Shown: in pieces, positions 1 to 64,000 of the stretch | Layout of the letters: each line of letters opens with the position of its first letter | How positions within the stretch are numbered: the stretch's first letter is position 1 | Sequence record: NC_047776.2 | Length of the DNA stretch: 64,000 nucleotides | From: Escherichia phage ESCO5 | Direction: 5' to 3' (one strand) | Translations under genes and position numbers: made by a program | The notes under the pieces: model-generated | What the model was told of the DNA's origin: nothing | Database searches by the model: none | The model's input: the letters and a program-made list of their open reading frames with translations, nothing else

Positions 1-24
1 CGTTAAAGTCAAGAAGGACTAATC

Positions 25-1140
25 GTGGCAAATACATATTTAACTAACGTAGACTTTTCAGGAAAAGCTACGGAAGAGTCACTAGGTGCTCATATTGCTT
101 ACACTTTTGATTTTCAAGGTGGAGCGGCATCTGGTTATAATACCCCCCTTTTATTTAAGTCAGACGGATCTCCAGACATAACTTTTGAAAAGTTAGAAGC
201 TCTCACTAAAATGGGAGAAGATGTTACAGAGTTACGTAAAAGCTATATTCAACAAGTGATGGATCGCATTTCTGAAAAAGTGCGTGAAAAATTTGAAGCT
301 GGTTGGGATTGGGTTTACGTTATTGATGCTGACTTCGATGCGAACGTTGCAATTTTCTGTTCAGATAACGGTATGTTCTCTGTTGGCTTTAAAGTTGACG
401 GACTGAATGTTGAAGTTGAAGAGGTTGCTAAACCTGTTGTTCGTGTTACTGATTATCAAGTTGTTGATGGTGATGTAATGATCTCCATTGATTTCTTTGA
501 GGACGTTTTAGACGATGCTTTGAGTAATCTCGTTAAGAGTTCCTTGAAACAAAGTCAAGTTAAAGATTATTTAGTGAAAGCTCACGCTAAAGCTAATACA
601 AACTCTGTGGATGCAGAGGCTAACCCCGCAGGTGATAAATCTGCAAACACAACTGGAATCAATAAAGGAGAAACCCCTTTGGAAAATATCAACAAAGAAG
701 AATTCCTGAAATCTGCTGAATTCCAAGAACTGATGAAAGCACAGATCGCTGAAGCTGTAGAAAAAGCAGCCGCAGATGCACGTGCAGCCGCAGAACTTGA
801 AGCACAGGAAAAAATCGCTAAGGCAGAACAGGAAGCAGAAGAACTTCGTAAAGCTGAACAAGCTCGTATCGAAGAAGAATATACAACTGTTGTTAAATCC
901 TATTCTTTCGTAGAAGAAGACAAAGTTGAAGCTCTCGTTAAATATCTGGTAGATAATAAAGATATCGCTGAAACTATCGTCAAAGCATTCGAAAAAGCAC
1001 GTGCAGAAGTGGACGCAGTTAAGAAAGAATTTGGAGCAGAACGTGGTGTTGATGTGATCAATACTCAACCTGTAGCTAAATCTTCTTCTGAACTGATTAG
1101 TCAGAAAGCTGCTGAACTTAAAAAAGCCCAGAAACAATAA
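25..1140 (+). CDS. putative head scaffolding protein
   Basis: GTG start with AAGGA RBS; 371 aa; C-terminal half is Ala/Glu/Lys-rich predicted coiled coil; directly upstream of decoration and major capsid genes. Confidence 0.5.
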   Translation: MANTYLTNVDFSGKATEESLGAHIAYTFDFQGGAASGYNTPLLFKSDGSPDITFEKLEALTKMGEDVTELRKSYIQQVMDRISEKVREKFEAGWDWVYVIDADFDANVAIFCSDNGMFSVGFKVDGLNVEVEEVAKPVVRVTDYQVVDGDVMISIDFFEDVLDDALSNLVKSSLKQSQVKDYLVKAHAKANTNSVDAEANPAGDKSANTTGINKGETPLENINKEEFLKSAEFQELMKAQIAEAVEKAAADARAAAELEAQEKIAKAEQEAEELRKAEQARIEEEYTTVVKSYSFVEEDKVEALVKYLVDNKDIAETIVKAFEKARAEVDAVKKEFGAERGVDVINTQPVAKSSSELISQKAAELKKAQKQ

Positions 1141-1159
1141 TCTTAGGAGATTAAATTAA

Positions 1160-1558
1160 ATGGCTAAAGGAATTACTTTATCTAACTCTCGCCAGGAATT
1201 CGGACACCTGGTTCTGGGTGGAGTGTTTAGCTCTGACCTTGGACACTGTGTACGTGAAGTTAACCTGGTTAAAACAGCAACCATGAAAATTGGTTCTATC
1301 CTGAAAGCTGACAACACTGAAGCTGCTAAAGCTGAAGCTGCCGATGCTGCTAAAGTTCTGATTTGGACTGATGCTCTGTTCGGTATTGATGATGTAGCAG
1401 TAGGTGACACTTTCACCGCAGTTGTTGGCGTACGTGATCTTACTCTGAACCGCTTTGCAGTATACTACAAAGATGGCTCCCTGGTAGATGACGCTGGCGT
1501 AGCAGCACTGGAAACACATGATCTGAAACTGACCGAAAAAGTCGTTTTCACTTCTTAA
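1160..1558 (+). CDS. head decoration protein (lambda gpD-like)
   Basis: 132 aa; strong RBS TAGGAGATTAA; motif LIWTDALFGIDDVAVG resembles lambda gpD LVAWDGTTDGAAVG; position between scaffold and capsid genes. Confidence 0.55.
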   Translation: MAKGITLSNSRQEFGHLVLGGVFSSDLGHCVREVNLVKTATMKIGSILKADNTEAAKAEAADAAKVLIWTDALFGIDDVAVGDTFTAVVGVRDLTLNRFAVYYKDGSLVDDAGVAALETHDLKLTEKVVFTS

Positions 1559-1579
1559 TTTTAATAGGAGATTAATATA

Positions 1580-2581
1580 ATGCCAGCAGTAATTTTAGAT
1601 CAGGTTGTAGATTTCAGCCCTATGATCGAACTTCAGGATTCCCCTGATACACTGATTGCCAGCCTGAATCTGTTCAGCGTTGACTATCATTCAACTACCG
1701 CTATTGAAATCGGTAAAGAAAAAGCTGAAGATGCGCTGATCTCCGCTCGTGAGCGTGGTGGTGAGCGTAACTTCCTGACCATGAAAAATCCAGAACTGAA
1801 AGCGTTCCGTATTCCGTTCTTCCCTCTGGATAAAAACATCAAAGCTCAAGATATTCAATCTTTCCGTAGCTTTGCGATGGCAGGAATCAATGACTCTCTG
1901 CGCACAGACGCTGAAGTTGTTAACCGCTATATGTCCCAGATTCTGCGTGACGTAGCAAAAACCAAAGAGAAAATCTTTGCAGAAGCAGTTATGGGTCGTG
2001 CCTATAACGGCGTAGGTGGTGCAGCTAACTCTGCATACAACTGGTATACCGAGTGGAATGCTACCCAGAAATCTGTTGCTGTAGACTTTGCTTCTACCAC
2101 TGTTTCTCCAGCAGCCACTATCGAGCAAGAAGCTCGTGCTTACATCATCGATACTAAACAAGATGGCTCTACCGCTACTCGTATCGTAGCTCTGTGTTCT
2201 CGTGAATTTTTCGCATCTCTGGTTAACTCTCCATTTGTTCGCCAGGCATATCAGTATTTCCAAGGAACTCCTAACCTTCTGCGTGACCGCCTTAGCGGTA
2301 ACATGGATGTTCAGGTGTTCGAATGGAACGGTGTAACTTACATTGAAGATATCCACGGTAACATCCCTGCTGGTGAAGCATATGTTCTGCCTATGGGTAT
2401 CGAAGGTATGTTCCAGGCGCACTACGCTCCTGCGGATACTCCAGAACTGGCTAACACCCAGGCTCGTGAACTGTATACCTTCATGATCAGCCAGCACCGC
2501 ACCATTCAGCTTCAGTCTGAATTCTCGCTGCTCGCAGTTAACACCCGTCCAGAACTGGTAGTTAAACTGACTACGGCTTAA
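1580..2581 (+). CDS. major capsid protein (lambda gpE-like family)
   Basis: 333 aa; RBS TAGGAGATTAA; C-terminal LANTQARELYTF parallels lambda gpE LGNTQARGLRTYG at same distance from C-terminus; followed by strong terminator. Confidence 0.8.
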   Translation: MPAVILDQVVDFSPMIELQDSPDTLIASLNLFSVDYHSTTAIEIGKEKAEDALISARERGGERNFLTMKNPELKAFRIPFFPLDKNIKAQDIQSFRSFAMAGINDSLRTDAEVVNRYMSQILRDVAKTKEKIFAEAVMGRAYNGVGGAANSAYNWYTEWNATQKSVAVDFASTTVSPAATIEQEARAYIIDTKQDGSTATRIVALCSREFFASLVNSPFVRQAYQYFQGTPNLLRDRLSGNMDVQVFEWNGVTYIEDIHGNIPAGEAYVLPMGIEGMFQAHYAPADTPELANTQARELYTFMISQHRTIQLQSEFSLLAVNTRPELVVKLTTA

Positions 2582-2602
2582 CAGAACTCTGTTAATATTA
2601 GA

Positions 2603-2635
2603 GGCTCGTCCGTGATGGGCGAGCCTTTTCTGTTT
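2603..2635 (+). terminator. rho-independent terminator after capsid gene
   Basis: GGCTCGTCC-gtgat-GGGCGAGCC 9-bp stem followed by TTTTCTGTTT. Confidence 0.7.
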
Positions 2636-2665
2636 ACAACAAGAGTTTACAATGAGGAGATTGAT

Positions 2666-3010
2666 ATGTCAAACCCAGAATTGAAACGTTACTTTAGTTA
2701 TCACGAAATGATTCGTGATTTCGAATCGCTTTCACCACTGATTGATGCTGATAAAACATTAGTATCTGCGCCACCAATGTCTTTCTATCTGAAAGATGGT
2801 CGTATTGCATTAGGTGGAAACTTCATTCACTTCCTCACACGTTTGAGAGAAGAAACAGGTATTCTTGTGCATCCTTTTGCAAGTGAAGAACACATGGGTT
2901 ACTATCTTGTAAGTTACGAAGATTATGCACCTGTAAAAATCAAAGAAGAAGTTTTAAAAGTAGAAGCGGTAGACACTCCAGCTAAAAAACGTTCCCTTCG
3001 TAAAAAATAA
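2666..3010 (+). CDS. hypothetical head/neck protein
   Basis: Track ORF starts at 2612 inside the terminator hairpin; internal ATG at 2666 has GAGGAG RBS 6 nt upstream, so start moved. Confidence 0.6.
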   Translation: MSNPELKRYFSYHEMIRDFESLSPLIDADKTLVSAPPMSFYLKDGRIALGGNFIHFLTRLREETGILVHPFASEEHMGYYLVSYEDYAPVKIKEEVLKVEAVDTPAKKRSLRKK

Positions 3011-3019
3011 GGTGGGCTT

Positions 3020-3568
3020 ATGCTGAATGCGGTAGAGTTGGCACCACTGATCCGAATTCTTGTTTATAACCCTTCTCAAGAAGTATTGCCAGATGCAATG
3101 CTGATTCAGATCATCCAGACTTGGATTGATATTATAGGGAATGAAGATAAGGATAAGTGTGCAGTATTGTGGAACAGCTTGATTTCTGTTTTAGAGTATT
3201 TATGGAACAACGATGTTCTTAATAACAATACTCAAACAGGAGGGGCTATGTCTCGCAGAGAAAAGATGGGTGAAGTCGAAGTTGAAGTTAAATTTAACAA
3301 CGGTCAAGTAACTTATAAGTCTCCGTGGGAAGATATTTATCATAACTATTTAAATGGTCTTATGGTTATTCCTGGGTGCACGGCAGGACGAGGAGCAACC
3401 AGTAAAGTTCTTATTGGTGGTGTTGATGCTCGTGAGATTGATCGAGTAAACAGCGATCCTAACTCTGTAAATGGTCTTGGTAATGTTGCAAGTGTTGATC
3501 GTAATACACGCAACGTTAATTATTTGCGAAATTATGGACCTGTTTCTTTTTATCGTAGGGACAAATAA
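3020..3568 (+). CDS. hypothetical structural (head-tail joining region) protein
   Basis: 182 aa ORF with AAGGTGGG RBS, in structural operon. Confidence 0.6.
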   Translation: MLNAVELAPLIRILVYNPSQEVLPDAMLIQIIQTWIDIIGNEDKDKCAVLWNSLISVLEYLWNNDVLNNNTQTGGAMSRREKMGEVEVEVKFNNGQVTYKSPWEDIYHNYLNGLMVIPGCTAGRGATSKVLIGGVDAREIDRVNSDPNSVNGLGNVASVDRNTRNVNYLRNYGPVSFYRRDK

Positions 3569-4056
3569 TGGAAAGTGAGATCTTACCAGGTGATGATACG
3601 GATTGGGAAACCATTATCAAAAAGATGATGGACCTTGAACAAGTTCAAATCGAAGCTGGTTTTTTAACAAACAAAAGGCATCCTGAATCAGATCTCACTA
3701 TTCCTGCAATAGCAGCTATTCAACAATATGGTAATGAAACAAATAACATACCTGCTCGCCCTTTTATAACAGATGGCGCTGTTATCTCACAGAACAATAT
3801 CGCTAAAAAGATGAAGCAGGTGTTTGCAAATTACTTAATGAATAATGTCGGGTTAGCTGTTTTTGAGCCTATAGCGAGAGCCTCTAGAGAAGGAATAGCT
3901 CAAGCGATTGCAATGCAACGTTATCGTCCTTTATCTCCTGTGACAATTAAGATACGACAAGATAAAGGCAACTATTCTAATCATATCTTAATAGATACGG
4001 CACACATGATAAATGCAATCGAAACAAAAATCACAAAAAGCAAGTCTAAAAAATAA
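3568..4056 (+). CDS. hypothetical structural protein
   Basis: 162 aa; start overlaps upstream stop (TAATG). Confidence 0.6.
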   Translation: MESEILPGDDTDWETIIKKMMDLEQVQIEAGFLTNKRHPESDLTIPAIAAIQQYGNETNNIPARPFITDGAVISQNNIAKKMKQVFANYLMNNVGLAVFEPIARASREGIAQAIAMQRYRPLSPVTIKIRQDKGNYSNHILIDTAHMINAIETKITKSKSKK

Positions 4057-4101
4057 CTTGCATAAACTTTGTTTTTGATGTATACTAAAAAGGAGATACA
4101 A

Positions 4102-4518
4102 GTGTTACTAGATCAATTTACTCTCCTTGATCTAACTGAATACCAAGGTCGTAGACGAGTCTACAAAGAGGCGGTTGGTTCAGTTATTGCTAACTTAGAA
4201 AGTAGTGTAGAATATGAACCATTTACTATTGAAGCGGCAAGCTTACAACCGATATCTGGTAAAACACTGAATGCACTACCTGAAGGTTACAGATCTAAGG
4301 CTCAATATAGTTTCTGGACTAAAACAGAAATGAAGGGGTTACAACAAGGAACAGAACAGTTATCAGATCAGATATTGATAGATGGTAAATGGTATTCTGT
4401 TTATTCCCTTAAAAATTGGACCAGAACATCTTTCTTAGTCCATCATCACTGTGTTGCAATATTAGACGATCAAAACAACTCCTGGTCTTATGGAACAGAA
4501 GGAGGAAACTTTGGCTAA
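4102..4518 (+). CDS. hypothetical structural protein
   Basis: GTG start preceded by AAGGAGA RBS; track start 4069 (TTG) lacks RBS. Confidence 0.55.
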   Translation: MLLDQFTLLDLTEYQGRRRVYKEAVGSVIANLESSVEYEPFTIEAASLQPISGKTLNALPEGYRSKAQYSFWTKTEMKGLQQGTEQLSDQILIDGKWYSVYSLKNWTRTSFLVHHHCVAILDDQNNSWSYGTEGGNFG

Positions 4519-5149
4519 TATTTACCAACAAATAGAAGCATACGAAAATGCCATCTACTTAAATATAGGTGGCTTCCTTCAAGAATTAGTGGGGTTGCCA
4601 GTCTATGTTATGGATAAGCCATTCATTAAACCGGATACTCCTTACCTAGCACTACGTATTATCACTTCCAGCGATTCTGGAGGTTGGTCTTACCGAAGCT
4701 CTATTCAAAATGATATGTATTCCTACGAGATGGATAATACCTACGAGATTGAACTTGTAGCCTATCGTGGAAGACCTACCACTTTGATGAGCTATGTTCT
4801 GGCTGCTCTCCGTGGTGCAGAGGAATTAAAATACAAACATCTCTATTCTAAAGGTCTTGGTTTTTTAGGAGCCTCTAATATAGCTCAAGCCAATACGATT
4901 GTAGACGGAGATAAGACTGAATTAAGAGCGCGTATGGTTATGACGTTCAACACTCGTATGAGTATTGAAGATATTGCTACTACACCAATAGAAGCAATCA
5001 ACATGCACATCCGTTCATTCAGAGATAGTTACAATGATCCTATCCCTTTAGATTTAATTCTAAACAGGGTTTATGCAATTACTTTGGTTCCAGGCGAATA
5101 CTCGTCAGTTAATCAAAATGGATCATTATTTAACAACCCTACCGAATAA
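4490..5149 (+). CDS. hypothetical neck/tail completion protein
   Basis: 219 aa; overlaps upstream gene end; alternative TTG start at 4511 behind AAGGAGG. Confidence 0.55.
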   Translation: MEQKEETLANIYQQIEAYENAIYLNIGGFLQELVGLPVYVMDKPFIKPDTPYLALRIITSSDSGGWSYRSSIQNDMYSYEMDNTYEIELVAYRGRPTTLMSYVLAALRGAEELKYKHLYSKGLGFLGASNIAQANTIVDGDKTELRARMVMTFNTRMSIEDIATTPIEAINMHIRSFRDSYNDPIPLDLILNRVYAITLVPGEYSSVNQNGSLFNNPTE

Positions 5150-5183
5150 ACTCATTGGAATTAAGTTTCTAACAGGAGCATAA

Positions 5184-6557
5184 ATGGCAACTTTTCGTGA
5201 AAAGGTAGCAACCGTAACTTTACTGTATGGTGCTACATCAATTCGTGAAACCCAGTTCGATATTCCTCTGATCCTTACAGGTCAGAACGTAACTGGCGAA
5301 GCGATTCAATATTACTCTTCTTCCGATGCACTTTTGGAAGCAGGTTATGGATTAAATGATCCAGCGTATATTATGGCAGTCAAACTGTTTAACGGTTTGT
5401 TCCCACCAGATCAAGTCATGGTTGGTAAGCGTGAAGTTACAAACTTTACTCTAACTCCAATCGTAGAAGATAGTGCAACTTACACAATTACCATCAAAAA
5501 TGGTACCAAGAAAAAAGAATTTAAATTCATTGCTGATGACACTGCAACTGCACAAGAGATTGTAGTTGGTCTGACTGAAATGATCAATGCAGATCTTGTT
5601 TATGGCCCACTGTTTACAGTAGCTAACAACGGCGCTGCAATGACTTTCACTCCAGTAGAAGGTAAGTTTGGTTCTATTGACAGCACAGGTTTCACTCAAG
5701 AAACTGTCTATGCTAATGCTATTACGGAAGATATTGCTGCTCTGCATGATATTGATAGTAGCTGGTTCTGGACCCTTTCAGATTCCCATGAAACAGAAGA
5801 TATTCTAGCTTTGGCTGCATGGGTAGAAGAGAATGATAAAGTTTACTTCTTCTCTAGTTCTGAACCTGGAATTAAAACGAAAGCAGAAGATAACGTTCTG
5901 GAACGACTGAATGACCTCGGTTATAATAACACTTGCTTTGCATTGTGGATGACCGATGCAGATTCTGTATTCCCAGAAGCAGCAGTTGTTGGTGCTATCT
6001 GTTCTCGTCAACCTGGTTTAACTACCCTTCACGGTAAAACACTGGTAGGCGTAGAGATCGAGAAACTGGATCAGACTTCGGAAAACAATATTGTTCAACA
6101 GAACGGTAACATCTATCGTAAAGAGCATGGAACTCTGTTCTATCGTGATGGATTGATGGTTAGCGGTTTCTTTGTTGACTATGTTGTTCATGCTTTGTGG
6201 TTTAAAGCTCGCACAGAAGAATCACTGTTTACACTGTTTAAACAACAGTCTATGCTGGGTGGTGGTGTTCGTGCTACTTCAAACGGTCTGGCTTTGATTC
6301 GACAAGCTGTTCTGGCTAACCCGATCCAAGTAGGTATCCTCAACGGTTCCATCGCTAATGAAGTTGTTACTTCTGAAGAGACTGGTTTGCGTGTCGATCT
6401 GAAACCTATTGTTTATATTCCTTCTCGTGCCGATATGACCGATGCGCAAATCAATGCTCGTCTGGTTGATGGGATGAAGATTGAATATGTTTACGCTGGC
6501 TTCTTCCATTACGTTAAAGTTCAGGTCAACGTCCTGACTAACCGTACTGCAAACTAA
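5184..6557 (+). CDS. tail sheath protein
   Basis: 457 aa; AGGAG RBS; size and position immediately upstream of tube, chaperone and tape measure genes. Confidence 0.65.
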   Translation: MATFREKVATVTLLYGATSIRETQFDIPLILTGQNVTGEAIQYYSSSDALLEAGYGLNDPAYIMAVKLFNGLFPPDQVMVGKREVTNFTLTPIVEDSATYTITIKNGTKKKEFKFIADDTATAQEIVVGLTEMINADLVYGPLFTVANNGAAMTFTPVEGKFGSIDSTGFTQETVYANAITEDIAALHDIDSSWFWTLSDSHETEDILALAAWVEENDKVYFFSSSEPGIKTKAEDNVLERLNDLGYNNTCFALWMTDADSVFPEAAVVGAICSRQPGLTTLHGKTLVGVEIEKLDQTSENNIVQQNGNIYRKEHGTLFYRDGLMVSGFFVDYVVHALWFKARTEESLFTLFKQQSMLGGGVRATSNGLALIRQAVLANPIQVGILNGSIANEVVTSEETGLRVDLKPIVYIPSRADMTDAQINARLVDGMKIEYVYAGFFHYVKVQVNVLTNRTAN

Positions 6558-6563
6558 TACGGC

Positions 6564-6585
6564 GGGGGTTAAGCCCCCGTTATCA
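6564..6585 (+). terminator. stem-loop after sheath gene (weak terminator)
   Basis: CGGCGGGGG-ttaa-GCCCCCGTT hairpin; downstream tract not U-rich. Confidence 0.4.
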
Positions 6586-6603
6586 AAATAAAGAGGATCT
6601 ATA

Positions 6604-7083
6604 ATGGATAAAATGCTTACTGGCGTAATGGCCTACGACCCATCTCAAGTTATCCTTTCATTAGGTGGTTGGGAACCGTGGGGTTTTGCGGCTGATACTA
6701 AAATCGTTATTGCTAAATCTAACGATATTATCAACCCTTATTCAGGGACTGATGGGGACGTTTCATTAGCTTTGAGTCGTAACCGTTTGGGAACACTCAC
6801 AATGTCTTTGCAACGCACATCTCCAGCTAACGAAGTACTTGCAACATATGCACAAACAATGTATTCTACTCGTCAAGTAGCATTCAGTGTTTACTTGGAA
6901 GACCCACGTGGCTATTACATTAGCACGATTGGATGGATTCAAAGTCAGCCTGAAGATACTATTGGCGAAATGATTACAGAGAACCAATGGGTTATTGGTC
7001 TTAAAGATGCAAGCCTTCTGCGTAATGAAGTTGGTGTAGGTTTGAGCACCCTTAACTCAATCTCTGCTCTGACAATTCAATAA
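6604..7083 (+). CDS. tail tube protein
   Basis: 159 aa; AGAGGA RBS; between sheath and chaperone genes; followed by terminator. Confidence 0.6.
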   Translation: MDKMLTGVMAYDPSQVILSLGGWEPWGFAADTKIVIAKSNDIINPYSGTDGDVSLALSRNRLGTLTMSLQRTSPANEVLATYAQTMYSTRQVAFSVYLEDPRGYYISTIGWIQSQPEDTIGEMITENQWVIGLKDASLLRNEVGVGLSTLNSISALTIQ

Positions 7084-7089
7084 TAAATA

Positions 7090-7113
7090 AAGGGCAGAAA
7101 TGCCCTTTTTATC
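7090..7113 (+). terminator. rho-independent terminator
   Basis: AAGGGCA-gaaa-TGCCCTT followed by TTTATC. Confidence 0.7.
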
Positions 7114-7128
7114 ATTAGAGAGGAAAAT

Positions 7129-7611
7129 ATGTCACAAGAACAAGATAACACAATTCAAAAATATGCTCGACCAGAAGAAGTAGTTGAGATTCCGTTAGAT
7201 GGAAACAGATCTGTTACTTTCCGTATTATGAAGTGGAGTCCATCTAAAGTGTTTGACAGGATTCCAGAATTGGGTAGTGTTCTGGTTGTTCCTATGACTA
7301 TGTATAGCACAGCAACAATGTCCGCAGACGAAGACCTTGAGTCACGTATTGCTATGGCACTGATCCAACTTTTTGCAGGTTTGGAAGAAAAGAATTTAAC
7401 TGTCTTTTTGCGTAAAATTTTAGATGAGGTTTATACTCAAGACGGTTATAACGTTGCAGAAAATTTTGATGAATTATTTATGGCTCACCCAGAACTAGTG
7501 TTAGATCTTACTGCTAAAGTTCTGGAGGTAAACTACGGCCCTTTTTTCAAACGAGGTTTCGGAAAACTGTTCACACAGCTTCAGGCGATGACGAGTTTAG
7601 CAGCAAATTAA
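7129..7611 (+). CDS. tail assembly chaperone (G-like)
   Basis: 160 aa; GAGAGGAAAA RBS; lies between tube and tape measure genes. Confidence 0.65.
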   Translation: MSQEQDNTIQKYARPEEVVEIPLDGNRSVTFRIMKWSPSKVFDRIPELGSVLVVPMTMYSTATMSADEDLESRIAMALIQLFAGLEEKNLTVFLRKILDEVYTQDGYNVAENFDELFMAHPELVLDLTAKVLEVNYGPFFKRGFGKLFTQLQAMTSLAAN

Positions 7612-7877
7612 CACCTGCGATTGAACATGCTATCGACACAGCAACGAAAACCCTTACTTTGAAGTGGTATGAGGTTATTCTTTGCAAAGTCGTTAAAGAT
7701 ACCTCGGAAACACTGAAAACATTGGATAACTACGGTGTAGATTATCTTTTAAAACTATATGAGTATTTAACATACGAAGAGTATGTTGAAGCCATGTATG
7801 TTAAAGACACTTCAATAAAGAGAAAACATCAAAACCAGACAAATAAAATGTCAGATTTGTTTAAGAAACTTGTTTAA
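7129..7877 (+). CDS. tail assembly chaperone, predicted -1 frameshift fusion product (GT-like)
   Basis: Slippery heptamer T_TTT_TTC at 7542-7548; -1 frame open from there to stop at 7877; downstream ORF (track 7659) has TTG start and no RBS. Confidence 0.5.
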
Positions 7878-7897
7878 TCCAACACGAGGAACATACT

Positions 7898-9886
7898 TTG
7901 TTAGAAATTAACGCCTCCAAAATTAGTAACGTGGTTACGTTTAAGGTGGACAAGAACAGTCTCAAGGAAGCAAAAGATGCCGTGTTGAGTGTTCAGAAGT
8001 TTGCAAATAAAATGCAACCCACTATGAACATGACCAAGTTTAGACAACAAATGAAAGAGATTGAGCGTGAACTTAAGAAAGCTCAAACTCAAAGTCAAAA
8101 ACCTATGCGAGCACCTACTCCCGCTGGAGCGGGTGCTCCTGTAGGCGGATCTGGCAGACCTAGAACTCCTAAAACCCCGCAAGGAAGAGAAGAAGAAAAA
8201 GCTCGTAAAGCTGCTGAACGCGAAGCTAAAGCAGCAGCACGTAGGGAAGACTTAGGTAATCTTCGTTTGCAGAACTTTAACTATCGAGCAAGAGCATTTA
8301 GTAAAGCCAGTCCTGGCGCTATGCAAGAAGCTAGAGACGTTATGGGTAAAGCTGTAGAGCAATACAAAAAGGGTGAAATAACTCTTCAACGTATGAACCA
8401 AGCTCTTGCTCACCAGTTAGATGCTTTACGCAGATCGCATCGTGAAAAGAATGCTGAAATAGAAGACGAGGTTCGTGGTCGCCGTCGTATTCGTAGAGAG
8501 CTAGAAGCAGAAGCTAAAACCCGTATACGTATGCGAAATCGTGAACTTAGAGATATAGAACGCAACCGTAAGCGTGAATTAGCTCAACAAAGACGTGATC
8601 GTGATCGTCGATATGGACAATTAAAAGAAGGTGCGGCAGGTCTTAATCCACGCATGATTGCATCCTCTTTGATCGGTGCTGGGTTATTTGCAGGGGGTTC
8701 TGTAGTTGGTAACACTTTGATGAATACTAACGAAAGGATTAAACTTGTAAGCCGTGGTGCTGAAAACGTTCAGACAAACGCCAACGCTATTTTGGCAATG
8801 ACAGCTTGGGGTGAACAGAACGGTGTAGACTCTGCAAATATTATTAAGTCAATAGATAATATTAAAGACGTTCGTGAACGTCTTGGTAATACAGTTTTAG
8901 CCTCAAAATGGAATGAGAAAGAAGGGAAGTGGAAAGGCGGTGATAATGGCATAAATGACATTATGAACTTGTTTGGATGGAATCCAGAACAGCTTAAACC
9001 TTTACAGAACGATCCTTTGGCTTTTATTCAGGCTACTGTTAATGAAGGTGAGCGTCGAGGTATGAACTCTGCTCAAATCGGGCGACTTCTTGAAAACCTT
9101 GGTGATGACCTTATGCACTACCAACGTATGTTTAGTAAAAACGGCGAAGGGTATAATGAAGTATTGAAAATGCTTCAAAGAACAGGTGCAACATTAACTC
9201 AAGAACAAATAGATGCTTCTAAAGAGTTTACTCGTTTTGCTGCAACAGTTCAGCTTGTAGGTCAAGGTATGCAGAACCATTTCTTAGAGGGTTTTGTGAA
9301 AGCCTTACCTAAAGATGATTCTTGGTTGGATAACGTTAAAGTGCTAGATCAGTTTGCCAAAGATTTAGGTGAAGAACTTGGTAAGACAACAGTTCAATTA
9401 GGAGGTTTTGCTAAAGAATTGGGAGATGGTTTCGGATCTTTTACCAATTGGCTTAAAGAGACATTCCCAGACACCTTCGGAGACAACACAGATCCTAATA
9501 AATCTATGGCACAAAAGGCATATGAGGCAACGCAAAGTGGAGACAGCAATCCTGTAGCAGATTGGTTGTACAATTTAACAGGTATTGATACACAAGATGT
9601 TGGTCGTATGTGGAGAGGAGAACAAACAAGGACACGTGCTTTTGGATTTGGTAATCCTCTTGAAGATTTACGTGAATCAGCCTATACACCTAACGTAAGT
9701 TTGGCTCGTAATCAACCTATTGTTGAGAATACGGTAGCAATACCAAGTGATCTTATCAAAGTTACGATCAGCCCTTCTTCAGAGTTTGGAAATATTCTTG
9801 ATGCAAGAATTCAAAATAGCGGAAATAGCATTTTCCAACGTTTATCTCTTTCAACTCTAAGTGGACAATCTAACACTGGTGGTTAA
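7898..9886 (+). CDS. tail tape measure protein
   Basis: 662 aa; TTG start with GAGGA RBS; Arg/Glu-rich coiled-coil region; hydrophobic segment MIASSLIGAGLFAGGSVVG; position after chaperones. Confidence 0.7.
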   Translation: MLEINASKISNVVTFKVDKNSLKEAKDAVLSVQKFANKMQPTMNMTKFRQQMKEIERELKKAQTQSQKPMRAPTPAGAGAPVGGSGRPRTPKTPQGREEEKARKAAEREAKAAARREDLGNLRLQNFNYRARAFSKASPGAMQEARDVMGKAVEQYKKGEITLQRMNQALAHQLDALRRSHREKNAEIEDEVRGRRRIRRELEAEAKTRIRMRNRELRDIERNRKRELAQQRRDRDRRYGQLKEGAAGLNPRMIASSLIGAGLFAGGSVVGNTLMNTNERIKLVSRGAENVQTNANAILAMTAWGEQNGVDSANIIKSIDNIKDVRERLGNTVLASKWNEKEGKWKGGDNGINDIMNLFGWNPEQLKPLQNDPLAFIQATVNEGERRGMNSAQIGRLLENLGDDLMHYQRMFSKNGEGYNEVLKMLQRTGATLTQEQIDASKEFTRFAATVQLVGQGMQNHFLEGFVKALPKDDSWLDNVKVLDQFAKDLGEELGKTTVQLGGFAKELGDGFGSFTNWLKETFPDTFGDNTDPNKSMAQKAYEATQSGDSNPVADWLYNLTGIDTQDVGRMWRGEQTRTRAFGFGNPLEDLRESAYTPNVSLARNQPIVENTVAIPSDLIKVTISPSSEFGNILDARIQNSGNSIFQRLSLSTLSGQSNTGG

Positions 9887-9893
9887 TAAAATA

Positions 9894-9916
9894 CCTCGCT
9901 TCGGCGGGGTTTTTTC
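9894..9916 (+). terminator. rho-independent terminator after tape measure gene
   Basis: CCTCGC-ttcg-GCGGGG stem with UUCG tetraloop followed by TTTTTT. Confidence 0.75.
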
Positions 9917-9923
9917 GTTTCCC

Positions 9924-9953
9924 TTGACACAAAGTTTCTATATGTGTTACAAT
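9924..9953 (+). promoter_or_regulatory. sigma70-type promoter for baseplate operon
   Basis: TTGACA (9924-9929), 18-nt spacer, TACAAT (9948-9953). Confidence 0.6.
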
Positions 9954-9963
9954 AATCAATATG

Positions 9964-9986
9964 GGAAGATCTTGCATCTTCCTTTT
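9964..9986 (+). promoter_or_regulatory. 5' leader hairpin
   Basis: GGAAGAT-cttgc-ATCTTCC perfect inverted repeat followed by TTTT, a few nt downstream of the predicted start site. Confidence 0.4.
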
Positions 9987-10012
9987 GGCATTATCATTAC
10001 TACGAGGTTATC

Positions 10013-10714
10013 ATGGCAGCAATGACTCCACAACAGTCGGTGAGAGCCGTCTATAAGGCAGAACAGGAAATCAACTCTACCGAGAATAAAAATACCTCGG
10101 CATCTACTGTAAAGGGTGATAATGGTTTCTGCATTTTAGCAAGTGTTTATAATAGTTCAAGTGATCAATACATTCAAAACTTTAAAGCAATTACTTTCGA
10201 TTCGGTCCCTGAAGTAGGTGTAACTCGTGAGGCAGATGTTACAAGTTTTCCAGTAGAATCAGGATCGGATGTAAGTGACCACGTTCAAATAAAAAACAAC
10301 AGATTTAAACTTTCAGGTATAATTACCGAAACACCAATTCGGCTTATGCGAGATCAATTATACAGTGCAGGTGTAAATGGAGCAAGGATTTCTCAAGCAA
10401 TAGAATATCTAGATCAAATATTTGAGTCAAGACAACCAATAGTTCTTTTGACAGAACACAGGACTTTTGAAAATGTTATTCTGAAAGGCTACTCTTATGA
10501 TTATAAATCTGAATTTGCTATGCAATTTGATTTAGAGTTCGAACAAATTCGTCTAGTCTCTAAGGCCACTACTAATGCTATTGCTGTAAAAACAGCACCA
10601 AATAAGTCAACTGGTGGTGATGTGAAAGGTCAAGTCGCTTCTAATGGTCCTAAGTCAGATATTACAGTAAGAACTGCTGAAGCTACTAATACCCCAACAA
10701 ACAACGGAGGTTAA
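10013..10714 (+). CDS. tail/baseplate assembly protein (post-tape-measure)
   Basis: 233 aa; GAGG RBS; position equivalent to P2 gpU / Mu gp43. Confidence 0.5.
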   Translation: MAAMTPQQSVRAVYKAEQEINSTENKNTSASTVKGDNGFCILASVYNSSSDQYIQNFKAITFDSVPEVGVTREADVTSFPVESGSDVSDHVQIKNNRFKLSGIITETPIRLMRDQLYSAGVNGARISQAIEYLDQIFESRQPIVLLTEHRTFENVILKGYSYDYKSEFAMQFDLEFEQIRLVSKATTNAIAVKTAPNKSTGGDVKGQVASNGPKSDITVRTAEATNTPTNNGG

Positions 10715-10716
10715 TA

Positions 10717-11130
10717 GTGACAACTTATTCTAAAACAACAAGGTCTACAAGTAATACTGGCTACAGTGCAGTTTATCTGGAGGACCATTCTACTTATTTT
10801 GCATGGTATCTGAAAACTGAAGAGTACCCTGATCAAACATATACAGTTACATTGGATGGAGTTGATTATGACATTCGTTTAAGGTGGAACACTAGGGACG
10901 AGTCTTGGCAATGTCAGATAGGATTATCTGGAGATGATCCAAGTATAAGTTTCAAAGTTACAAATGGTTTAGATCTTCTTAAACCTTATAAATATCTTGA
11001 AAGTGTGCCAGATGGTCAATTGTATATAGTAGATACAGTTAAGATTAATGGTCGTCCTGGGTATACAACTACAGGTCGAGATAAACGTTTTGTATTGGTT
11101 TATATTGATAACAAACCTAATCAGGCGTAA
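10717..11130 (+). CDS. hypothetical baseplate protein
   Basis: 137 aa; GTG start behind GGAGG. Confidence 0.5.
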   Translation: MTTYSKTTRSTSNTGYSAVYLEDHSTYFAWYLKTEEYPDQTYTVTLDGVDYDIRLRWNTRDESWQCQIGLSGDDPSISFKVTNGLDLLKPYKYLESVPDGQLYIVDTVKINGRPGYTTTGRDKRFVLVYIDNKPNQA

Positions 11131-11139
11131 GGAGATAAT

Positions 11140-12150
11140 ATGGCAGAAAGAGAGTATACAAAAGCTCCTGCCCCTAATTTAAACAGGGCATACAAATTAT
11201 TAATTGGTTCTGCCACAAACACAATACAGAAGAGAACTAAGAACTCGGCATTTAAATCTACAGTAGATTTGGATACTAAGTTAGGCACAACAGAAAAATC
11301 CTCTTCTAATTTGTATTTGTTGCAAGACCATCAAATAACCTTCAGCATTAAGAAAGATAATAATAAAGATCCTAACCAAGCAGAGATTGTAGTTTATAAT
11401 CTATCGGATGATACTGTTAACTATATAAACCGTGGTATCCGAAATAACTTGGCGGTTGCTCTAGCGGTAGGATACGAAGGTGAAGAGTTGGTTATGATTT
11501 TCAAAGGAACTATCCAATGGGTTAGTGATACTTTTGACTCGGTAGACAGGAAAACCACTTTACACTGTTTGGATGGCGGTATTAACATTGCAGAAGCAAG
11601 AACAAGCCGCAGTTATCCAAAAGGAACTAAAATCAAACGTGTTGTGACAGATTTGGTAAAAGATTTAGGAACTACAGAAGGTAATATACACGTAGACAAT
11701 GATCAAACCTTATCCTCAGCAACAGCTATGTGTGGAAACACTTCACATTACCTAGAACATATTTGTAAAAGTATTGATCACAATGTGTCAATACAAGATG
11801 GATCTGTTTATGTCACTCCTCGTTCACAAATGTCTAGTGCACGTAGCGCCTACATTAGCCCTGAAACTGGTCTGATAGGAAGTCCAGAACCATTCCACAA
11901 CGATATAAAACCTACTAAAAAAGTTACCAAGTCCTCTAAGAAGGCAAAGAAACCTACAGATGGTGTTAAATTCAAATGCCAAATGAATGGTGCAATACTA
12001 CCAGAAAAAACAATCTGGTTAAAAAGCCGAGATTATGATGGTCCATTTAAAGTTGTTTCTGTTTCTCACAATGGTGATAAAGAGGGTAAAGAGTGGGTTA
12101 CTGAAGTGGAGTGTGTATCCGTGTCTGAAATAATGACTAAGGAGAAATAA
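11140..12150 (+). CDS. candidate baseplate hub protein
   Basis: 336 aa; AAGGAGA RBS; immediately upstream of spike gene as in P2 (gpD) and Mu (gp44). Confidence 0.45.
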   Translation: MAEREYTKAPAPNLNRAYKLLIGSATNTIQKRTKNSAFKSTVDLDTKLGTTEKSSSNLYLLQDHQITFSIKKDNNKDPNQAEIVVYNLSDDTVNYINRGIRNNLAVALAVGYEGEELVMIFKGTIQWVSDTFDSVDRKTTLHCLDGGINIAEARTSRSYPKGTKIKRVVTDLVKDLGTTEGNIHVDNDQTLSSATAMCGNTSHYLEHICKSIDHNVSIQDGSVYVTPRSQMSSARSAYISPETGLIGSPEPFHNDIKPTKKVTKSSKKAKKPTDGVKFKCQMNGAILPEKTIWLKSRDYDGPFKVVSVSHNGDKEGKEWVTEVECVSVSEIMTKEK

Positions 12151-12884
12151 TGGATGCATTGAATTTTGTCACAGCAATGCGTGGCTTAATGACAGAACAA
12201 TTAGCAGAAGTCCATACAGCCCTGCCAGTCCGTGTGACTGGCGTTAATTATGGTGCTAAAACTGTCACTTTAGAATCTATTGTTAAAAACACACGATCTA
12301 GTGAAGATGAAATAGATTATCCTACTTTTGAAGATGTTCCTTTTATGGTTAATGGGGGTGGGACAGGAAGAATCTCATTCCCTATTAAAGCTGGCGATTT
12401 AGGAACTGTTATATTTTCTGAAAGAGATCCTTCTAATGCACTGCAAACTAGTGGAGAAACCTCTTCATCATCCACTTTTATGCAGCCTTGTGGATTATAC
12501 CCTATTTGTTTTATTCCCAAAATAGCTACAGGAACAGATTCAACAGAAGCCGTAGATTCTGAAAAGGTAGTTATTTCTAATAACAAAAACACGTACGCTT
12601 CTTTCGACCCTACAGGTAATATTTCAATATGGAATAGTCAAGGGATGAAAATAGATATTACTACCTCCGGTATTACTATTACAGATGGCACAGGGACTTT
12701 GGATCTAAAAGGTGGTAATTTAACTTTCAAAGGCGGCGTGGCAGATATCAATGGTCTTAAAATAGATCAGAACGGTTTGATGACAGATGGTAATGGCATC
12801 GGATTCCATACTCACACGCACACGGTTCGTAACATTCAGAGCGGTAACTCAAGTGCCGAGTCCTTAAAACCAACAGGAGCCTAA
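12150..12884 (+). CDS. baseplate central spike (gpV-like)
   Basis: 244 aa; Gly-rich beta-helix-like C-terminus with HTHTH (HxH) motif typical of spike apex. Confidence 0.6.
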   Translation: MDALNFVTAMRGLMTEQLAEVHTALPVRVTGVNYGAKTVTLESIVKNTRSSEDEIDYPTFEDVPFMVNGGGTGRISFPIKAGDLGTVIFSERDPSNALQTSGETSSSSTFMQPCGLYPICFIPKIATGTDSTEAVDSEKVVISNNKNTYASFDPTGNISIWNSQGMKIDITTSGITITDGTGTLDLKGGNLTFKGGVADINGLKIDQNGLMTDGNGIGFHTHTHTVRNIQSGNSSAESLKPTGA

Positions 12885-12885
12885 C

Positions 12886-13512
12886 ATGGGAATCCCTTTT
12901 GACTTAAAACTTGGGCCAAACAACGACCTCATCATGGATGATGGGGATTTGGTCCTCACTACAACCAGAACAGAAATTGCAGCACAAACTCTTGGGATAA
13001 CTCTGAACACGTATCGTGGAGAGTGGTTTTTAAATACTAACTTCGGTGTTCCTTACTTACAAGAGATTATTGGTGTTGCTAGAAAGAAAGATATTGTAGA
13101 CAGAATATTTTTAGCAGAGATTGCCAAAAACGTTTACATAGATACAATAAACAGTTATAAATCTGCTTATGACATGGATCAACGTTATTACTCAATGACA
13201 GTTATGGTGACAGTTGGAGCAGATACAGTAACATCCATATTCAATACTCAACCTTCTGAAGAGTTTATTTACCCTGAAGCTGGTGAAGACAATGCAGCGA
13301 TCATTTGTGAAGCTTACAGTATTGTTGAGAATTCGAATAGACTTTATCGCTTTATCAACTTTGTTGGTTTGCCACGTGATACCTACTCTACTTGGTGGAA
13401 TGAATGGTCTACAGAGTCAGCAGGGGAAAGAATCATGGTTAACGAAAAAGGTGATGCATTAGCTACAAACAATAATTTCGGTATAACAGCTATGACAGGA
13501 GTAGAAGAATAA
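12886..13512 (+). CDS. baseplate wedge protein (gp25/gpW-like)
   Basis: 208 aa; N-terminal DLIMDDGDLVLTTTRTEIAAQ...YRGEWFLNTNFGVPY resembles GPW/gp25 family; follows spike gene. Confidence 0.5.
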   Translation: MGIPFDLKLGPNNDLIMDDGDLVLTTTRTEIAAQTLGITLNTYRGEWFLNTNFGVPYLQEIIGVARKKDIVDRIFLAEIAKNVYIDTINSYKSAYDMDQRYYSMTVMVTVGADTVTSIFNTQPSEEFIYPEAGEDNAAIICEAYSIVENSNRLYRFINFVGLPRDTYSTWWNEWSTESAGERIMVNEKGDALATNNNFGITAMTGVEE

Positions 13513-13985
13513 TGGCAGATTTAACTACGATCAAAGTTTCTGATCTTACACAAACAACCTCTGTGTCTGATACAGATTTCTTTGTAACAGATCAGGCTGG
13601 AATAACAAAGAAGACTTCTTTGAAAGTGCTGTTGAGTGGTGCAGGGGTAACTAGAAACCGTTTAAATGCACGGGGAACAGTAACTAGCACCTTGGCATTA
13701 GATATTAGTTCAGCAGAATATTTTTCGGCAACCTTATCTTCTGCAACGTGCACAATTAGTTTTACTAATATTCCAGTAGCAACGAATGCAGTTTTAAACT
13801 TTACTTTAGCTTTGCGTCAAGGAAGTGGCGCAAATAAAGTCGTATGGCCTTCTTCTGTAAAATGGAGTTTTGGTCGTTCCCCAGTTTTGAGTTATCGTCA
13901 AGGTGCAACAGACACTTTTGAGTTTATCAGTTATGATAATGGAGCAACTTGGACAGGTAGCTTAGTTTTAGCAGGAGTTATTTAA
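13512..13985 (+). CDS. hypothetical baseplate/tail protein
   Basis: 157 aa; start overlaps upstream stop. Confidence 0.5.
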   Translation: MADLTTIKVSDLTQTTSVSDTDFFVTDQAGITKKTSLKVLLSGAGVTRNRLNARGTVTSTLALDISSAEYFSATLSSATCTISFTNIPVATNAVLNFTLALRQGSGANKVVWPSSVKWSFGRSPVLSYRQGATDTFEFISYDNGATWTGSLVLAGVI

Positions 13986-16861
13986 TGTCAAGAGTTAAGC
14001 ACAATATTGACAACACGTTTCAGTTGATTGAAGGGTTGGTTCAGTTTTTGGAAAGAAATACTGGGCTTACCATAGATCCTACGGTTCAGCATTACATTAT
14101 CAACCCACAAAACGTATTGGCGAACAACAGACACTTTATTAACTGGACAGCGCAGGAAGGGCAACCAAACGGTGACGCTACTACCGAAGGTCAATCTGTG
14201 CTTATCACTGGTTTTGCTTATGCATATTTGGCTACAGGGGATAAAAAATATCTTGAATCTGCCGAGAAGTATTGGCAAGCCTATATAGATCACTTCTTCG
14301 GGGGCCAACCTATTCCTGATCCTCCAGCTAAATATCGTCCCAACTGGATCATCAATGGTAAAGAACCACGTTTAGCACATTACCCTCTCACAGATGATGG
14401 GTATCCTACGCACGGCGGGTTCAAAGGTAGCATGATGACTTGGATTAACGGAAGGACTGTTATTCCTAAAGGTGCACCGCATTGGGGGGAATACTTAGAT
14501 AAAGCTTGGTTTGCTTTCAATGGCAATCTTGGTTGGAACTCCGTTAACGCAACAGTTTATGCAACTAACCCAGATGGTTCAACTAACTGGAAAGAATATG
14601 GAGATCAGTGGGATGTTGAATGGATTATAGATCGTCTAGGACGTAAAGTTGATTGGGATGGTAACATCTTATCTACAGGTCACAGCTTTGCAGAATATGG
14701 AACAGTGCAACTTAAAAATGCTTCTGTGAACGGTGACTATAAATTCAACTACGCTACATGCAACCCTGTAGAACACGGTGGATATCTGCTTAAGCGTAAT
14801 GAGATGTGGCATAACCGTCCTGTAAACGTTCCGGTAGAATTAGGTTATCAAGATAATGCTTCCGATGCGGAAACGTGGTGGTGTGATGCAAACTACTTGA
14901 TGTATCAGATCACAGGAGAGAGAAAATACTGGCTTTGCTGGCAATCTTCTTTATTGCTGTGTCAAGACTACTCAAACATTGATATGTTTGATAAATTCTT
15001 CCGTAGATCTACGACAGCAATAATTCCTTTTACAGATGGTATCTCTTATGATTACTCATACCCATCTACAGCAATACCTAAATACTCTCGTGACGAATTA
15101 GGATACACAGTAATTCGACAAGATGTTGCAGCCCAAACAACTCTAGAACAACAGGCAGTTTGGTTCAGAGTGGATCAGAATTCAAAACTGCGTATTGAGT
15201 TTCAAGGTGTAGATGATGCAGGGGAAGGTATTCTTTTCCGTCCAGAGTTAGAATTAAGCAAGACTAAGAGTGAAACAGACACAGTGACATATCGTTGTGG
15301 CTTACCTCTTGGTGCAGCTAATATGACTAAGATGGATATACCTTTATCTAGTTTTATGCGCACCGAACCTCCTGGAGGTGGTGTATATATTATTGCTGAA
15401 CCTAGAATCATTGTTGACTGGGGAAGCAATACTGTGATACAATATAAATATGCAACTGGTATTGCTGGGACAAATAGTGATCAGATAGTTTCTGCTAATA
15501 TGGATTCAGATGGTGGTTTTACTGTTGGGTTTTGGTTAACACCAACTAAAACAGCCAATTTAAAATCTATTACGTATCGTTCATACGCAGATGATTTTAA
15601 CATCACTATTACGGATTCCGCAGGTTGGAGATGGTGGGCCATGTTAGAAAAAACAAATTCTACATGGGTTACTAAAGCTTTAAGTCCTGCTGATTTCAAA
15701 TTAAGTACTTGGCAACCTAATCACGATGACACAGAGACAAAACCTTCGTCAATAAACCTGACTGCTATTGATCAGATCAATATTGCATTGGATTCTGAAC
15801 CTGCAAATGGCTTGACAGGGGCAATCGATTTTTATTGCGTTAACGATATCCCATCTTTGTATTCTTCAGCCACTGGTGATGACTACACAATGTATTTCAG
15901 GGTTACAGTTTCATCTGAAAATCCTTATACAGCAAAACTTGGAGATTGTACAATACTGGACTACAAACTTGACAGTTTGAATTATACTCCAGGAATCATT
16001 CCATTTTCTAATATTAGCGATCCTAACACAGCATTATATGACGGTTGGCGCGGTATTCCTTACCCAGGTTATCAATACCCATCCTTATATTGTTTTAAAG
16101 GGAGAGATATTGATTGGGTTCGTATGAACAACAGTATAGACTTTTTATATGATTCACAAATGTGGTTTTATAATAAGTTTGCCCCTGTGATGCCTGGGCC
16201 AATGGCACAAGCTTATGTTTGGGATCGTTGGGATGCTCATAAATACGGAAACAAGAATGAGTTCACAATGTATCATTGGAACGATAAAGCTTGGGATGGG
16301 TATGAAGCACGAGCATTCTTCTGTGCGTGTCATACAGTATACGAACTTAAACAACGAGGAGCAGAAGTTCCTGAAAAACTTTTAACAGTTTGTAAAAACT
16401 GGATCAACTATCTGAAGTGGTTCCAAGACAACAACGAAGGAAGAACACCAACAATATTTTATCCCAATGGAGAAGTGGCAGCGCCTGTAGATGACTTTAC
16501 AAGTCACATGTCTGCGCTCTTTATGGCAGGATGTGCTATAATGGGGATGGCTGGATATGATTCAGAAATTCCTAACATTAAAATAGTAGCAGACCGCTGT
16601 TTTGAACTTATTCAGGAAAATTATATTGTTCTTGGTCCTAATCATGTTATGAATGGCTGTTGGAGTTCCGCTCCTAGACCAGATAGTGATAACGGAGTCT
16701 TCTTTGGCTTCCACGCTGGAGAGTTGTTACGTGGTTTTGGGTTGTATGCTTTATACAAAAAACTTAATCCCCAAAATGCATTACCTGTTTTGGATTCGAG
16801 CAATATTCCTGCACTTACTGTTTTGACAATGGCAAACATTAGTGTGGACGTTACCGAGTAA
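13985..16861 (+). CDS. tail fibre / candidate polysaccharide depolymerase
   Basis: 958 aa; large Trp/Tyr-rich protein in fibre cluster; AGGAG RBS. Confidence 0.5.
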   Translation: MSRVKHNIDNTFQLIEGLVQFLERNTGLTIDPTVQHYIINPQNVLANNRHFINWTAQEGQPNGDATTEGQSVLITGFAYAYLATGDKKYLESAEKYWQAYIDHFFGGQPIPDPPAKYRPNWIINGKEPRLAHYPLTDDGYPTHGGFKGSMMTWINGRTVIPKGAPHWGEYLDKAWFAFNGNLGWNSVNATVYATNPDGSTNWKEYGDQWDVEWIIDRLGRKVDWDGNILSTGHSFAEYGTVQLKNASVNGDYKFNYATCNPVEHGGYLLKRNEMWHNRPVNVPVELGYQDNASDAETWWCDANYLMYQITGERKYWLCWQSSLLLCQDYSNIDMFDKFFRRSTTAIIPFTDGISYDYSYPSTAIPKYSRDELGYTVIRQDVAAQTTLEQQAVWFRVDQNSKLRIEFQGVDDAGEGILFRPELELSKTKSETDTVTYRCGLPLGAANMTKMDIPLSSFMRTEPPGGGVYIIAEPRIIVDWGSNTVIQYKYATGIAGTNSDQIVSANMDSDGGFTVGFWLTPTKTANLKSITYRSYADDFNITITDSAGWRWWAMLEKTNSTWVTKALSPADFKLSTWQPNHDDTETKPSSINLTAIDQINIALDSEPANGLTGAIDFYCVNDIPSLYSSATGDDYTMYFRVTVSSENPYTAKLGDCTILDYKLDSLNYTPGIIPFSNISDPNTALYDGWRGIPYPGYQYPSLYCFKGRDIDWVRMNNSIDFLYDSQMWFYNKFAPVMPGPMAQAYVWDRWDAHKYGNKNEFTMYHWNDKAWDGYEARAFFCACHTVYELKQRGAEVPEKLLTVCKNWINYLKWFQDNNEGRTPTIFYPNGEVAAPVDDFTSHMSALFMAGCAIMGMAGYDSEIPNIKIVADRCFELIQENYIVLGPNHVMNGCWSSAPRPDSDNGVFFGFHAGELLRGFGLYALYKKLNPQNALPVLDSSNIPALTVLTMANISVDVTE

Positions 16862-16869
16862 GGGGTAAA

Positions 16870-19023
16870 ATGAAACAAGCTATATTTACTGTCACGCGAG
16901 ACAAGAGAGTAAATGCGAGTTCATTTAACTACACGACTGTTGATGGAACAGCAGTCGCTGGTAGAGATTATATTGCAAAATCGGGAACACTTGTGTTCCC
17001 TGATGATGCTGATTCTGCTACCATTGTGGTTGAAGTATTTGAACGACCAAAGAACTCAATAGATCTTAACTTCTCCCTCCAAGTTTCAGGGATTAGTCAA
17101 AATAACATGATGGTTGAAACGACCATCAACTGTATTATAACTACGATTCAAGAAAATACTACTCCAATAACTTGGACTACAAAAGACGTTAAAATGTTCT
17201 CTCCTATGTATTGGACAATAGATTCTCAAGCAACGGAAAGTTGTTCTATTGTATCTCATGGAGACTCTTTTACTGCAAGATTTGTAAACAGAACAACAGC
17301 AGGTTTGGCAGGGGTTATCTGGAGCACAGTTGACAAATATGACCATAAAGGTGTTGGGTATTTACCCCACACAGATTTAAGTTCAGAGAAACTTTGGTTT
17401 AAAATGGAAGTTAGTCAAAACATGCCAGGTTTTAAAGAAGAACCTTTGGTGCCAACTTTGACTGTAACTCTCTTGGATAAAAGTGTCCACTATGTTAGTT
17501 TAGGATTTTATGCTTCAGATATTTCAGAAGATGGTAAAACAGCTACAATCAAACTAGATTTTGGTAATATCTTCTCTGGTCCTAATAATGATATTCCTTT
17601 GGACATGAGTGCTGTAGATAATATTTTCTTCTCTTTGATTACAGCAAGGTATGAAGAAATAGAAGAGATTGTACCTATTGATAGTCAAGAGGCTTGGTTT
17701 ACTTTCACTCTTCTTGAACCTACTTCTGGTTATAGTATGATGAAAGTCAGTAACCTTGTCCAGCCTGAACATGATATTCGCATGTGCACATCTTATGACG
17801 ATATGTATAACCTGACTCCAGAGAGAGTTATTTATAATACATATGCGCTAGGTTATCGTGGAATGATTAACCATTACAACGGAATGTCTCACTATTATGA
17901 GTTCTCATGGAACGGAACATCTTGGGCTTTAAATAGATCTGTCTTCCTGAATCCAGCTACAGAAGCTTGGCTAAATAGTTTCCATTCTATAGCGAACGAG
18001 AAGGGTTACACAATAATGAACTCTTTAAGTTTTGAGTTGATGAGCACAGTTTGTCCTGTAGAATGGGTCCAGCATGATTGGAACGATGCTCTTGCAGCAA
18101 CAGGGTATGAGCCTCCTAGTTACGTGTTGTCTCCAACTATTGACGAAGGTATGAAATATTTGCAAAATGTTATTAATAAAATAGCATCTATTTCGCAAGC
18201 TAATAATATTCCAGTTGTCATTCAAATTGGTGAGCCTTGGTGGTGGTATAATACAGCGAGTAAAATGCCTTGTATATACGATTACACTACTAAACTAGCA
18301 TTCAACACAGAAACAGGTTTATTTGCACAAGATGTAGGAACAATAGATAATTATAAAACAGGAACACCGTTTGACGAATACTATGCATTTTTGTCTCGTA
18401 AACTAGGATTAAGAGTTGCAAAGTTTGCAACAGATACTAGATTAGCCTATCCTGGAGCTAAAGTTACATTATTACCATTTGTGCCATCCATTTTAGGTAA
18501 CGGTATGATGGAGTTTGTTAACTTCCCTAAAGATTATTATATCCCAGAAAACTTCGACTTTTATTGTTCAGAGTGTTATGACTGGTTGTTGGAAGGTAAG
18601 ATGGAAAAATCTTTTGACGCTATCACAATACCTAATGAACAATTAGGTTTTAGTTATGATAAGATACATTATCTTGCAGGTTTTGTTCCAGATGCTACTC
18701 TTGCACCTTTGTATAGCTTTGATCCTGAATCAAACTACCGCACGTATCTTTGGAAAATGATTATAGGTAACATAGTGTTGAACGCCAATAAGTTCAATGG
18801 ACTTACACAATATATATGGGCCTATCCTCAAATAATGCACGATTCTATCACGGTAGTTAATTCTCAATCCCAAGTTTTCTATATGGGTAACGTGCCTTTG
18901 AACGTTTATTTACAGGATATCACTCTTAAACAGGTAAATGTTGAGATTGCCACCATAAGTGGAATTACATTAGCCACTAAATCTGGAGAAGATTTAGTAA
19001 CAACACAAAAATTTTATATATAG
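16870..19023 (+). CDS. tail fibre protein
   Basis: 717 aa ORF in fibre cluster. Confidence 0.5.
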   Translation: MKQAIFTVTRDKRVNASSFNYTTVDGTAVAGRDYIAKSGTLVFPDDADSATIVVEVFERPKNSIDLNFSLQVSGISQNNMMVETTINCIITTIQENTTPITWTTKDVKMFSPMYWTIDSQATESCSIVSHGDSFTARFVNRTTAGLAGVIWSTVDKYDHKGVGYLPHTDLSSEKLWFKMEVSQNMPGFKEEPLVPTLTVTLLDKSVHYVSLGFYASDISEDGKTATIKLDFGNIFSGPNNDIPLDMSAVDNIFFSLITARYEEIEEIVPIDSQEAWFTFTLLEPTSGYSMMKVSNLVQPEHDIRMCTSYDDMYNLTPERVIYNTYALGYRGMINHYNGMSHYYEFSWNGTSWALNRSVFLNPATEAWLNSFHSIANEKGYTIMNSLSFELMSTVCPVEWVQHDWNDALAATGYEPPSYVLSPTIDEGMKYLQNVINKIASISQANNIPVVIQIGEPWWWYNTASKMPCIYDYTTKLAFNTETGLFAQDVGTIDNYKTGTPFDEYYAFLSRKLGLRVAKFATDTRLAYPGAKVTLLPFVPSILGNGMMEFVNFPKDYYIPENFDFYCSECYDWLLEGKMEKSFDAITIPNEQLGFSYDKIHYLAGFVPDATLAPLYSFDPESNYRTYLWKMIIGNIVLNANKFNGLTQYIWAYPQIMHDSITVVNSQSQVFYMGNVPLNVYLQDITLKQVNVEIATISGITLATKSGEDLVTTQKFYI

Positions 19024-19031
19024 GAGTAAAA

Positions 19032-21797
19032 ATGTCAACTACAATTACTAATTTACCCGAAACATCAAAAGTTAATGGTTCTGATTACCTGGTTTTAGAC
19101 CAACCTGATAAGACTGTTAAAAGCACAGTTTCCAACTTTCTTACTGACACTGGGGTGGTTTTAGCCACCCAGTTAAAAGATATTTCTGGAGCTACCAAGT
19201 ACCCAGAACTTCAAATGTCACGCTGGAGAGATGAAGGTGATCCTAGAGGATGGGGAGCAGTAGGTGACGGAGCAACAGACGATACCAATGCCATAACACA
19301 GCTTCTTGCTGCTATGCCTGATGGATGGATTATTGATGGGCGTAATCTCACTTTCAAGGTTACAACACTACCAGATATAAGCAAGTTTAAAAACGCTGCT
19401 TTTGTTTACGAGCGTATTGTTGGACAACCCCTTACTTATGTATCTGAAGGTTTCTTCGATGGAAATCTGACAAAGATTACGGATACACCATTTTACAATG
19501 CTTGGACGCAAGATAAGACGTTTGTTTATGACAATGTTATATATGCACCATTTATGGCTGGCGAACGTCATGGTGTACAAAACCTCCATGTAGCGTGGGT
19601 TAAATCAGGAGATGATGGACAAACTTGGTCTATGCCAGAATGGTTAACTCCAATTCATCCTGATTATAATGCCTCTTCAGCAAACAAAGTTAACTATCAT
19701 TGTATGAGTATGGGCGTATGTGGTAATCGCCTATATGCAGTCATCGAAACCCGTTATTTATCTAACATGCGATTGAAGAAAGCAGAACTTTGGTCACGTC
19801 CAATGCCTTATTATAGAAGGCCAACTGGAGGTATAACAATTAGTTCTGGGTCTACTACGGCGACGATTGTTTTAGAAAAGCATGGTCTTAAAGTTGGAGA
19901 TGCTGTTAACTTTTCCAATTCAGGTGCAACTGGTGTATCTGGAAATATGACTGTTGCATCTGTAATTAACAAGGATACATTTACTGTTACATTAGCGAGT
20001 GCTGCCACATCTAATATAGATAATACAGGAACTACTTGGCATTTTGGAACACGTTTCTGGGATAGCCCTTGGGAAATTACAGAATTACCAGATGTTGCCT
20101 ATTCTACTAATGCAGACTTATGTGTTACAGAAACCCATAGTTTTACAGTTATAGATGATGATAATTACACTTTTGCTGTGGGTTATCACAATGGTGATGT
20201 TTCCCCAAGAAGATTAGGTATTTTGTATTTCAATAATGCTTACTCTGACCCAAGTTCTTTTACTCGTAGAACAATTAGTCAAGAATATGCTGACAATGCA
20301 GCAGAACCCTGCATTAAATATTATGATGGAATTTTATATTTAACTACTAGGGGTACTTCAACTTCTGCTGCTGGTTCTACATTAGCAATGAGTGCTGACC
20401 TTGGAGAAAACTGGAATTACTTAAGATTTCCTAACAACGTTCATCATACAAACCTACCATTTGCAAAAGTTGGTAACTACCTTTATATCTTTGGTACAGA
20501 ACGTTCATTTGGAGAATGGGAAGGAGAAGAACTAGATAATAGATATAAAGGTACGTATCCTCGAACGTTTATGTGCAAGATTAATGTATCTGCATGGCCT
20601 GCATCTTTATCCGATGTTCAATGGTTTAATATCACCGATCAGATGTATCAAGGGCATATTGTTAATTCTGCATGTGGTGTTGGTTCGGTATGTGTTAAAG
20701 ATGGTTGGTTATATTATATCTTTGGAGGCGAAGATTTCTTATCTCCTTGGTCTATTGGGGATAATAGTAAAAAATTATGGTACAAGCACGATGGTCATCC
20801 AGCCGATTTATATAGCTATAGACTAAAGATTACCGAACATGATTTTGTATCACGTGATTTCAAATATGGAGCTACGCCAAACCGTACATTGCCTGTATCT
20901 ATGGGTACAGATGGGGTAAGGCATGTCTCAGCCCCTGTAACTTTTGATAATGATGTGCAAGTACACTCTTTAACAGTTACTGGTCTTGAGCATGATGGGA
21001 CACAACAATCTGCCGTTAGAATAAAATTAGATGGTGATTATGGGGTTGTTGCAAAAAATGTCCCAATAAAAAATCCTTCTGAACAGCGACTAATCTTATG
21101 TGGAGGAGAAACTCCTTACGTTACTGATGGATCGCTATTACAACTATATGGTTCAAACCATACGTATCCAAACAGAGCAGTTTTATATGCCCCAGGAGGA
21201 GCATATACCCAAAATAATTTCATGCCATATTTAGATGGACAAGTTGCATTAGGTGGTGCATCTAACAGATGGTCAGAAGTGTACGCATCTACAGGAACCA
21301 TTAATACTTCAGATGGAACATTAAAAACTAAACCTACAGAGATTGAAGATATTTTACTGAAAGCGTGGGAAGATATTCATGTAATCTCTTATCAATGGCT
21401 GAGTGCTATCGCGGAGAAAGGAGATTCTGCGCGTATTCATTTTGGTGTTATAGCTCAAGATGTAAGAGATATTCTGATTAATTATGGTTTAATGGATGAA
21501 AATAGCACTGATTGTAAGTATGCTTTTCTGTGTTATGATGAATACCCTGCTATGTACGATAGTGTTGTTACGGGACAAAAAGAAATCCCTTTATTTGATG
21601 ATGAAGGGAATGTTGTAATTGATGAAGAAGGTAATCCAGTAACAATCGTAGAAGATGTTGTAGAAACTATCGAAATAATTCCAGCAGGATCGCGATGGGG
21701 TATCCGCGCTGACCAAATGTTTTTTATTGAGATGGCTTATCAACGTAAAAAGTTAAAAGCTCTTGAAGAAAGACTTGCAACCCTGGAAAGTAAATAA
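19032..21797 (+). CDS. tailspike with C-terminal intramolecular chaperone (peptidase S74-like) domain
   Basis: 921 aa; GAVGDGATDDTNAI pectate-lyase-type motif; C-terminal TSDGTLKTK...IHFGVIAQDV...LEERLATLESK resembles self-cleaving chaperone of endosialidases and L-shaped fibres. Confidence 0.6.
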   Translation: MSTTITNLPETSKVNGSDYLVLDQPDKTVKSTVSNFLTDTGVVLATQLKDISGATKYPELQMSRWRDEGDPRGWGAVGDGATDDTNAITQLLAAMPDGWIIDGRNLTFKVTTLPDISKFKNAAFVYERIVGQPLTYVSEGFFDGNLTKITDTPFYNAWTQDKTFVYDNVIYAPFMAGERHGVQNLHVAWVKSGDDGQTWSMPEWLTPIHPDYNASSANKVNYHCMSMGVCGNRLYAVIETRYLSNMRLKKAELWSRPMPYYRRPTGGITISSGSTTATIVLEKHGLKVGDAVNFSNSGATGVSGNMTVASVINKDTFTVTLASAATSNIDNTGTTWHFGTRFWDSPWEITELPDVAYSTNADLCVTETHSFTVIDDDNYTFAVGYHNGDVSPRRLGILYFNNAYSDPSSFTRRTISQEYADNAAEPCIKYYDGILYLTTRGTSTSAAGSTLAMSADLGENWNYLRFPNNVHHTNLPFAKVGNYLYIFGTERSFGEWEGEELDNRYKGTYPRTFMCKINVSAWPASLSDVQWFNITDQMYQGHIVNSACGVGSVCVKDGWLYYIFGGEDFLSPWSIGDNSKKLWYKHDGHPADLYSYRLKITEHDFVSRDFKYGATPNRTLPVSMGTDGVRHVSAPVTFDNDVQVHSLTVTGLEHDGTQQSAVRIKLDGDYGVVAKNVPIKNPSEQRLILCGGETPYVTDGSLLQLYGSNHTYPNRAVLYAPGGAYTQNNFMPYLDGQVALGGASNRWSEVYASTGTINTSDGTLKTKPTEIEDILLKAWEDIHVISYQWLSAIAEKGDSARIHFGVIAQDVRDILINYGLMDENSTDCKYAFLCYDEYPAMYDSVVTGQKEIPLFDDEGNVVIDEEGNPVTIVEDVVETIEIIPAGSRWGIRADQMFFIEMAYQRKKLKALEERLATLESK

Positions 21798-21825
21798 TAC
21801 CGCTTAGGCGGTATTTCAATCTTTA
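21797..21825 (+). terminator. rho-independent terminator
   Basis: ATACCGC-ttag-GCGGTAT followed by TTCAATCTTT. Confidence 0.6.
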
Positions 21826-21845
21826 TATCTCACTTAGAGGTACTC

Positions 21846-22109
21846 ATGGTTAAAGAGAAAAACGGTTTTAAAAAATTTATTCGCGGAATGTTCTGCACTT
21901 ACCCCGGCAACGGGGTAAGCTCTACGAAAGTCTGGAACGCTGTAGGCATGTCGGTTATGACAGGCATGTTTATCTTTTTAGGAATAGAAAAAGAAATTCC
22001 TGAATGGATGGGTTGGGCTTTTGTTTTCATGATAACCCCTTCTCGCCTCATGAAAAATCTTATTGATTTACGTTGGGGCAGATCACAATCTACCAAAGAG
22101 GATGACTAA
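21846..22109 (+). CDS. small membrane protein (two predicted TM segments)
   Basis: 87 aa; hydrophobic stretches AVGMSVMTGMFIFLGI and WMGWAFVFMITP; holin-like topology but located within the tail module. Confidence 0.45.
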   Translation: MVKEKNGFKKFIRGMFCTYPGNGVSSTKVWNAVGMSVMTGMFIFLGIEKEIPEWMGWAFVFMITPSRLMKNLIDLRWGRSQSTKEDD

Positions 22110-23596
22110 TGGACGAATATGGTTTGACAGATGCGGGATTTGTAATCCCGACTTTTGACGATGTTTTAAACAACTACATGACAGCAGTAAAAAACACATT
22201 TGGTGCAGATGCAGCCACTTCGGAAGATACTGTGATCGGACAACTGTTTAGAATAATTGCATACACAGATTACACATTGTGGGAAGGTATGCAAGGGGTT
22301 TATAATACTCAAACACTGGATGGTGCAGAAGGTATTTATCTTGACGAAATCTTTTCTAAACGTGGTTTCTATCGAGCAGGGGCAGCAGCAAGTACAGGTT
22401 ATGCATATGTTAAAAGTAATAACAAAGCAGCTTGGACTTACGAGTTAGGCACAGATATTTACTTCAACTCTGATAGCGATATGAACTACTATGTTAGCAC
22501 ACCAACTATGTTGAATGCTAAGATTGCAGCTTATCAAATTTCTCGTGCTAATGCCACTGCTACAGGTGTTCCAAATATTACTTTTTATGCACAAAGTGCG
22601 ATAGATGGAGGACTAAACAGTAAAACACTTGCACCTGGTTCTTCTACATTTATAGCCGATCTTGAAACTTTTATCAAGGCAAACTTAACAGAGGCTGATC
22701 GTAGTCTTGTATTTTCTGATTCTGGTAACTTGTCAATTGGTTTTACTTCTTTAACCAGTGATACTCCAGTGGGACTAGTAACTCCTATCAAATTTTATGC
22801 TAGTGTTCCAGTTGGAACCAAATGGAGTGAAATTCCGGTAGTTGCAGCAGAGAAAGGATACAATCCGGTGGGTGTGGAGTCTATTACAGGGATATCTTCT
22901 ACCTTTACAGGTTATCTTGATAGTGGTAACTTCTATTCGTTTTCTCCTGGTCGAGATGTTGAGACAGATGCAGAATTCCGCTCTCGTTTCAATGACAACG
23001 TTGACGAAGCTAACGCAGGGACACGAGCAGCTATTGTGAAAGCTCTGTTACTTACAGATGGTGTTACTAAGGTGAAGATTTATGATAACCCTACGTTACA
23101 TGATCAAGAACATGCTCCAGCTATGACTTTCCAGACTATAGTCTATGGAGGGAGTGCTGAAGAAGTTGCTGAAGTTATTTACAAAACTAAACCAATCAAC
23201 AGTTTGACACATGGAACAACTAACATAACTGTTACAACGGAAGACGGAGGACAAGAAATTATTCGTTTTTCTCCTGGTGCTTCTGCTACGTATTCCGTAA
23301 AACTTGTTTATCAAACTGTCAACGGAACAACTTTAAGTGGAACAGAAAAACAAAACATTGTAGAAGCTTTACAAAACCTGCAAGCTTACTTTGAATTAGG
23401 TTCTTCAGTAACGAACGATCAAATCAAAGGTGTTATTTATGCAGCACTTGCTTTTGGACGCTTGACTTCTCTTCGTGTTTATGTTAAACTTAATACTGAG
23501 GATGACAGTAAATATACAGAGAATAATATAGTTCCTGCTTATAATGTTGTCCCTTCTTTTGACCTTGATAACATTTCTTACGAGTATGGAGTGTAA
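22109..23596 (+). CDS. baseplate wedge protein (gpJ/gp6-like)
   Basis: 495 aa; N-terminal region typical of Baseplate_J family; followed by gpI-like gene. Confidence 0.6.
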   Translation: MDEYGLTDAGFVIPTFDDVLNNYMTAVKNTFGADAATSEDTVIGQLFRIIAYTDYTLWEGMQGVYNTQTLDGAEGIYLDEIFSKRGFYRAGAAASTGYAYVKSNNKAAWTYELGTDIYFNSDSDMNYYVSTPTMLNAKIAAYQISRANATATGVPNITFYAQSAIDGGLNSKTLAPGSSTFIADLETFIKANLTEADRSLVFSDSGNLSIGFTSLTSDTPVGLVTPIKFYASVPVGTKWSEIPVVAAEKGYNPVGVESITGISSTFTGYLDSGNFYSFSPGRDVETDAEFRSRFNDNVDEANAGTRAAIVKALLLTDGVTKVKIYDNPTLHDQEHAPAMTFQTIVYGGSAEEVAEVIYKTKPINSLTHGTTNITVTTEDGGQEIIRFSPGASATYSVKLVYQTVNGTTLSGTEKQNIVEALQNLQAYFELGSSVTNDQIKGVIYAALAFGRLTSLRVYVKLNTEDDSKYTENNIVPAYNVVPSFDLDNISYEYGV

Positions 23597-23598
23597 AA

Positions 23599-24228
23599 AT
23601 GGCAGTGAGTGTTGACCATGTAACAACTTGGGCCAGTATCAATGAAGATGTTAAAAACCTTCTGATTGAAGATTTTAAATCTTCTCCTAACATTGTCAAG
23701 CTCCTCTACATCGTATCCAGTGAAAAGCAAAAGATAGATCAGGCAATGATCTATCTTGCTAAACACCGCTTGATCTCCACAGCCACAGGCAAATACCTAG
23801 ATATCTTAGGAGAAGAAATGGGGATCGAACGTAATGGCTCTGATGATGAAGAGTATAGAACAATATTAAAAATCAGGGCTTACCGCGTAGCCTCATCGGG
23901 GACTCGTGGTGACATAATTGATATCTTCGCCCGTTTCACAGGAACAGAGCGTGAAACGCTTAATACTTACGTAGGTTTGAATAAAACCTTTGATGTGTTT
24001 TTCTACAACCTGTGTCTTCAATCTGATCAAGCTTTAGAGCAGTTGCTAAGTGTTTTCCCTATTATTAGTAGCTACCGTCTTGGAGCAAAAGCAGGATCAG
24101 CTTTTGGTTTTAGTTCTTATTATGCTGCCAAACCGCCTCATGGTATTGGTGGTTTAGGTTCCCTGTACATGGAATCTACTGGGGATGAAACAGGACGCAT
24201 GTGTACGCTTCTCAAGCAAATAGATTAA
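23599..24228 (+). CDS. baseplate wedge protein (gpI-like)
   Basis: 209 aa; position after J-like gene, before fibre gene (P2 order J-I-H-G). Confidence 0.5.
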   Translation: MAVSVDHVTTWASINEDVKNLLIEDFKSSPNIVKLLYIVSSEKQKIDQAMIYLAKHRLISTATGKYLDILGEEMGIERNGSDDEEYRTILKIRAYRVASSGTRGDIIDIFARFTGTERETLNTYVGLNKTFDVFFYNLCLQSDQALEQLLSVFPIISSYRLGAKAGSAFGFSSYYAAKPPHGIGGLGSLYMESTGDETGRMCTLLKQID

Positions 24229-24237
24229 GGAGTTTAA

Positions 24238-25299
24238 ATGGCGAAGCCAATATATTATCCTGACTGGGCTACACAAACTGTAACGCTCCCAGGAACTTTA
24301 AACACAAACAAAATTAGACCTAAAGAAACCATCCGCACAATTGGTATGGATTATGGTCAAATCATGACTTGCGAAGAAATGAACTGGATTCTTAATAATA
24401 TCGGTTTATGGATTCGCTATTTGGTGGATGACTTTCTTCCAACTTTACCTGATACTTACTTGCCTTTAATTGGAACTAAGATTACAATGGCAGGTGATGC
24501 TACTGGTGAGGCTACTTGGAATGGTAATAAAGAAGTTACTTTATCTATCCAAGTTCAAGATAATAGTCATAATCACTTGTCGGCAAACATTACAGATGCC
24601 ACTAGTTCAACAGTAACACCAAACGTGTTGGTAAAACGTGATGCAGGTGGTGCTATTTACGGTGGTGATATTTATGTTAATGGCACTTCCACAACAGATC
24701 CTGCAACACTGTTCTTCAAAAACTTTGCAGGACAAACGAATGGTGAGATTTCTGCCGAGTATCAAAGCGGAGGTCAGCTTTACATCTATCGTAGAAATCC
24801 TAGCACAGGTAGTGTATCGGCAGGTGTTCGTTTATATGATGCAGGTTATGTTCTAATAGATAATCCAAGATCAAACAGTGGACAAGACACTTCTAACGGA
24901 AATGCTTTAGTTCGTTTAGATTATCTGAACTCTCGTTTGACTTCCCTTCAGAATACATTGCAGACGAATATTAACACTGTTCAAAACAACTTGAATAATG
25001 TTAACAACAACCTCTCTTCTCGTATAAACAATGTAGAAAGTAATCATCAAAGTCAGATTACAAATAACTACAACTATGCTAACGGAACCTTTGTAAGAGA
25101 TATTCGTTATACTAGCCAAGGTGTGTATTATCCACCAGGGAACGAGGTTTCTTGGACTTATATCTGTTCTTCTGGTTATGTTCTTTCTGGTATTATCGTA
25201 CAGGAAACAGGACGTAGCTCTGCGGATAACATCGGTGGGGTTTACTTCAAACGCCTCCAGCGCAACGTTAACGGAAACTGGTACGATATTGGAGGCTAA
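24238..25299 (+). CDS. tail fibre protein
   Basis: 353 aa; Asn/Gln-rich heptad region NTLQTNINTVQNNLNNVNNNLSSRINNVESN; AAGGAG RBS. Confidence 0.6.
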   Translation: MAKPIYYPDWATQTVTLPGTLNTNKIRPKETIRTIGMDYGQIMTCEEMNWILNNIGLWIRYLVDDFLPTLPDTYLPLIGTKITMAGDATGEATWNGNKEVTLSIQVQDNSHNHLSANITDATSSTVTPNVLVKRDAGGAIYGGDIYVNGTSTTDPATLFFKNFAGQTNGEISAEYQSGGQLYIYRRNPSTGSVSAGVRLYDAGYVLIDNPRSNSGQDTSNGNALVRLDYLNSRLTSLQNTLQTNINTVQNNLNNVNNNLSSRINNVESNHQSQITNNYNYANGTFVRDIRYTSQGVYYPPGNEVSWTYICSSGYVLSGIIVQETGRSSADNIGGVYFKRLQRNVNGNWYDIGG

Positions 25300-25845
25300 A
25301 TGATATTTACAAACTTTAAAAAATATATTCCTGAAGACCCTGAACTAAAAGAATTGGTAGAAGCAGAGAACATTCTTTTTCTTCGTTGCGATCAAGGTTA
25401 CGATTGGTATGATTTACGTAGCACAGAATTCAATAACGATAAAATGAAAGTCGTTTTTGATGATCAAAATCGTATTGTGTTTTGGAATACTGATCCTACA
25501 CTACTTTGCCCTGAAGATCTTTCTATAGCACAAGTAGACTTTAACATAGATACTTTTGAGGATATTAGGAACAAGGTTCTGGATTTAGAAACCTTAACTC
25601 TTAAGAATAAAGAGTATTCCCGTGAAGAGTTGATGACACAAGCTAGTGCAAAAATTCGCTCTTTACAAGAAACAGCGGTAGCACTTATAACACCTTTACA
25701 GTATGCTAAAGATTTAGAAATGGCTACTGAAGACGAATTAGCTTATCTTAAAAATCTTCAAGTTTATGTAGTTAAACTAAATCGTGTTCCGCTTCAAAAA
25801 GACTATCCTTACGCTATAGATTGGCCTACATTACCGACAGAATAA
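25300..25845 (+). CDS. putative tail fibre assembly protein
   Basis: 181 aa; start overlaps fibre stop; position analogous to P2 gpG. Confidence 0.4.
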   Translation: MIFTNFKKYIPEDPELKELVEAENILFLRCDQGYDWYDLRSTEFNNDKMKVVFDDQNRIVFWNTDPTLLCPEDLSIAQVDFNIDTFEDIRNKVLDLETLTLKNKEYSREELMTQASAKIRSLQETAVALITPLQYAKDLEMATEDELAYLKNLQVYVVKLNRVPLQKDYPYAIDWPTLPTE

Positions 25846-25854
25846 GGGATCACT

Positions 25855-26190
25855 ATGGAATTTCAAGAAGCATGGGGACTTGCAAAGGATGCAATAATCC
25901 CTTTAATCGGAGTCATCTGGTTCTTTTTCAAACAAAAAATGGATAAATTCGGCTCTGATCTTGAGGAAATGGAGGAGAAAAGTCGAGAGCTAGAGAAGAA
26001 GTTGGTCTTTGTTGAATCAACTTATGCAACTAAAGCCGAACTTACCCAGATGCTAAATCAAATTAACTCTACATTAATGGCAAATAATAACACTCTTGAG
26101 CAAAAAATTGAAAAGATTATGGACCTCAAGAATGCGACTATCCAAATGATGCTAGATGACATAGTTAAACGTACACAGAATAAGGGGTAA
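25855..26190 (+). CDS. membrane-anchored coiled-coil protein
   Basis: 111 aa; N-terminal hydrophobic segment AIIPLIGVIWFFF followed by charged helical region. Confidence 0.45.
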   Translation: MEFQEAWGLAKDAIIPLIGVIWFFFKQKMDKFGSDLEEMEEKSRELEKKLVFVESTYATKAELTQMLNQINSTLMANNNTLEQKIEKIMDLKNATIQMMLDDIVKRTQNKG

Positions 26191-26193
26191 TTA

Positions 26194-29100
26194 ATGGCAA
26201 CATTCCCAACATATCCAGCAACGTCTCTCGAACAGGGCGTAGACCTGGTTATTTTCTCATCTAACCAACTCCATGATGTTATTAATGGAAGTGCTACAGA
26301 GAGTATTGAAACAGAATCAGGGTTGATACCAACCCTGAGAAAATCCCTTGTTGACAACTTTTTCTTTAAAAGCCCATTGGATTGGGCGCAAGGCACAAAC
26401 GAAACAGTTTTTAACCAACTACGTTATTTTCAGAATGGGGTATTGAGCGGTTATTATTATGCTCCTAATGCTACATTGGTAAACCCAATTCCTATGCAAG
26501 GGACTCCAGTAGGAGATAACAACTGGGTATTGTGGGGACTGAAGACAGAACAACTAGCAACAGAAGTCACCCCTTGGGTATATTCTGGTGCAACTGGTTA
26601 TGAAACAGTAATCAGTCCTCCCTACATCTTTGATAGTGCTATTGTTACAATCAATGGTGTTATTCAGGTTCTGGGAGAAGCTTTCCGCATAGAAGATAGT
26701 AAAATCATTTTATCTGAACCTTTGGGACATGATCCTGCAACAGGACTGCCAAACAAGCTTTTTGCCTATATTGGTAAAATCGTAGCTTCCGCAGATACAG
26801 ATCCTAACTTAGAAAACCGTCTTGTCAGTTTAGAAACAAAAACTGAAGAACTGACAGAAAACATGGATAAAGTACCTTTACAAACTATTGCTCGTAAATA
26901 CGGTTTGTTGGATGACGAAGTAGCTTACGCAACAGCGGGTCAATCATTAACAGGGATTAAAGCTCTGTATGATCCGGTAGCACAATCTTCCTACACATTG
27001 CCTCCTAACATCACAGGGACTTTAACATCTTTGTCTGTTTCTGGAGTAATGACTTATTCTGGCGGATCTGTAGATCTTTCTGCATTAGCTGTTGAACGTG
27101 GACAGTTTGTTCATTTGCCTACAAGCTTTGGTAATAATGTAACTCTGACAGCTAAAAATCAGACGATTGGGCGTGGCGCTGGTCGCTATCGTTGGGCGGG
27201 AAGTTTACCAAAAAGTATTTTAGCTTCTGATACATTGGAAACAAGTGGTGGATTAGGTCCAAATGCATGGGTTCTAACTAATACAGAAGGACTGTTAACC
27301 CCTCGTGGTGGAACATACAACGATTTATTCGATGTTGTCCGCTTATCAGAATTTGCTAACAATACAACTACCTATACCACACCAGAAGCAGCTTTCCAGG
27401 CGGCACTGTTAGCAGCAAAAGCTTCGAAAAGTAAGATTCTCGACGCTTACGGTTGTGATATGACTTTCACGACAAGCTCTTTTGATATTCAAGATATCAC
27501 TTTGCGTGGGGGTGTGTTCCGTGGTCAACGCGATTATCGTGTGCAAAATGCTACAGTAGAAGGCACAACTTTCCGTAACTCTCGTGTTATGTATTGGGGT
27601 GGTGCTGTGCGCATGTTCGATTGTTTGTGGGACGGTGCTCCTCGCGCAGGTCAAGTTGGTAGCTTGGTATTCCAAGGAAACCCAATATCAGGTACTTTTG
27701 AAATTGATAATTGTACTTTTAAAAACGGGTTATATGGCATCCTTCAACAAGGAACAGGGGAACCAGTAACACGCGGTGTCTTCCGTAACCTTACCTTCAT
27801 GGACATGCAAGGTGATGCAATAGAACTGAACGTCATCAATAAACATTATGATGATGGTTGTGTGATTGAGAATATTTACCTGTCTAATATTGATGGGACT
27901 AACGCTCCTATTCCTCTGTCCAACTGGGGTATCGGTATTGGTGTGGCTGGTAAAGGACCATATGGTTACGGAATTCCTGATGATCAATATTGCAAGAATA
28001 TTACAATTCGTAACGTTTTTGCAAAACGTTGTCGTCAGATTGTCCACGTAGAAGTTGGTCGTAATATTTCTATCGAAAACATTCATGGCGATCCAGATCA
28101 AACTGTATCTGTTGGGACAGGTTTGGCAACTGGCGCAGTTGTAATGTATGGAAGTAAAGATTTTACGATTGATGGTGTTTACGGAGAGCCTAAAACAGAC
28201 GGTAGCACACTTGCAAGTAATATCCGTATGATTTATTTGGAGTGGGGAACTAACGCAGTTCTGGATGAAGAGGGCAATCCGGTAGTTCCGGCACAGGGCA
28301 GACCTTCAAACCCATGCTTTAACTATTCTGTTCGTAACATTCACACCAAAACTGGGCGTGTTTTTGCAGGAGTTTCCGCTGGGCCAGGTTATGAAAACAG
28401 AGTCAGCTTTGAGAATATCCATTGTGCTGCGTTGCAGTTGTTCGGTGTAGCTTCTTGGCTTTCAATGTCTAACATCACCTGTAATATCTTTGATTGTGTT
28501 GGTCAACCTGAATCTGGTCCAGGGACATTTTATGATGGATTCTTCCGTAGAGAAAAATCTGTTCTTGAGATGGTTAACGTAAACTGTTACCCAGATGGCA
28601 AGACTATGGTTACTGGTCGCCCACAGTGGAGCCGTTGCCGTTACTCTGATATTCATCGTGTCAACTGTAATGTTGAAGCTAATATGTATACCAATATCGC
28701 AGGTGGTATTGGAGCTATTGTAGGGACAACTGGCAAAGTTTATTACTTAGAGCCTAACCCTAGCCGAAACATTGATGGGATGCATTTCCCAACAGGGAAG
28801 GAGTTTGACAAAGGGGATATGATAGTCAAAGCGGATAATACGTTCTTCCTTGTAACAACAAGTGGGGCATACATTCCAGATATCCCAGCTTTCGGTATTC
28901 GAGCTACACAAGCAGGAGATACCTTCCTGACACAGAACTTGACTCCTAATGGGACAGCAACAAACGCTTCTTGGTTGTATCACTATCCTCTGTCAGCAGG
29001 AACACGTATCCGTATTCCTGGTGCTGGTGTAGGTGGAGCAGATTTGGACACAGTTATTACTCGTGCACCTTATCAAGATAATGATACGTGGACTAACCCA

Positions 29101-29247
29101 GTTAAAATAGACATTGCAGATCCAATTGTAACGCCTACGAGTGCTGGAGTTAGAATCAAAACCATACCTAACGATTCTAGTAATGTTTCTGTAGGTAATA
29201 CTGCGGTTATTCGCCCAACACCAGTGGTAGATGTGCCAACAACCTAA
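26194..29247 (+). CDS. tailspike, right-handed parallel beta-helix (pectin-lyase fold)
   Basis: 1017 aa; repeated NxxVxNxxF / GxxI beta-helix rungs (e.g. VFRNLTFMDMQGDAIELNVINKHYDDGCVIENIYLSNIDGTN). Confidence 0.6.
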   Translation: MATFPTYPATSLEQGVDLVIFSSNQLHDVINGSATESIETESGLIPTLRKSLVDNFFFKSPLDWAQGTNETVFNQLRYFQNGVLSGYYYAPNATLVNPIPMQGTPVGDNNWVLWGLKTEQLATEVTPWVYSGATGYETVISPPYIFDSAIVTINGVIQVLGEAFRIEDSKIILSEPLGHDPATGLPNKLFAYIGKIVASADTDPNLENRLVSLETKTEELTENMDKVPLQTIARKYGLLDDEVAYATAGQSLTGIKALYDPVAQSSYTLPPNITGTLTSLSVSGVMTYSGGSVDLSALAVERGQFVHLPTSFGNNVTLTAKNQTIGRGAGRYRWAGSLPKSILASDTLETSGGLGPNAWVLTNTEGLLTPRGGTYNDLFDVVRLSEFANNTTTYTTPEAAFQAALLAAKASKSKILDAYGCDMTFTTSSFDIQDITLRGGVFRGQRDYRVQNATVEGTTFRNSRVMYWGGAVRMFDCLWDGAPRAGQVGSLVFQGNPISGTFEIDNCTFKNGLYGILQQGTGEPVTRGVFRNLTFMDMQGDAIELNVINKHYDDGCVIENIYLSNIDGTNAPIPLSNWGIGIGVAGKGPYGYGIPDDQYCKNITIRNVFAKRCRQIVHVEVGRNISIENIHGDPDQTVSVGTGLATGAVVMYGSKDFTIDGVYGEPKTDGSTLASNIRMIYLEWGTNAVLDEEGNPVVPAQGRPSNPCFNYSVRNIHTKTGRVFAGVSAGPGYENRVSFENIHCAALQLFGVASWLSMSNITCNIFDCVGQPESGPGTFYDGFFRREKSVLEMVNVNCYPDGKTMVTGRPQWSRCRYSDIHRVNCNVEANMYTNIAGGIGAIVGTTGKVYYLEPNPSRNIDGMHFPTGKEFDKGDMIVKADNTFFLVTTSGAYIPDIPAFGIRATQAGDTFLTQNLTPNGTATNASWLYHYPLSAGTRIRIPGAGVGGADLDTVITRAPYQDNDTWTNPVKIDIADPIVTPTSAGVRIKTIPNDSSNVSVGNTAVIRPTPVVDVPTT

Positions 29248-29255
29248 TGGAAATA

Positions 29256-29282
29256 GAGAGGGGGATTCCCCCTCTTCTTCCA
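29256..29282 (+). terminator. stem-loop / terminator
   Basis: GAGAGGGGG-att-CCCCCTCTC followed by TTCTTCC. Confidence 0.5.
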
Positions 29283-29311
29283 ATAGAATGGTCTAATAAT
29301 AGGAGAGATAA

Positions 29312-31336
29312 ATGAATTTAACAAGACCTAATAGTGCGATAGCCGATCTAGTAGAAGCTACTTATCGAAAACGTCGCAGTTTTGAGGCAGGTTTTACATT
29401 ACGTAATTCCCGTGAAGTTTTGCTGTTAGCGGCAGAAGGGAATTATTACCAATGGAAAGGAACTTTTCCTAAAGTAGTTCCAGCAAACTCTACGCCAGCC
29501 ACCACAGGTGGTATTTCTTCCCTTGCATGGCAAAGTGTTGGGACCGCTGATGATATAGCAATTATCAATGCCAAGTTTACGGCAATGCAGCAACAGATTG
29601 ATGATCTGTCGGAAACAATACCTGAAGCTGGTAAATCGGCTTATCAGATCGCACTTGATAATGGTTTTGTTGGAACAGAAGCACAATGGCTTGCTTCTTT
29701 GAAAGGGGATACTGGTGCTCAACTTAATATTAAAGGATCATTAGCAAGCACTAGTGAACTACCATCTACAGGTAACGTAGCAGGTGATGGTTATATTGTA
29801 GGAGATGTAATCTACGCTTGGGATGGGGCTGTTTGGAAACTTATCTCTTCTCTTGGGCCAGAAGGGAAATCAGCTTACGAGGTATGGTTAGCAGATGGTA
29901 ATACAGGATCTGTTTATGACTTTCTTGCCTCTATAAAAGGTGATAAAGGAGACGTTGGTCCTACAGGTCCACAGGGTGCACCTGGTGTCAACGCTAATGG
30001 TTTTGATTACCGTGGAGATTTGCCTTCTACAAGTAACTTACCACAACCTAACTCTGAAAACGTAAGCCAAGCTTATTCTATTAATGGTAATCTTTATGTC
30101 TCTAATGGGACAGCTTGGGTCAACATGGGTAATATTGTTGGTCCTCAAGGTCCACAAGGTGAGGCAGGTAAAGACGGTCTAGATGGAACAGATGGAGACG
30201 AAGGGAAATCTGCATATCAAAGTTGGCTGGATGCTGGTAATGAAGGGACAGAAGTAGATTTTATTGCCTCACTTAAAGGTCCAAAAGGAGACAAGGGTGA
30301 TCAAGGAGAGCGAGGTCCACAAGGTGAACTAGGTCCACAAGGACCAGTGGGTGCAACAGGATCAGGTTTAGAGATTATCGGGGTTCTGAACAGCGAAGCT
30401 GAACTTCCTCCTACTGGAGAAGTAGGTGATGCATATAAAATTAATAATGATTTGTATGTTTGGGTTCAAGATGCTACAGAATGGATGAATGTAGGCAGTC
30501 TTGGAGGAACATCAATTACAGCTAAAGGTCATGTTCCGAACAGTGAAGCTCTCCCTGTTTATAATAACTACGGTGATGCCTATTTAACTGAAGACACTAG
30601 TAATCTTTACATCTATACCTACGATCAAGACACCAATTCCGCATCTTTTGTTGACATGGGAAGTATTAAAGGCGACAAAGGTGAAAAAGGGGATAAAGGA
30701 GATAAGGGTGATCCTGGAACAAACGGAACCAACGGTACTGATGGGACCAACGGTAAGGACGGCGCACAGTGGTTTGTAGCAACAACTAATCCAGTCACAG
30801 GAGACGGTGTTATCAATGATTACGCCTTCAATACTACCACTGGAGCAGTATTTAAGAAAACAGATTCTTCTACGTGGACACTTATAGGAACTCTTCCTAG
30901 TATACCAGAAGCCCCTCAAGACGGCTTGACGTATGGTCGTTCTGATGGAAACTGGATCGAAATATCAGGATCAGATCCTACGGAAGCTATAACACCAACT
31001 AGAGTTACAGCAGGTTTCATGGAACTTGAAACAACTACTGCCAACTCTGGAGCATCTTGGACTCCTTCTGGAACTTCCAATATGTATGTTGTTACAGTAA
31101 CTGACGCTCTGACAGTTGGAGCATGGCCTGGTGTCACTGGCTCTACAAAACCTAAAGCGTTTTCAGCAATGATTTATTTGATTCAAGATACAACGGGACA
31201 CACGGTTACACTAGATGCGTCTTATGGAGCACTAAATGATACAGAAATAGCAACTACTGCTAACGCAGTAACAATTTTGCAATTAACGTATCCTGGTGTG
31301 GGTGATATCGTGGACATGGTTGTTGTAACACGATAA
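29312..31336 (+). CDS. tail fibre with collagen-like Gly-X-Y repeats
   Basis: 674 aa; runs such as GPQGPQGEAGKDGLDGTDGDEG and KGDKGEKGDKGDKGDPGTNGTNGTDGTNGKDG; three copies of GKSAY...(W)L(A)S(L)KG(D)KGD repeat. Confidence 0.7.
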   Translation: MNLTRPNSAIADLVEATYRKRRSFEAGFTLRNSREVLLLAAEGNYYQWKGTFPKVVPANSTPATTGGISSLAWQSVGTADDIAIINAKFTAMQQQIDDLSETIPEAGKSAYQIALDNGFVGTEAQWLASLKGDTGAQLNIKGSLASTSELPSTGNVAGDGYIVGDVIYAWDGAVWKLISSLGPEGKSAYEVWLADGNTGSVYDFLASIKGDKGDVGPTGPQGAPGVNANGFDYRGDLPSTSNLPQPNSENVSQAYSINGNLYVSNGTAWVNMGNIVGPQGPQGEAGKDGLDGTDGDEGKSAYQSWLDAGNEGTEVDFIASLKGPKGDKGDQGERGPQGELGPQGPVGATGSGLEIIGVLNSEAELPPTGEVGDAYKINNDLYVWVQDATEWMNVGSLGGTSITAKGHVPNSEALPVYNNYGDAYLTEDTSNLYIYTYDQDTNSASFVDMGSIKGDKGEKGDKGDKGDPGTNGTNGTDGTNGKDGAQWFVATTNPVTGDGVINDYAFNTTTGAVFKKTDSSTWTLIGTLPSIPEAPQDGLTYGRSDGNWIEISGSDPTEAITPTRVTAGFMELETTTANSGASWTPSGTSNMYVVTVTDALTVGAWPGVTGSTKPKAFSAMIYLIQDTTGHTVTLDASYGALNDTEIATTANAVTILQLTYPGVGDIVDMVVVTR

Positions 31337-31339
31337 CAG

Positions 31340-31366
31340 AAGCCCCGAAAGGGGCTTTCTTTTTAT
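31340..31366 (+). terminator. rho-independent terminator
   Basis: AAGCCCC-gaaa-GGGGCTT followed by TCTTTTTAT. Confidence 0.65.
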
Positions 31367-31377
31367 GGAGGGTTTAA

Positions 31378-34050
31378 ATGTTTCCAATTCCAATATTTAC
31401 TATTATGACCAGCACTGGTGTCGTTCCTCTGCCAGCAGGTATTGTTAAAAAAGTAATCACTCTAGATTACCCAGATAATGCTGGCAATTCTAATAGCAGT
31501 TTAGCAATTTTGCTTAATGATGGTAGATTGTTTACTCAAGGCGCAAACCTTTTTGGTGAGATTGCAGATGGAACTCGTAGTGCACGATTCAATAATTTCC
31601 ACTTAGCTTCTACTGTAGTAGCGGATGTGTTTACCGCAGATCGTTGTTTTGTTATTAAAACTAACAGTGGGGGATGGCAATATTCAGGATTGACAGCAGG
31701 GTTGGTAGGATCTATAGCAGCAGGTGGTACGGATGCATGTGTAACTACTTGGACCAGCTTTCCATCTGTAATAACAGGGACTATCTCTTTAGCCAATCTT
31801 AAAGAGGTTAAGGGAGGATATAACAACACTCTCTGGTTGATGAATAGTGGTGTTCTTTATGGATCAGGTCAAAACACAGTAGGCAGTTTAGGTGCAAGTA
31901 CTACTAACGAAGTTTCTACTCCTCGTCAGATAACAAGTGCAGCAGTTGCTTTTGATGCAGGTTACAACCAATGCTCTTATGTCAACAATGTGGGAACCTT
32001 GCGTGTTTGTGGGGCTAGTAAAGGTTTAGCAGGTAATAATAACACAACAACAGCTTTTGTCAATGCCAAGATATCCGCTACTGAAACAGTGTATGTCAAA
32101 GATTACATCAATACAGTTTCCCAGACAATAGTTGTAGGAGATACCTCCGGTGGCACGGGTACAGTAAACTACTTATATGTTAGATCTAATACAGAAACAA
32201 CCTACACTAAACTGGACACCTTTGCAGCAGGTTTCTCAACATGGAAATTTCCACCAAGCCGCCACTCTTTTTTCGTTGGGATCAATAATTCCTTGTGGGC
32301 TATTGGTAAGAACTACACTGCAAACTTAGGTTTGGGGTATGATTCTGCGAGCGGAGATCCACTCCAAGTGGGAAAACCAGTTAAACCTGAAGGAGTGGGT
32401 TCCTGGGATATAAACAAGCTCACAAGCGTTCATACACTGAATATGGATGTTACTAACCAATTAGGTTATCAAGGAACCTTTTTCGTTTATAATGGAGATA
32501 TGTATTATTCAGGTATTTGGAAAGATGGGAAAGCCTCGTATCTGTTCAATAGTGGTCTAAACTATAATAAATTCACACCAATAGCAAGCTCCGTGATTAC
32601 AGGGGATGTTCTGGCAACTGGCTTAACTACAGATTCTTTAGGAATTTGTATTGTAGGTGGAACTAAACAGTTGACACATTCTGTTAGCCCAGAAGGAGGT
32701 AAACTTTTCAATATTAAATACACTTCTTCTGCCCCTGCAAACATGACAATATCATCTACTGGTTTAATGACTTTCCATGCAGAAGGTGGTTTTGATGCAG
32801 GTATGACAGCCTTAAACGCTGAAGGAACAATTTTATCAGATACCTCTGGAGGATATGCTTCAACATTGAGTGTTTACACCCCTAGCTTATCTGCGATGGA
32901 TGTAGGAACAACACAAACAATGGTAGCAGAAATAACACCAACAGGAGCAGCAAGCTTACCTGATATGGTTGTTGAGTATACAACTACAGATCCTAATGTT
33001 GCTACAGTAGATCCTACAACTGGTGTAATAACTGGTGTTGGTGATGGTGGTTGTAGGATTGGTTGCACAGCTACGTATCAAGGTGTTGTTACCGCTTCTG
33101 ATAGTTCTTATTTAACGGTGAATGCTGTTGCGGGAAAGGAGTTAGCTCCATCTCCGAGTAGTAGTTTAACGGTTCTAAACGGATATTTCAACCACTCGGC
33201 AGATGGGGCAATTACGTTCCCAACTTTATCGGGTACTGTTACACCAGCTAACTTTGTAGTTAAGGTGGATGACGTTGTAGTTCCTTCAAGTAAAGTAATA
33301 TTTAGAAACAAAGCTTTCTCTACAGTGGATAGTTATCCAGCAGGAGAATATAGACTGGCTATTGAATTTGCAAGTGCTTCAGTAGTTAATAGTGTGGAAG
33401 TGTCTATGGAAGCAAACCCAAGTCTTTTAGAACTTTGGGGCGGTAATAGAATCAGTTATTCTACAAGCCCAGCCTCACAATTCTTAAAAGGTTGTGCTAA
33501 CTTAAGACGAATAACTTCTGATTGTTTTAGTAACACATCTTACACCGGAACATCTATAAGCGGTATCTTCTCTGGCTGCACAAGTTTGACAGCTATCCCT
33601 GAAGGATTATTCAGTGATGCTTTATTTCCTTCAATGACAACAATGTCAAGCACGTTTGAAGGTTGTACATCTTTAACATCTATTCCTTCAGATTTATTTA
33701 AGAATCTGTCAAAAGTTACAAGATATTCTTACACCTTTAAAGATTGCACCTCTCTTGCAGAAGTTCCAGCAGGAATGTTTGATAATATTCCAACGAAAGT
33801 GACCTCTTTAACAGCTACATTCCAAGGTTGTTTAGGACTTACAGATTTTAATAAGATCTTTAATGACAACCCAGGGTTAACTGTTTGTGGTAAACGTGGA
33901 GCATTATCTTCTTTCTTTAGTGGATGCACAAATCTTACAGGAACAGGAACAACATTAACAAATACATTAGGCGGAGTAGCTAATAGTTACCTATTCAGGT
34001 ATTGCACAAAACTTTCTGATTATAACAACATTCCTTCCGGTTATAAATAA
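31378..34050 (+). CDS. tail fibre with Ig-like (Big_2-type) and BspA-type leucine-rich repeat C-terminal domain
   Basis: 890 aa; repeated FxGCTSLTxIPxxLF units (CANLRRITSDCF, GCTSLTAIPEGLF, GCTSLTSIPSDLF, DCTSLAEVPAGMF, GCLGLTDF); TTDPNVATVDPTTGVITGVGDGG Ig-like segment. Confidence 0.6.
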   Translation: MFPIPIFTIMTSTGVVPLPAGIVKKVITLDYPDNAGNSNSSLAILLNDGRLFTQGANLFGEIADGTRSARFNNFHLASTVVADVFTADRCFVIKTNSGGWQYSGLTAGLVGSIAAGGTDACVTTWTSFPSVITGTISLANLKEVKGGYNNTLWLMNSGVLYGSGQNTVGSLGASTTNEVSTPRQITSAAVAFDAGYNQCSYVNNVGTLRVCGASKGLAGNNNTTTAFVNAKISATETVYVKDYINTVSQTIVVGDTSGGTGTVNYLYVRSNTETTYTKLDTFAAGFSTWKFPPSRHSFFVGINNSLWAIGKNYTANLGLGYDSASGDPLQVGKPVKPEGVGSWDINKLTSVHTLNMDVTNQLGYQGTFFVYNGDMYYSGIWKDGKASYLFNSGLNYNKFTPIASSVITGDVLATGLTTDSLGICIVGGTKQLTHSVSPEGGKLFNIKYTSSAPANMTISSTGLMTFHAEGGFDAGMTALNAEGTILSDTSGGYASTLSVYTPSLSAMDVGTTQTMVAEITPTGAASLPDMVVEYTTTDPNVATVDPTTGVITGVGDGGCRIGCTATYQGVVTASDSSYLTVNAVAGKELAPSPSSSLTVLNGYFNHSADGAITFPTLSGTVTPANFVVKVDDVVVPSSKVIFRNKAFSTVDSYPAGEYRLAIEFASASVVNSVEVSMEANPSLLELWGGNRISYSTSPASQFLKGCANLRRITSDCFSNTSYTGTSISGIFSGCTSLTAIPEGLFSDALFPSMTTMSSTFEGCTSLTSIPSDLFKNLSKVTRYSYTFKDCTSLAEVPAGMFDNIPTKVTSLTATFQGCLGLTDFNKIFNDNPGLTVCGKRGALSSFFSGCTNLTGTGTTLTNTLGGVANSYLFRYCTKLSDYNNIPSGYK

Positions 34051-34052
34051 GA

Positions 34053-34080
34053 AAAGGAGCCATTTGGCTCCTTTCTTTTA
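34053..34080. terminator. bidirectional terminator between convergent arms
   Basis: AAAGGAGCC-attt-GGCTCCTTT with T-rich tracts on both sides; plus-strand gene ends 34050, minus-strand gene ends 34107. Confidence 0.75.
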
Positions 34081-34106
34081 TAAAAACTCTTTATAAATCA
34101 ATAAGA

Positions 34107-34994
34107 TCAGAACGGAATATCATCATCGAAGTCCATCGGAGGTTCTTCTTGATTACTTGGAGTTGGTTCTGGTTGTGGTTCAGGCTTTTTAACTTCTTTC
34201 TTCTCTTCTTTCTTAGGTTGTTCTGCGGAACCACGAATGGCAGCAGCAACTTTATCAGACAGAGCCAGAACTTTACGAGCAGAATCAATCAGATCTTCTA
34301 CAGATACAGTCTTAATGGTATGGTCTTTACAAGCATTAAGGATAGCGTGACCAACAGATGCCCCAAGATCATAATCATTAATATCAACGCCACGAGATTC
34401 AGCAATTTCAGATTTCAGCGTGACAGTTGCAGATTGAACAACCCCAGCGATATCGAAAGCATCGCCTTTAACACCATTACGAATCAGTTCCAGTGCACCA
34501 TTTACTGCGTGACCAGTTTCCAGACCTACAGTATCACGTTTTTTATAGGACTGTTTAGGAGCAGCATCGTTGGAACCTTTATTGCCAGAAGATTTGTTAG
34601 ACTTCTGAACACCATCGGTAGACAATACTGTAATACGAGATTTTTTAGTATTGTAGTAAGTTTTACCGCCTTTATTATCAACGCGATCAATATCAATACT
34701 TACTTCTACACCTTTTTCAATAGTGATCCAGTTATCACCTTCTTTGACTTGCAGGTTTTCATAACCTTCTTTCAGTTCAATGTCACCAAGAGAAATCCAA
34801 ACACCTTTCTCCTCTGGTTTAGCACCTTTCTCTTTCAGAACAAGAGAAGCTCGGTGAGTTGAAACAATCGTTTTTCCTTCCCAATGAAAAGTTTTAGGTT
34901 CAGCGAATTTATCCAGTTTAACGTAGTCTACGATACCAGTTGCATAAGTTACGGTTTTGCCTTTACGATCAGTTTCAGTATTAATTACGGACAT
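34107..34994 (-). CDS. ssb: single-stranded DNA-binding protein
   Basis: 295 aa; C-terminus EEPPMDFDDDIPF identical to the E. coli SSB tail motif; Gly/Ser/Lys-rich linker; N-terminal domain divergent. Confidence 0.75.
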   Translation of the reverse strand: MSVINTETDRKGKTVTYATGIVDYVKLDKFAEPKTFHWEGKTIVSTHRASLVLKEKGAKPEEKGVWISLGDIELKEGYENLQVKEGDNWITIEKGVEVSIDIDRVDNKGGKTYYNTKKSRITVLSTDGVQKSNKSSGNKGSNDAAPKQSYKKRDTVGLETGHAVNGALELIRNGVKGDAFDIAGVVQSATVTLKSEIAESRGVDINDYDLGASVGHAILNACKDHTIKTVSVEDLIDSARKVLALSDKVAAAIRGSAEQPKKEEKKEVKKPEPQPEPTPSNQEEPPMDFDDDIPF

Positions 34995-35010
34995 TATTAT
35001 CTCCTCTATA

Positions 35011-35403
35011 TTACATTAATTTTGCACAGAAAGAGCGGAGTCTTTCCATATCATCTTGCTCTAACAGGTATTTACCTTTACCTATTCCAACTCCAATTTC
35101 ACCGTTAGGGAAATGAACTATTTGCACTGGAAAACCTCCGAGTTTAATTGTGGCAGCTTTGCCTTCTTCGTCTATAACGTTTCGGATTGTATCTTGCAGT
35201 GAAATGAATTCTTTGTTTGTAACAGTGGCTTCAATTATTTCAGAGGTTTCAACACGAGCCGTTAGCTTCTTGTCTCCACCTTGAATAATCAAAATTTGAA
35301 AATAAAAAGAGTTGTCAAGACCTACAACATTTTTCTCAACTAGTGTCAAACTGGTATAATTTCCATAAACAGTTTCAACAGCTATTTTAGAACGTTCAGT
35401 CAT
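35011..35403 (-). CDS. hypothetical protein
   Basis: 130 aa ORF in replication arm. Confidence 0.5.
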   Translation of the reverse strand: MTERSKIAVETVYGNYTSLTLVEKNVVGLDNSFYFQILIIQGGDKKLTARVETSEIIEATVTNKEFISLQDTIRNVIDEEGKAATIKLGGFPVQIVHFPNGEIGVGIGKGKYLLEQDDMERLRSFCAKLM

Positions 35404-35448
35404 TGAATGCTATCCTATCATAAAATGTTTAATATTGTCAAGCTTTAA

Positions 35449-36042
35449 TTACCAAGGAATATCTTCTTCTTCCAATTTGGTATCTACTTGAGGTGGACGT
35501 GGAACCTTAACCTCTTTAACAAAACGAAGATATGGAAAACGTGTAGCGATTTTAATAACATGTTTGGCATCTTCTCTAACATCTTTGTGCAAGAAGCAGA
35601 TCCCTGTTTCCAAAGTTGTTTCAAAATCTTTAGAGTAATAACAATCCTTTCCATCAAATGCAGCCTGGCAGATGGACAGATCAAACTCATTCAGAAAGGT
35701 TGTCATTACATTTGGGTCCATAATCATAAGGTTGCAAAGCTGACCGTCACGTTCAAATTCAAAAACGTGTTTAAGACCAGTAACACCCTCGTAGTTATCA
35801 GAAGCCTCTTTGTTTCCTAGCTTACGAACATTAGTTCCCATTAAAGCAGATGCAATTAGTTCTTGTATTTGCTCTTCTGATCGATGTGCAGGAAGTGACG
35901 TATAGAAATCCAGATCACGTCCAGCAATATCAAGAATACGCCAATCACGAACAGCACCGCCAGCCAAGACAGAATTAGGATCAGCGATCTTTAAGACAGT
36001 AAGAATTTCTTTGGCAATGTTGATTTGTTTTGATTTAGTCAT
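35449..36042 (-). CDS. minimal nucleotidyltransferase (CCA-adding / poly(A) polymerase head-domain type)
   Basis: 197 aa; motif VLAGGAVRDWRILDIAGRDLDFYT matches the GGAVRD...RDxD signature of class II tRNA nucleotidyltransferases. Confidence 0.6.
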   Translation of the reverse strand: MTKSKQINIAKEILTVLKIADPNSVLAGGAVRDWRILDIAGRDLDFYTSLPAHRSEEQIQELIASALMGTNVRKLGNKEASDNYEGVTGLKHVFEFERDGQLCNLMIMDPNVMTTFLNEFDLSICQAAFDGKDCYYSKDFETTLETGICFLHKDVREDAKHVIKIATRFPYLRFVKEVKVPRPPQVDTKLEEEDIPW

Positions 36043-36253
36043 TGATACGCTCCACAGTTACTTTAACAATATCGTCCATATTAATCTCATCTCCCAAGAC
36101 TTCAATAACACCTTCCTCATAAAGTCGAGCACATTCTTCCCATACTTCTGCTTCCGTCATTCCACCTTCAATCTTATTTGCAAGACCTTTAATAACATCT
36201 TCATTTTGTTCATCAATAAGAATTGAAACATTAAAGCTCACTAGTTTACGCAT
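36035..36253 (-). CDS. hypothetical small acidic protein
   Basis: 72 aa; GGAG RBS. Confidence 0.5.
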   Translation of the reverse strand: MRKLVSFNVSILIDEQNEDVIKGLANKIEGGMTEAEVWEECARLYEEGVIEVLGDEINMDDIVKVTVERIND

Positions 36254-36263
36254 TGTTTTCTCC

Positions 36264-36431
36264 TTATACCTCTAAACGGAAAGTTTCTTTAGATACAAAA
36301 TCGTATCCACCTTTTTCAAGCCAGTCATTGTAAACCTCATCAGCTTGAGACTCTATCATAAAATACCGAGTGGTAATTTCGTCTCCGACAATACGCACAA
36401 TTTTATAGCAAATCATGATACCATTTCCCAT
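36264..36431 (-). CDS. hypothetical small protein (not in ORF track)
   Basis: About 55 aa; ATG overlaps upstream stop as TAATG; fills otherwise empty 177-nt gap; next gene RBS follows its stop. Confidence 0.35.
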   Translation of the reverse strand: MGNGIMICYKIVRIVGDEITTRYFMIESQADEVYNDWLEKGGYDFVSKETFRLEV

Positions 36432-36622
36432 TAATCTTCCTCCAGATCAATTTCATTATAGCAATGTATGCAGTAGCCATCGTTGTGCATATGTTGTTCA
36501 TAAGACATATCTTTACCACAAGACCAACAACGAATATCGCCATCGTCCCATTCACGTTCTTCTTCGCCTTCAAATGCATCTGGTAGGTAAGGCATACCAA
36601 GACAATCTAAATCGTAATGCAT
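36431..36622 (-). CDS. small zinc-ribbon protein
   Basis: Start moved to internal ATG (AGGAGG RBS); CxxC...CxxC (CWSCG...CIHC); track start 36706 would overlap polymerase 3' end. Confidence 0.55.
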   Translation of the reverse strand: MHYDLDCLGMPYLPDAFEGEEEREWDDGDIRCWSCGKDMSYEQHMHNDGYCIHCYNEIDLEED

Positions 36623-36635
36623 ATCTCCTCCTATA

Positions 36636-36653
36636 AAGGGGCAGAAGCCCCTT
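36636..36653 (-). other. RNA stem-loop downstream of polymerase gene
   Basis: AAGGGGC-ttct-GCCCCTT hairpin between polymerase stop and next RBS; no strong U tract. Confidence 0.4.
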
Positions 36654-36671
36654 ATAAAACAATATGTTAGA

Positions 36672-39600
36672 TCAATGACAGGATGCCCAGGAATTACCCA
36701 CGTCATATCCGGCAGTAAGCTGAACGTTAAGATTGTAAAATTCTCCAGCCTTAGTAACAGCTAAAGCAGCAAGTTCACCTGCCCGACTATAAGCTGTAAA
36801 CCATCCACCTTTGGGAGATTCATGAATGTTAGCCCAAATTTGCCCTGTCTCTTTTTCCTTATTATGCTTCCATTCTTCAACTTTAGCAAGGCATTCTTTA
36901 TCAATTTTCTTTTGTTCTTCAGGATCGTCTACTTTCTTCCAACCTAATGATTCAGGTGAAAACCATTTGAATTCTACAAGGTTACGAGAAACTTCAAGCT
37001 GGGCTTCATCGTGGTATGCAATCATTTGTTGCACGAAGTCTTTATTCTTCCAGTCATCTTTAAAGAAGTCAACACTTAGTCCTTCTTCTTCGATCATATC
37101 GTCATAAATAACCATTGCACGTTTAGCACAGATAACCCCACCACTTTGGAACAGAGAGTTAAGAATCGCGTGAGCAGAACGAGTAGGAACCTTACGACCG
37201 TCAATACCCAAAACATACTGTTTACCAGTCTTAACCCAGAAATCGTTTAAACGTTCTTTAAGACGCGCCAGTGGGAATGCAGCTTCCCAGAAAGCATCGA
37301 ACACCAGTTGCCCTGTAAACTTATCGCTACCAATTGTTTTAGCAACCTTGTCGGCTTGTGCACCATAGGTAATACCATACTTAACAGATTTAGCAGGACT
37401 ACGTTCAAATTTACGTCCAATAGTTTCAGTGATACGTTTTGCCATCATGGTATGAACATCGTTAGGCTTCTCTAACAAGAGAGCGTTACAGTATTCATGA
37501 GGCTCCGGTTCGTAGCGCCAACAGTTTCCTGTGATGGTAATGCAGTCTTTCTGACGCATGACCCACGTACCAAGTTCTGTTTGTGGACACCAAACATCCT
37601 CTACACCCCACTCTTCAATAGTCAAACTTTGAACAGGAATGTGAGAGCGGTTAGCCAATGTTACCACTTTTACTTTCTGCTCTTTTGTATTGAAAGCTAC
37701 AGAGATATTGCCTCCATGCACCAGGTACGAGGCAGTTAAAGCTGCTTCAAAAAGTTCACCTGGGTTCTGCGCCCAACGCCAAACAGGTTTTTGTTTATGT
37801 TCATGCCAGTAACCATCTGCAATCAAGAAACCTTCCAAGAAAGCTACACGCTCGGCATGAGACATATTAACTACACGCTCTACCCACGGAACATCCCATT
37901 TACCTTGTTGAACAGAAGTTAAACTATTTACCTGATCTTGTTCCATGTTAAATGGAGCATTACAAATAATATTATCTCCTGTGCAAAGCTCGGCAGTTGT
38001 TCTGACTTTAGGCACATAAGTATTCCCTTTACTACGGGTATTAACATACCAACGGTGATCTGCTGTTGCACGGTAAGTGTGTGATTTCCCTTTAATCTCA
38101 AACGTCTTACTATTTTTATAGAAGACCTTACCTTTTACTTTAGTCCATTCTTTCAGACCTGTTTCAGCATTGTACCCTAAAATCTCATCCCCTTCCTTCA
38201 GGTCGTGATATCCTACCCAACCTTTACGAGTCAAAGCTTGAGCATCCATCGGCACACAGTAATGCGACTCAATCTTTGCTTCCAAAGAGTCGAAGTCATA
38301 ACCGATCTGGAAATATTTAGGAACTTCTACACCAAACAAGTTACGCATCTCCCATCCAAACAAAGATGTGACACGAGGGATATTGGCTACAGACCTATGC
38401 TTCATACGAGAGGTTGCAGCATCACATGTAGCGGCTGGGGTAGGAATACGCCCATCTGCCCTTACTGCGGCTAAGAAACCTTTATCGTATTCTTGATCTT
38501 CTTCATCTTCTTCCCAATCAGCACCGCCACCTAAAATAGAGTTCCTACGATGCTTATACGTTAAGTATTCTACAATCTGAGTAGCATAAGGAAATTTCTC
38601 ACCCAAAGCTTGCAGGTTAGGACAGATTTCTTTTTCCTGACCTTTGGTAAAACATGGGTTAGTCAATACTTTAAGACCGCGACCTTTACCTTTTGCTATA
38701 CGCTCTTGAATCTTCCTTTCCAAGGTTTCCGGTGCGCACTCCAGATGATCACAACGGTCCTGACAAAAATTAGAAGATAAAGTTTGCTCAACGTAAGCTC
38801 GAATACCTTTCTGAAGTTCTTCCTCACTCTTTTTAATCTTGGTGCCAGATTTAAGAGTCAAATCTTTATCTTTATATTCCGATGGTACCCAACCTAATCC
38901 TACAAGCCAGTTTTTAATATGGGTTGTATCGTTCAATGTCGCAGGGATGTTAGGATCACACAGAGGCTCATCTGCTGCAACTGGCAGTTTCCACTCTTTC
39001 CCCAACATAACTAACCACCAATCGCCATCCCTCTCTTCCAAATGACCATCATGTTTTTTAGCAAAATTGATCATATGGTTAGTTGGTTCGAGGTTCTTTT
39101 TAATTTGCAATTTAGGCGGAATAAAAGCTTTAAGATAACCTTTTGTTGCTGGTTTAGGTGGCAAAATAGGCTCAACGAGTAAACGAAGACGCTCCATTTC
39201 TGCATCCAAAAAAGCAAGGTTCTCTTCTGCTTGCTTCATATTAAAAGCAAACCCACGGTGTTCCTGGCGCGTGATAATGTCTGCTACACGTTGTTCAAGT
39301 TCAAATGGACCTTCCCATTTATCATAATCACCCCATTCTTCCATAAGGTAGTTATATACGCTCGTATTGGCTTTGTTGTCATAGATACAGTAATAAAGCA
39401 TATCCGCAGCAAAAGTCTTAAATCGATCTTCTTCTGGAATCTCTTTACGGAAATCTATTTTTACATCACCACCTGCTTTTCGAGAAAGTGCTGCCAAGCT
39501 ATGTCCTGATTTGCCCTCAATCTTTCGATCTGGGTTTAACACTTTACTCAAAATCAAGGAGTCAATAAGTTTTACCTTATTTTTGCCCCACGTATTATAT

Positions 39601-40004
39601 TTAACACTGTAATCTAATCCATAAAACAGTTTTGTAGCCAACCAGTCGTAGTTGATACCGTTGTGAGCCACAGCCATTTCAACCAGATATTCAGGCTTGT
39701 CTTTAAAATAACCTTCATGATTAATAAAGTCTGGGAAATCTTTTAGTTGAAAATGCGTGTAATCTTGCGCCACATACTCTTTAAGAACATATGTATATTT
39801 ACCATCTGACTCTTCATAAGGACGCCCATCAAAGATGTATTTAGGGCCATCGTGGAAAGCTACTATTTCTCCTGTTTCATGGTTCTCTAAGACAATACAG
39901 TGCATTTGAAATGTGTCTTTGAGACGATAAGGACTAGCTAAATAATCAATAGTGTCATTATTCAACAATCCGTTTGCTTCAATATCCCATGTAAACTTAC
40001 TCAC
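36672..40004 (-). CDS. DNA polymerase, family A (T7 gp5-like), intein-containing
   Basis: 1110 aa; N-terminal exo motif WDIEANGL; motif A YDFDSLEAKI; motif B SPAKSVKYGITYGAQ; C-terminus ends ...SWASCH (T7: ...NWAICH). Confidence 0.9.
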   Translation of the reverse strand: MSKFTWDIEANGLLNNDTIDYLASPYRLKDTFQMHCIVLENHETGEIVAFHDGPKYIFDGRPYEESDGKYTYVLKEYVAQDYTHFQLKDFPDFINHEGYFKDKPEYLVEMAVAHNGINYDWLATKLFYGLDYSVKYNTWGKNKVKLIDSLILSKVLNPDRKIEGKSGHSLAALSRKAGGDVKIDFRKEIPEEDRFKTFAADMLYYCIYDNKANTSVYNYLMEEWGDYDKWEGPFELEQRVADIITRQEHRGFAFNMKQAEENLAFLDAEMERLRLLVEPILPPKPATKGYLKAFIPPKLQIKKNLEPTNHMINFAKKHDGHLEERDGDWWLVMLGKEWKLPVAADEPLCDPNIPATLNDTTHIKNWLVGLGWVPSEYKDKDLTLKSGTKIKKSEEELQKGIRAYVEQTLSSNFCQDRCDHLECAPETLERKIQERIAKGKGRGLKVLTNPCFTKGQEKEICPNLQALGEKFPYATQIVEYLTYKHRRNSILGGGADWEEDEEDQEYDKGFLAAVRADGRIPTPAATCDAATSRMKHRSVANIPRVTSLFGWEMRNLFGVEVPKYFQIGYDFDSLEAKIESHYCVPMDAQALTRKGWVGYHDLKEGDEILGYNAETGLKEWTKVKGKVFYKNSKTFEIKGKSHTYRATADHRWYVNTRSKGNTYVPKVRTTAELCTGDNIICNAPFNMEQDQVNSLTSVQQGKWDVPWVERVVNMSHAERVAFLEGFLIADGYWHEHKQKPVWRWAQNPGELFEAALTASYLVHGGNISVAFNTKEQKVKVVTLANRSHIPVQSLTIEEWGVEDVWCPQTELGTWVMRQKDCITITGNCWRYEPEPHEYCNALLLEKPNDVHTMMAKRITETIGRKFERSPAKSVKYGITYGAQADKVAKTIGSDKFTGQLVFDAFWEAAFPLARLKERLNDFWVKTGKQYVLGIDGRKVPTRSAHAILNSLFQSGGVICAKRAMVIYDDMIEEEGLSVDFFKDDWKNKDFVQQMIAYHDEAQLEVSRNLVEFKWFSPESLGWKKVDDPEEQKKIDKECLAKVEEWKHNKEKETGQIWANIHESPKGGWFTAYSRAGELAALAVTKAGEFYNLNVQLTAGYDVGNSWASCH
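37524..38258 (-). mobile_element. candidate intein with LAGLIDADG-type motif inserted in polymerase motif A
   Basis: Residues 583-827: starts with Cys (CVPMDAQAL), block B-like ATADHRWYV, LAGLIDADG-like AFLEGFLIADGY, ends ...ITGN followed by Cys; flanking extein aligns to T7 DASGLELRCLAHF / RFDNGEYAHEIL. Confidence 0.55.
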
Positions 40005-40798
40005 TATTCCTCCTTTCTAATGTTCTCCAGAACCCACTGAAGTTCTTTTAAACTTAAACTTCTTACTCCCGCAGTTTTACTAGCTTCAGCTTTAAGTAAC
40101 GGGTAAGCCTCAATGATACGCGTTTTAAGATCAGAAGTCAAGGCTTTTAAAAAATAGGTAGATGCTTCAGATAAAGAATCTTCTTCTGATAACACTTTAC
40201 CTGCACTTGCTCCCGCTCTCCTAACGGCTATATCGTAGTCTTTACTGTTACCTAATACGAATAGTCGATTCTCTCCTAAAACAACGGGAGAACGCTTCTC
40301 GTTGCGTTTAATCCATATCTGGAATACACAAGGAACATCCCAAGGTTCTCCATGAAGAATAAAAGATCCTTTTGGACATTCTTCTTCGTAAAGAAGATGC
40401 ATGTGGGGATTTAGTTTGTGTGCAAAAAAGATTTTTTGAAATGTGCGAGGCAAGATAAAACAAATACCACCTTCGTTATCCAACATTTCAGCACAATGGT
40501 TAAAGAACTTAATGGCAAGACTAGCATTTTTTCCAAACGGAGGATTACCGACAAAAGCAGTTACACTACCAACAGACTCAACAGATTGAGCTAAAAAATC
40601 TGCCTCAATACAATCTTCAAACTTAGGGTCAATATCAAAAGAAGTTATGTTTTTAAAACAAGAAGAGAAAGCTCCTTCTCCCGCAGATGGTTCTACGTAG
40701 TTAGCTTCCTCTCCAAAAATTTCTTTGATCTTATCACATAAGAACCCCGCATAAGCGGGGTTAGTGTAATATTGATCAAGTGTGTTCAACTTGCTCAA
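40004..40798 (-). CDS. N6-adenine-type (amino) methyltransferase, probable DNA MTase
   Basis: 264 aa; SAM-binding motif I VEPSAGEGAF and catalytic motif IV VGNPPFG in gamma-class order; stop overlaps polymerase start. Confidence 0.6.
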   Translation of the reverse strand: MSKLNTLDQYYTNPAYAGFLCDKIKEIFGEEANYVEPSAGEGAFSSCFKNITSFDIDPKFEDCIEADFLAQSVESVGSVTAFVGNPPFGKNASLAIKFFNHCAEMLDNEGGICFILPRTFQKIFFAHKLNPHMHLLYEEECPKGSFILHGEPWDVPCVFQIWIKRNEKRSPVVLGENRLFVLGNSKDYDIAVRRAGASAGKVLSEEDSLSEASTYFLKALTSDLKTRIIEAYPLLKAEASKTAGVRSLSLKELQWVLENIRKEE

Positions 40799-40807
40799 TA
40801 GTCCTCC

Positions 40808-41239
40808 TTAGTTGTTAGCGAACTCAATAGTGAGGTCAACTTTACCATCGTCAGAAATAACCATGTTTTTGGTATTTTTAAAGATGATATCTACTTTACC
40901 TTCACTTACACGACAGAATGCAACACCATCTGCAACTTTATCGATATAATATTTGTAAGAAAGAATACCCACTTTACTACGACCAGCACCTTTTGTGAAA
41001 GAAGGGCTTACATCGAAACGGAAACCTTTAGAAGAAACAACACGGTAAGAACGTCCAGTTGGAAGATGTTCAATAACAGAGACATTGTTCTCAACAACTT
41101 TTACAGCAAACTCTTCAGGATGATCCTCAACAATCATATGTGGGATGGCAAATGCCAACGCTTGTTTGTGTTTAATAACACCAGCACCCAGAGCACCAGC
41201 AGCTTTAACTTTTGCATTCAGATCGATTGTCATACGCAT
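40808..41239 (-). CDS. hypothetical protein
   Basis: 143 aa ORF. Confidence 0.5.
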   Translation of the reverse strand: MRMTIDLNAKVKAAGALGAGVIKHKQALAFAIPHMIVEDHPEEFAVKVVENNVSVIEHLPTGRSYRVVSSKGFRFDVSPSFTKGAGRSKVGILSYKYYIDKVADGVAFCRVSEGKVDIIFKNTKNMVISDDGKVDLTIEFANN

Positions 41240-41304
41240 TTTTACTTCTCCTCTTGTTTGGTTGATGAGACAAGTATAAGTCCCTTCCGTAAAGTTGTCA
41301 ACAG

Positions 41305-41333
41305 GTATTTTTAATAAAAGGGCCGAAGCCCTT
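41305..41333 (-). terminator. rho-independent terminator after primase-helicase gene
   Basis: On minus strand AAGGGC-uucg-GCCCUU followed by UUUAUUAAAAAU. Confidence 0.55.
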
Positions 41334-43110
41334 AATAATTGCTATCCGTAGGCAAATTAGCAGGATTGTTGAAATACTGCTCTTTGTCATGCAGAGTTGC
41401 AGTTCTAATGTCATAGTAAAACTGCCCTGCCGGACCAGTTTCCGAGAACTCACGGTTTTTTAGGATAAAGCAATGAGTCGTATTGCGTTCTACAGGGTCT
41501 TCAGCGGCTTTATCTCGTTCCAAAGCCAAGGTAATACCAGCACCTTTAGCCAAGAAACTACTACCCATTGCATCGTCCTCTGTTAAGTGTTCATTGCCAC
41601 CATTAGCCGATTTCTTAACGTGTGAGATGACGATAATAGTTATAGCATACTCTTTCATGATGCGCTTCAACCATGTTGCTAACTCTTCCTGGGCTTGAAC
41701 ATCCATACCAGAAAGCAAATCAGAATAAGGGTCGATAACAAGAATTGTTACTCCAAAATAGATGATCATCTCCAAAACTTTTTCTTTGATAGACTCCACA
41801 TCTGCTCCACGATCATCACACACATAAAAACGTGGTGATCCATCTTCTCTTTCGTAAAAATCCAGGATTTTTTCTTTATTCTCTTCCAAGATTTGAAATT
41901 TCTCTTCCGGTGTTTTCCTGTGTAGAGGAATATGCAGGAACGAGGACAACAGGTTACGAGAATATTTCTTATAAGTTGCTTCCAAGGACAGAATACCTAG
42001 GGTATGTTCTGGGTGCGCAACAATAATATGTTTGGTGATCTCGTTCACCATCAAAGTTTTACCGATACTGGTCTTTGCCAGGATGACTGTAATCTCTTCC
42101 TCTACTAAACCACCACCCAGCATATTTGCAGCAACACGCATAAAAGGAGGCAAGGTAATCATCTTGGATTCCAAGCATTCTAATGCAGCTTCATACAAGA
42201 CATTAGAAGCATAAACACCTGCTGGGGTGTATAGACGAGCACTCCAAAAAGCTTTTACGAAATCTTTTGCACGACCTTCTTCCAGATACTGATTGGCATC
42301 CTTAAGATCCATCTGCATACGATAGACTTTGTTACGAGGCAGCACCTTAACAATATTTTCAAATGCCTCATTACCTGCTTTGTCGTTATCCATGCAAACA
42401 ATAATCTTCTTAAATTTTTCAAAGAAAGGATATTGTGCCTGAACTTGTTTATACATACTGGTTTCACCAGTTGTGCCACTTACTACGGCTGGAAGCTCAT
42501 ATTTACTGTCCAAGTTTTCAGATAGCATTTGATAAGCTGCCAGAGCATCGTGTTCACCACCTGTAATTACAACAGTATGAGAACGGTCTGCAAAACGAAT
42601 TTGTCCAAAAAGATCTACATCTTTACCTACTTGACCAATAGGTTTACTGAAATCTTTAGGATGAATACGACGCTTAAAACCAACCAATTCTTTACCGATG
42701 GTAGTCGGATATAAACAACTTTCTACTACCATCTGATCTCCTTCCTGACGGTATTCATAACGAACACCATAGAAAGATGAAACTTTTTCTTTAATGCCTC
42801 GATAACCACGTGGGTTGGTTGATGTTTCTTGAACAATTTTACGATGAATCTGTTTATTAAATTCCGAACCCACAATCTCCTCCTCTTCTTCTAAAACTTC
42901 ACCATTTTCTCGTAACCATTCTACGCTAGGAATAGTGTATTCACACGCAAAGCACTTAGCACCTTTATGCTCTCCATTAGAATCTAATCCGTAAACCATC
43001 AGGTTATTACGAGAGCGATCCTTGCCATTTTTCATGCAGCGCGGACAACCTGTATGTCCTTCCTTGCTAAGATCAACATCAAATCCATATTTAGTTATAA
43101 TGTGCGACAC
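41332..43110 (-). CDS. bifunctional DNA primase-helicase (T7 gp4-like)
   Basis: 592 aa; N-terminal zinc ribbon CPRC...CFAC; TOPRIM-like IIVCMDNDKAGNEA; Walker A ILAKTSIGKT and Walker B LVIDPYSDL in C-terminal helicase half. Confidence 0.85.
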   Translation of the reverse strand: MSHIITKYGFDVDLSKEGHTGCPRCMKNGKDRSRNNLMVYGLDSNGEHKGAKCFACEYTIPSVEWLRENGEVLEEEEEIVGSEFNKQIHRKIVQETSTNPRGYRGIKEKVSSFYGVRYEYRQEGDQMVVESCLYPTTIGKELVGFKRRIHPKDFSKPIGQVGKDVDLFGQIRFADRSHTVVITGGEHDALAAYQMLSENLDSKYELPAVVSGTTGETSMYKQVQAQYPFFEKFKKIIVCMDNDKAGNEAFENIVKVLPRNKVYRMQMDLKDANQYLEEGRAKDFVKAFWSARLYTPAGVYASNVLYEAALECLESKMITLPPFMRVAANMLGGGLVEEEITVILAKTSIGKTLMVNEITKHIIVAHPEHTLGILSLEATYKKYSRNLLSSFLHIPLHRKTPEEKFQILEENKEKILDFYEREDGSPRFYVCDDRGADVESIKEKVLEMIIYFGVTILVIDPYSDLLSGMDVQAQEELATWLKRIMKEYAITIIVISHVKKSANGGNEHLTEDDAMGSSFLAKGAGITLALERDKAAEDPVERNTTHCFILKNREFSETGPAGQFYYDIRTATLHDKEQYFNNPANLPTDSNY

Positions 43111-43122
43111 TTTGTTCTCCTG

Positions 43123-43401
43123 TTAAAATGGTTCGTTAGTCTCCATCATATATTCTGCTTCTAGTTCTTCCATGTGCTTTCTAAATTGGAAAGCAATTTC
43201 TGCTACAGTTACATTTAAATCTTTTTCAAAAACTTCTGTAGATCCTTCATAAAAACGAATACCGTCAATTAAAAGCCCTCCGTGGTAATCCCAATCGCTT
43301 TCACGAGAAAGTGGATTAGGTTCTTCATAATAGTAATCCACCTCCACAACCAAGGCTTTCCCGTTACGAGTGGTGTATTCAAAATCAAAAGTGTTAATCA
43401 T
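43123..43401 (-). CDS. hypothetical protein
   Basis: 92 aa ORF. Confidence 0.5.
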   Translation of the reverse strand: MINTFDFEYTTRNGKALVVEVDYYYEEPNPLSRESDWDYHGGLLIDGIRFYEGSTEVFEKDLNVTVAEIAFQFRKHMEELEAEYMMETNEPF

Positions 43402-44345
43402 TATAGCTCCTCAAATAAAAGTCTACGACGCTCATTCAACACATCAATGTGATAATGAGTCCTGACATACTTAGCTAATGCTAATCCTTTCTCCATGCAA
43501 ACATCGGGAGCACTTAATAAGTATTCCGTAATATCTTTCCACTCGGAAGGTGTTTCAGCAAAGAATAACAAATCTTTAAACTCTTGTGTATGATAATTCT
43601 CACGAGGAGAGCAGATTAAAGGTAAACCCTTAGCACCTGCCTCAAGAATTTTAAGATTGCTTTTTGCATTATTAAACACGTTATCGATCAATGGTGCAAG
43701 ACTGATTTGATGACCATCGTAAGATTCCATGTAGTAGGCATATGGTCTTACACCTTCATAAACACAAGTTGGTGCTACATTTTCCCTGATTAAAGACCAT
43801 TCACGACTACTTAAAACTTCAGAATCCCTACGAAAACCACATATTGTAAGATCTTTACCAAAATCGGGCAAGATAGCCAAATCTTGTTTATGTGTTTCAC
43901 TTCCAGCCCAGACTAATGGAGTTTTGGAGTAGCGATCACGGGTCAACACAAATTGACCTTCATCGTAAGGAAGTCCATTAGGGATTATGTGCACATTATC
44001 ATTGTATTGTGAAAGTTCAACTTGCAAGGCAGGTGTCGTAGTTGTAACAAGATCACTGTGCTCTAAAAACCATTTTAAATGTTCACGAATACCTGATTCA
44101 AAAATACCTTCTAACATGTGTCCTTTTGGAATAACTAAAGAGTCATCCAAATCCATAACCATTTTAAAGCCCAGGTTTTTAAGGGCTAAAAAGCCCTCTT
44201 TACCTTTTGTTGGCACTCCGTTAAAAACGAAAACGTTGTGTTTAGGTTGTGAAGAGAACTGCCTTGAGTAAGGCAGCACTACCCTATGGAAATCGCAGAC
44301 ACTATAATTGATTCCGTTACGATTGTCAAGAATTATTTGTCCCAT
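43401..44345 (-). CDS. putative GT-B fold glycosyltransferase (paralog 1)
   Basis: 314 aa; C-terminal NAKSNLKILEAGAKGLPLICS resembles GT-B donor-binding motif; paralogous to adjacent gene. Confidence 0.5.
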   Translation of the reverse strand: MGQIILDNRNGINYSVCDFHRVVLPYSRQFSSQPKHNVFVFNGVPTKGKEGFLALKNLGFKMVMDLDDSLVIPKGHMLEGIFESGIREHLKWFLEHSDLVTTTTPALQVELSQYNDNVHIIPNGLPYDEGQFVLTRDRYSKTPLVWAGSETHKQDLAILPDFGKDLTICGFRRDSEVLSSREWSLIRENVAPTCVYEGVRPYAYYMESYDGHQISLAPLIDNVFNNAKSNLKILEAGAKGLPLICSPRENYHTQEFKDLLFFAETPSEWKDITEYLLSAPDVCMEKGLALAKYVRTHYHIDVLNERRRLLFEEL

Positions 44346-44352
44346 ACTTCAC

Positions 44353-45300
44353 CTACAAACTTTCAATAACCTGGCGTCGCAATTCGTTTGCATCTGCCAG
44401 ATTATAATGTGTTCGAACATGTTCCGCTAAGAACAAGCCGCGATCTTCCCGATAGTTCGGATTGCGAAGAAGCTTAACAATTTCGTAATGCCATTCAGCT
44501 TTATTCTCTGCGTAAGCAACAGCGCGAGCATCTACAGGGTTAAAATAAGGTAATACCTTAGAACAAACAATCGGAATACCTTTTGCCCCAGCTTCAAGGA
44601 TTTTGAGATTACTTTTACAATTATTAAAATCATTGTCTACCAAAGGAGCTATAGCAATAGCATGACTTTCGTAAACACTCATGTAATTATCTAAATCTTT
44701 TACAGCAGCTTTATATTTGGCGTTTGGTAAATTTCTACGGATCTTAATCCACTCTTGCCCTGTGATACTCTGCGATGCTTCATATCCTGCAATAGTAAGA
44801 AGTTCATCATCGAAAGTATTAGAGACTAGTCGTAAATCGGGTTCGTGACTAGCACCGCCAGCCCATACAACAGGGGTACCGGATGAACGATCATTTGACA
44901 AAGTGAATTGTCCGCTATCAAAAGGAAGTGCATTTCGGATCACAACAACATTCCTATTTAAGTGACGGATCTTATATGCCAAATATTCCGTAGTCACAAT
45001 GACCACATCGGCAAGCTTAACCATAGCTACAATAGCATGAGTGTTTGACTCATATAAACTTGCTAAATAATGTTCTGGATTAAGTTGGTAGAAATCATCT
45101 AAATCTACAACAATCTTAACACCTTGACGTTTCAGTGACAGAACATATTCTGCCCCTTTAGAATGAATACGGTTAAACACGACAACATCTTTCTTAGGCT
45201 GAAAATTATTGTTGTTAAATGGTATAACAATACGATGATAATCACAACCACTGTGAGGTTTTGCATCAATTTTCAGTTTAGTCCATTTTTTATTTGACAT
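44353..45300 (-). CDS. putative GT-B fold glycosyltransferase (paralog 2)
   Basis: Start moved to ATG with GAGGAGG RBS, giving 315 aa, matching paralog length; shares CDYHRIVIPF / CDFHRVVLPY and KSNLKILEAGAKGIPIVCS motifs. Confidence 0.5.
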   Translation of the reverse strand: MSNKKWTKLKIDAKPHSGCDYHRIVIPFNNNNFQPKKDVVVFNRIHSKGAEYVLSLKRQGVKIVVDLDDFYQLNPEHYLASLYESNTHAIVAMVKLADVVIVTTEYLAYKIRHLNRNVVVIRNALPFDSGQFTLSNDRSSGTPVVWAGGASHEPDLRLVSNTFDDELLTIAGYEASQSITGQEWIKIRRNLPNAKYKAAVKDLDNYMSVYESHAIAIAPLVDNDFNNCKSNLKILEAGAKGIPIVCSKVLPYFNPVDARAVAYAENKAEWHYEIVKLLRNPNYREDRGLFLAEHVRTHYNLADANELRRQVIESL

Positions 45301-45973
45301 GTGCCAGTGCCTCCTCATAAGAAATTCGGATTTTCCCATTTTTAATATCTTCTAAAGACGCTTTATATTCTTCCCAGTTAATGCCAATAGCAACTTCTTT
45401 CTCTTCTTTTGTCAGATTAGCAAAAGGCATAGGATTGTTTCCAAAAACATCGTCTGGGTGGATATAAGCCATGATACGAAGTGGACAAGGTATTGCCTGA
45501 ATGCCCTGATTCAAACCAGCAGCTTTCAAACGGTGTACCCATTCAGCATCTTCAAAACCATAGCCGTGAGTGTAAGGGCGGAAATAACCCATCTTCTCAA
45601 CAACGGCACGAGAATACATTGCAAATTGACACATTGCAAGTTCCCAGAGAATAACTTCTCCTTTACTCCCAACAACTTTATCTTTGAAATACTCCGGCAT
45701 ACCAAAGAAATCCCATCCTCCAGAGACAGCTTGATCTACAAAATATGTTTCCCATCCCTCCATGATTGGGTAGCAATCGTCGTCAAAAATAAACCAATAA
45801 TCATAACCTTCTTCATAAAACTGGTGCATAAGTTCATTCCTGGCGTAAGCTACACCTTTACGATCTGGATCGTTGAATACTCGAAAATCTGCATGTGGAT
45901 CTGTTACAAGGTAGTCTTTAAGTGGACGGACACCTACAGTGATAACACCCACTCCGATTTTAATATTTTCCAT
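45290..45973 (-). CDS. putative GT-A fold glycosyltransferase
   Basis: 227 aa; DxD-type motif in WFIFDDDCYP and GYGFEDAEWVHRL motif typical of family-2-like transferases. Confidence 0.5.
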   Translation of the reverse strand: MENIKIGVGVITVGVRPLKDYLVTDPHADFRVFNDPDRKGVAYARNELMHQFYEEGYDYWFIFDDDCYPIMEGWETYFVDQAVSGGWDFFGMPEYFKDKVVGSKGEVILWELAMCQFAMYSRAVVEKMGYFRPYTHGYGFEDAEWVHRLKAAGLNQGIQAIPCPLRIMAYIHPDDVFGNNPMPFANLTKEEKEVAIGINWEEYKASLEDIKNGKIRISYEEALAHVK

Positions 45974-45981
45974 TTTCTCTC

Positions 45982-46545
45982 CTAAATAGTTTTACTGTGA
46001 TCGTGACAGTGTAATAAATGATGTATAGACCGTTGAGGATTTGTTTGACCTAATCTGTAAATGTGAAACAGATACATTCCCCGCATCAATCCTAACCTCT
46101 TTCCTTTTTCATGTAAAGTGCGAGAGAAAATTAAGTCGAATTGGATAGATTTTTCTTCGAAAGGAATTTCATTCCACAATGATTTTCTAAAAAGCAAAAA
46201 GAAACCTGCCAGAGGTGTTCCGAAAGGAACTTCTTCAACACTCACTTTATGATATTCTCTTGCAATCTTAGCATATTCTATATGGTTTAGAATATCTGGA
46301 TCATCGTTAATTTGGTTAGAGAAAAGCTGATAACCACTACCTAACCTGTTACAAGTTGCACCTATTACATCAAAAGGCGGGTTTGACATAACAAGCTCTT
46401 CAAGCATAGATGGTTGATCAGGCAGGAGGAACATTGTATCGGTATCTCTTAAGCACACCCAACTATCATCTGGAAGAACGGCAATAGCTTCATTGATAGC
46501 CTTGCCGATATTTCCTGTCAGATAGGGAGTAATATAATAAATCAT
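45982..46545 (-). CDS. putative nucleotide-sugar transferase-like protein
   Basis: 187 aa; N-terminal Rossmann-like MIYYITPY...IGKAINEAI and CLRDTDTMF (DxD-like). Confidence 0.35.
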   Translation of the reverse strand: MIYYITPYLTGNIGKAINEAIAVLPDDSWVCLRDTDTMFLLPDQPSMLEELVMSNPPFDVIGATCNRLGSGYQLFSNQINDDPDILNHIEYAKIAREYHKVSVEEVPFGTPLAGFFLLFRKSLWNEIPFEEKSIQFDLIFSRTLHEKGKRLGLMRGMYLFHIYRLGQTNPQRSIHHLLHCHDHSKTI

Positions 46546-46561
46546 TCTCCCCTCCGTTATA

Positions 46562-46753
46562 TTAACTGTCAGCTACAATCCCACGTTTAATCATTTCTTG
46601 TTGGATTTGGATGACACGATCTCGTGCTTCCATATATTCTTTAAAAGATTCTTGGAGATGGTCACGAGCTACATCCCGTAGTTTAATCAGCTTGTCGTTT
46701 GTCACTTCTTGAAGAGAGATCTCGCCAGTTTCATTGGTCCCAAGCGTTTTCAT
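46562..46753 (-). CDS. hypothetical small protein
   Basis: 63 aa ORF. Confidence 0.45.
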   Translation of the reverse strand: MKTLGTNETGEISLQEVTNDKLIKLRDVARDHLQESFKEYMEARDRVIQIQQEMIKRGIVADS

Positions 46754-47009
46754 TTACAACCTCCTTAATAGCTACTGCACAGTTCTTACAAATACATTGA
46801 CCTTTGTTCTTAGAAATTTCAATGTAAGGTTCATTTTCGTTTTCTCCGCGTCGTGAATCGTATATTACAGTATTGAAGCAGACAACGCAAATGTTTTTAA
46901 TAACAACATATTTTTGCACTTTTTGTTTAGTGCGAAAATTTACTTCAATGACTTCTCCCATCAGTGAATCTCCCCTAAAATGTTGTTTTGAGACATTACT
47001 GCGGAGCAT
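46731..47009 (-). CDS. small zinc-ribbon protein
   Basis: 92 aa; CVVC...CICKNC cysteine pairs. Confidence 0.45.
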   Translation of the reverse strand: MLRSNVSKQHFRGDSLMGEVIEVNFRTKQKVQKYVVIKNICVVCFNTVIYDSRRGENENEPYIEISKNKGQCICKNCAVAIKEVVNENAWDQ

Positions 47010-47245
47010 TCTACAGCATCATGAGTCCTTGCAAAACGCTCCCACAGCACAGCATCTACTTTAAGAACCACACAAGGATAAATACTGTCGTTGATCATAT
47101 CAATGCTATATTTATCTACATCCTTTTCATCTTCCATAAACAAAGTAGCGTATGCTTCCAAATGTTTACGGGTGTAGTATACGTCCTCTTCGGTAAGACC
47201 GACAACCAGGTAACTTGCTACAACAACAGTATTATCTTCTTGCAT
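46961..47245 (-). CDS. hypothetical protein
   Basis: Start moved to internal ATG behind GGGGAG RBS just downstream of hydrolase stop (track start 47308 overlaps hydrolase gene). Confidence 0.45.
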   Translation of the reverse strand: MQEDNTVVVASYLVVGLTEEDVYYTRKHLEAYATLFMEDEKDVDKYSIDMINDSIYPCVVLKVDAVLWERFARTHDAVECSAVMSQNNILGEIH

Positions 47246-47246
47246 T

Positions 47247-47768
47247 TTAACTCCCCTTTGGTAGATAGAAACCATGCACTTTATCTCGATAAACAAGACG
47301 CATATCACGCTCCCAGTGTGTCCTTATATTCCGTTTCTTGAAGTATAGAGCACCTTTAGTAACATCTAAAACAGACCGCAATTCAGGAAAATGTTTCTCT
47401 AAATAAAGTAAACGCTCCGCTATTGCTTTTGCTTCCTGCCATTTATCTTTCTCTGTCACGTTAAAAGTTTTCGCATATGAGAATTGCCCTTTCTGGAACA
47501 AGACTCCCTTGACTGTGTTAGGGAAGTAGGCATCATTTCTTCTGTTGATTACCACATTCCCAACGGCATTCATTCCTTTTTTACCCAGACCGCGACCTTC
47601 TGCGTAAATTGCACAAGCTAATAGAATTTTATCATTATATTGCTTTGTACATTTGTGAACTACTTTAGCGGTTTTTACGTTTGCAGCTTCGGCTTTCGCC
47701 ACAACAGGTGTAAATGTAAAAGCAGTTAAGGATAGTAACGCAACTGTTACAAAGTTTTTTATCAGCAA
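47247..47768 (-). CDS. secreted cell-wall hydrolase (SleB/CwlJ-like)
   Basis: 173 aa; TTG start with AGGAGG RBS; N-terminal signal peptide ending VVAKAEA; core ILLACAIYAEGRG...AVGNVVINRR...FPNTVKGVLFQKGQFS matches SleB-type hydrolase family. Confidence 0.75.
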   Translation of the reverse strand: MLIKNFVTVALLSLTAFTFTPVVAKAEAANVKTAKVVHKCTKQYNDKILLACAIYAEGRGLGKKGMNAVGNVVINRRNDAYFPNTVKGVLFQKGQFSYAKTFNVTEKDKWQEAKAIAERLLYLEKHFPELRSVLDVTKGALYFKKRNIRTHWERDMRLVYRDKVHGFYLPKGS

Positions 47769-47800
47769 ATTTTGCCTCCTTTTTAAGTTAACGAATTTCT

Positions 47801-47829
47801 AGTATAACACGATAGAGGCTTTATTGCAA
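47801..47829 (-). promoter_or_regulatory. sigma70-type promoter for hydrolase gene
   Basis: On minus strand TTGCAA, 17-nt spacer, TATACT, about 30 nt upstream of the hydrolase start. Confidence 0.5.
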
Positions 47830-47849
47830 GAGGGGGATTTCTCCCCCTC
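47830..47849 (-). terminator. stem-loop / terminator after TerD gene
   Basis: GAGGGGGA-gaaa-UCCCCCUC on minus strand followed by UUGCAAU. Confidence 0.5.
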
Positions 47850-47864
47850 AAAATCATTTGTTAA

Positions 47865-48467
47865 TTATGGACATTCATACCATTCTTTTTTACCACCGAA
47901 GGCCATTACCACATCGCAAATATCCAGACCAGCTTTACCTACACCATATGCTTTCAGCTTCCATTCTCCATCTTCACGAACCAGGGAAGCCACGTGGCAG
48001 ATTGTGTTGCCAGCTACTTCAGGAGCCAGGAAGTCAAAATCCAGAATTTCCACATTACGCTCGGAGTCGAAGATTTTAAGCATACCTTCAGAAGCATGAC
48101 CAAAACGTTTCAGACCTGTATCATCATCAATAGTCAGAACAAAGGCAATCTCTTGTGCATCAGGAGAGATTTTAGCCAGAGTAATATCAATCTGCTCCAT
48201 GCTGCCAGTTCCATCACGAACATCGTCACCAGCAAAGGTAGAACGTTCAGGATCAAACTTATTAGCATAGCAAACCAGATGACGTGCAGACAGCATTTCA
48301 GGATTGCCAGCGGCATTGTGACGACAAACCAGTGCACTTACATCCAGATCCAGTTTAGAATCAGATTTCCAAGAGAACTCCAGGCGTAGTTCTTTCAGAG
48401 CCGGAGCAACTTTCTTCAGGGAAATTTTTTCGCTAGAGCCTTTTTTCAGGGAAATTTTATCAGTCAT
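47865..48467 (-). CDS. terD: TerD-domain protein
   Basis: 200 aa; aligns along its length to E. coli TerD: ISLKKG..ISLKK start, LDLDVSALV, GDDVRDGTG, IAFVLTIDD, GEWKLKAYGVGKAGL. Confidence 0.9.
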   Translation of the reverse strand: MTDKISLKKGSSEKISLKKVAPALKELRLEFSWKSDSKLDLDVSALVCRHNAAGNPEMLSARHLVCYANKFDPERSTFAGDDVRDGTGSMEQIDITLAKISPDAQEIAFVLTIDDDTGLKRFGHASEGMLKIFDSERNVEILDFDFLAPEVAGNTICHVASLVREDGEWKLKAYGVGKAGLDICDVVMAFGGKKEWYECP

Positions 48468-48482
48468 CTTTTGTCTCCTCTA

Positions 48483-48752
48483 TTATTTAAGTGTAATACC
48501 AGTTACAGTCAATTCTACTTCCAAAAGCTTAGATGTGTTTTGGATTGATACTAATTGTGCATGATGGTTTAGTTCTACAGCAGAATAATCATTTTCCCCA
48601 TCATCTACTTTTAAATAAACAATGATTTCACTAAGGTCTAAACCATTTTCGTCAAATGCATTTTCATAGACGAAAGTATCTCCTACATCCAAATCTTTAA
48701 TGGTAAGGCATCGTTTATTTACTTTTTGCTCATCAATTTCGAAGTTTAACAC
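48483..48752 (-). CDS. hypothetical small protein (DLDVGDTF family, paralog B)
   Basis: 89 aa; shares IKDLDVGDTFVYENAFDENGLD...VTGITLK with paralog A. Confidence 0.55.
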   Translation of the reverse strand: MLNFEIDEQKVNKRCLTIKDLDVGDTFVYENAFDENGLDLSEIIVYLKVDDGENDYSAVELNHHAQLVSIQNTSKLLEVELTVTGITLK

Positions 48753-48981
48753 TTCTTCCTCCTAATATTATCTCCGGTTTATATATACGAAGAATTATAG
48801 CATTTTCATTTTCTTTGTCAACCCATTCTTCATAATCAGGCCATACATGAATCTCTACTCTACTTACAATATCTTCCATTCGCACAGTCCCAATGAAATA
48901 CTCTTTGAGACTGCACATAATGAAAGCTTCTCTCTCGCGCCAATAATTTTCTATGACTTGAGAGGCAAGCTCGTCGATCAT
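48733..48981 (-). CDS. hypothetical protein
   Basis: 82 aa ORF between vWA gene and paralog B. Confidence 0.45.
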   Translation of the reverse strand: MIDELASQVIENYWREREAFIMCSLKEYFIGTVRMEDIVSRVEIHVWPDYEEWVDKENENAIILRIYKPEIILGGRSVKLRN

Positions 48982-49772
48982 TTTTTAGCACCTACTTTAA
49001 CAACCCACTCTCCGAACTCTTCAGATAAGAGTTTGTCATAAAGCTCTGAATCTGTCAAGTCTAAATCTTTAATGCCAATAAAACCAACATTATCATAAGC
49101 ATTTGCCAGTTCTTTCAGGAAGCCAAACTTCTCATTACCAACGCCAACCATGAACCAATAAATAGGTTTATTCTTATTCTCTTCAATAAGACGACGAACA
49201 GCACTAGGATCACCATTCTCACCATCCGTCTGGAAGAATACAACACCAGGGGTAACGTCAGCACCTGGTTCAGACACAGCTACAACCTTTTCACGCTCTA
49301 CAGATACTGTTTCAGTTTTACCAAGCAGACGATTAAAGAAGCCTTTCTTTGGAGCCTCTTCTTGTACCACTTGTTTAGTGGTAATATATTTGGTAACAGT
49401 GCCAAAATACTCATCGTAGATATCTGCCATTACAGGGGCGTAATTTGTTCCACCTCCGATACGAACATTACGCATACATTTACCAACATAGTCATCGTAA
49501 ACGTCTGCTGTTGCTGGAGTAAGCTCTTGGGAACTCGTATTGAAGGCCCACATATCAATTTGTTGATTATCGTCGAACAGCATACCAAAAGGAAGCAGTT
49601 TACCTACAAAATCACTCACTACCCCACTAGAATATAGACCATGCATACTACCAGAAATATCTAGAGCACATGCTACACGAAGAACAATCTTACCTTCATT
49701 CAGGTTCTTATTCTTTTTCAGAGAGAAAGCAAGGTTTTCTTGACGTTTTTTCAGGCTGATTTTATCGGACAT
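48978..49772 (-). CDS. vWA-domain protein (TerY-like)
   Basis: 264 aa; MIDAS motif in VLRVACALDISGSMHG; GGGTNYAPVM; N-terminus MSDKISLKK resembles TerD start. Confidence 0.7.
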   Translation of the reverse strand: MSDKISLKKRQENLAFSLKKNKNLNEGKIVLRVACALDISGSMHGLYSSGVVSDFVGKLLPFGMLFDDNQQIDMWAFNTSSQELTPATADVYDDYVGKCMRNVRIGGGTNYAPVMADIYDEYFGTVTKYITTKQVVQEEAPKKGFFNRLLGKTETVSVEREKVVAVSEPGADVTPGVVFFQTDGENGDPSAVRRLIEENKNKPIYWFMVGVGNEKFGFLKELANAYDNVGFIGIKDLDLTDSELYDKLLSEEFGEWVVKVGAKK

Positions 49773-49773
49773 A

Positions 49774-50052
49774 TTATTTCTCCTTCTTAAGTGTAATGTT
49801 GGTAACTTCTAAATCTACTTCCACCATATTTGTATCTGGCGGGATGCAATGAGTATAGCCTCGTTGTGCTAGTGATCCATTAATACAAATCGCACTGTTT
49901 GTGGAATTTTTAATGAACACCAAGTTACGGTAGGTATCCAACCCTGCGTCTTCATAGGCATCATAATACATGAATGTGTCCCCTACGTCAAGATCTTCGA
50001 AAGCAATAGGTAAATCCTGACCTTTTTCTTCTTGAATATTGAATCTAAACAC
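49774..50052 (-). CDS. hypothetical small protein (DLDVGDTF family, paralog A)
   Basis: Start moved to GTG behind GAGGAGG RBS, giving 92 aa; FEDLDVGDTFMYYDAYEDAGLD...VTNITLKKEK. Confidence 0.5.
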   Translation of the reverse strand: MFRFNIQEEKGQDLPIAFEDLDVGDTFMYYDAYEDAGLDTYRNLVFIKNSTNSAICINGSLAQRGYTHCIPPDTNMVEVDLEVTNITLKKEK

Positions 50053-50608
50053 GCATACCTCCTCTACCAATTTTGAAGCCCAAATCGTAAGCTTCCTTAG
50101 TAATCTTTTGTAACTCACTTATAGGAAGTGTTACAAGAGGATCATCTTCTTCAATTTCCATCTTGTCATCTTCTGTTTCAATGAGAGTATTATGCACTTT
50201 GTGATAAGGGTTGTCAACACGTTTAAACTTATTCTTTTCTGTGCTGAAAAAACAATCTGGATCTTCTTCACCATCACCCCAACCTTGATTAGGATCTCCG
50301 TCAGATTGTTCTGTAGGGATTTCACCTGTAAAGTACTCTTCCAGCACCATAGCAATACCGTCCCTTGGATTTGAGGAATGCATTAAATCACAAACCTTAC
50401 CCCAATCCATAGCCCATTCGAACCGTTCACGAACGCCATTTTCATCCTCTTTTCCAGAGAAAACACAACCATAACTATCATAGTTGCCATACATCTCTTC
50501 AATAACAACACCGTCTTTCAAAAGAAAGAGGTAGCAAGGTGATCCGTCGAAAGAAGTAGAAAGGGCAGCTTTGCCCGATTCTTTGCACAAAAAACTAAAA
50601 CAACCCAT
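50045..50608 (-). CDS. hypothetical protein
   Basis: 187 aa acidic protein. Confidence 0.5.
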   Translation of the reverse strand: MGCFSFLCKESGKAALSTSFDGSPCYLFLLKDGVVIEEMYGNYDSYGCVFSGKEDENGVRERFEWAMDWGKVCDLMHSSNPRDGIAMVLEEYFTGEIPTEQSDGDPNQGWGDGEEDPDCFFSTEKNKFKRVDNPYHKVHNTLIETEDDKMEIEEDDPLVTLPISELQKITKEAYDLGFKIGRGGMRV

Positions 50609-50811
50609 TACAAACCCTCCTTCAGATTATCAAGAGCTACAGTGGTTTCACAAAATTCTCCATAAGCTTTATGATGTTCCAGAAAAGCTTCGGGTCCACC
50701 CCAGTCATTATCTTGTGTATTCCAACCATCAATAAAAGCATCTTCAATGATTGTGATCAGTTCTTGTCGGGTTAACTGGATAATATTAGGATCGTTATCG
50801 TAGTTAAACAT
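50608..50811 (-). CDS. hypothetical small protein
   Basis: 67 aa ORF; start overlaps upstream small ORF stop. Confidence 0.45.
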   Translation of the reverse strand: MFNYDNDPNIIQLTRQELITIIEDAFIDGWNTQDNDWGGPEAFLEHHKAYGEFCETTVALDNLKEGL

Positions 50812-50977
50812 CTTCTTCCTCCTCTAAAATATGAAACCCGTAATTACAATAGTCCTGAAAGGTTTCGTGCGCAAGATCTTCTATATCCTCTTGAGACATA
50901 TCATCTTCAATTTCGATATCCACAACCTCATTGCATCCACACCAAGCAGTTTCAATATTCACTCGTAATATTTTCAT
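50804..50977 (-). CDS. hypothetical small acidic protein (not in ORF track)
   Basis: About 57 aa; ATG overlaps upstream stop (TAATG) behind GAGGAGGAGGAG; fills 165-nt gap. Confidence 0.35.
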   Translation of the reverse strand: MKILRVNIETAWCGCNEVVDIEIEDDMSQEDIEDLAHETFQDYCNYGFHILEEEEDV

Positions 50978-51174
50978 TACTCCTCCTCCTCATTGAAGTC
51001 AATATCTGCAAGGAGTTCGAATTTACGGAAGTTACGACAACCTTCATAAATATAACAATCACGACAAACTGCTAGAACACTTGGGGGATATATGCCTCCC
51101 ATCGGTGCGAATCGTTTTTCGTCATCATAACGGACACCAATGTCTTCATCAATTATATAGATACGGATTCTCAT
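50977..51174 (-). CDS. hypothetical small protein
   Basis: 65 aa with Cys pairs. Confidence 0.45.
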   Translation of the reverse strand: MRIRIYIIDEDIGVRYDDEKRFAPMGGIYPPSVLAVCRDCYIYEGCRNFRKFELLADIDFNEEEE

Positions 51175-52283
51175 TTACCAAGCCCTCGTTTCACAGCAGC
51201 TACCATCCCGTCTTCCAGAGATTGAACTTCATTAATATAATCAACACGAGCAGCACGGGCTTCCGTATTGATGCGGTTAGTTTCTTCCAACATCTTAACC
51301 AAGTTTTCCTGATCGTGACGCAGAGTTTCAATATCCAACACTTGACGGTTAGCCAGTGCTGCTGCTTCGATCTGATTCTGTGTGGCAAGATCGCTACCTA
51401 GTTTAATTGCCAGGTTAAATTCATCAAGAACGTTATTCTGCGTCTCTGCTGCTTTCATTTGACGTAAGCTCTCGATATACATTGAGAAGTTAGCAGAGTA
51501 AGCAGGAATAACATTATTTACTATGTTACGCGCAGATCGCATTAAGCTTGCAGAAACTTTTTGCATACCTTGTACACGCGGTCCCATTTGGACACACAGT
51601 AGGCGCAACGCCTTTAAATCTGCAATACGAATCTCCAGGAGATCCAAAGTATCTCGGATCACTTGTCGCTGTTCTACGGCATCTTCTGGAAGAGCAGCCA
51701 AAGCTTGTTCTTCTTTTTCATAGGTTGCTGTTAGAAGCTGCATATCTCGGTTCAAACTTGCAGCATATTGTCCAATAGCTTGGTGTAGCTTTTCAAGATA
51801 TACCAAGGAATCTTCTTCTTTGCGAATATCCATTTGAAGGTTCTTTACCAACTCTTCAATACGGTTATTAACATTATCAAACTCCCCAAACAGGTCTTCT
51901 TTCATACCCATAACTTTTTTAATGAGTTTAGTAATACCCTTGCTTTGTTTAATAGAGTTTGGATCAAGTTGTTTTGCCTGTTTAATCAAGGCTGTGAGTC
52001 GTTCACTCATCTGATCGCCTTGATTACTACGTTGATGTTTTAACACCTCGGCATTCAAGGAACGCAAGGTTGTTCCTGCCTCTGCCCCAATCTCTTCGAT
52101 CTCTTGTCGGGTCATAGAAGGTAAAACTGGAACTTCTTGCGGTGCTGCTGGTGCATAAACAGGACTGGCATCTAACACACTTGGAGCAAATACAGATTTA
52201 CTTGCATCTGTTGTTGCAGCGAATACACTCATTTCAGACTTCTTCTGACCACCAGTAGCTGCTTTTAAAAATGGACTTGTCAT
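51171..52283 (-). CDS. TelA-like (toxic anion resistance family) protein, candidate
   Basis: 370 aa helical/coiled-coil protein; assignment rests on size, composition and linkage to TerD/TerC; not motif-verified. Confidence 0.4.
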   Translation of the reverse strand: MTSPFLKAATGGQKKSEMSVFAATTDASKSVFAPSVLDASPVYAPAAPQEVPVLPSMTRQEIEEIGAEAGTTLRSLNAEVLKHQRSNQGDQMSERLTALIKQAKQLDPNSIKQSKGITKLIKKVMGMKEDLFGEFDNVNNRIEELVKNLQMDIRKEEDSLVYLEKLHQAIGQYAASLNRDMQLLTATYEKEEQALAALPEDAVEQRQVIRDTLDLLEIRIADLKALRLLCVQMGPRVQGMQKVSASLMRSARNIVNNVIPAYSANFSMYIESLRQMKAAETQNNVLDEFNLAIKLGSDLATQNQIEAAALANRQVLDIETLRHDQENLVKMLEETNRINTEARAARVDYINEVQSLEDGMVAAVKRGLGK

Positions 52284-52870
52284 TCTTCATTCTCCTCTTC
52301 TGCATCTCTTATATATGGTGAAACACCGTACTCTTTAGCTACTTTAACCCAATCATCCCATTTATACAACCATAATTTTCCTTCAGTTCCTTCTTTATCT
52401 GATTTCAACCACATGTTAGGTTGCTTGCCTGGGTACATGCGATTAGGTTTACGATTATAACCTCTAACACATCTTGTCGCAAACCTATCTACCAGAACAA
52501 GAACATATTTATATTCGTGGTTCAACGGCTCTTTGGAAGTGGCTTTAGGATTAGCTCCTAATTCTGCTGCCAGTTTTTGCCAATGAGCACCGTGTCTACT
52601 AAACTTACCCATACAACCATCAATAGCATGAGCAATTTCGTGCTTCATTGTATCCACGATCATATCTCTTGTAGAGTTCTTATGCAAGTGCCAATTTACA
52701 ACAACAATTTTATCTCGGTAGTTGCACCAACCGAAAGAGTTATTAACTTTGTTTCTAACACAAGCTTTATATCCTGCTTCACGTAACATGTTGTAGTAAA
52801 CAGGAAAATCTTCTTTTATTTCCTGCATCACTTCCCACCACAAGAGTTGCAAGTCTCTCTCGGTATGCAT
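52280..52870 (-). CDS. SprT-like zinc metallopeptidase
   Basis: 196 aa; HEIAHAIDG (HExxH) followed by RHGAHWQKLAAELG, as in SprT/WLM family. Confidence 0.55.
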   Translation of the reverse strand: MHTERDLQLLWWEVMQEIKEDFPVYYNMLREAGYKACVRNKVNNSFGWCNYRDKIVVVNWHLHKNSTRDMIVDTMKHEIAHAIDGCMGKFSRHGAHWQKLAAELGANPKATSKEPLNHEYKYVLVLVDRFATRCVRGYNRKPNRMYPGKQPNMWLKSDKEGTEGKLWLYKWDDWVKVAKEYGVSPYIRDAEEENEE

Positions 52871-52873
52871 AAC

Positions 52874-53467
52874 TTACACCTTAAAAGCGAAATGCGTGGT
52901 CGTGGCTTCAAAATCAGGGCCAGATAAACTTGCACTGAAATCTGAAATATTTGTAATTAAAAAGCTTTTATGCATACCTAACACAGCCACGCTTTCAATA
53001 TCTTCTACTAACATTTCAATCATGTTAGAAACATGGCTGAACGTAGAGTTTTGTTTTTTGATGGTGTAGAAAGAAAGATTCCCACCTGCTATATAAGACA
53101 CCTCTTCAAAATCTTTAATCGTATATTGTGTGCCATCAGTAAAGAAAATGGTAGCTTTATTAGTAGCACGTTTCTTGTTTTTTGGTCCTTTTTTACGTTT
53201 ACTGCGAGTAGGCAAACCGTTTGGAAATACCGTAGCTACAAATTCTTCAGGAGAAACCTCCTTACCGAAATCATAACCGTAAGAAACAGCGTCTATAAAC
53301 TCGTCGTCTTCATTTTTAAAATAATGAAAATAGGGCCAATTTGAGAGATTATCGAGCATCTTATGCTCATCCACAGCAGAGAACGTATCCCTCAAAGCAC
53401 GTGTGATTTGCAAAGCATTAGGCAAACTTTTAACACCTGTAATGGAAGTACGAATAGAAATTGTCAT
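52874..53467 (-). CDS. hypothetical protein
   Basis: 197 aa ORF. Confidence 0.5.
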   Translation of the reverse strand: MTISIRTSITGVKSLPNALQITRALRDTFSAVDEHKMLDNLSNWPYFHYFKNEDDEFIDAVSYGYDFGKEVSPEEFVATVFPNGLPTRSKRKKGPKNKKRATNKATIFFTDGTQYTIKDFEEVSYIAGGNLSFYTIKKQNSTFSHVSNMIEMLVEDIESVAVLGMHKSFLITNISDFSASLSGPDFEATTTHFAFKV

Positions 53468-53481
53468 TGTTTTTCTCCTTA

Positions 53482-53919
53482 TTAACGTCGCTTGCTACGA
53501 GATGAACTCTTTTTACTTAAAGGACTATTGTAAGATTTACGAGTTGTATAGCTACTATTTGTTTTAAAAGTTTGTCTCGGCTTTTCATAAGTTTTTATCT
53601 CTTGTTTAGGCTTACTATAAAAATTAGTTTTCGGTTTAGGTGTATTATAATGCTTATTAATAATCGTTCTGTTATCGTTATAATCCCCACTGCTACGATT
53701 ACTACCGCCACTCATCATATGCCCTAACAACATACCTGTAGCAAACTCACCAACACCGCTACTACTAGAACCGCCACCATTGTTGATAATAGTTGTATCT
53801 CCGTCAGATCCTTGTTGAGCGTATTGTTGAGGAGGTTGTTGGTATTGTGCAGGATTTGTTTCATCCTCGCAAGCTGTTAAAAAGATACAACCAATTAAAA
53901 TCAGGGCTAGTTTTTTCAT
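53482..53919 (-). CDS. predicted lipoprotein
   Basis: Start moved to ATG behind GAGGA RBS; MKKLALILIGCIFLTAC signal peptide with lipobox LTAC; Gln/Pro/Gly/Ser-rich mature part; basic C-terminus. Confidence 0.55.
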   Translation of the reverse strand: MKKLALILIGCIFLTACEDETNPAQYQQPPQQYAQQGSDGDTTIINNGGGSSSSGVGEFATGMLLGHMMSGGSNRSSGDYNDNRTIINKHYNTPKPKTNFYSKPKQEIKTYEKPRQTFKTNSSYTTRKSYNSPLSKKSSSRSKRR

Positions 53920-54106
53920 ATTTGCTTTCCTCGTTTTGGCTATTAATACATCTGTGTTTGAAATCTCCAGAGAAGCAATAAAGTTGCTCTCCATCTCGGT
54001 ATAAACTCACTTTACTGCCGTTGATTACGCTTGTCAATACAAAAATTACAACAAACAACCCTATTGCAAAACAAATATTTTCAAACACAACCAACAAGTA
54101 TTTCAT
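53861..54106 (-). CDS. small membrane protein overlapping lipoprotein gene start
   Basis: 81 aa; N-terminal TM FAIGLFVVIFVLTSVI; ATG overlaps upstream TGA (ATGA); 3' end overlaps lipoprotein start in another frame. Confidence 0.4.
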   Translation of the reverse strand: MKYLLVVFENICFAIGLFVVIFVLTSVINGSKVSLYRDGEQLYCFSGDFKHRCINSQNEESKYEKTSPDFNWLYLFNSLRG

Positions 54107-54453
54107 TTTAAAAATACCTCATCATCAGTTTCATTATCCCAGAAGAACAAGTCCCAACCATTCGGATCATTCCATTTAGCTGCTGGAGAAGTCCATATTT
54201 GCTCGATATCAATATTCAAAACTTCACCGTTTCGTTTTGAAACAGCTTTAGTTAATTCCCAACGGGATACAGGCTCCACTTCCCCTGAACCACTCCCACA
54301 ACAAGCTACCACATTAGGAGGCAAATTAATTGGATCTTTGGTCACAATCATAACGCTTACCCCAGGGTAAACTTTTGAAAGATAATCTAAAACGTAATCC
54401 ACATCACCAGATAAATCCCAAACAAGTTCTTGAATTTCATCAAAATTATTCAT
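54103..54453 (-). CDS. hypothetical acidic protein
   Basis: 116 aa ORF. Confidence 0.5.
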   Translation of the reverse strand: MNNFDEIQELVWDLSGDVDYVLDYLSKVYPGVSVMIVTKDPINLPPNVVACCGSGSGEVEPVSRWELTKAVSKRNGEVLNIDIEQIWTSPAAKWNDPNGWDLFFWDNETDDEVFLK

Positions 54454-54495
54454 AAGTCTCTCCTATAAAATAGCCTCCCGAAGGAGGCTCATCTA

Positions 54496-55470
54496 TTAAA
54501 CAGCAGCTTCTTCTTTTTCAGGGAAGATAAAGCTTGCAATAACACCAAGAGATAATGTGCCTAGAACAATCATCAGACTTACGTTAGGGGAAATATCATG
54601 CGGGAGGAATGACCACTTGGCATGAAGTGTTTCACCGAACGGGTGATACATAAGTTTAGCACCAACAAACACCAGAACCACAGCAACAGCTTTCTCTAAG
54701 TGAACCAGATATTTCACAGCTACACTTAACACAAAGAAAAGTGCACGTAAACCAAGAACAGCCATCAGCATTGCAGAATAAACTAGCAGAGGTTCTTGTG
54801 TCACACCGATTACAGCCGGAACTGAATCAAAAGAGAAGACAATATCTGTAAGCTCAATAACAAACACACAAAGAAGAGCAGGAGTTGCATATTTAATACC
54901 ATTCTTAATGGTAATGAACTTTTCACCATCTAGTGCATTGTGCACAGGCAGAACTTTACCTACTAAACGAACAGCCCAATGCTTAGAGTAATCAATATCC
55001 TCTTCTTCGTCACCACCTTTGATGATAGCCACGGCAGACCAAGCTACAATCAAACCGAACAACACTTGGACCGACCAATGAAGGTTAAACAAAGCGGTCC
55101 CTGCTGCAACAAAAATACCTCGGAAGACAATGGCTCCTGCAATCCCCCAAAGTAAAATCTTATGTTGAAGATGTGTGCTCTTAATTCCAAAGCTTGCAAA
55201 AATTGCCATGAATACCATCAGGTTATCTACAGAAAGACTCTTTTCCAACACATAGCCACTTAGGAAAAGCGCGGCAAACTCTTTACCATGTTCTACCCAA
55301 ATGAATGCGTAATATCCTAAAGCTAAAGCAATCCAAAAAACAGACCAAAGCAAAGCAGATTTAATTCCAATTTCTTTATTCTCTTTATGACCAAAGAAAT
55401 CGATACCAATAGACAATGCCAAAATACCAACTAAAACAACTACATCAATAATTGGGAAACCGAGTTGCAT
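54496..55470 (-). CDS. terC: TerC-family integral membrane protein
   Basis: 324 aa polytopic membrane protein; LEKSLSVDNLMVF and ELTDIVFSFDSVPAVIGVT duplicated TerC signature. Confidence 0.8.
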   Translation of the reverse strand: MQLGFPIIDVVVLVGILALSIGIDFFGHKENKEIGIKSALLWSVFWIALALGYYAFIWVEHGKEFAALFLSGYVLEKSLSVDNLMVFMAIFASFGIKSTHLQHKILLWGIAGAIVFRGIFVAAGTALFNLHWSVQVLFGLIVAWSAVAIIKGGDEEEDIDYSKHWAVRLVGKVLPVHNALDGEKFITIKNGIKYATPALLCVFVIELTDIVFSFDSVPAVIGVTQEPLLVYSAMLMAVLGLRALFFVLSVAVKYLVHLEKAVAVVLVFVGAKLMYHPFGETLHAKWSFLPHDISPNVSLMIVLGTLSLGVIASFIFPEKEEAAV

Positions 55471-55551
55471 TCTTTTCTCCTCTCTTTGCGGGGAACTATT
55501 CCCCGCTTCATTTGATATATATCTTACTCTTTTTAAGAACTATGTCAACAC

Positions 55552-55773
55552 TTATTTTGTTGAATGAGAGGAAAAGATTCCTCGTAATACCGCCAGAATA
55601 AACGAAACACAAACCACGGTCCAGAAGGTTACTGGGACAGTGATATCTGCATGACCCATAACTTCAGCAACATAGTTGTAAGCCAGCAACAGTAACCAAG
55701 CTGGAATCAAACTAAGCATAAAAGCAATAACAAAAAAGCTTACCACCGCAATAATACCTGCAAAAACACCCAT
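55552..55773 (-). CDS. small membrane protein
   Basis: 73 aa; 2-3 hydrophobic segments. Confidence 0.45.
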   Translation of the reverse strand: MGVFAGIIAVVSFFVIAFMLSLIPAWLLLLAYNYVAEVMGHADITVPVTFWTVVCVSFILAVLRGIFSSHSTK

Positions 55774-55785
55774 ACTAATCTCCTC

Positions 55786-56259
55786 TTAAAGTTTATAAAT
55801 AGTCACATCGTGACCTGTTTTTACTAAAGTTTCTTCAATCATCACTTGGATGATAGCCCAATTACCTCCAGCATATCCAGCGCCAATCATAGGTAAGCCG
55901 ATCTTACATTTTTGGTCACGGAGAAGCACATCATTAGCCATAGCTATTAGTGCATCGTAAAGTGCATCATAGTCCAACTGACGACCTTTAGCATTGTATC
56001 CGTAACGGTATTGCCCGTATAGATTATATACCAAAGGGTCTGATTGTTCGTCTGGCACCCCTAAACTAAAAGAACCTAACTTACTTTGATCACCAGCCAT
56101 TGTGTCTAAATCTGCCGCATATGCATAAGGGAATGCTCGTTTAATTTGCGGAGCAATTCCTGCCCCCATATTACACATACAATTGCAACAATGAGCAATA
56201 ACAGTTACTTCACCTGCTTTAGCGGCATCAATAAGATTACCTGTTTTCATTTTAAGCAT
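55786..56259 (-). CDS. macro-domain protein (TARG1/DarG-type)
   Basis: Start moved to ATG behind AAGGAG RBS (158 aa); VIAHCCNCMCNMGAGIAPQI matches the AHCxxxxCxMGAGIA motif of TARG1-like macrodomains; IGLPMIGAGYAGG second motif. Confidence 0.65.
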   Translation of the reverse strand: MLKMKTGNLIDAAKAGEVTVIAHCCNCMCNMGAGIAPQIKRAFPYAYAADLDTMAGDQSKLGSFSLGVPDEQSDPLVYNLYGQYRYGYNAKGRQLDYDALYDALIAMANDVLLRDQKCKIGLPMIGAGYAGGNWAIIQVMIEETLVKTGHDVTIYKL

Positions 56260-56272
56260 TTTTAGCTCCTTA

Positions 56273-57100
56273 TTACAGAATGTGTTGTTTTGTGTAACGA
56301 TCCAAGAATTCAAAGTTTTCAGCATACTTTGAAATTCGGTTGTAACCTTCTCCCAAACATCCGAAGAAAAGTTGCTCTACATAGTAGTGTGGCAATTGGC
56401 TAAGAATGATTTTGAAGTCTTCGTGATTTTGGCCCATAAGATACTTAATAGGACGAACAAGACACTGTGCATCACGTTCTTCATTAATCATTTTAACAAA
56501 CGCTTCTGGTGTATTGATATAGTTAAAATTCAGTTTAGCTTCAGTATCTGCTTGATTACCTTCATATTTTGCAAAATACAAGAAGTAAACATCATTTTTA
56601 ACTTGATTTTCATCAAGAATCTCAATCAGTTTGTCTTCATGAGTTCCGGTGATATTTACATCATCAATGAACACAAGCTTCTTATCACCCCAGAATTCTT
56701 TGTTGCAGTAGAATGTATCCCCATCAATAAGTTTCTTACGACTAGCTTTATCCAAGAAACCATAATCGTTGATATAGCTAACTTTACGATGAATAATATC
56801 CAGTTCTGCTGAACGACCTTGATCATATTGTGCTTGCAACATATTAAAGTAATTAATAAAATGATCTGTCATCATTGTTGCAGCATTGTGCACATGGTTA
56901 TAAGGAGAAGGGATGATAACAAATTGTTCCCCAATATGTTTCATTGCCACTTGAGCAAAAAACTGAAGTACCAATTCTTTACCCATACGACGCGCAGCTT
57001 GGTTACTACCAAATTTCAATTTTGAATAGTCTTTGATATCAAAAGTAGCAGTTTCCAGGTCATCAAATTTATTTGCAAAAATTTGAGTTTGATTACGCAT
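56273..57100 (-). CDS. phosphoribosyltransferase (type I PRTase fold)
   Basis: 275 aa; PRPP-binding motif KKLVFIDDVNITGTHE. Confidence 0.65.
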   Translation of the reverse strand: MRNQTQIFANKFDDLETATFDIKDYSKLKFGSNQAARRMGKELVLQFFAQVAMKHIGEQFVIIPSPYNHVHNAATMMTDHFINYFNMLQAQYDQGRSAELDIIHRKVSYINDYGFLDKASRKKLIDGDTFYCNKEFWGDKKLVFIDDVNITGTHEDKLIEILDENQVKNDVYFLYFAKYEGNQADTEAKLNFNYINTPEAFVKMINEERDAQCLVRPIKYLMGQNHEDFKIILSQLPHYYVEQLFFGCLGEGYNRISKYAENFEFLDRYTKQHIL

Positions 57101-57749
57101 TTACAATTTCTCCTCTTTTAAGTTTCTCTAGTAAGTCGTTAGGGTTCTTAATATGACAGAAGTTAATCCCTATGTCAACACATTTACCATCAAATTCTTC
57201 GCTGTCCCCAACATGTAAAATCTCTTCAGCCTTCAAAGGAATGCTTGAATATGTGGCGGTCCTAACAAAGAATCTAGGATCTGGTTTACATAACAGATGT
57301 TCGTCTGAAAAATGCATAAATTCAAAACAATTCCAACTGTCGAACATACAAGCACGACGCAAAATATCCCCAGATATAAAATTAGTATTGCTTTTAATAC
57401 TAAGATCATATTTACCAGACAAGTATAGCAAACAAACTGGCAAATCTAAAGCGATATGTGGAGGAAATTTAAGAAACCATTGCTCACAATCAAAACGCAT
57501 TTGTGCAGATTCTACAGGGGTTAAACCTATCTTTCTTCCCAACATATTCCATGCATATGCTACACCTTCTGCACACCCATTTAGTGCAGCATTATCCATA
57601 ATTTCTTTGGCATCTTTATATGCTTCTTTTGCCGCACGTTCAGACATTCTACCATATGTAGCAATAGTGTGCGTACGTGCATCTGCATAGTTTTGATTGG
57701 CAGAAATAAGAGTATTCCATACATCAAAAGAAATATGTTTTATTGTCAT
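57093..57749 (-). CDS. HAD-superfamily hydrolase
   Basis: Start moved to ATG just after upstream stop (218 aa); motif I ISFDVWNTL and motif IV VGDSEEFDGK. Confidence 0.5.
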   Translation of the reverse strand: MTIKHISFDVWNTLISANQNYADARTHTIATYGRMSERAAKEAYKDAKEIMDNAALNGCAEGVAYAWNMLGRKIGLTPVESAQMRFDCEQWFLKFPPHIALDLPVCLLYLSGKYDLSIKSNTNFISGDILRRACMFDSWNCFEFMHFSDEHLLCKPDPRFFVRTATYSSIPLKAEEILHVGDSEEFDGKCVDIGINFCHIKNPNDLLEKLKRGEIVNA

Positions 57750-57750
57750 A

Positions 57751-58356
57751 CTAGGCCCACCACGCATCAAGATTTAAGTTACTGTCTACCACAACTTGTT
57801 CTATGTGGTAGCCTTTTATCTGTATCCCACTGTTCAAGAGCATATCATATGCTTCATTGAAACGCAACTTATCTTCTGCGGAATATAAGCGAGCATTGTA
57901 AAATCGGTAATCAAGTTCTTCAGCATTAGAAGAAATACGGAAGAAGTTTGTTTCTACTTCAGGATCACTTGCTGAAGTTTTAATGTGAACTTCTCCGTAA
58001 TTTTCTTTGCTTAGATCCATGAAAAGAACACAGGCAACATGTTTAAACATTCGTTCCAGTTTGTAACGAACAACATTGAAACCTGCGTTCTCAAGTTTTT
58101 CTACACATTGCAACATTAACGTAGTGTCGAGATCGCTTTGATACTTTGTTAACATACGATCACGTTGAGACTTTGTATCCCGATGTAAATCAATTGTTGT
58201 GCATTTGGCACCAATGATCTTAGCTGCTTTCATCAACTCTTCAGAACTAACGTTAGATAAAGTAAGATGAAAATGGGCTTTCCACACTTTTTTAGCAGGG
58301 ACACCAAAAGATTTATCCCCACTATTCGGCATGTTGACTACTACACTATGTTGCAT
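57751..58356 (-). CDS. hypothetical protein (possible 2H-phosphoesterase-like)
   Basis: 201 aa; one HxTx motif (HFHLTL); second motif not clear. Confidence 0.4.
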   Translation of the reverse strand: MQHSVVVNMPNSGDKSFGVPAKKVWKAHFHLTLSNVSSEELMKAAKIIGAKCTTIDLHRDTKSQRDRMLTKYQSDLDTTLMLQCVEKLENAGFNVVRYKLERMFKHVACVLFMDLSKENYGEVHIKTSASDPEVETNFFRISSNAEELDYRFYNARLYSAEDKLRFNEAYDMLLNSGIQIKGYHIEQVVVDSNLNLDAWWA

Positions 58357-58371
58357 TACTTATCTCCTCAC

Positions 58372-58596
58372 TTAAAATGGAAGTCTTTGAAGTTCATCTC
58401 CTCCGATATCAAGTAATTTAGCAACATCTCGATCAGAAAGCAACTCTTTTCTTTGTAAAATATCCACAAGGGTTGCAAGAATGTCCTTAACGTCCCGATC
58501 ACTGTTCTTCAAAAGTTCTCCTGCCGTCCCTACCCTATCTCCTACAGCAAAATATGTAACCATAAAACCTCCTACGCTAATCTGATTGCCAACCAC
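58372..58596 (-). CDS. hypothetical small protein
   Basis: 74 aa; likely starts at internal Met because 5' end overlaps nrdG. Confidence 0.4.
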   Translation of the reverse strand: MVGNQISVGGFMVTYFAVGDRVGTAGELLKNSDRDVKDILATLVDILQRKELLSDRDVAKLLDIGGDELQRLPF

Positions 58597-59047
58597 TCGC
58601 CGTTTTGGTCCATAATCTTTGATTATCTGACCCTCTGAAAGGTTTTGTGGTTGGATTGTTTATTTCATACTTTCCGTCTACAATAATGTCAACAAGATTT
58701 TTAATATACAAAGGCACTTCCTCAAAAGTATATCCTGTATACACCATTATATCTTTGCTTGACCCATAAACGTCTCTAACCTTTTCTATAAGGTTTTTAA
58801 CATTGTAAATATTCTGCGGATCTAATGGTTCTCCTCCTAAAATTGTTAAACCTTTTACAAACGGTCTTGACAAATCTTTTAAAACTTGCTCTACATTTTC
58901 GTTAGTGAACGGTTTCCCATAAGAATAAGACCAGGCTTTCTGGTTAAAACAGCCACGACAACCGTGGCTACAACCACTAACCCAGAGGGAGCACCTAACT
59001 CCCTCACCATTAATAAGATCTACAGGTTCATATCCTGCAAAATTCAA
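58577..59047 (-). CDS. nrdG: anaerobic ribonucleotide reductase activating protein
   Basis: 156 aa; radical-SAM CxxxCxxC motif in CSHGCRGC; immediately downstream of nrdD with overlapping stop/start. Confidence 0.85.
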   Translation of the reverse strand: MNFAGYEPVDLINGEGVRCSLWVSGCSHGCRGCFNQKAWSYSYGKPFTNENVEQVLKDLSRPFVKGLTILGGEPLDPQNIYNVKNLIEKVRDVYGSSKDIMVYTGYTFEEVPLYIKNLVDIIVDGKYEINNPTTKPFRGSDNQRLWTKTASGWQSD

Positions 59048-60858
59048 AGATGTTTCTCCCTTTGCAAAACTTCCTGCATTTTACCTTTGTTATAAGGCCG
59101 TGAATTAGGGGCAGAAAGATACCCTGATACACGTCTAACTACAGAAATAGTTTCTTCTTCATGGTTGCCACAATTAGGACACTCAAACCCTTTAGCCGTT
59201 GCCTTAAATTCTCCATGAAAACCACACTTAAAGCATTGATCCACGGGCTGATTAATACCAAAATAGTGAATATGTTCATAAGCGTAGTCTACTAAAGTCT
59301 CCAAAGCTTCTAAGTTATTCTTTAAGTTTGGTGTTTCGACATAACTTATGTTACCACCATTGCTAATCTGTGCAAAACCTGCTTCATAATCCCATTTTTC
59401 AAAAGGATTTGTTACCAACCATACAGGTTGATGAAAAGAATTAGTAAGATAGTCTCTTTCTACCAGACCTGGATATTTTTCATTTAAAGCTGTTGCAAAT
59501 TTATAGCACAAGGATTCTGCTGGAGTTCCATAAAGACTAAATGCCAACTTAGATCGTTCTTTAAACACAGCACACACATCTTTCATATGTTGCAGAATGT
59601 TTTTACCTAGTTCCTTTTTATCTTTTTCCTCTGGATAAAGGATTTCCAAAGCTTCGGCAAGACCTACATAACCAATACTAATAGAAGCATAACCACCTTC
59701 AAACAAAGCACCAATTTCATCGTTGGCATTTAAACGCGCTAAAGCCCCTTCCATGAAAAGAATAGGGTTTTCAGATGCTTTGGTATGTCTGATACGGTTT
59801 ACACGTAGCATGTGAGCATCGTAGGCTATCTCCATATGTTTATTAAGAAGATCGGTGAAAGATTCTCCTTTACTTCTCGCTTCCGCAGCAATCAGAGGCA
59901 AGTTGATAGAAACTACTCCAAGGTTGAATCGTCCATCATATTTTTCTCCTTGTTCGGTGGCATAGTACGACAAAAAGGAACGACAACCCATACTCGTAAC
60001 GGTACCATCTGCTGATCCCGTAACTTCTTTGTTCAAAGGAACAGAAATAAAATCTGGATAAATACGATCAGCACAACATGCCAAAGCTTGTTGCTTAAGG
60101 TCGTAGTTAGGATCACTAGGTTTCATGTTAACACCTTCTTGTAAAAAGAAAATAACTTTAGGGAATACAGGCGTTACATGATCTTTACCTAGACCGTTAC
60201 TATGCACTTTAAGATAGTTAGCTGTGATCATTCTGCCAAAAACAGAGGTATCCAGACCCATACTGATTGTAATAAAAGGAGATTGTCCATTAACACTCAT
60301 TAAAGTGTTAACCTGATACAAAAGAGTTTGCATAGCGTCATATACATCTTGTTCGGTCATTTCTAGGGCTTCTTTCCTTGCATAACAACCGTAGCGACGT
60401 TTGGTTATCTCCATGTTTTTAAGGAAACTGGCTTCAACATAAGGACTAAGACCTTTATCAATGTGCGCACACGTCTGACCTCCATACTGACTGGAGGCAA
60501 CAGCTTGGATGATTTGAGTTAGCACTGTAGTAGCTACTCCAATAGATTTTGGTTTTTCTATCTGTGCAGCACCGATCTTAAAACCATTCTCTAACATATC
60601 TTGATAATTAACAAGACAACAGTTTGTAAGAGGAGAGAGCAGATAATCCAAGTCGTGAATATGTCCAAAACCTTCTGTATGCCATTCTGACAAGTTTTTT
60701 GGCAGTATCTGTGTCATTGCCATATGTTTGCTTAAAATCCCCGCCAAGAGATCCCTGTGCGTGTTAACAAGGTGGGAAGGTTTGTTTGCATTCTCTCTAG
60801 TGTATGTTTCTGAAGTGCGATCTAAAAAAGAAAAAACATCTTGGTACAAATCTTTCAT
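59044..60858 (-). CDS. nrdD: anaerobic ribonucleoside-triphosphate reductase (class III)
   Basis: 604 aa; C-terminal zinc ribbon CFKCG...CPNCG and glycyl-radical motif RVSGYL. Confidence 0.9.
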   Translation of the reverse strand: MKDLYQDVFSFLDRTSETYTRENANKPSHLVNTHRDLLAGILSKHMAMTQILPKNLSEWHTEGFGHIHDLDYLLSPLTNCCLVNYQDMLENGFKIGAAQIEKPKSIGVATTVLTQIIQAVASSQYGGQTCAHIDKGLSPYVEASFLKNMEITKRRYGCYARKEALEMTEQDVYDAMQTLLYQVNTLMSVNGQSPFITISMGLDTSVFGRMITANYLKVHSNGLGKDHVTPVFPKVIFFLQEGVNMKPSDPNYDLKQQALACCADRIYPDFISVPLNKEVTGSADGTVTSMGCRSFLSYYATEQGEKYDGRFNLGVVSINLPLIAAEARSKGESFTDLLNKHMEIAYDAHMLRVNRIRHTKASENPILFMEGALARLNANDEIGALFEGGYASISIGYVGLAEALEILYPEEKDKKELGKNILQHMKDVCAVFKERSKLAFSLYGTPAESLCYKFATALNEKYPGLVERDYLTNSFHQPVWLVTNPFEKWDYEAGFAQISNGGNISYVETPNLKNNLEALETLVDYAYEHIHYFGINQPVDQCFKCGFHGEFKATAKGFECPNCGNHEEETISVVRRVSGYLSAPNSRPYNKGKMQEVLQREKHL

Positions 60859-60932
60859 TATTAATCCTTATTTTGTGAGTAGAACTATTATTCTACCTCT
60901 TTCAACCGAAAAAAGCTTTGAGGGAAATCAAA

Positions 60933-60953
60933 AAAGGCGCAAAGTGCGCCTTT
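60933..60953 (-). terminator. rho-independent terminator upstream of nrdD
   Basis: On minus strand AAAGGCGC-acuuu-GCGCCUUU followed by UUUUGAUUU. Confidence 0.65.
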
Positions 60954-60961
60954 AAGTTTTA

Positions 60962-62347
60962 TCATTTGGAGAGGAATTGTCTTCCCATGATCTTACCGTT
61001 CTTCACAGCGGTCCCATCGTGTCCATTGTAATCCCAGGTTCCATCGATATTACGCAAGAAGCTATCACGAACAGTATAGGCTTTACCGTTCTCTACTTTA
61101 CTTTCTTCCACAATGATTGCCATAACAAGCTTATTTTCAATTTCGGTAGTAACCGATTCTTTGATACCCTCTGTAACTTCACGATCATATTGGATATAAA
61201 CTCGCTCCTCGGTTACTTGCACGTCTACCACATTTTTAAATGTGTAGGTCTGTTGCGTAGTGTAGAGGACACGAACGACACTCTTCTTACCTACCGGAGG
61301 CTTCTTACGAGGCTTACGGTAACGTGGTTTAGGGTTGTTAGTTGGAAGCCAACCAACAATATCCCGATCATATCCAACATGACCCCAAGTGAAATGCGTA
61401 GCCGATCCACTATCCGTAGTTCCGTCACGAAAGAGAACTTCTACGTGACCACCACAAGGGCGGTGTCCACCATTATTATAGTTGTATTTTGCCGTGCGCG
61501 GGAGAATGAAGTATTCTTTAATCGCCCACTCTTCCAGATTGTCGATATTCCAAGTGAATACTGTTCCCTTAGCAACATCTGTTTGACCATTGTTGAAGCG
61601 AACCTGCACGAAATCTTCCGAAGGCATAACACCTGTGTTCGGCAGATATTCAAATGCAGTATCTTCCGCTACAAACTGTTCTTCCTCTTGCTCCTCAATA
61701 CTTGGCACAGGCGCAGCTTCATCGTATTTCGCAGCAAACATATTTTTAAATTCTTGAGCCGTGACTTCTACAAGGCCGCGATCACCAGTAGCAGCAGAGT
61801 GTGGGCGTGGTAAATCCCCAACTTCAATATGCATTGCATCTAAGCCTGCTTGACGATCAAAGAAGATAACCTTGCGGAATTGTTTATCTTTATATTGTGG
61901 CAGTTCATACATACTTGGATCGATTGTCTTCAAACGTTCAGCATCTTCTGGCTTCCAGAAGCTTTTACCTGTTGCAAATCTAAAGTCTACCAGTAGTTTA
62001 ACAACATCTCCTAATGATAAACTATCTGCATCTACGAAAACGTCTTCGATTCCCAATAACCCTGATTTCTTAAGAATCAAATCTAACATGTAACCTCCTG
62101 TGGTTTGTTCTGCGTCTGGATAACGATCAACACTGGTGCTGGTTACACCGTTTATTTCACCAGTGGAGGCATTGTAGGAAATATATGGGAAGGTCATATC
62201 GTTCATTGCAAAATCACCTGAACAGGTTGGATCATCTTCTCCCTCCCAGCCATACACCTTCACAATACCTTCACACAATTTGTCATACACACCAGCGCGA
62301 CGTGCTGCTTCAGCAACTTCCTGTTTACGGGCAAATTTATTAATCAT
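60962..62347 (-). CDS. hypothetical protein
   Basis: Start moved to ATG behind AGGAGGA (461 aa); no recognisable motifs. Confidence 0.5.
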   Translation of the reverse strand: MINKFARKQEVAEAARRAGVYDKLCEGIVKVYGWEGEDDPTCSGDFAMNDMTFPYISYNASTGEINGVTSTSVDRYPDAEQTTGGYMLDLILKKSGLLGIEDVFVDADSLSLGDVVKLLVDFRFATGKSFWKPEDAERLKTIDPSMYELPQYKDKQFRKVIFFDRQAGLDAMHIEVGDLPRPHSAATGDRGLVEVTAQEFKNMFAAKYDEAAPVPSIEEQEEEQFVAEDTAFEYLPNTGVMPSEDFVQVRFNNGQTDVAKGTVFTWNIDNLEEWAIKEYFILPRTAKYNYNNGGHRPCGGHVEVLFRDGTTDSGSATHFTWGHVGYDRDIVGWLPTNNPKPRYRKPRKKPPVGKKSVVRVLYTTQQTYTFKNVVDVQVTEERVYIQYDREVTEGIKESVTTEIENKLVMAIIVEESKVENGKAYTVRDSFLRNIDGTWDYNGHDGTAVKNGKIMGRQFLSK

Positions 62348-62897
62348 GATTCCTCCTGTTAATTGCCATAGATGCACGAGGTTCGGCTATGGCTGTTGCA
62401 TAAATATATGGATGACCTTGTGGGGACAATCTTGTTCCGAATGACCCTAATTCTAAACCATTCATGTCTTCCACGTCAAGCCCTATTTCTGTTTCTACAA
62501 TTCTTGTTTGGACTTTGTAGTAGGTCCAGAAGAAGTATCGCATTTCTTCGGCATACTCTTTCACTTCACCAAAGCTGGGATAGAACTCAATCAACTCCAG
62601 CTTCAAGAAGATGTTGAAGTGAGAATCATCCAACACTTCCTCTGTGCGGTAACATGGTGTCAGGGCCATGTAGGGATGACCAGCGATAAACTCGTAGCCA
62701 TCCTTTTCCATTTGCAAGAATGATTGCTCGGCACTGGCAACATAAAACTTCCCATTAGGATGCCCCAAAGGAGCATCTTCTTTGCCAGGTGGCAGTGTGA
62801 ATGCCAAAATATCTGCATCCACTAAATAAGGAACATCTAACATTTCAGCAAAGCGTCCATAACTCTGGATGGCTTCGGCAATCACACCTGTGTTCAT
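62340..62897 (-). CDS. hypothetical protein with class II aminoacyl-tRNA-synthetase-like motif 2
   Basis: 185 aa; CYRTEEVLDDSHFNIFLKLELIEFY resembles class II aaRS motif 2 (fRxE...H..eFt.lE.Y); only partial core present. Confidence 0.3.
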   Translation of the reverse strand: MNTGVIAEAIQSYGRFAEMLDVPYLVDADILAFTLPPGKEDAPLGHPNGKFYVASAEQSFLQMEKDGYEFIAGHPYMALTPCYRTEEVLDDSHFNIFLKLELIEFYPSFGEVKEYAEEMRYFFWTYYKVQTRIVETEIGLDVEDMNGLELGSFGTRLSPQGHPYIYATAIAEPRASMAINRRNHD

Positions 62898-63145
62898 GAC
62901 CTTCCTCCTGTGCGGAAAGCGCGTTTAGTAATGTTGGACATAATGATTAAATCTTGTAAAGTCATATCTGGGAACTGTTGTTCTAAAACTCCCTCGACAG
63001 CCCCTATAATATCTGACAATTCAACAAGTTGCATTATTTTGCAATCCTGCTCAACAGCATCAAAAAGTTCTTCTACTTCCTCTTTAATCTTTTCTATGCT
63101 GCCATAAGGTTGTTTCTTAATGTCTGTTATGTGATACCCTGCCAT
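62894..63145 (-). CDS. MazG-like nucleotide pyrophosphohydrolase, candidate
   Basis: 83 aa all-helical; EExxE-type motif IKEEVEELFDAVEQD. Confidence 0.4.
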   Translation of the reverse strand: MAGYHITDIKKQPYGSIEKIKEEVEELFDAVEQDCKIMQLVELSDIIGAVEGVLEQQFPDMTLQDLIIMSNITKRAFRTGGRS

Positions 63146-64000
63146 TTAACGATCCTCTCTGATTTGATTAATCTTACGAGCAAGGGCAGCTATAAGCTTA
63201 TCTTCTTCAGATACAGGAGCCGTGCTCTTACCTAAACGATGCATGTCTAAAATCTCTTGAACAGTTCGGTTCCATTGCAGACATTTAATACAACGTGTAT
63301 GTGCAACATACAGAAGATTTCGTTCTGATTCTTCAAGACCTACCCACTCACCCTTCTTATCGTAATTAGAAGGGAAGTCATTTGCAACAATAACCTGATC
63401 CCATTCCAAACCTTTTGATTTGTGGGCTGTAGTTAAAGTAACTTTAGCCGTTGGAGAGTTACGGTGCATACGTAAAGTGTATGCAATATTATTAGCTTTA
63501 CCAGAAACAACAATGTTTAAAAGTCGTTTTGCATCAGGATCTGATTCTGCACACTCTACAAATTCTTCCCAAGAAGTGTAAGGTAGAACTGTCTCATGCT
63601 TAACTTTGTCCAAATCACCTCTACGTAAAGCATTAACACTATCAACCATAGAAATGAAATCTTTGGTATCTACGTTAATAATAATCTCTTCTCCGTTAGC
63701 GATTCGGTCCATAGCTTCGAGCAACAGGGTCAAATTCTTACGGAAAATAATGGTGTAAGGTTTACTATAATCTACCACATCAGAATGAAAACTTCCAGTG
63801 ACAGTATCATAACCTTTCCCTACCAGCGGATGCTTCAGAGGTGAGCGATCAGAAAGGATCGCATTAGCAATGTCCGCAACTTTAGGACCAAAGCGAAAAC
63901 AAGCTGTCAGAGGCAACTCAACCCCATATGTAGCCGTTTGCTTCATCATGTTCTGGCTTCCACGGAACTGATAAATACTCTGAAACTCATCACCCACAAC
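63146..64000 (-). CDS. UvrD/PcrA-type SF1 helicase, C-terminal part (gene continues beyond window)
   Basis: GDEFQSIYQFRG (motif III), TAHKSKGLEWDQVIV and LLYVAHTRC (motifs V/VI); N-terminal ATPase motifs lie outside window. Confidence 0.75.
   Translation of the reverse strand, partial: VVGDEFQSIYQFRGSQNMMKQTATYGVELPLTACFRFGPKVADIANAILSDRSPLKHPLVGKGYDTVTGSFHSDVVDYSKPYTIIFRKNLTLLLEAMDRIANGEEIIINVDTKDFISMVDSVNALRRGDLDKVKHETVLPYTSWEEFVECAESDPDAKRLLNIVVSGKANNIAYTLRMHRNSPTAKVTLTTAHKSKGLEWDQVIVANDFPSNYDKKGEWVGLEESERNLLYVAHTRCIKCLQWNRTVQEILDMHRLGKSTAPVSEEDKLIAALARKINQIREDR

Follow-up and report, generated by a model that had tools for sequence, protein, structure and literature searches.

A coupled HAD–PRTase_3 gene pair and a Tk.4-type macrodomain gene beside Ter genes in a phAPEC8-like Escherichia coli phage

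The stretch of DNA analysed here (64,000 nucleotides of record NC_047776.2, referred to as the window) originates from a phAPEC8-like E. coli myophage (Phapecoctavirus). The features of interest are all encoded on its minus strand:

58577..60858, minus strand: nrdD and nrdG (anaerobic ribonucleotide reductase and activase), from the annotations of 99%-identical phages
57751..58356, minus strand: 201-aa protein abutting the HAD gene (1-nt gap), phrog_22504
57093..57749, minus strand: HAD-fold hydrolase, 218 aa, phrog_14393 (E 6e-121)
56273..57100, minus strand: PRTase_3, a ComF-like type I phosphoribosyltransferase, 275 aa, PF15610 (E 2.7e-41)
55786..56259, minus strand: stand-alone macrodomain, ALC1-like, of the SCO6735/T4 Tk.4 (AdfM) type, 157 aa
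55552..55773, minus strand: predicted small membrane protein of 73 aa between the macrodomain gene and terC, phrog_16065, hydrophobic sequence
55488..55548, minus strand: weak promoter-like site TTGACA-16-TAAGAT with a G+C-rich hairpin, intergenic, upstream of terC
54496..55470, minus strand: TerC/Alx-family integral membrane protein, Pfam TerC (E 3e-40), NCBIfam TIGR03718 (318.6 bits against a cut-off of 246)
52870..52280, minus strand: SprT-like metalloprotease gene overlapping the TelA-like gene by 4 nt, Pfam SprT-like (E 4.2e-09)
51171..52283, minus strand: TelA-like protein, Pfam TelA (E 3.2e-33)
48978..49772, minus strand: vWA-TerF-like protein, Pfam PF10138 (E 1.6e-37)
47865..48467, minus strand: TerD-domain protein, Pfam TerD (E 3.2e-28)

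The genes for the HAD hydrolase (57749..57093), the phosphoribosyltransferase (PRTase; 57100..56273) and the macrodomain protein (56259..55786) lie head to tail, so that the order HAD, PRTase, macrodomain and the overlapping or abutting arrangement given by the initial annotation were both confirmed from the ORF coordinates. The HAD gene begins with an ATG at 57749, separated by 1 nt from the TAG of the upstream gene, and its stop codon occupies 57095-57093; a longer, TTG-started version in the ORF list has no backing from homologues. The start of the PRTase gene (ATG at 57100, stop codon at 56275-56273) overlaps the stop of the HAD gene by 8 nt (ATGCGTAA), with GAGGAG located 9 nt upstream of its ATG. 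A spacer of 13 nt follows before the ATG of the macrodomain gene at 56259 (stop codon at 55788-55786), which is preceded by AAGGAG at a distance of 7 nt. All macrodomain homologues begin with MLK or MIK, for which reason the alternative ORF of 179 aa, which owes its start at 56325 to an in-frame ATG further upstream, is regarded as an artefact. This geometry suggests that translation of the three genes is coupled. The two motifs on which the initial annotation had drawn, IAHCCNCMCNMGAGIA and KLVFIDDVNITGTHE, are present in the translations.

These genes belong to a terminator-bounded unit that is headed by nrdD/nrdG and runs through the HAD, PRTase and macrodomain genes to terC, its last gene; a terminator hairpin occurs at 60953..60933 and a terminator at 54489..54472, following terC. 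The promoter-like site upstream of terC is considered weak, as such sites were no more frequent in the promoter scan than in shuffled sequence, and the operon structure therefore rests on terminators and gene spacing. A riboswitch (e.g. yybP-ykoY) upstream of the TerC/Alx gene was also considered and rejected, an Rfam scan of positions 44000-64000 returning only a chance-level match to STnc40 at a terminator hairpin. The 73-aa membrane protein is found at the same position in Justusliebigvirus (locus L005), with 60% identity. The 201-aa protein matches the PADLOC ‘AbiEi’ models (E 5e-13); Pfam gave no match to it, and its AF2 model (pLDDT 82) had no convincing fold match. It is not counted as a member of a HAD–PRTase module, its homologues in other phages not being adjacent to HAD–PRTase genes.

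The family assignments of all three proteins go well beyond what chance would give. The macrodomain protein is a borderline match to Pfam (22.1 bits against a threshold of 22) and a clear one to phrog_335 (E 1.6e-55). Its AlphaFold (AF2) model (pLDDT 94.2) displays the three-layer alpha/beta/alpha macro fold, and the top Foldseek matches of this model were TARG1 (4j5s), BT1257 (2fg1), DarG (5m3e), Poa1p and SCO6735 (5e3b), with a probability of 1.0 and TM scores of 0.73-0.87 for TARG1, BT1257, DarG and SCO6735. By phmmer the best match was SCO6735 (5e3b; E 4.7e-13), followed by BT1257, TARG1 and DarG, with Poa1p at 1e-3; the protein also matches the DarG model of PADLOC (E 1.9e-10). Membership of the ALC1-like (TARG1/DarG/SCO6735) class is established on these grounds.

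The initial annotation had gone further and assigned the protein to the TARG1/DarG class. Human TARG1 (C6orf130) and the DarG macrodomain do belong to the same ALC1-like subclass, are its closest folds (Foldseek TM 0.76-0.87) and share its ADP-ribose-binding glycine loops, but the catalytic residues differ. The motifs of the phage protein are H23, N26, MGAGIA, NLYGQ83 and GAGYAGGNW, and its ADP-ribose-binding elements (N26, M31-G-A-G-I-A36 and G126-A-G-Y-A-G-G132) show little or no variation among 45 homologues. In the HMMER alignment to TARG1, Gln83 takes the place of K84 (Lys80 in DarG) and Ala130 that of D125, and Gln83 is invariant in the family. With Gln83 and Ala130, and without the catalytic Lys and Asp, the protein is therefore of the SCO6735/Tk.4 type and not of the TARG1/DarG type. 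It also differs from the DarG antitoxin in consisting of the macro domain only, whereas DarG carries a C-terminal DarT-binding domain; no darT was found nearby among the ORFs of the window, and the protein reached 34.8 bits with the NCBIfam DarG model, the cut-off of which is 250.

The features of the Gln type, in which the conserved Asn holds a Gln at the Lys position, are present: H23, N26, Q83 and a mobile loop as long as that of SCO6735. It has been described that SCO6735 cleaves thymidine-linked ADP-ribose on DNA and rescues cells from DarT, and that Gln85 and Asn27 are needed for hydrolysis while the His24 mutant is inactive only through misfolding (PMC9411070). Gln85, His24 and Asn27 of SCO6735 (PDB 5E3B) correspond to Gln83, His23 and Asn26 here; the mobile loop, equal in length in the two proteins, is 5 residues longer than in TARG1 and contains basic residues. 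Val25, the backbone of which was proposed to be catalytic (PMC9411070), corresponds to Cys24, and Lys89 is not conserved position for position. Unlike the phage protein, SCO6735 belongs to the housekeeping or stress proteins of a bacterium. Another counterpart is Tk.4 (AdfM) of phage T4, likewise a stand-alone phage macrodomain of approximately 155 aa (bioRxiv 10.1101/2025.11.20.689424). The two proteins are 37% identical (E 9e-22) and have in common the motifs AH.CNC, MG.G.A, NLY.Q (NLYTQ in Tk.4) and GAG..G.W, with Gln at the position of the TARG1 Lys. T4 belongs to another phage family and its tk.4 lies in another genomic setting, whereas the gene studied here stands beside Ter and PRTase genes. 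Deletion of tk.4 sensitises T4 to DarTG2, the enzymatic mechanism being inferred in that preprint (bioRxiv 10.1101/2025.11.20.689424). Another orphan phage macrodomain, AdfM (gp104) of phage PhiKZ, counters DarTG2 by removing ADP-ribose from DNA (Cell Rep 2026, PMC13309987); this AdfM belongs to the DarG-like Lys type (N23/K78), and the present protein to the Gln type.

Judging from these residues and homologies, the macrodomain protein would most likely remove defensive ADP-ribose marks from phage DNA. Counter-defence against DarT-like toxins, which the initial annotation had proposed, is accordingly the best reading for the macrodomain gene taken alone, being a homologue of T4 tk.4/adfM, the knockout of which is DarTG2-sensitive. 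An alternative is that the protein acts as an ADP-ribose-1''-phosphate phosphatase or as a Poa1p-like processor of soluble ADP-ribose derivatives, in which case its task would be not DNA repair but the clearance of signals derived from host NAD or of by-products left by NAD-dependent RNA repair. The public label ‘phosphatase’ (A1pp motif), the match to phrog_335, the Poa1p structures among the top Foldseek matches, the occurrence of homologues beside HAD_SAK_2, SIR2, NADAR, Nudix and Thg1 genes in phage NAD/RNA-repair islands, and the preference for soluble derivatives of ADP-ribose that surveys by the Aravind group propose for phage Macro domains are all in keeping with such a role. It is nevertheless thought unlikely: SCO6735 is a far better sequence match than Poa1p (E 4.7e-13 against 1e-3), the residues that serve thymidine-ADP-ribose cleavage in SCO6735 are kept, and the only known genetic phenotype in the family is the DarTG2 resistance that T4 loses without tk.4.

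The PRTase was identified by the initial annotation from a motif, and the profile search bore this out: the protein covers positions 9-264 of the 264 of PF15610 (PRTase_3) with 142.1 bits against a cut-off of 28.7, and matches phrog_13415 with an E value of 5e-161. Its PRPP loop, LVFIDDVNITGTHE, shows a hydrophobic run, an acidic pair and the T-G-x-T/H pattern, and D146, D147, I150, T151, G152, H154 and E155 do not vary among 19 homologues, from which the enzyme is predicted to be catalytically competent. Neither phmmer nor a profile search of the PDB revealed a close solved structure or characterised relative; only the PRPP loop could be aligned, to that of HPRTs (E 0.16).

The HAD protein itself falls below the Pfam cut-off (19.5 bits against 26.4) and gives partial matches to NCBIfam HAD-IA models, but family members and fusions pass the Pfam Hydrolase/HAD_2 thresholds with 48-64 bits. 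Motif I reads FDVWNTL, its nucleophile Asp (D8) being invariant in all 13 aligned family members, and motifs II, III and IV are conserved (S-N-T-N-F, C-K-P-D and H-V-G-D-S-E-E-F-D; S-N-T, K-P and GDxxxD across the 13-member alignment). These motifs agree with the HAD phosphatase of the initial annotation; the Asp+2 position does not, as it is occupied by Trp in 13/13 aligned members and in 12/12 fusions inspected. The general acid/base at Asp+2 (DxDxT), typical of phosphomonoesterases, is thus absent, which is atypical for this group of HAD enzymes, and a dephosphorylation step may therefore be the wrong assignment. The Trp may be a sign that the enzyme does something other than simply hydrolyse a phosphate monoester.

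HAD and PRTase_3 form a conserved, coupled pair. The loci examined were eight phage loci, rhizobial chromosomes together with plasmid pRL10, and two Bacteroidetes MAGs, the phage loci being drawn from unrelated lineages (Stephanstirmvirinae, Rhizobium Kleczkowskaviridae, a Caulobacter jumbo phage and metagenomic phage contigs); in every one of them the HAD gene lies directly upstream of PRTase_3, overlapping or nearly so. Single HAD–PRTase_3 polypeptides with the same domain order were found in 13 of the best 150 representative clusters (at least 13 fused).

The macrodomain gene behaves differently. Its family is represented in 2,939 phage records, approximately 19 times as many as the 155 that carry the PRTase, and Phapecoctavirus and Justusliebigvirus are the only genera among the loci examined in which it adjoins the pair. 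One other phage locus (L003) has it at a distance of 7 kb, and it is absent near the pair in L002, L004, L006, L007, L008 and all bacterial loci. The closest orthologue outside the subfamily, in phage phiTE (50% identity), has neighbours that include no PRTase, HAD or Ter gene. The three-gene triad of the initial annotation finds no support in this comparison, since only HAD and PRTase_3 are conserved together and fused, the macrodomain gene being a widespread, free-standing phage gene; the genes look like two units, a HAD–PRTase pair and an unrelated common phage macrodomain.

A single pathway, in line with the second reading of the initial annotation, was weighed against this: a phosphoribosylated compound from the PRTase would be trimmed by the HAD enzyme, and the macrodomain would then bind or hydrolyse the resulting ribosyl or ADP-ribosyl-like product or an intermediate. 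The gene order, the overlap, the 13-nt spacer with its Shine–Dalgarno coupling behind the PRTase gene and the shared terminator-bounded unit speak for such a pathway, and the macrodomain gene occupies the same position in Justusliebigvirus, with 49% identity between the proteins of the two genera. As this position is kept across two genera and coupled in this way, some functional link with the pair is possible. Macrodomain homologues also occur in NAD+/ADP-ribose islands of jumbo phages beside a different HAD and near PRPP-using enzymes (NAMPT and PRPP synthetase), a setting that hints at soluble ADP-ribose derivatives. A common pathway is nonetheless quite improbable, given that the adjacency is confined to one phage subfamily and absent in at least six other pair-carrying lineages, that no HAD–PRTase_3 fusion examined contains a macro domain, that the macrodomain family is so much the more widespread in phages, and that its characterised relatives act on macromolecular ADP-ribose.

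Four Ter genes, encoding TerC, TelA, vWA-TerF-like and TerD proteins, are present in the window within 9 kb; all four lie within 47865-55470 (Pfam E 1e-28 to 1e-40), and the HAD–PRTase pair (56273-57749) is in the same terminator-bounded unit as terC. This Ter cluster around the pair, which the initial annotation missed, is the decisive context. Ter genes flank the pair in loci L002, L003, L005 and L006, and in a Tannerella MAG (L026) the pair is found within a canonical operon of three TerD genes, vWA, TerY, PP2C and kinase. The pair also occurs without a nearby Ter gene (L004, L007, L008 and plasmid pRL10), and the linkage is therefore facultative. PADLOC returned no matches for the PRTase, HAD or Ter proteins, and a literature search on phAPEC8 and TerC found no papers.

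According to an account by the Aravind group (PMC7824862), Ter systems contain PRTases and HAD enzymes making a nucleoside or nucleotide derivative, and phage-borne Ter genes with PRTase and HAD are mentioned there for Acinetobacter phage vB_AbaM_ME3 ‘and certain other related smaller tailed phages’. As the module is presented in that account, the pair agrees with the “nucleoside-like metabolite” module that Anantharaman, Iyer and Aravind predicted in association with Ter in 2012: PRTase_3 (PF15610) and HAD stand beside TerC, TelA, vWA-TerF-like and TerD genes, and the pair is also found inside a bacterial TerD/TerY-P operon. Compared with the module so described, which is a computational prediction, the phage locus has a single PRTase, macrodomain and small membrane protein genes between the pair and terC, and Trp at Asp+2 of the HAD protein, with no ATP-grasp or TIM-barrel lyase gene beside the pair. 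TerB, ATP-grasp amidoligase and TIM-barrel lyase were not detected among the Ter-cluster proteins scanned, a set that leaves aside several small ORFs, which were unscanned or had no Pfam match.

Public annotation of the PRTase as ‘putative orotate phosphoribosyltransferase’ would instead make the pair an ordinary nucleotide salvage system for phage DNA synthesis, unrelated to Ter. Its position directly downstream of nrdD/nrdG, its proximity to DHFR and PurA genes in Rhizobium phages and the several loci that carry it without Ter genes would fit this; however, the PRTase has no NCBIfam match and no significant match to characterised salvage PRTases beyond the generic PRPP loop, an obligatorily fused hydrolase undoing nucleotide formation makes no sense for salvage, and phages and Bacteroidetes alike repeatedly carry the pair together with Ter genes, all of which leaves salvage very unlikely. 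Highly improbable is an NAD+/ADP-ribose counter-defence by all three genes, an extension of the first reading of the initial annotation, with the macrodomain freeing ADP-ribose and the PRTase and HAD recycling ribose-phosphate or rebuilding NAD+ precursors: in Rhizobium phages the pair is indeed followed by a 62-aa ORF and then, at approximately 250 nt, by a Nudix gene, macrodomain homologues co-localise with NAMPT, Prs and NADAR, and phage NAD+ reconstitution pathways are known, but PRTase_3 is a ComF-like type I PRTase and not NAMPT-type, Ter/TerY-P operons and a rhizobial plasmid devoid of NAD genes are among the places where the pair is found, and there is no adenylyltransferase at the locus.

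The macrodomain gene and the HAD–PRTase_3 pair are probably two functionally separate units that have become neighbours by chance in an accessory, early-type nrdD-nrdG-…-terC operon. What follows on the enzymatic activities, on the nature of the metabolite and on what the phage Ter module does is inferred. The pair would work as one two-component enzyme, in which the PRTase would transfer 5-phosphoribose from PRPP onto a base-like acceptor and the HAD component would process the product, conventionally by taking off its 5'-phosphate, so that a small nucleoside-like molecule results. The pair may serve the phage Ter module (TerC, TelA, vWA-TerF and TerD), a putative membrane-associated stress and exclusion system, with the metabolite as a signal or ligand of that module or as an interferent of host Ter/TerY-P systems. 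The macrodomain protein would be an orphan, antitoxin-like ADP-ribosylglycohydrolase, predicted to strip DarT2-type ADP-ribose from thymidine in phage single-stranded DNA and possibly to act on other ADP-ribose conjugates. A more speculative version, to which we give little credence, joins all three genes in one pathway: HAD(D-x-W)–PRTase_3 would make a non-canonical nucleoside or nucleotide, a signal or antimetabolite that runs the phage’s own Ter exclusion module or jams host Ter/TerY-P immunity, and the Gln-type macrodomain would have been recruited in Phapecoctavirus and Justusliebigvirus to bind or process this compound.

Separation of the pair from the macrodomain gene resolves a plausible-looking triad into its actual evolutionary units. 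For phAPEC8-like therapeutic E. coli phages, the macrodomain protein is probably a factor that acts against DarTG2 in the manner of T4 Tk.4 (Gln type), and this bears on the prediction of host range. HAD–PRTase_3 emerges as a compact, mobile and often fused unit, carried by at least 155 sequenced phages, by rhizobial replicons and by Ter/TerY-P loci of Bacteroidetes. The invariant Trp at Asp+2 of its HAD component suggests that the accepted dephosphorylation step should be re-examined, and the phage pair offers a small, two-gene entry point to the Ter “nucleoside-like metabolite” postulated since 2012.

The HAD hydrolase, phosphoribosyltransferase (PRTase) and macrodomain genes of the window are two units lying side by side, namely a HAD-PRTase_3 pair and a stand-alone macrodomain gene, and not one system of three genes. 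Gene limits were set from the sequence together with homologue comparison, which bore out the coordinates, the gene order and both motifs quoted in the initial annotation. Every gene of the locus is carried on the minus strand:

Genes of the HAD, PRTase and macrodomain region
57751-58356, minus strand: 201-aa protein; abuts the HAD gene
57749..57093, minus strand: HAD, 218 aa; ATG 1 nt past the TAG of the 201-aa gene
57100..56273, minus strand: PRTase, 275 aa; ATG within ATGCGTAA, 8-nt overlap with the HAD stop, GAGGAG upstream
56259..55786, minus strand: macrodomain protein, 157 aa; start 13 nt past the PRTase stop, AAGGAG 7 nt upstream

Across 5.1 kb around the three genes, identity is 99.4% to Escherichia phages ESCO25 and phAPEC8_ev052 and exceeds 95% to some 60 further records; the window is therefore part of a Phapecoctavirus genome (Stephanstirmvirinae). 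Terminator-like hairpins were identified on the minus strand only at 60953..60933 (before nrdD) and 54489..54472 (after terC); therefore, the genes likely form one transcription unit in the order nrdD, nrdG, a 63-aa gene, the 201-aa gene, HAD, PRTase, macrodomain, a 73-aa membrane protein gene and terC. At 60930-60986, where a bidirectional terminator hairpin precedes nrdD, Rfam gave a weak match to the Salmonella sRNA STnc40 (27.6 bits, gathering score 45, E 0.39) that is most likely due to chance.

HAD and PRTase_3 form an obligate pair. Among phages, 155 records carry the PRTase (Stephanstirmvirinae, jumbo phages of Rhizobium, Caulobacter and Brevundimonas, and others), and so do many metagenomic phage contigs. 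HAD lies directly upstream of the PRTase in all eight phage loci examined, with an overlap usually of 1 to 32 nt and any gap no longer than 25 nt. Scanning of 100,044 species genomes turned up 15 loci, each possessing the pair: twelve on replicons of Rhizobium, Sinorhizobium or Ensifer, two in Bacteroidetes MAGs and one filed as a MAG that is 99% identical to the window and thus represents this phage. On the conjugative symbiosis-associated plasmid pRL10 of Rhizobium johnstonii 3841 (L027 11670-13143), the pair forms an isolated two-gene cassette close to repA, with a 14-nt overlap and without tellurite-resistance (Ter) genes; similar cassettes occur in numerous genomes of Sinorhizobium and Ensifer. 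When 1.84 billion representative proteins were searched with a profile, 819 clusters matched, and 13 of the best 150 of these are HAD-PRTase_3 fusions (486-841 aa). These were called using an HMM built from this HAD family, which matches a stretch of about 210 residues preceding the PRTase_3 domain (E 1e-25 to 1e-53), and Pfam confirmed both fusions scanned. The HAD stretch is N-terminal in 12 of the 13 (486-544 aa). Fusions that retain the order of the gene pair, HAD before PRTase_3, are the strongest evidence for joint action of the two proteins.

Over its full length the PRTase belongs to PF15610 ("PRTase ComF-like"; Pfam, E 2.7e-41), with invariant PRPP-loop residues (D146, D147, T151, G152, H154 and E155). 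No close solved relative of it was found, the PRPP loop alone aligning to HPRTs (E 0.16). HAD matches phrog_14393 and, partially, HAD-IA TIGRFAMs, while its relatives and the fusions exceed the Pfam HAD thresholds. All of motifs I-IV are present, motif I being F-D-V-W-N-T-L (57726-57746). HAD phosphomonoesterases typically possess a general acid/base Asp two residues after the first motif I Asp. At this Asp+2 position, each of the 13 aligned family members, among them bacterial ones, has Trp, as do all 12 fusions inspected, and F-D-x-W-x-T-L recurs in every member examined, whether phage, rhizobial, Bacteroidetes or fusion protein; the HAD partner of PRTase_3 is thus atypical for HAD phosphatases.

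Downstream of the pair, profile matches identified a phage-borne Ter cluster (TerC, TelA, vWA-TerF and TerD) that was overlooked in the initial annotation:

Ter cluster genes of the window
55470..54496, minus strand: TerC/Alx, in the same orientation as the pair
52870..52280, minus strand: SprT-like zinc metalloprotease; 4-nt overlap with the TelA gene at 52280-52283, ATGA-type junction
52283..51171, minus strand: TelA
49772..48978, minus strand: vWA-TerF-like protein
48467..47865, minus strand: TerD

The 4-nt overlap suggests that the SprT-like protease and TelA form a coupled pair inside this cluster. Many TerC/Alx genes are controlled by riboswitches. The intergenic stretch 55488-55548, past the 73-aa membrane protein gene and upstream of terC, contains a promoter-like site (TTGACA-16-TAAGAT) and a strong GCGGGGAA/TTCCCCGC hairpin; no riboswitch family matched this stretch. 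In a Tannerella MAG, the pair sits inside a canonical Ter/TerY-P operon comprising three TerD, two vWA, TerY with TerY_C, a PP2C phosphatase, a Ser/Thr kinase, HAD, PRTase_3 and a P-type ATPase. Ter genes lie beside the pair in five of eight phage loci and both Bacteroidetes loci, and none flank it in the rhizobial loci or in three of the phage loci (L004, L007 and L008); the linkage is therefore recurrent but facultative. Superinfection exclusion or xenobiotic tolerance has been suggested as the role of phage Ter modules (Iyer et al., PMC7824862), and a purpose of this kind would be conceivable for the module of this lytic phage.

The macrodomain family has a different distribution. By tblastn, 2,939 phage records contain it, among them T-even phages (Tk.4) and rV5-like, FelixO1-like and Vi1-like phages, and among the loci examined it adjoins the pair only in Phapecoctavirus and Justusliebigvirus. 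In the latter (Escherichia phage alia, L005 12851-13567) it makes up the final 150 aa of a 238-aa protein (49% identity), of which the extra N-terminal approximately 85 aa have no Pfam match. In one phage locus (L003) it is 7 kb from the pair, and no copy lies near the pair in the remaining phage loci, including that of the related Klebsiella phage KP13-16, or in the bacterial loci. The closest orthologue outside the subfamily, that of phiTE (50% identity), lies among small ORFs, with PRTase, HAD and Ter genes all absent from its vicinity, and none of the HAD-PRTase_3 fusions examined contains a macrodomain. The proposal of a single three-gene system does not hold against this pattern, in which the conserved and fused element is the pair.

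The AF2 model of the macrodomain protein is confident (pLDDT 94), its nearest folds being TARG1, BT1257, DarG, Poa1p and SCO6735 (Foldseek), with SCO6735 the best solved sequence match (E 4.7e-13). HMMER alignment to TARG1 places Gln83 at the catalytic Lys84 and Ala130 at Asp125; both are conserved in 45 homologues (NLYGQ; family consensus GAGLAGGxW, GAGYAGGNW here). The catalytic Lys of TARG1/DarG and the Asp of TARG1 are therefore absent, a lack that the initial annotation had named as counting against its reading. Nor is the protein an equivalog of DarG (34.8 bits against an NCBIfam cut-off of 250), and it has no second domain. It shares exactly the active-site configuration of SCO6735, in which Gln85 and Asn27 are needed for activity and a His24 mutant is inactive through disrupted structure (PMC9411070). 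The same Gln occurs in T4 Tk.4 (NLYTQ), to which the protein is 37% identical over 124 residues (E 9e-22). By transposon screening and a clean knockout, tk.4 was shown to be the T4 gene needed against DarTG2, and it was named adfM, for anti-DarT factor macrodomain (bioRxiv 10.1101/2025.11.20.689424). PhiKZ gp104, a Lys-type phage macrodomain, strips DarT2 marks from DNA (PMC13309987).

By homology, the macrodomain protein is of the Tk.4/AdfM type and most likely clears phage DNA of DarT2-type ADP-ribose. The HAD-PRTase_3 pair would make a phosphoribosyl-derived small molecule, linked here to the phage Ter module. The data are also compatible with soluble ADP-ribose derivatives as targets of the macrodomain protein, or with a looser link to PRPP and NAD metabolism: the macrodomain gene keeps its position behind the PRTase across two genera, and Poa1p is among the structural neighbours of the protein. 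Homologues of about 49% identity occur in NAD+/ADP-ribose/RNA-repair islands of jumbo-phage-like contigs (L009 1-12450, L010 1-12450; Nudix, Glu_synthase-like, NAMPT, NADAR, one further gene, Macro, HAD_SAK_2, SIR2, PRPP synthetase, PhyH and Thg1), and in Rhizobium phages the pair is followed by a 62-aa ORF and, about 250 nt past the pair, a Nudix gene. The distribution data are not outweighed by these points.

The 201-aa protein matches two PADLOC 'AbiEi' antitoxin models over nearly its full length (E 5e-13) and possesses invariant HxHxT and ExHxK strand motifs; no Pfam family was matched, and its AF2 model (pLDDT 82) gave no convincing fold match. The gene may be an antitoxin-like orphan with an anti-defence role. 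On another phage contig (L032), a homologue overlaps the gene of the anti-CBASS protein Acb1, near a NADAR gene, while in phage alia a 386-aa AAA-type ATPase-like protein takes its place. Elsewhere in the window (43401-46545, minus strand), four glycosyltransferase-like genes in a row lie beside DNA primase/helicase and DNA polymerase genes, one having a weak TET-associated glycosyltransferase match (E 0.0013); they might serve DNA or surface-glycan modification. Five phage records assigned by their labels to Campylobacter, Acinetobacter or Pseudomonas (MG065639.1, MG065656.1, MG065689.1, OP562383.1 and OR584014.1) carry this locus at an identity typical of E. coli Justusliebigvirus or Phapecoctavirus, the three 'Campylobacter' phage records being of the same length (146,366 bp); these host labels look doubtful.

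Both units are of kinds already described, the Ter-associated PRTase and HAD computationally (phages included) and AdfM experimentally (2025-2026). Modest additions are the assignment of the Phapecoctavirus macrodomain to the Gln-type Tk.4/SCO6735 group, the documentation of the pair as a mobile, frequently fused unit well beyond Ter loci, and the family-wide D-x-W motif of HAD. Through this small locus, the product of the widespread phage HAD-PRTase_3 pair becomes open to testing.
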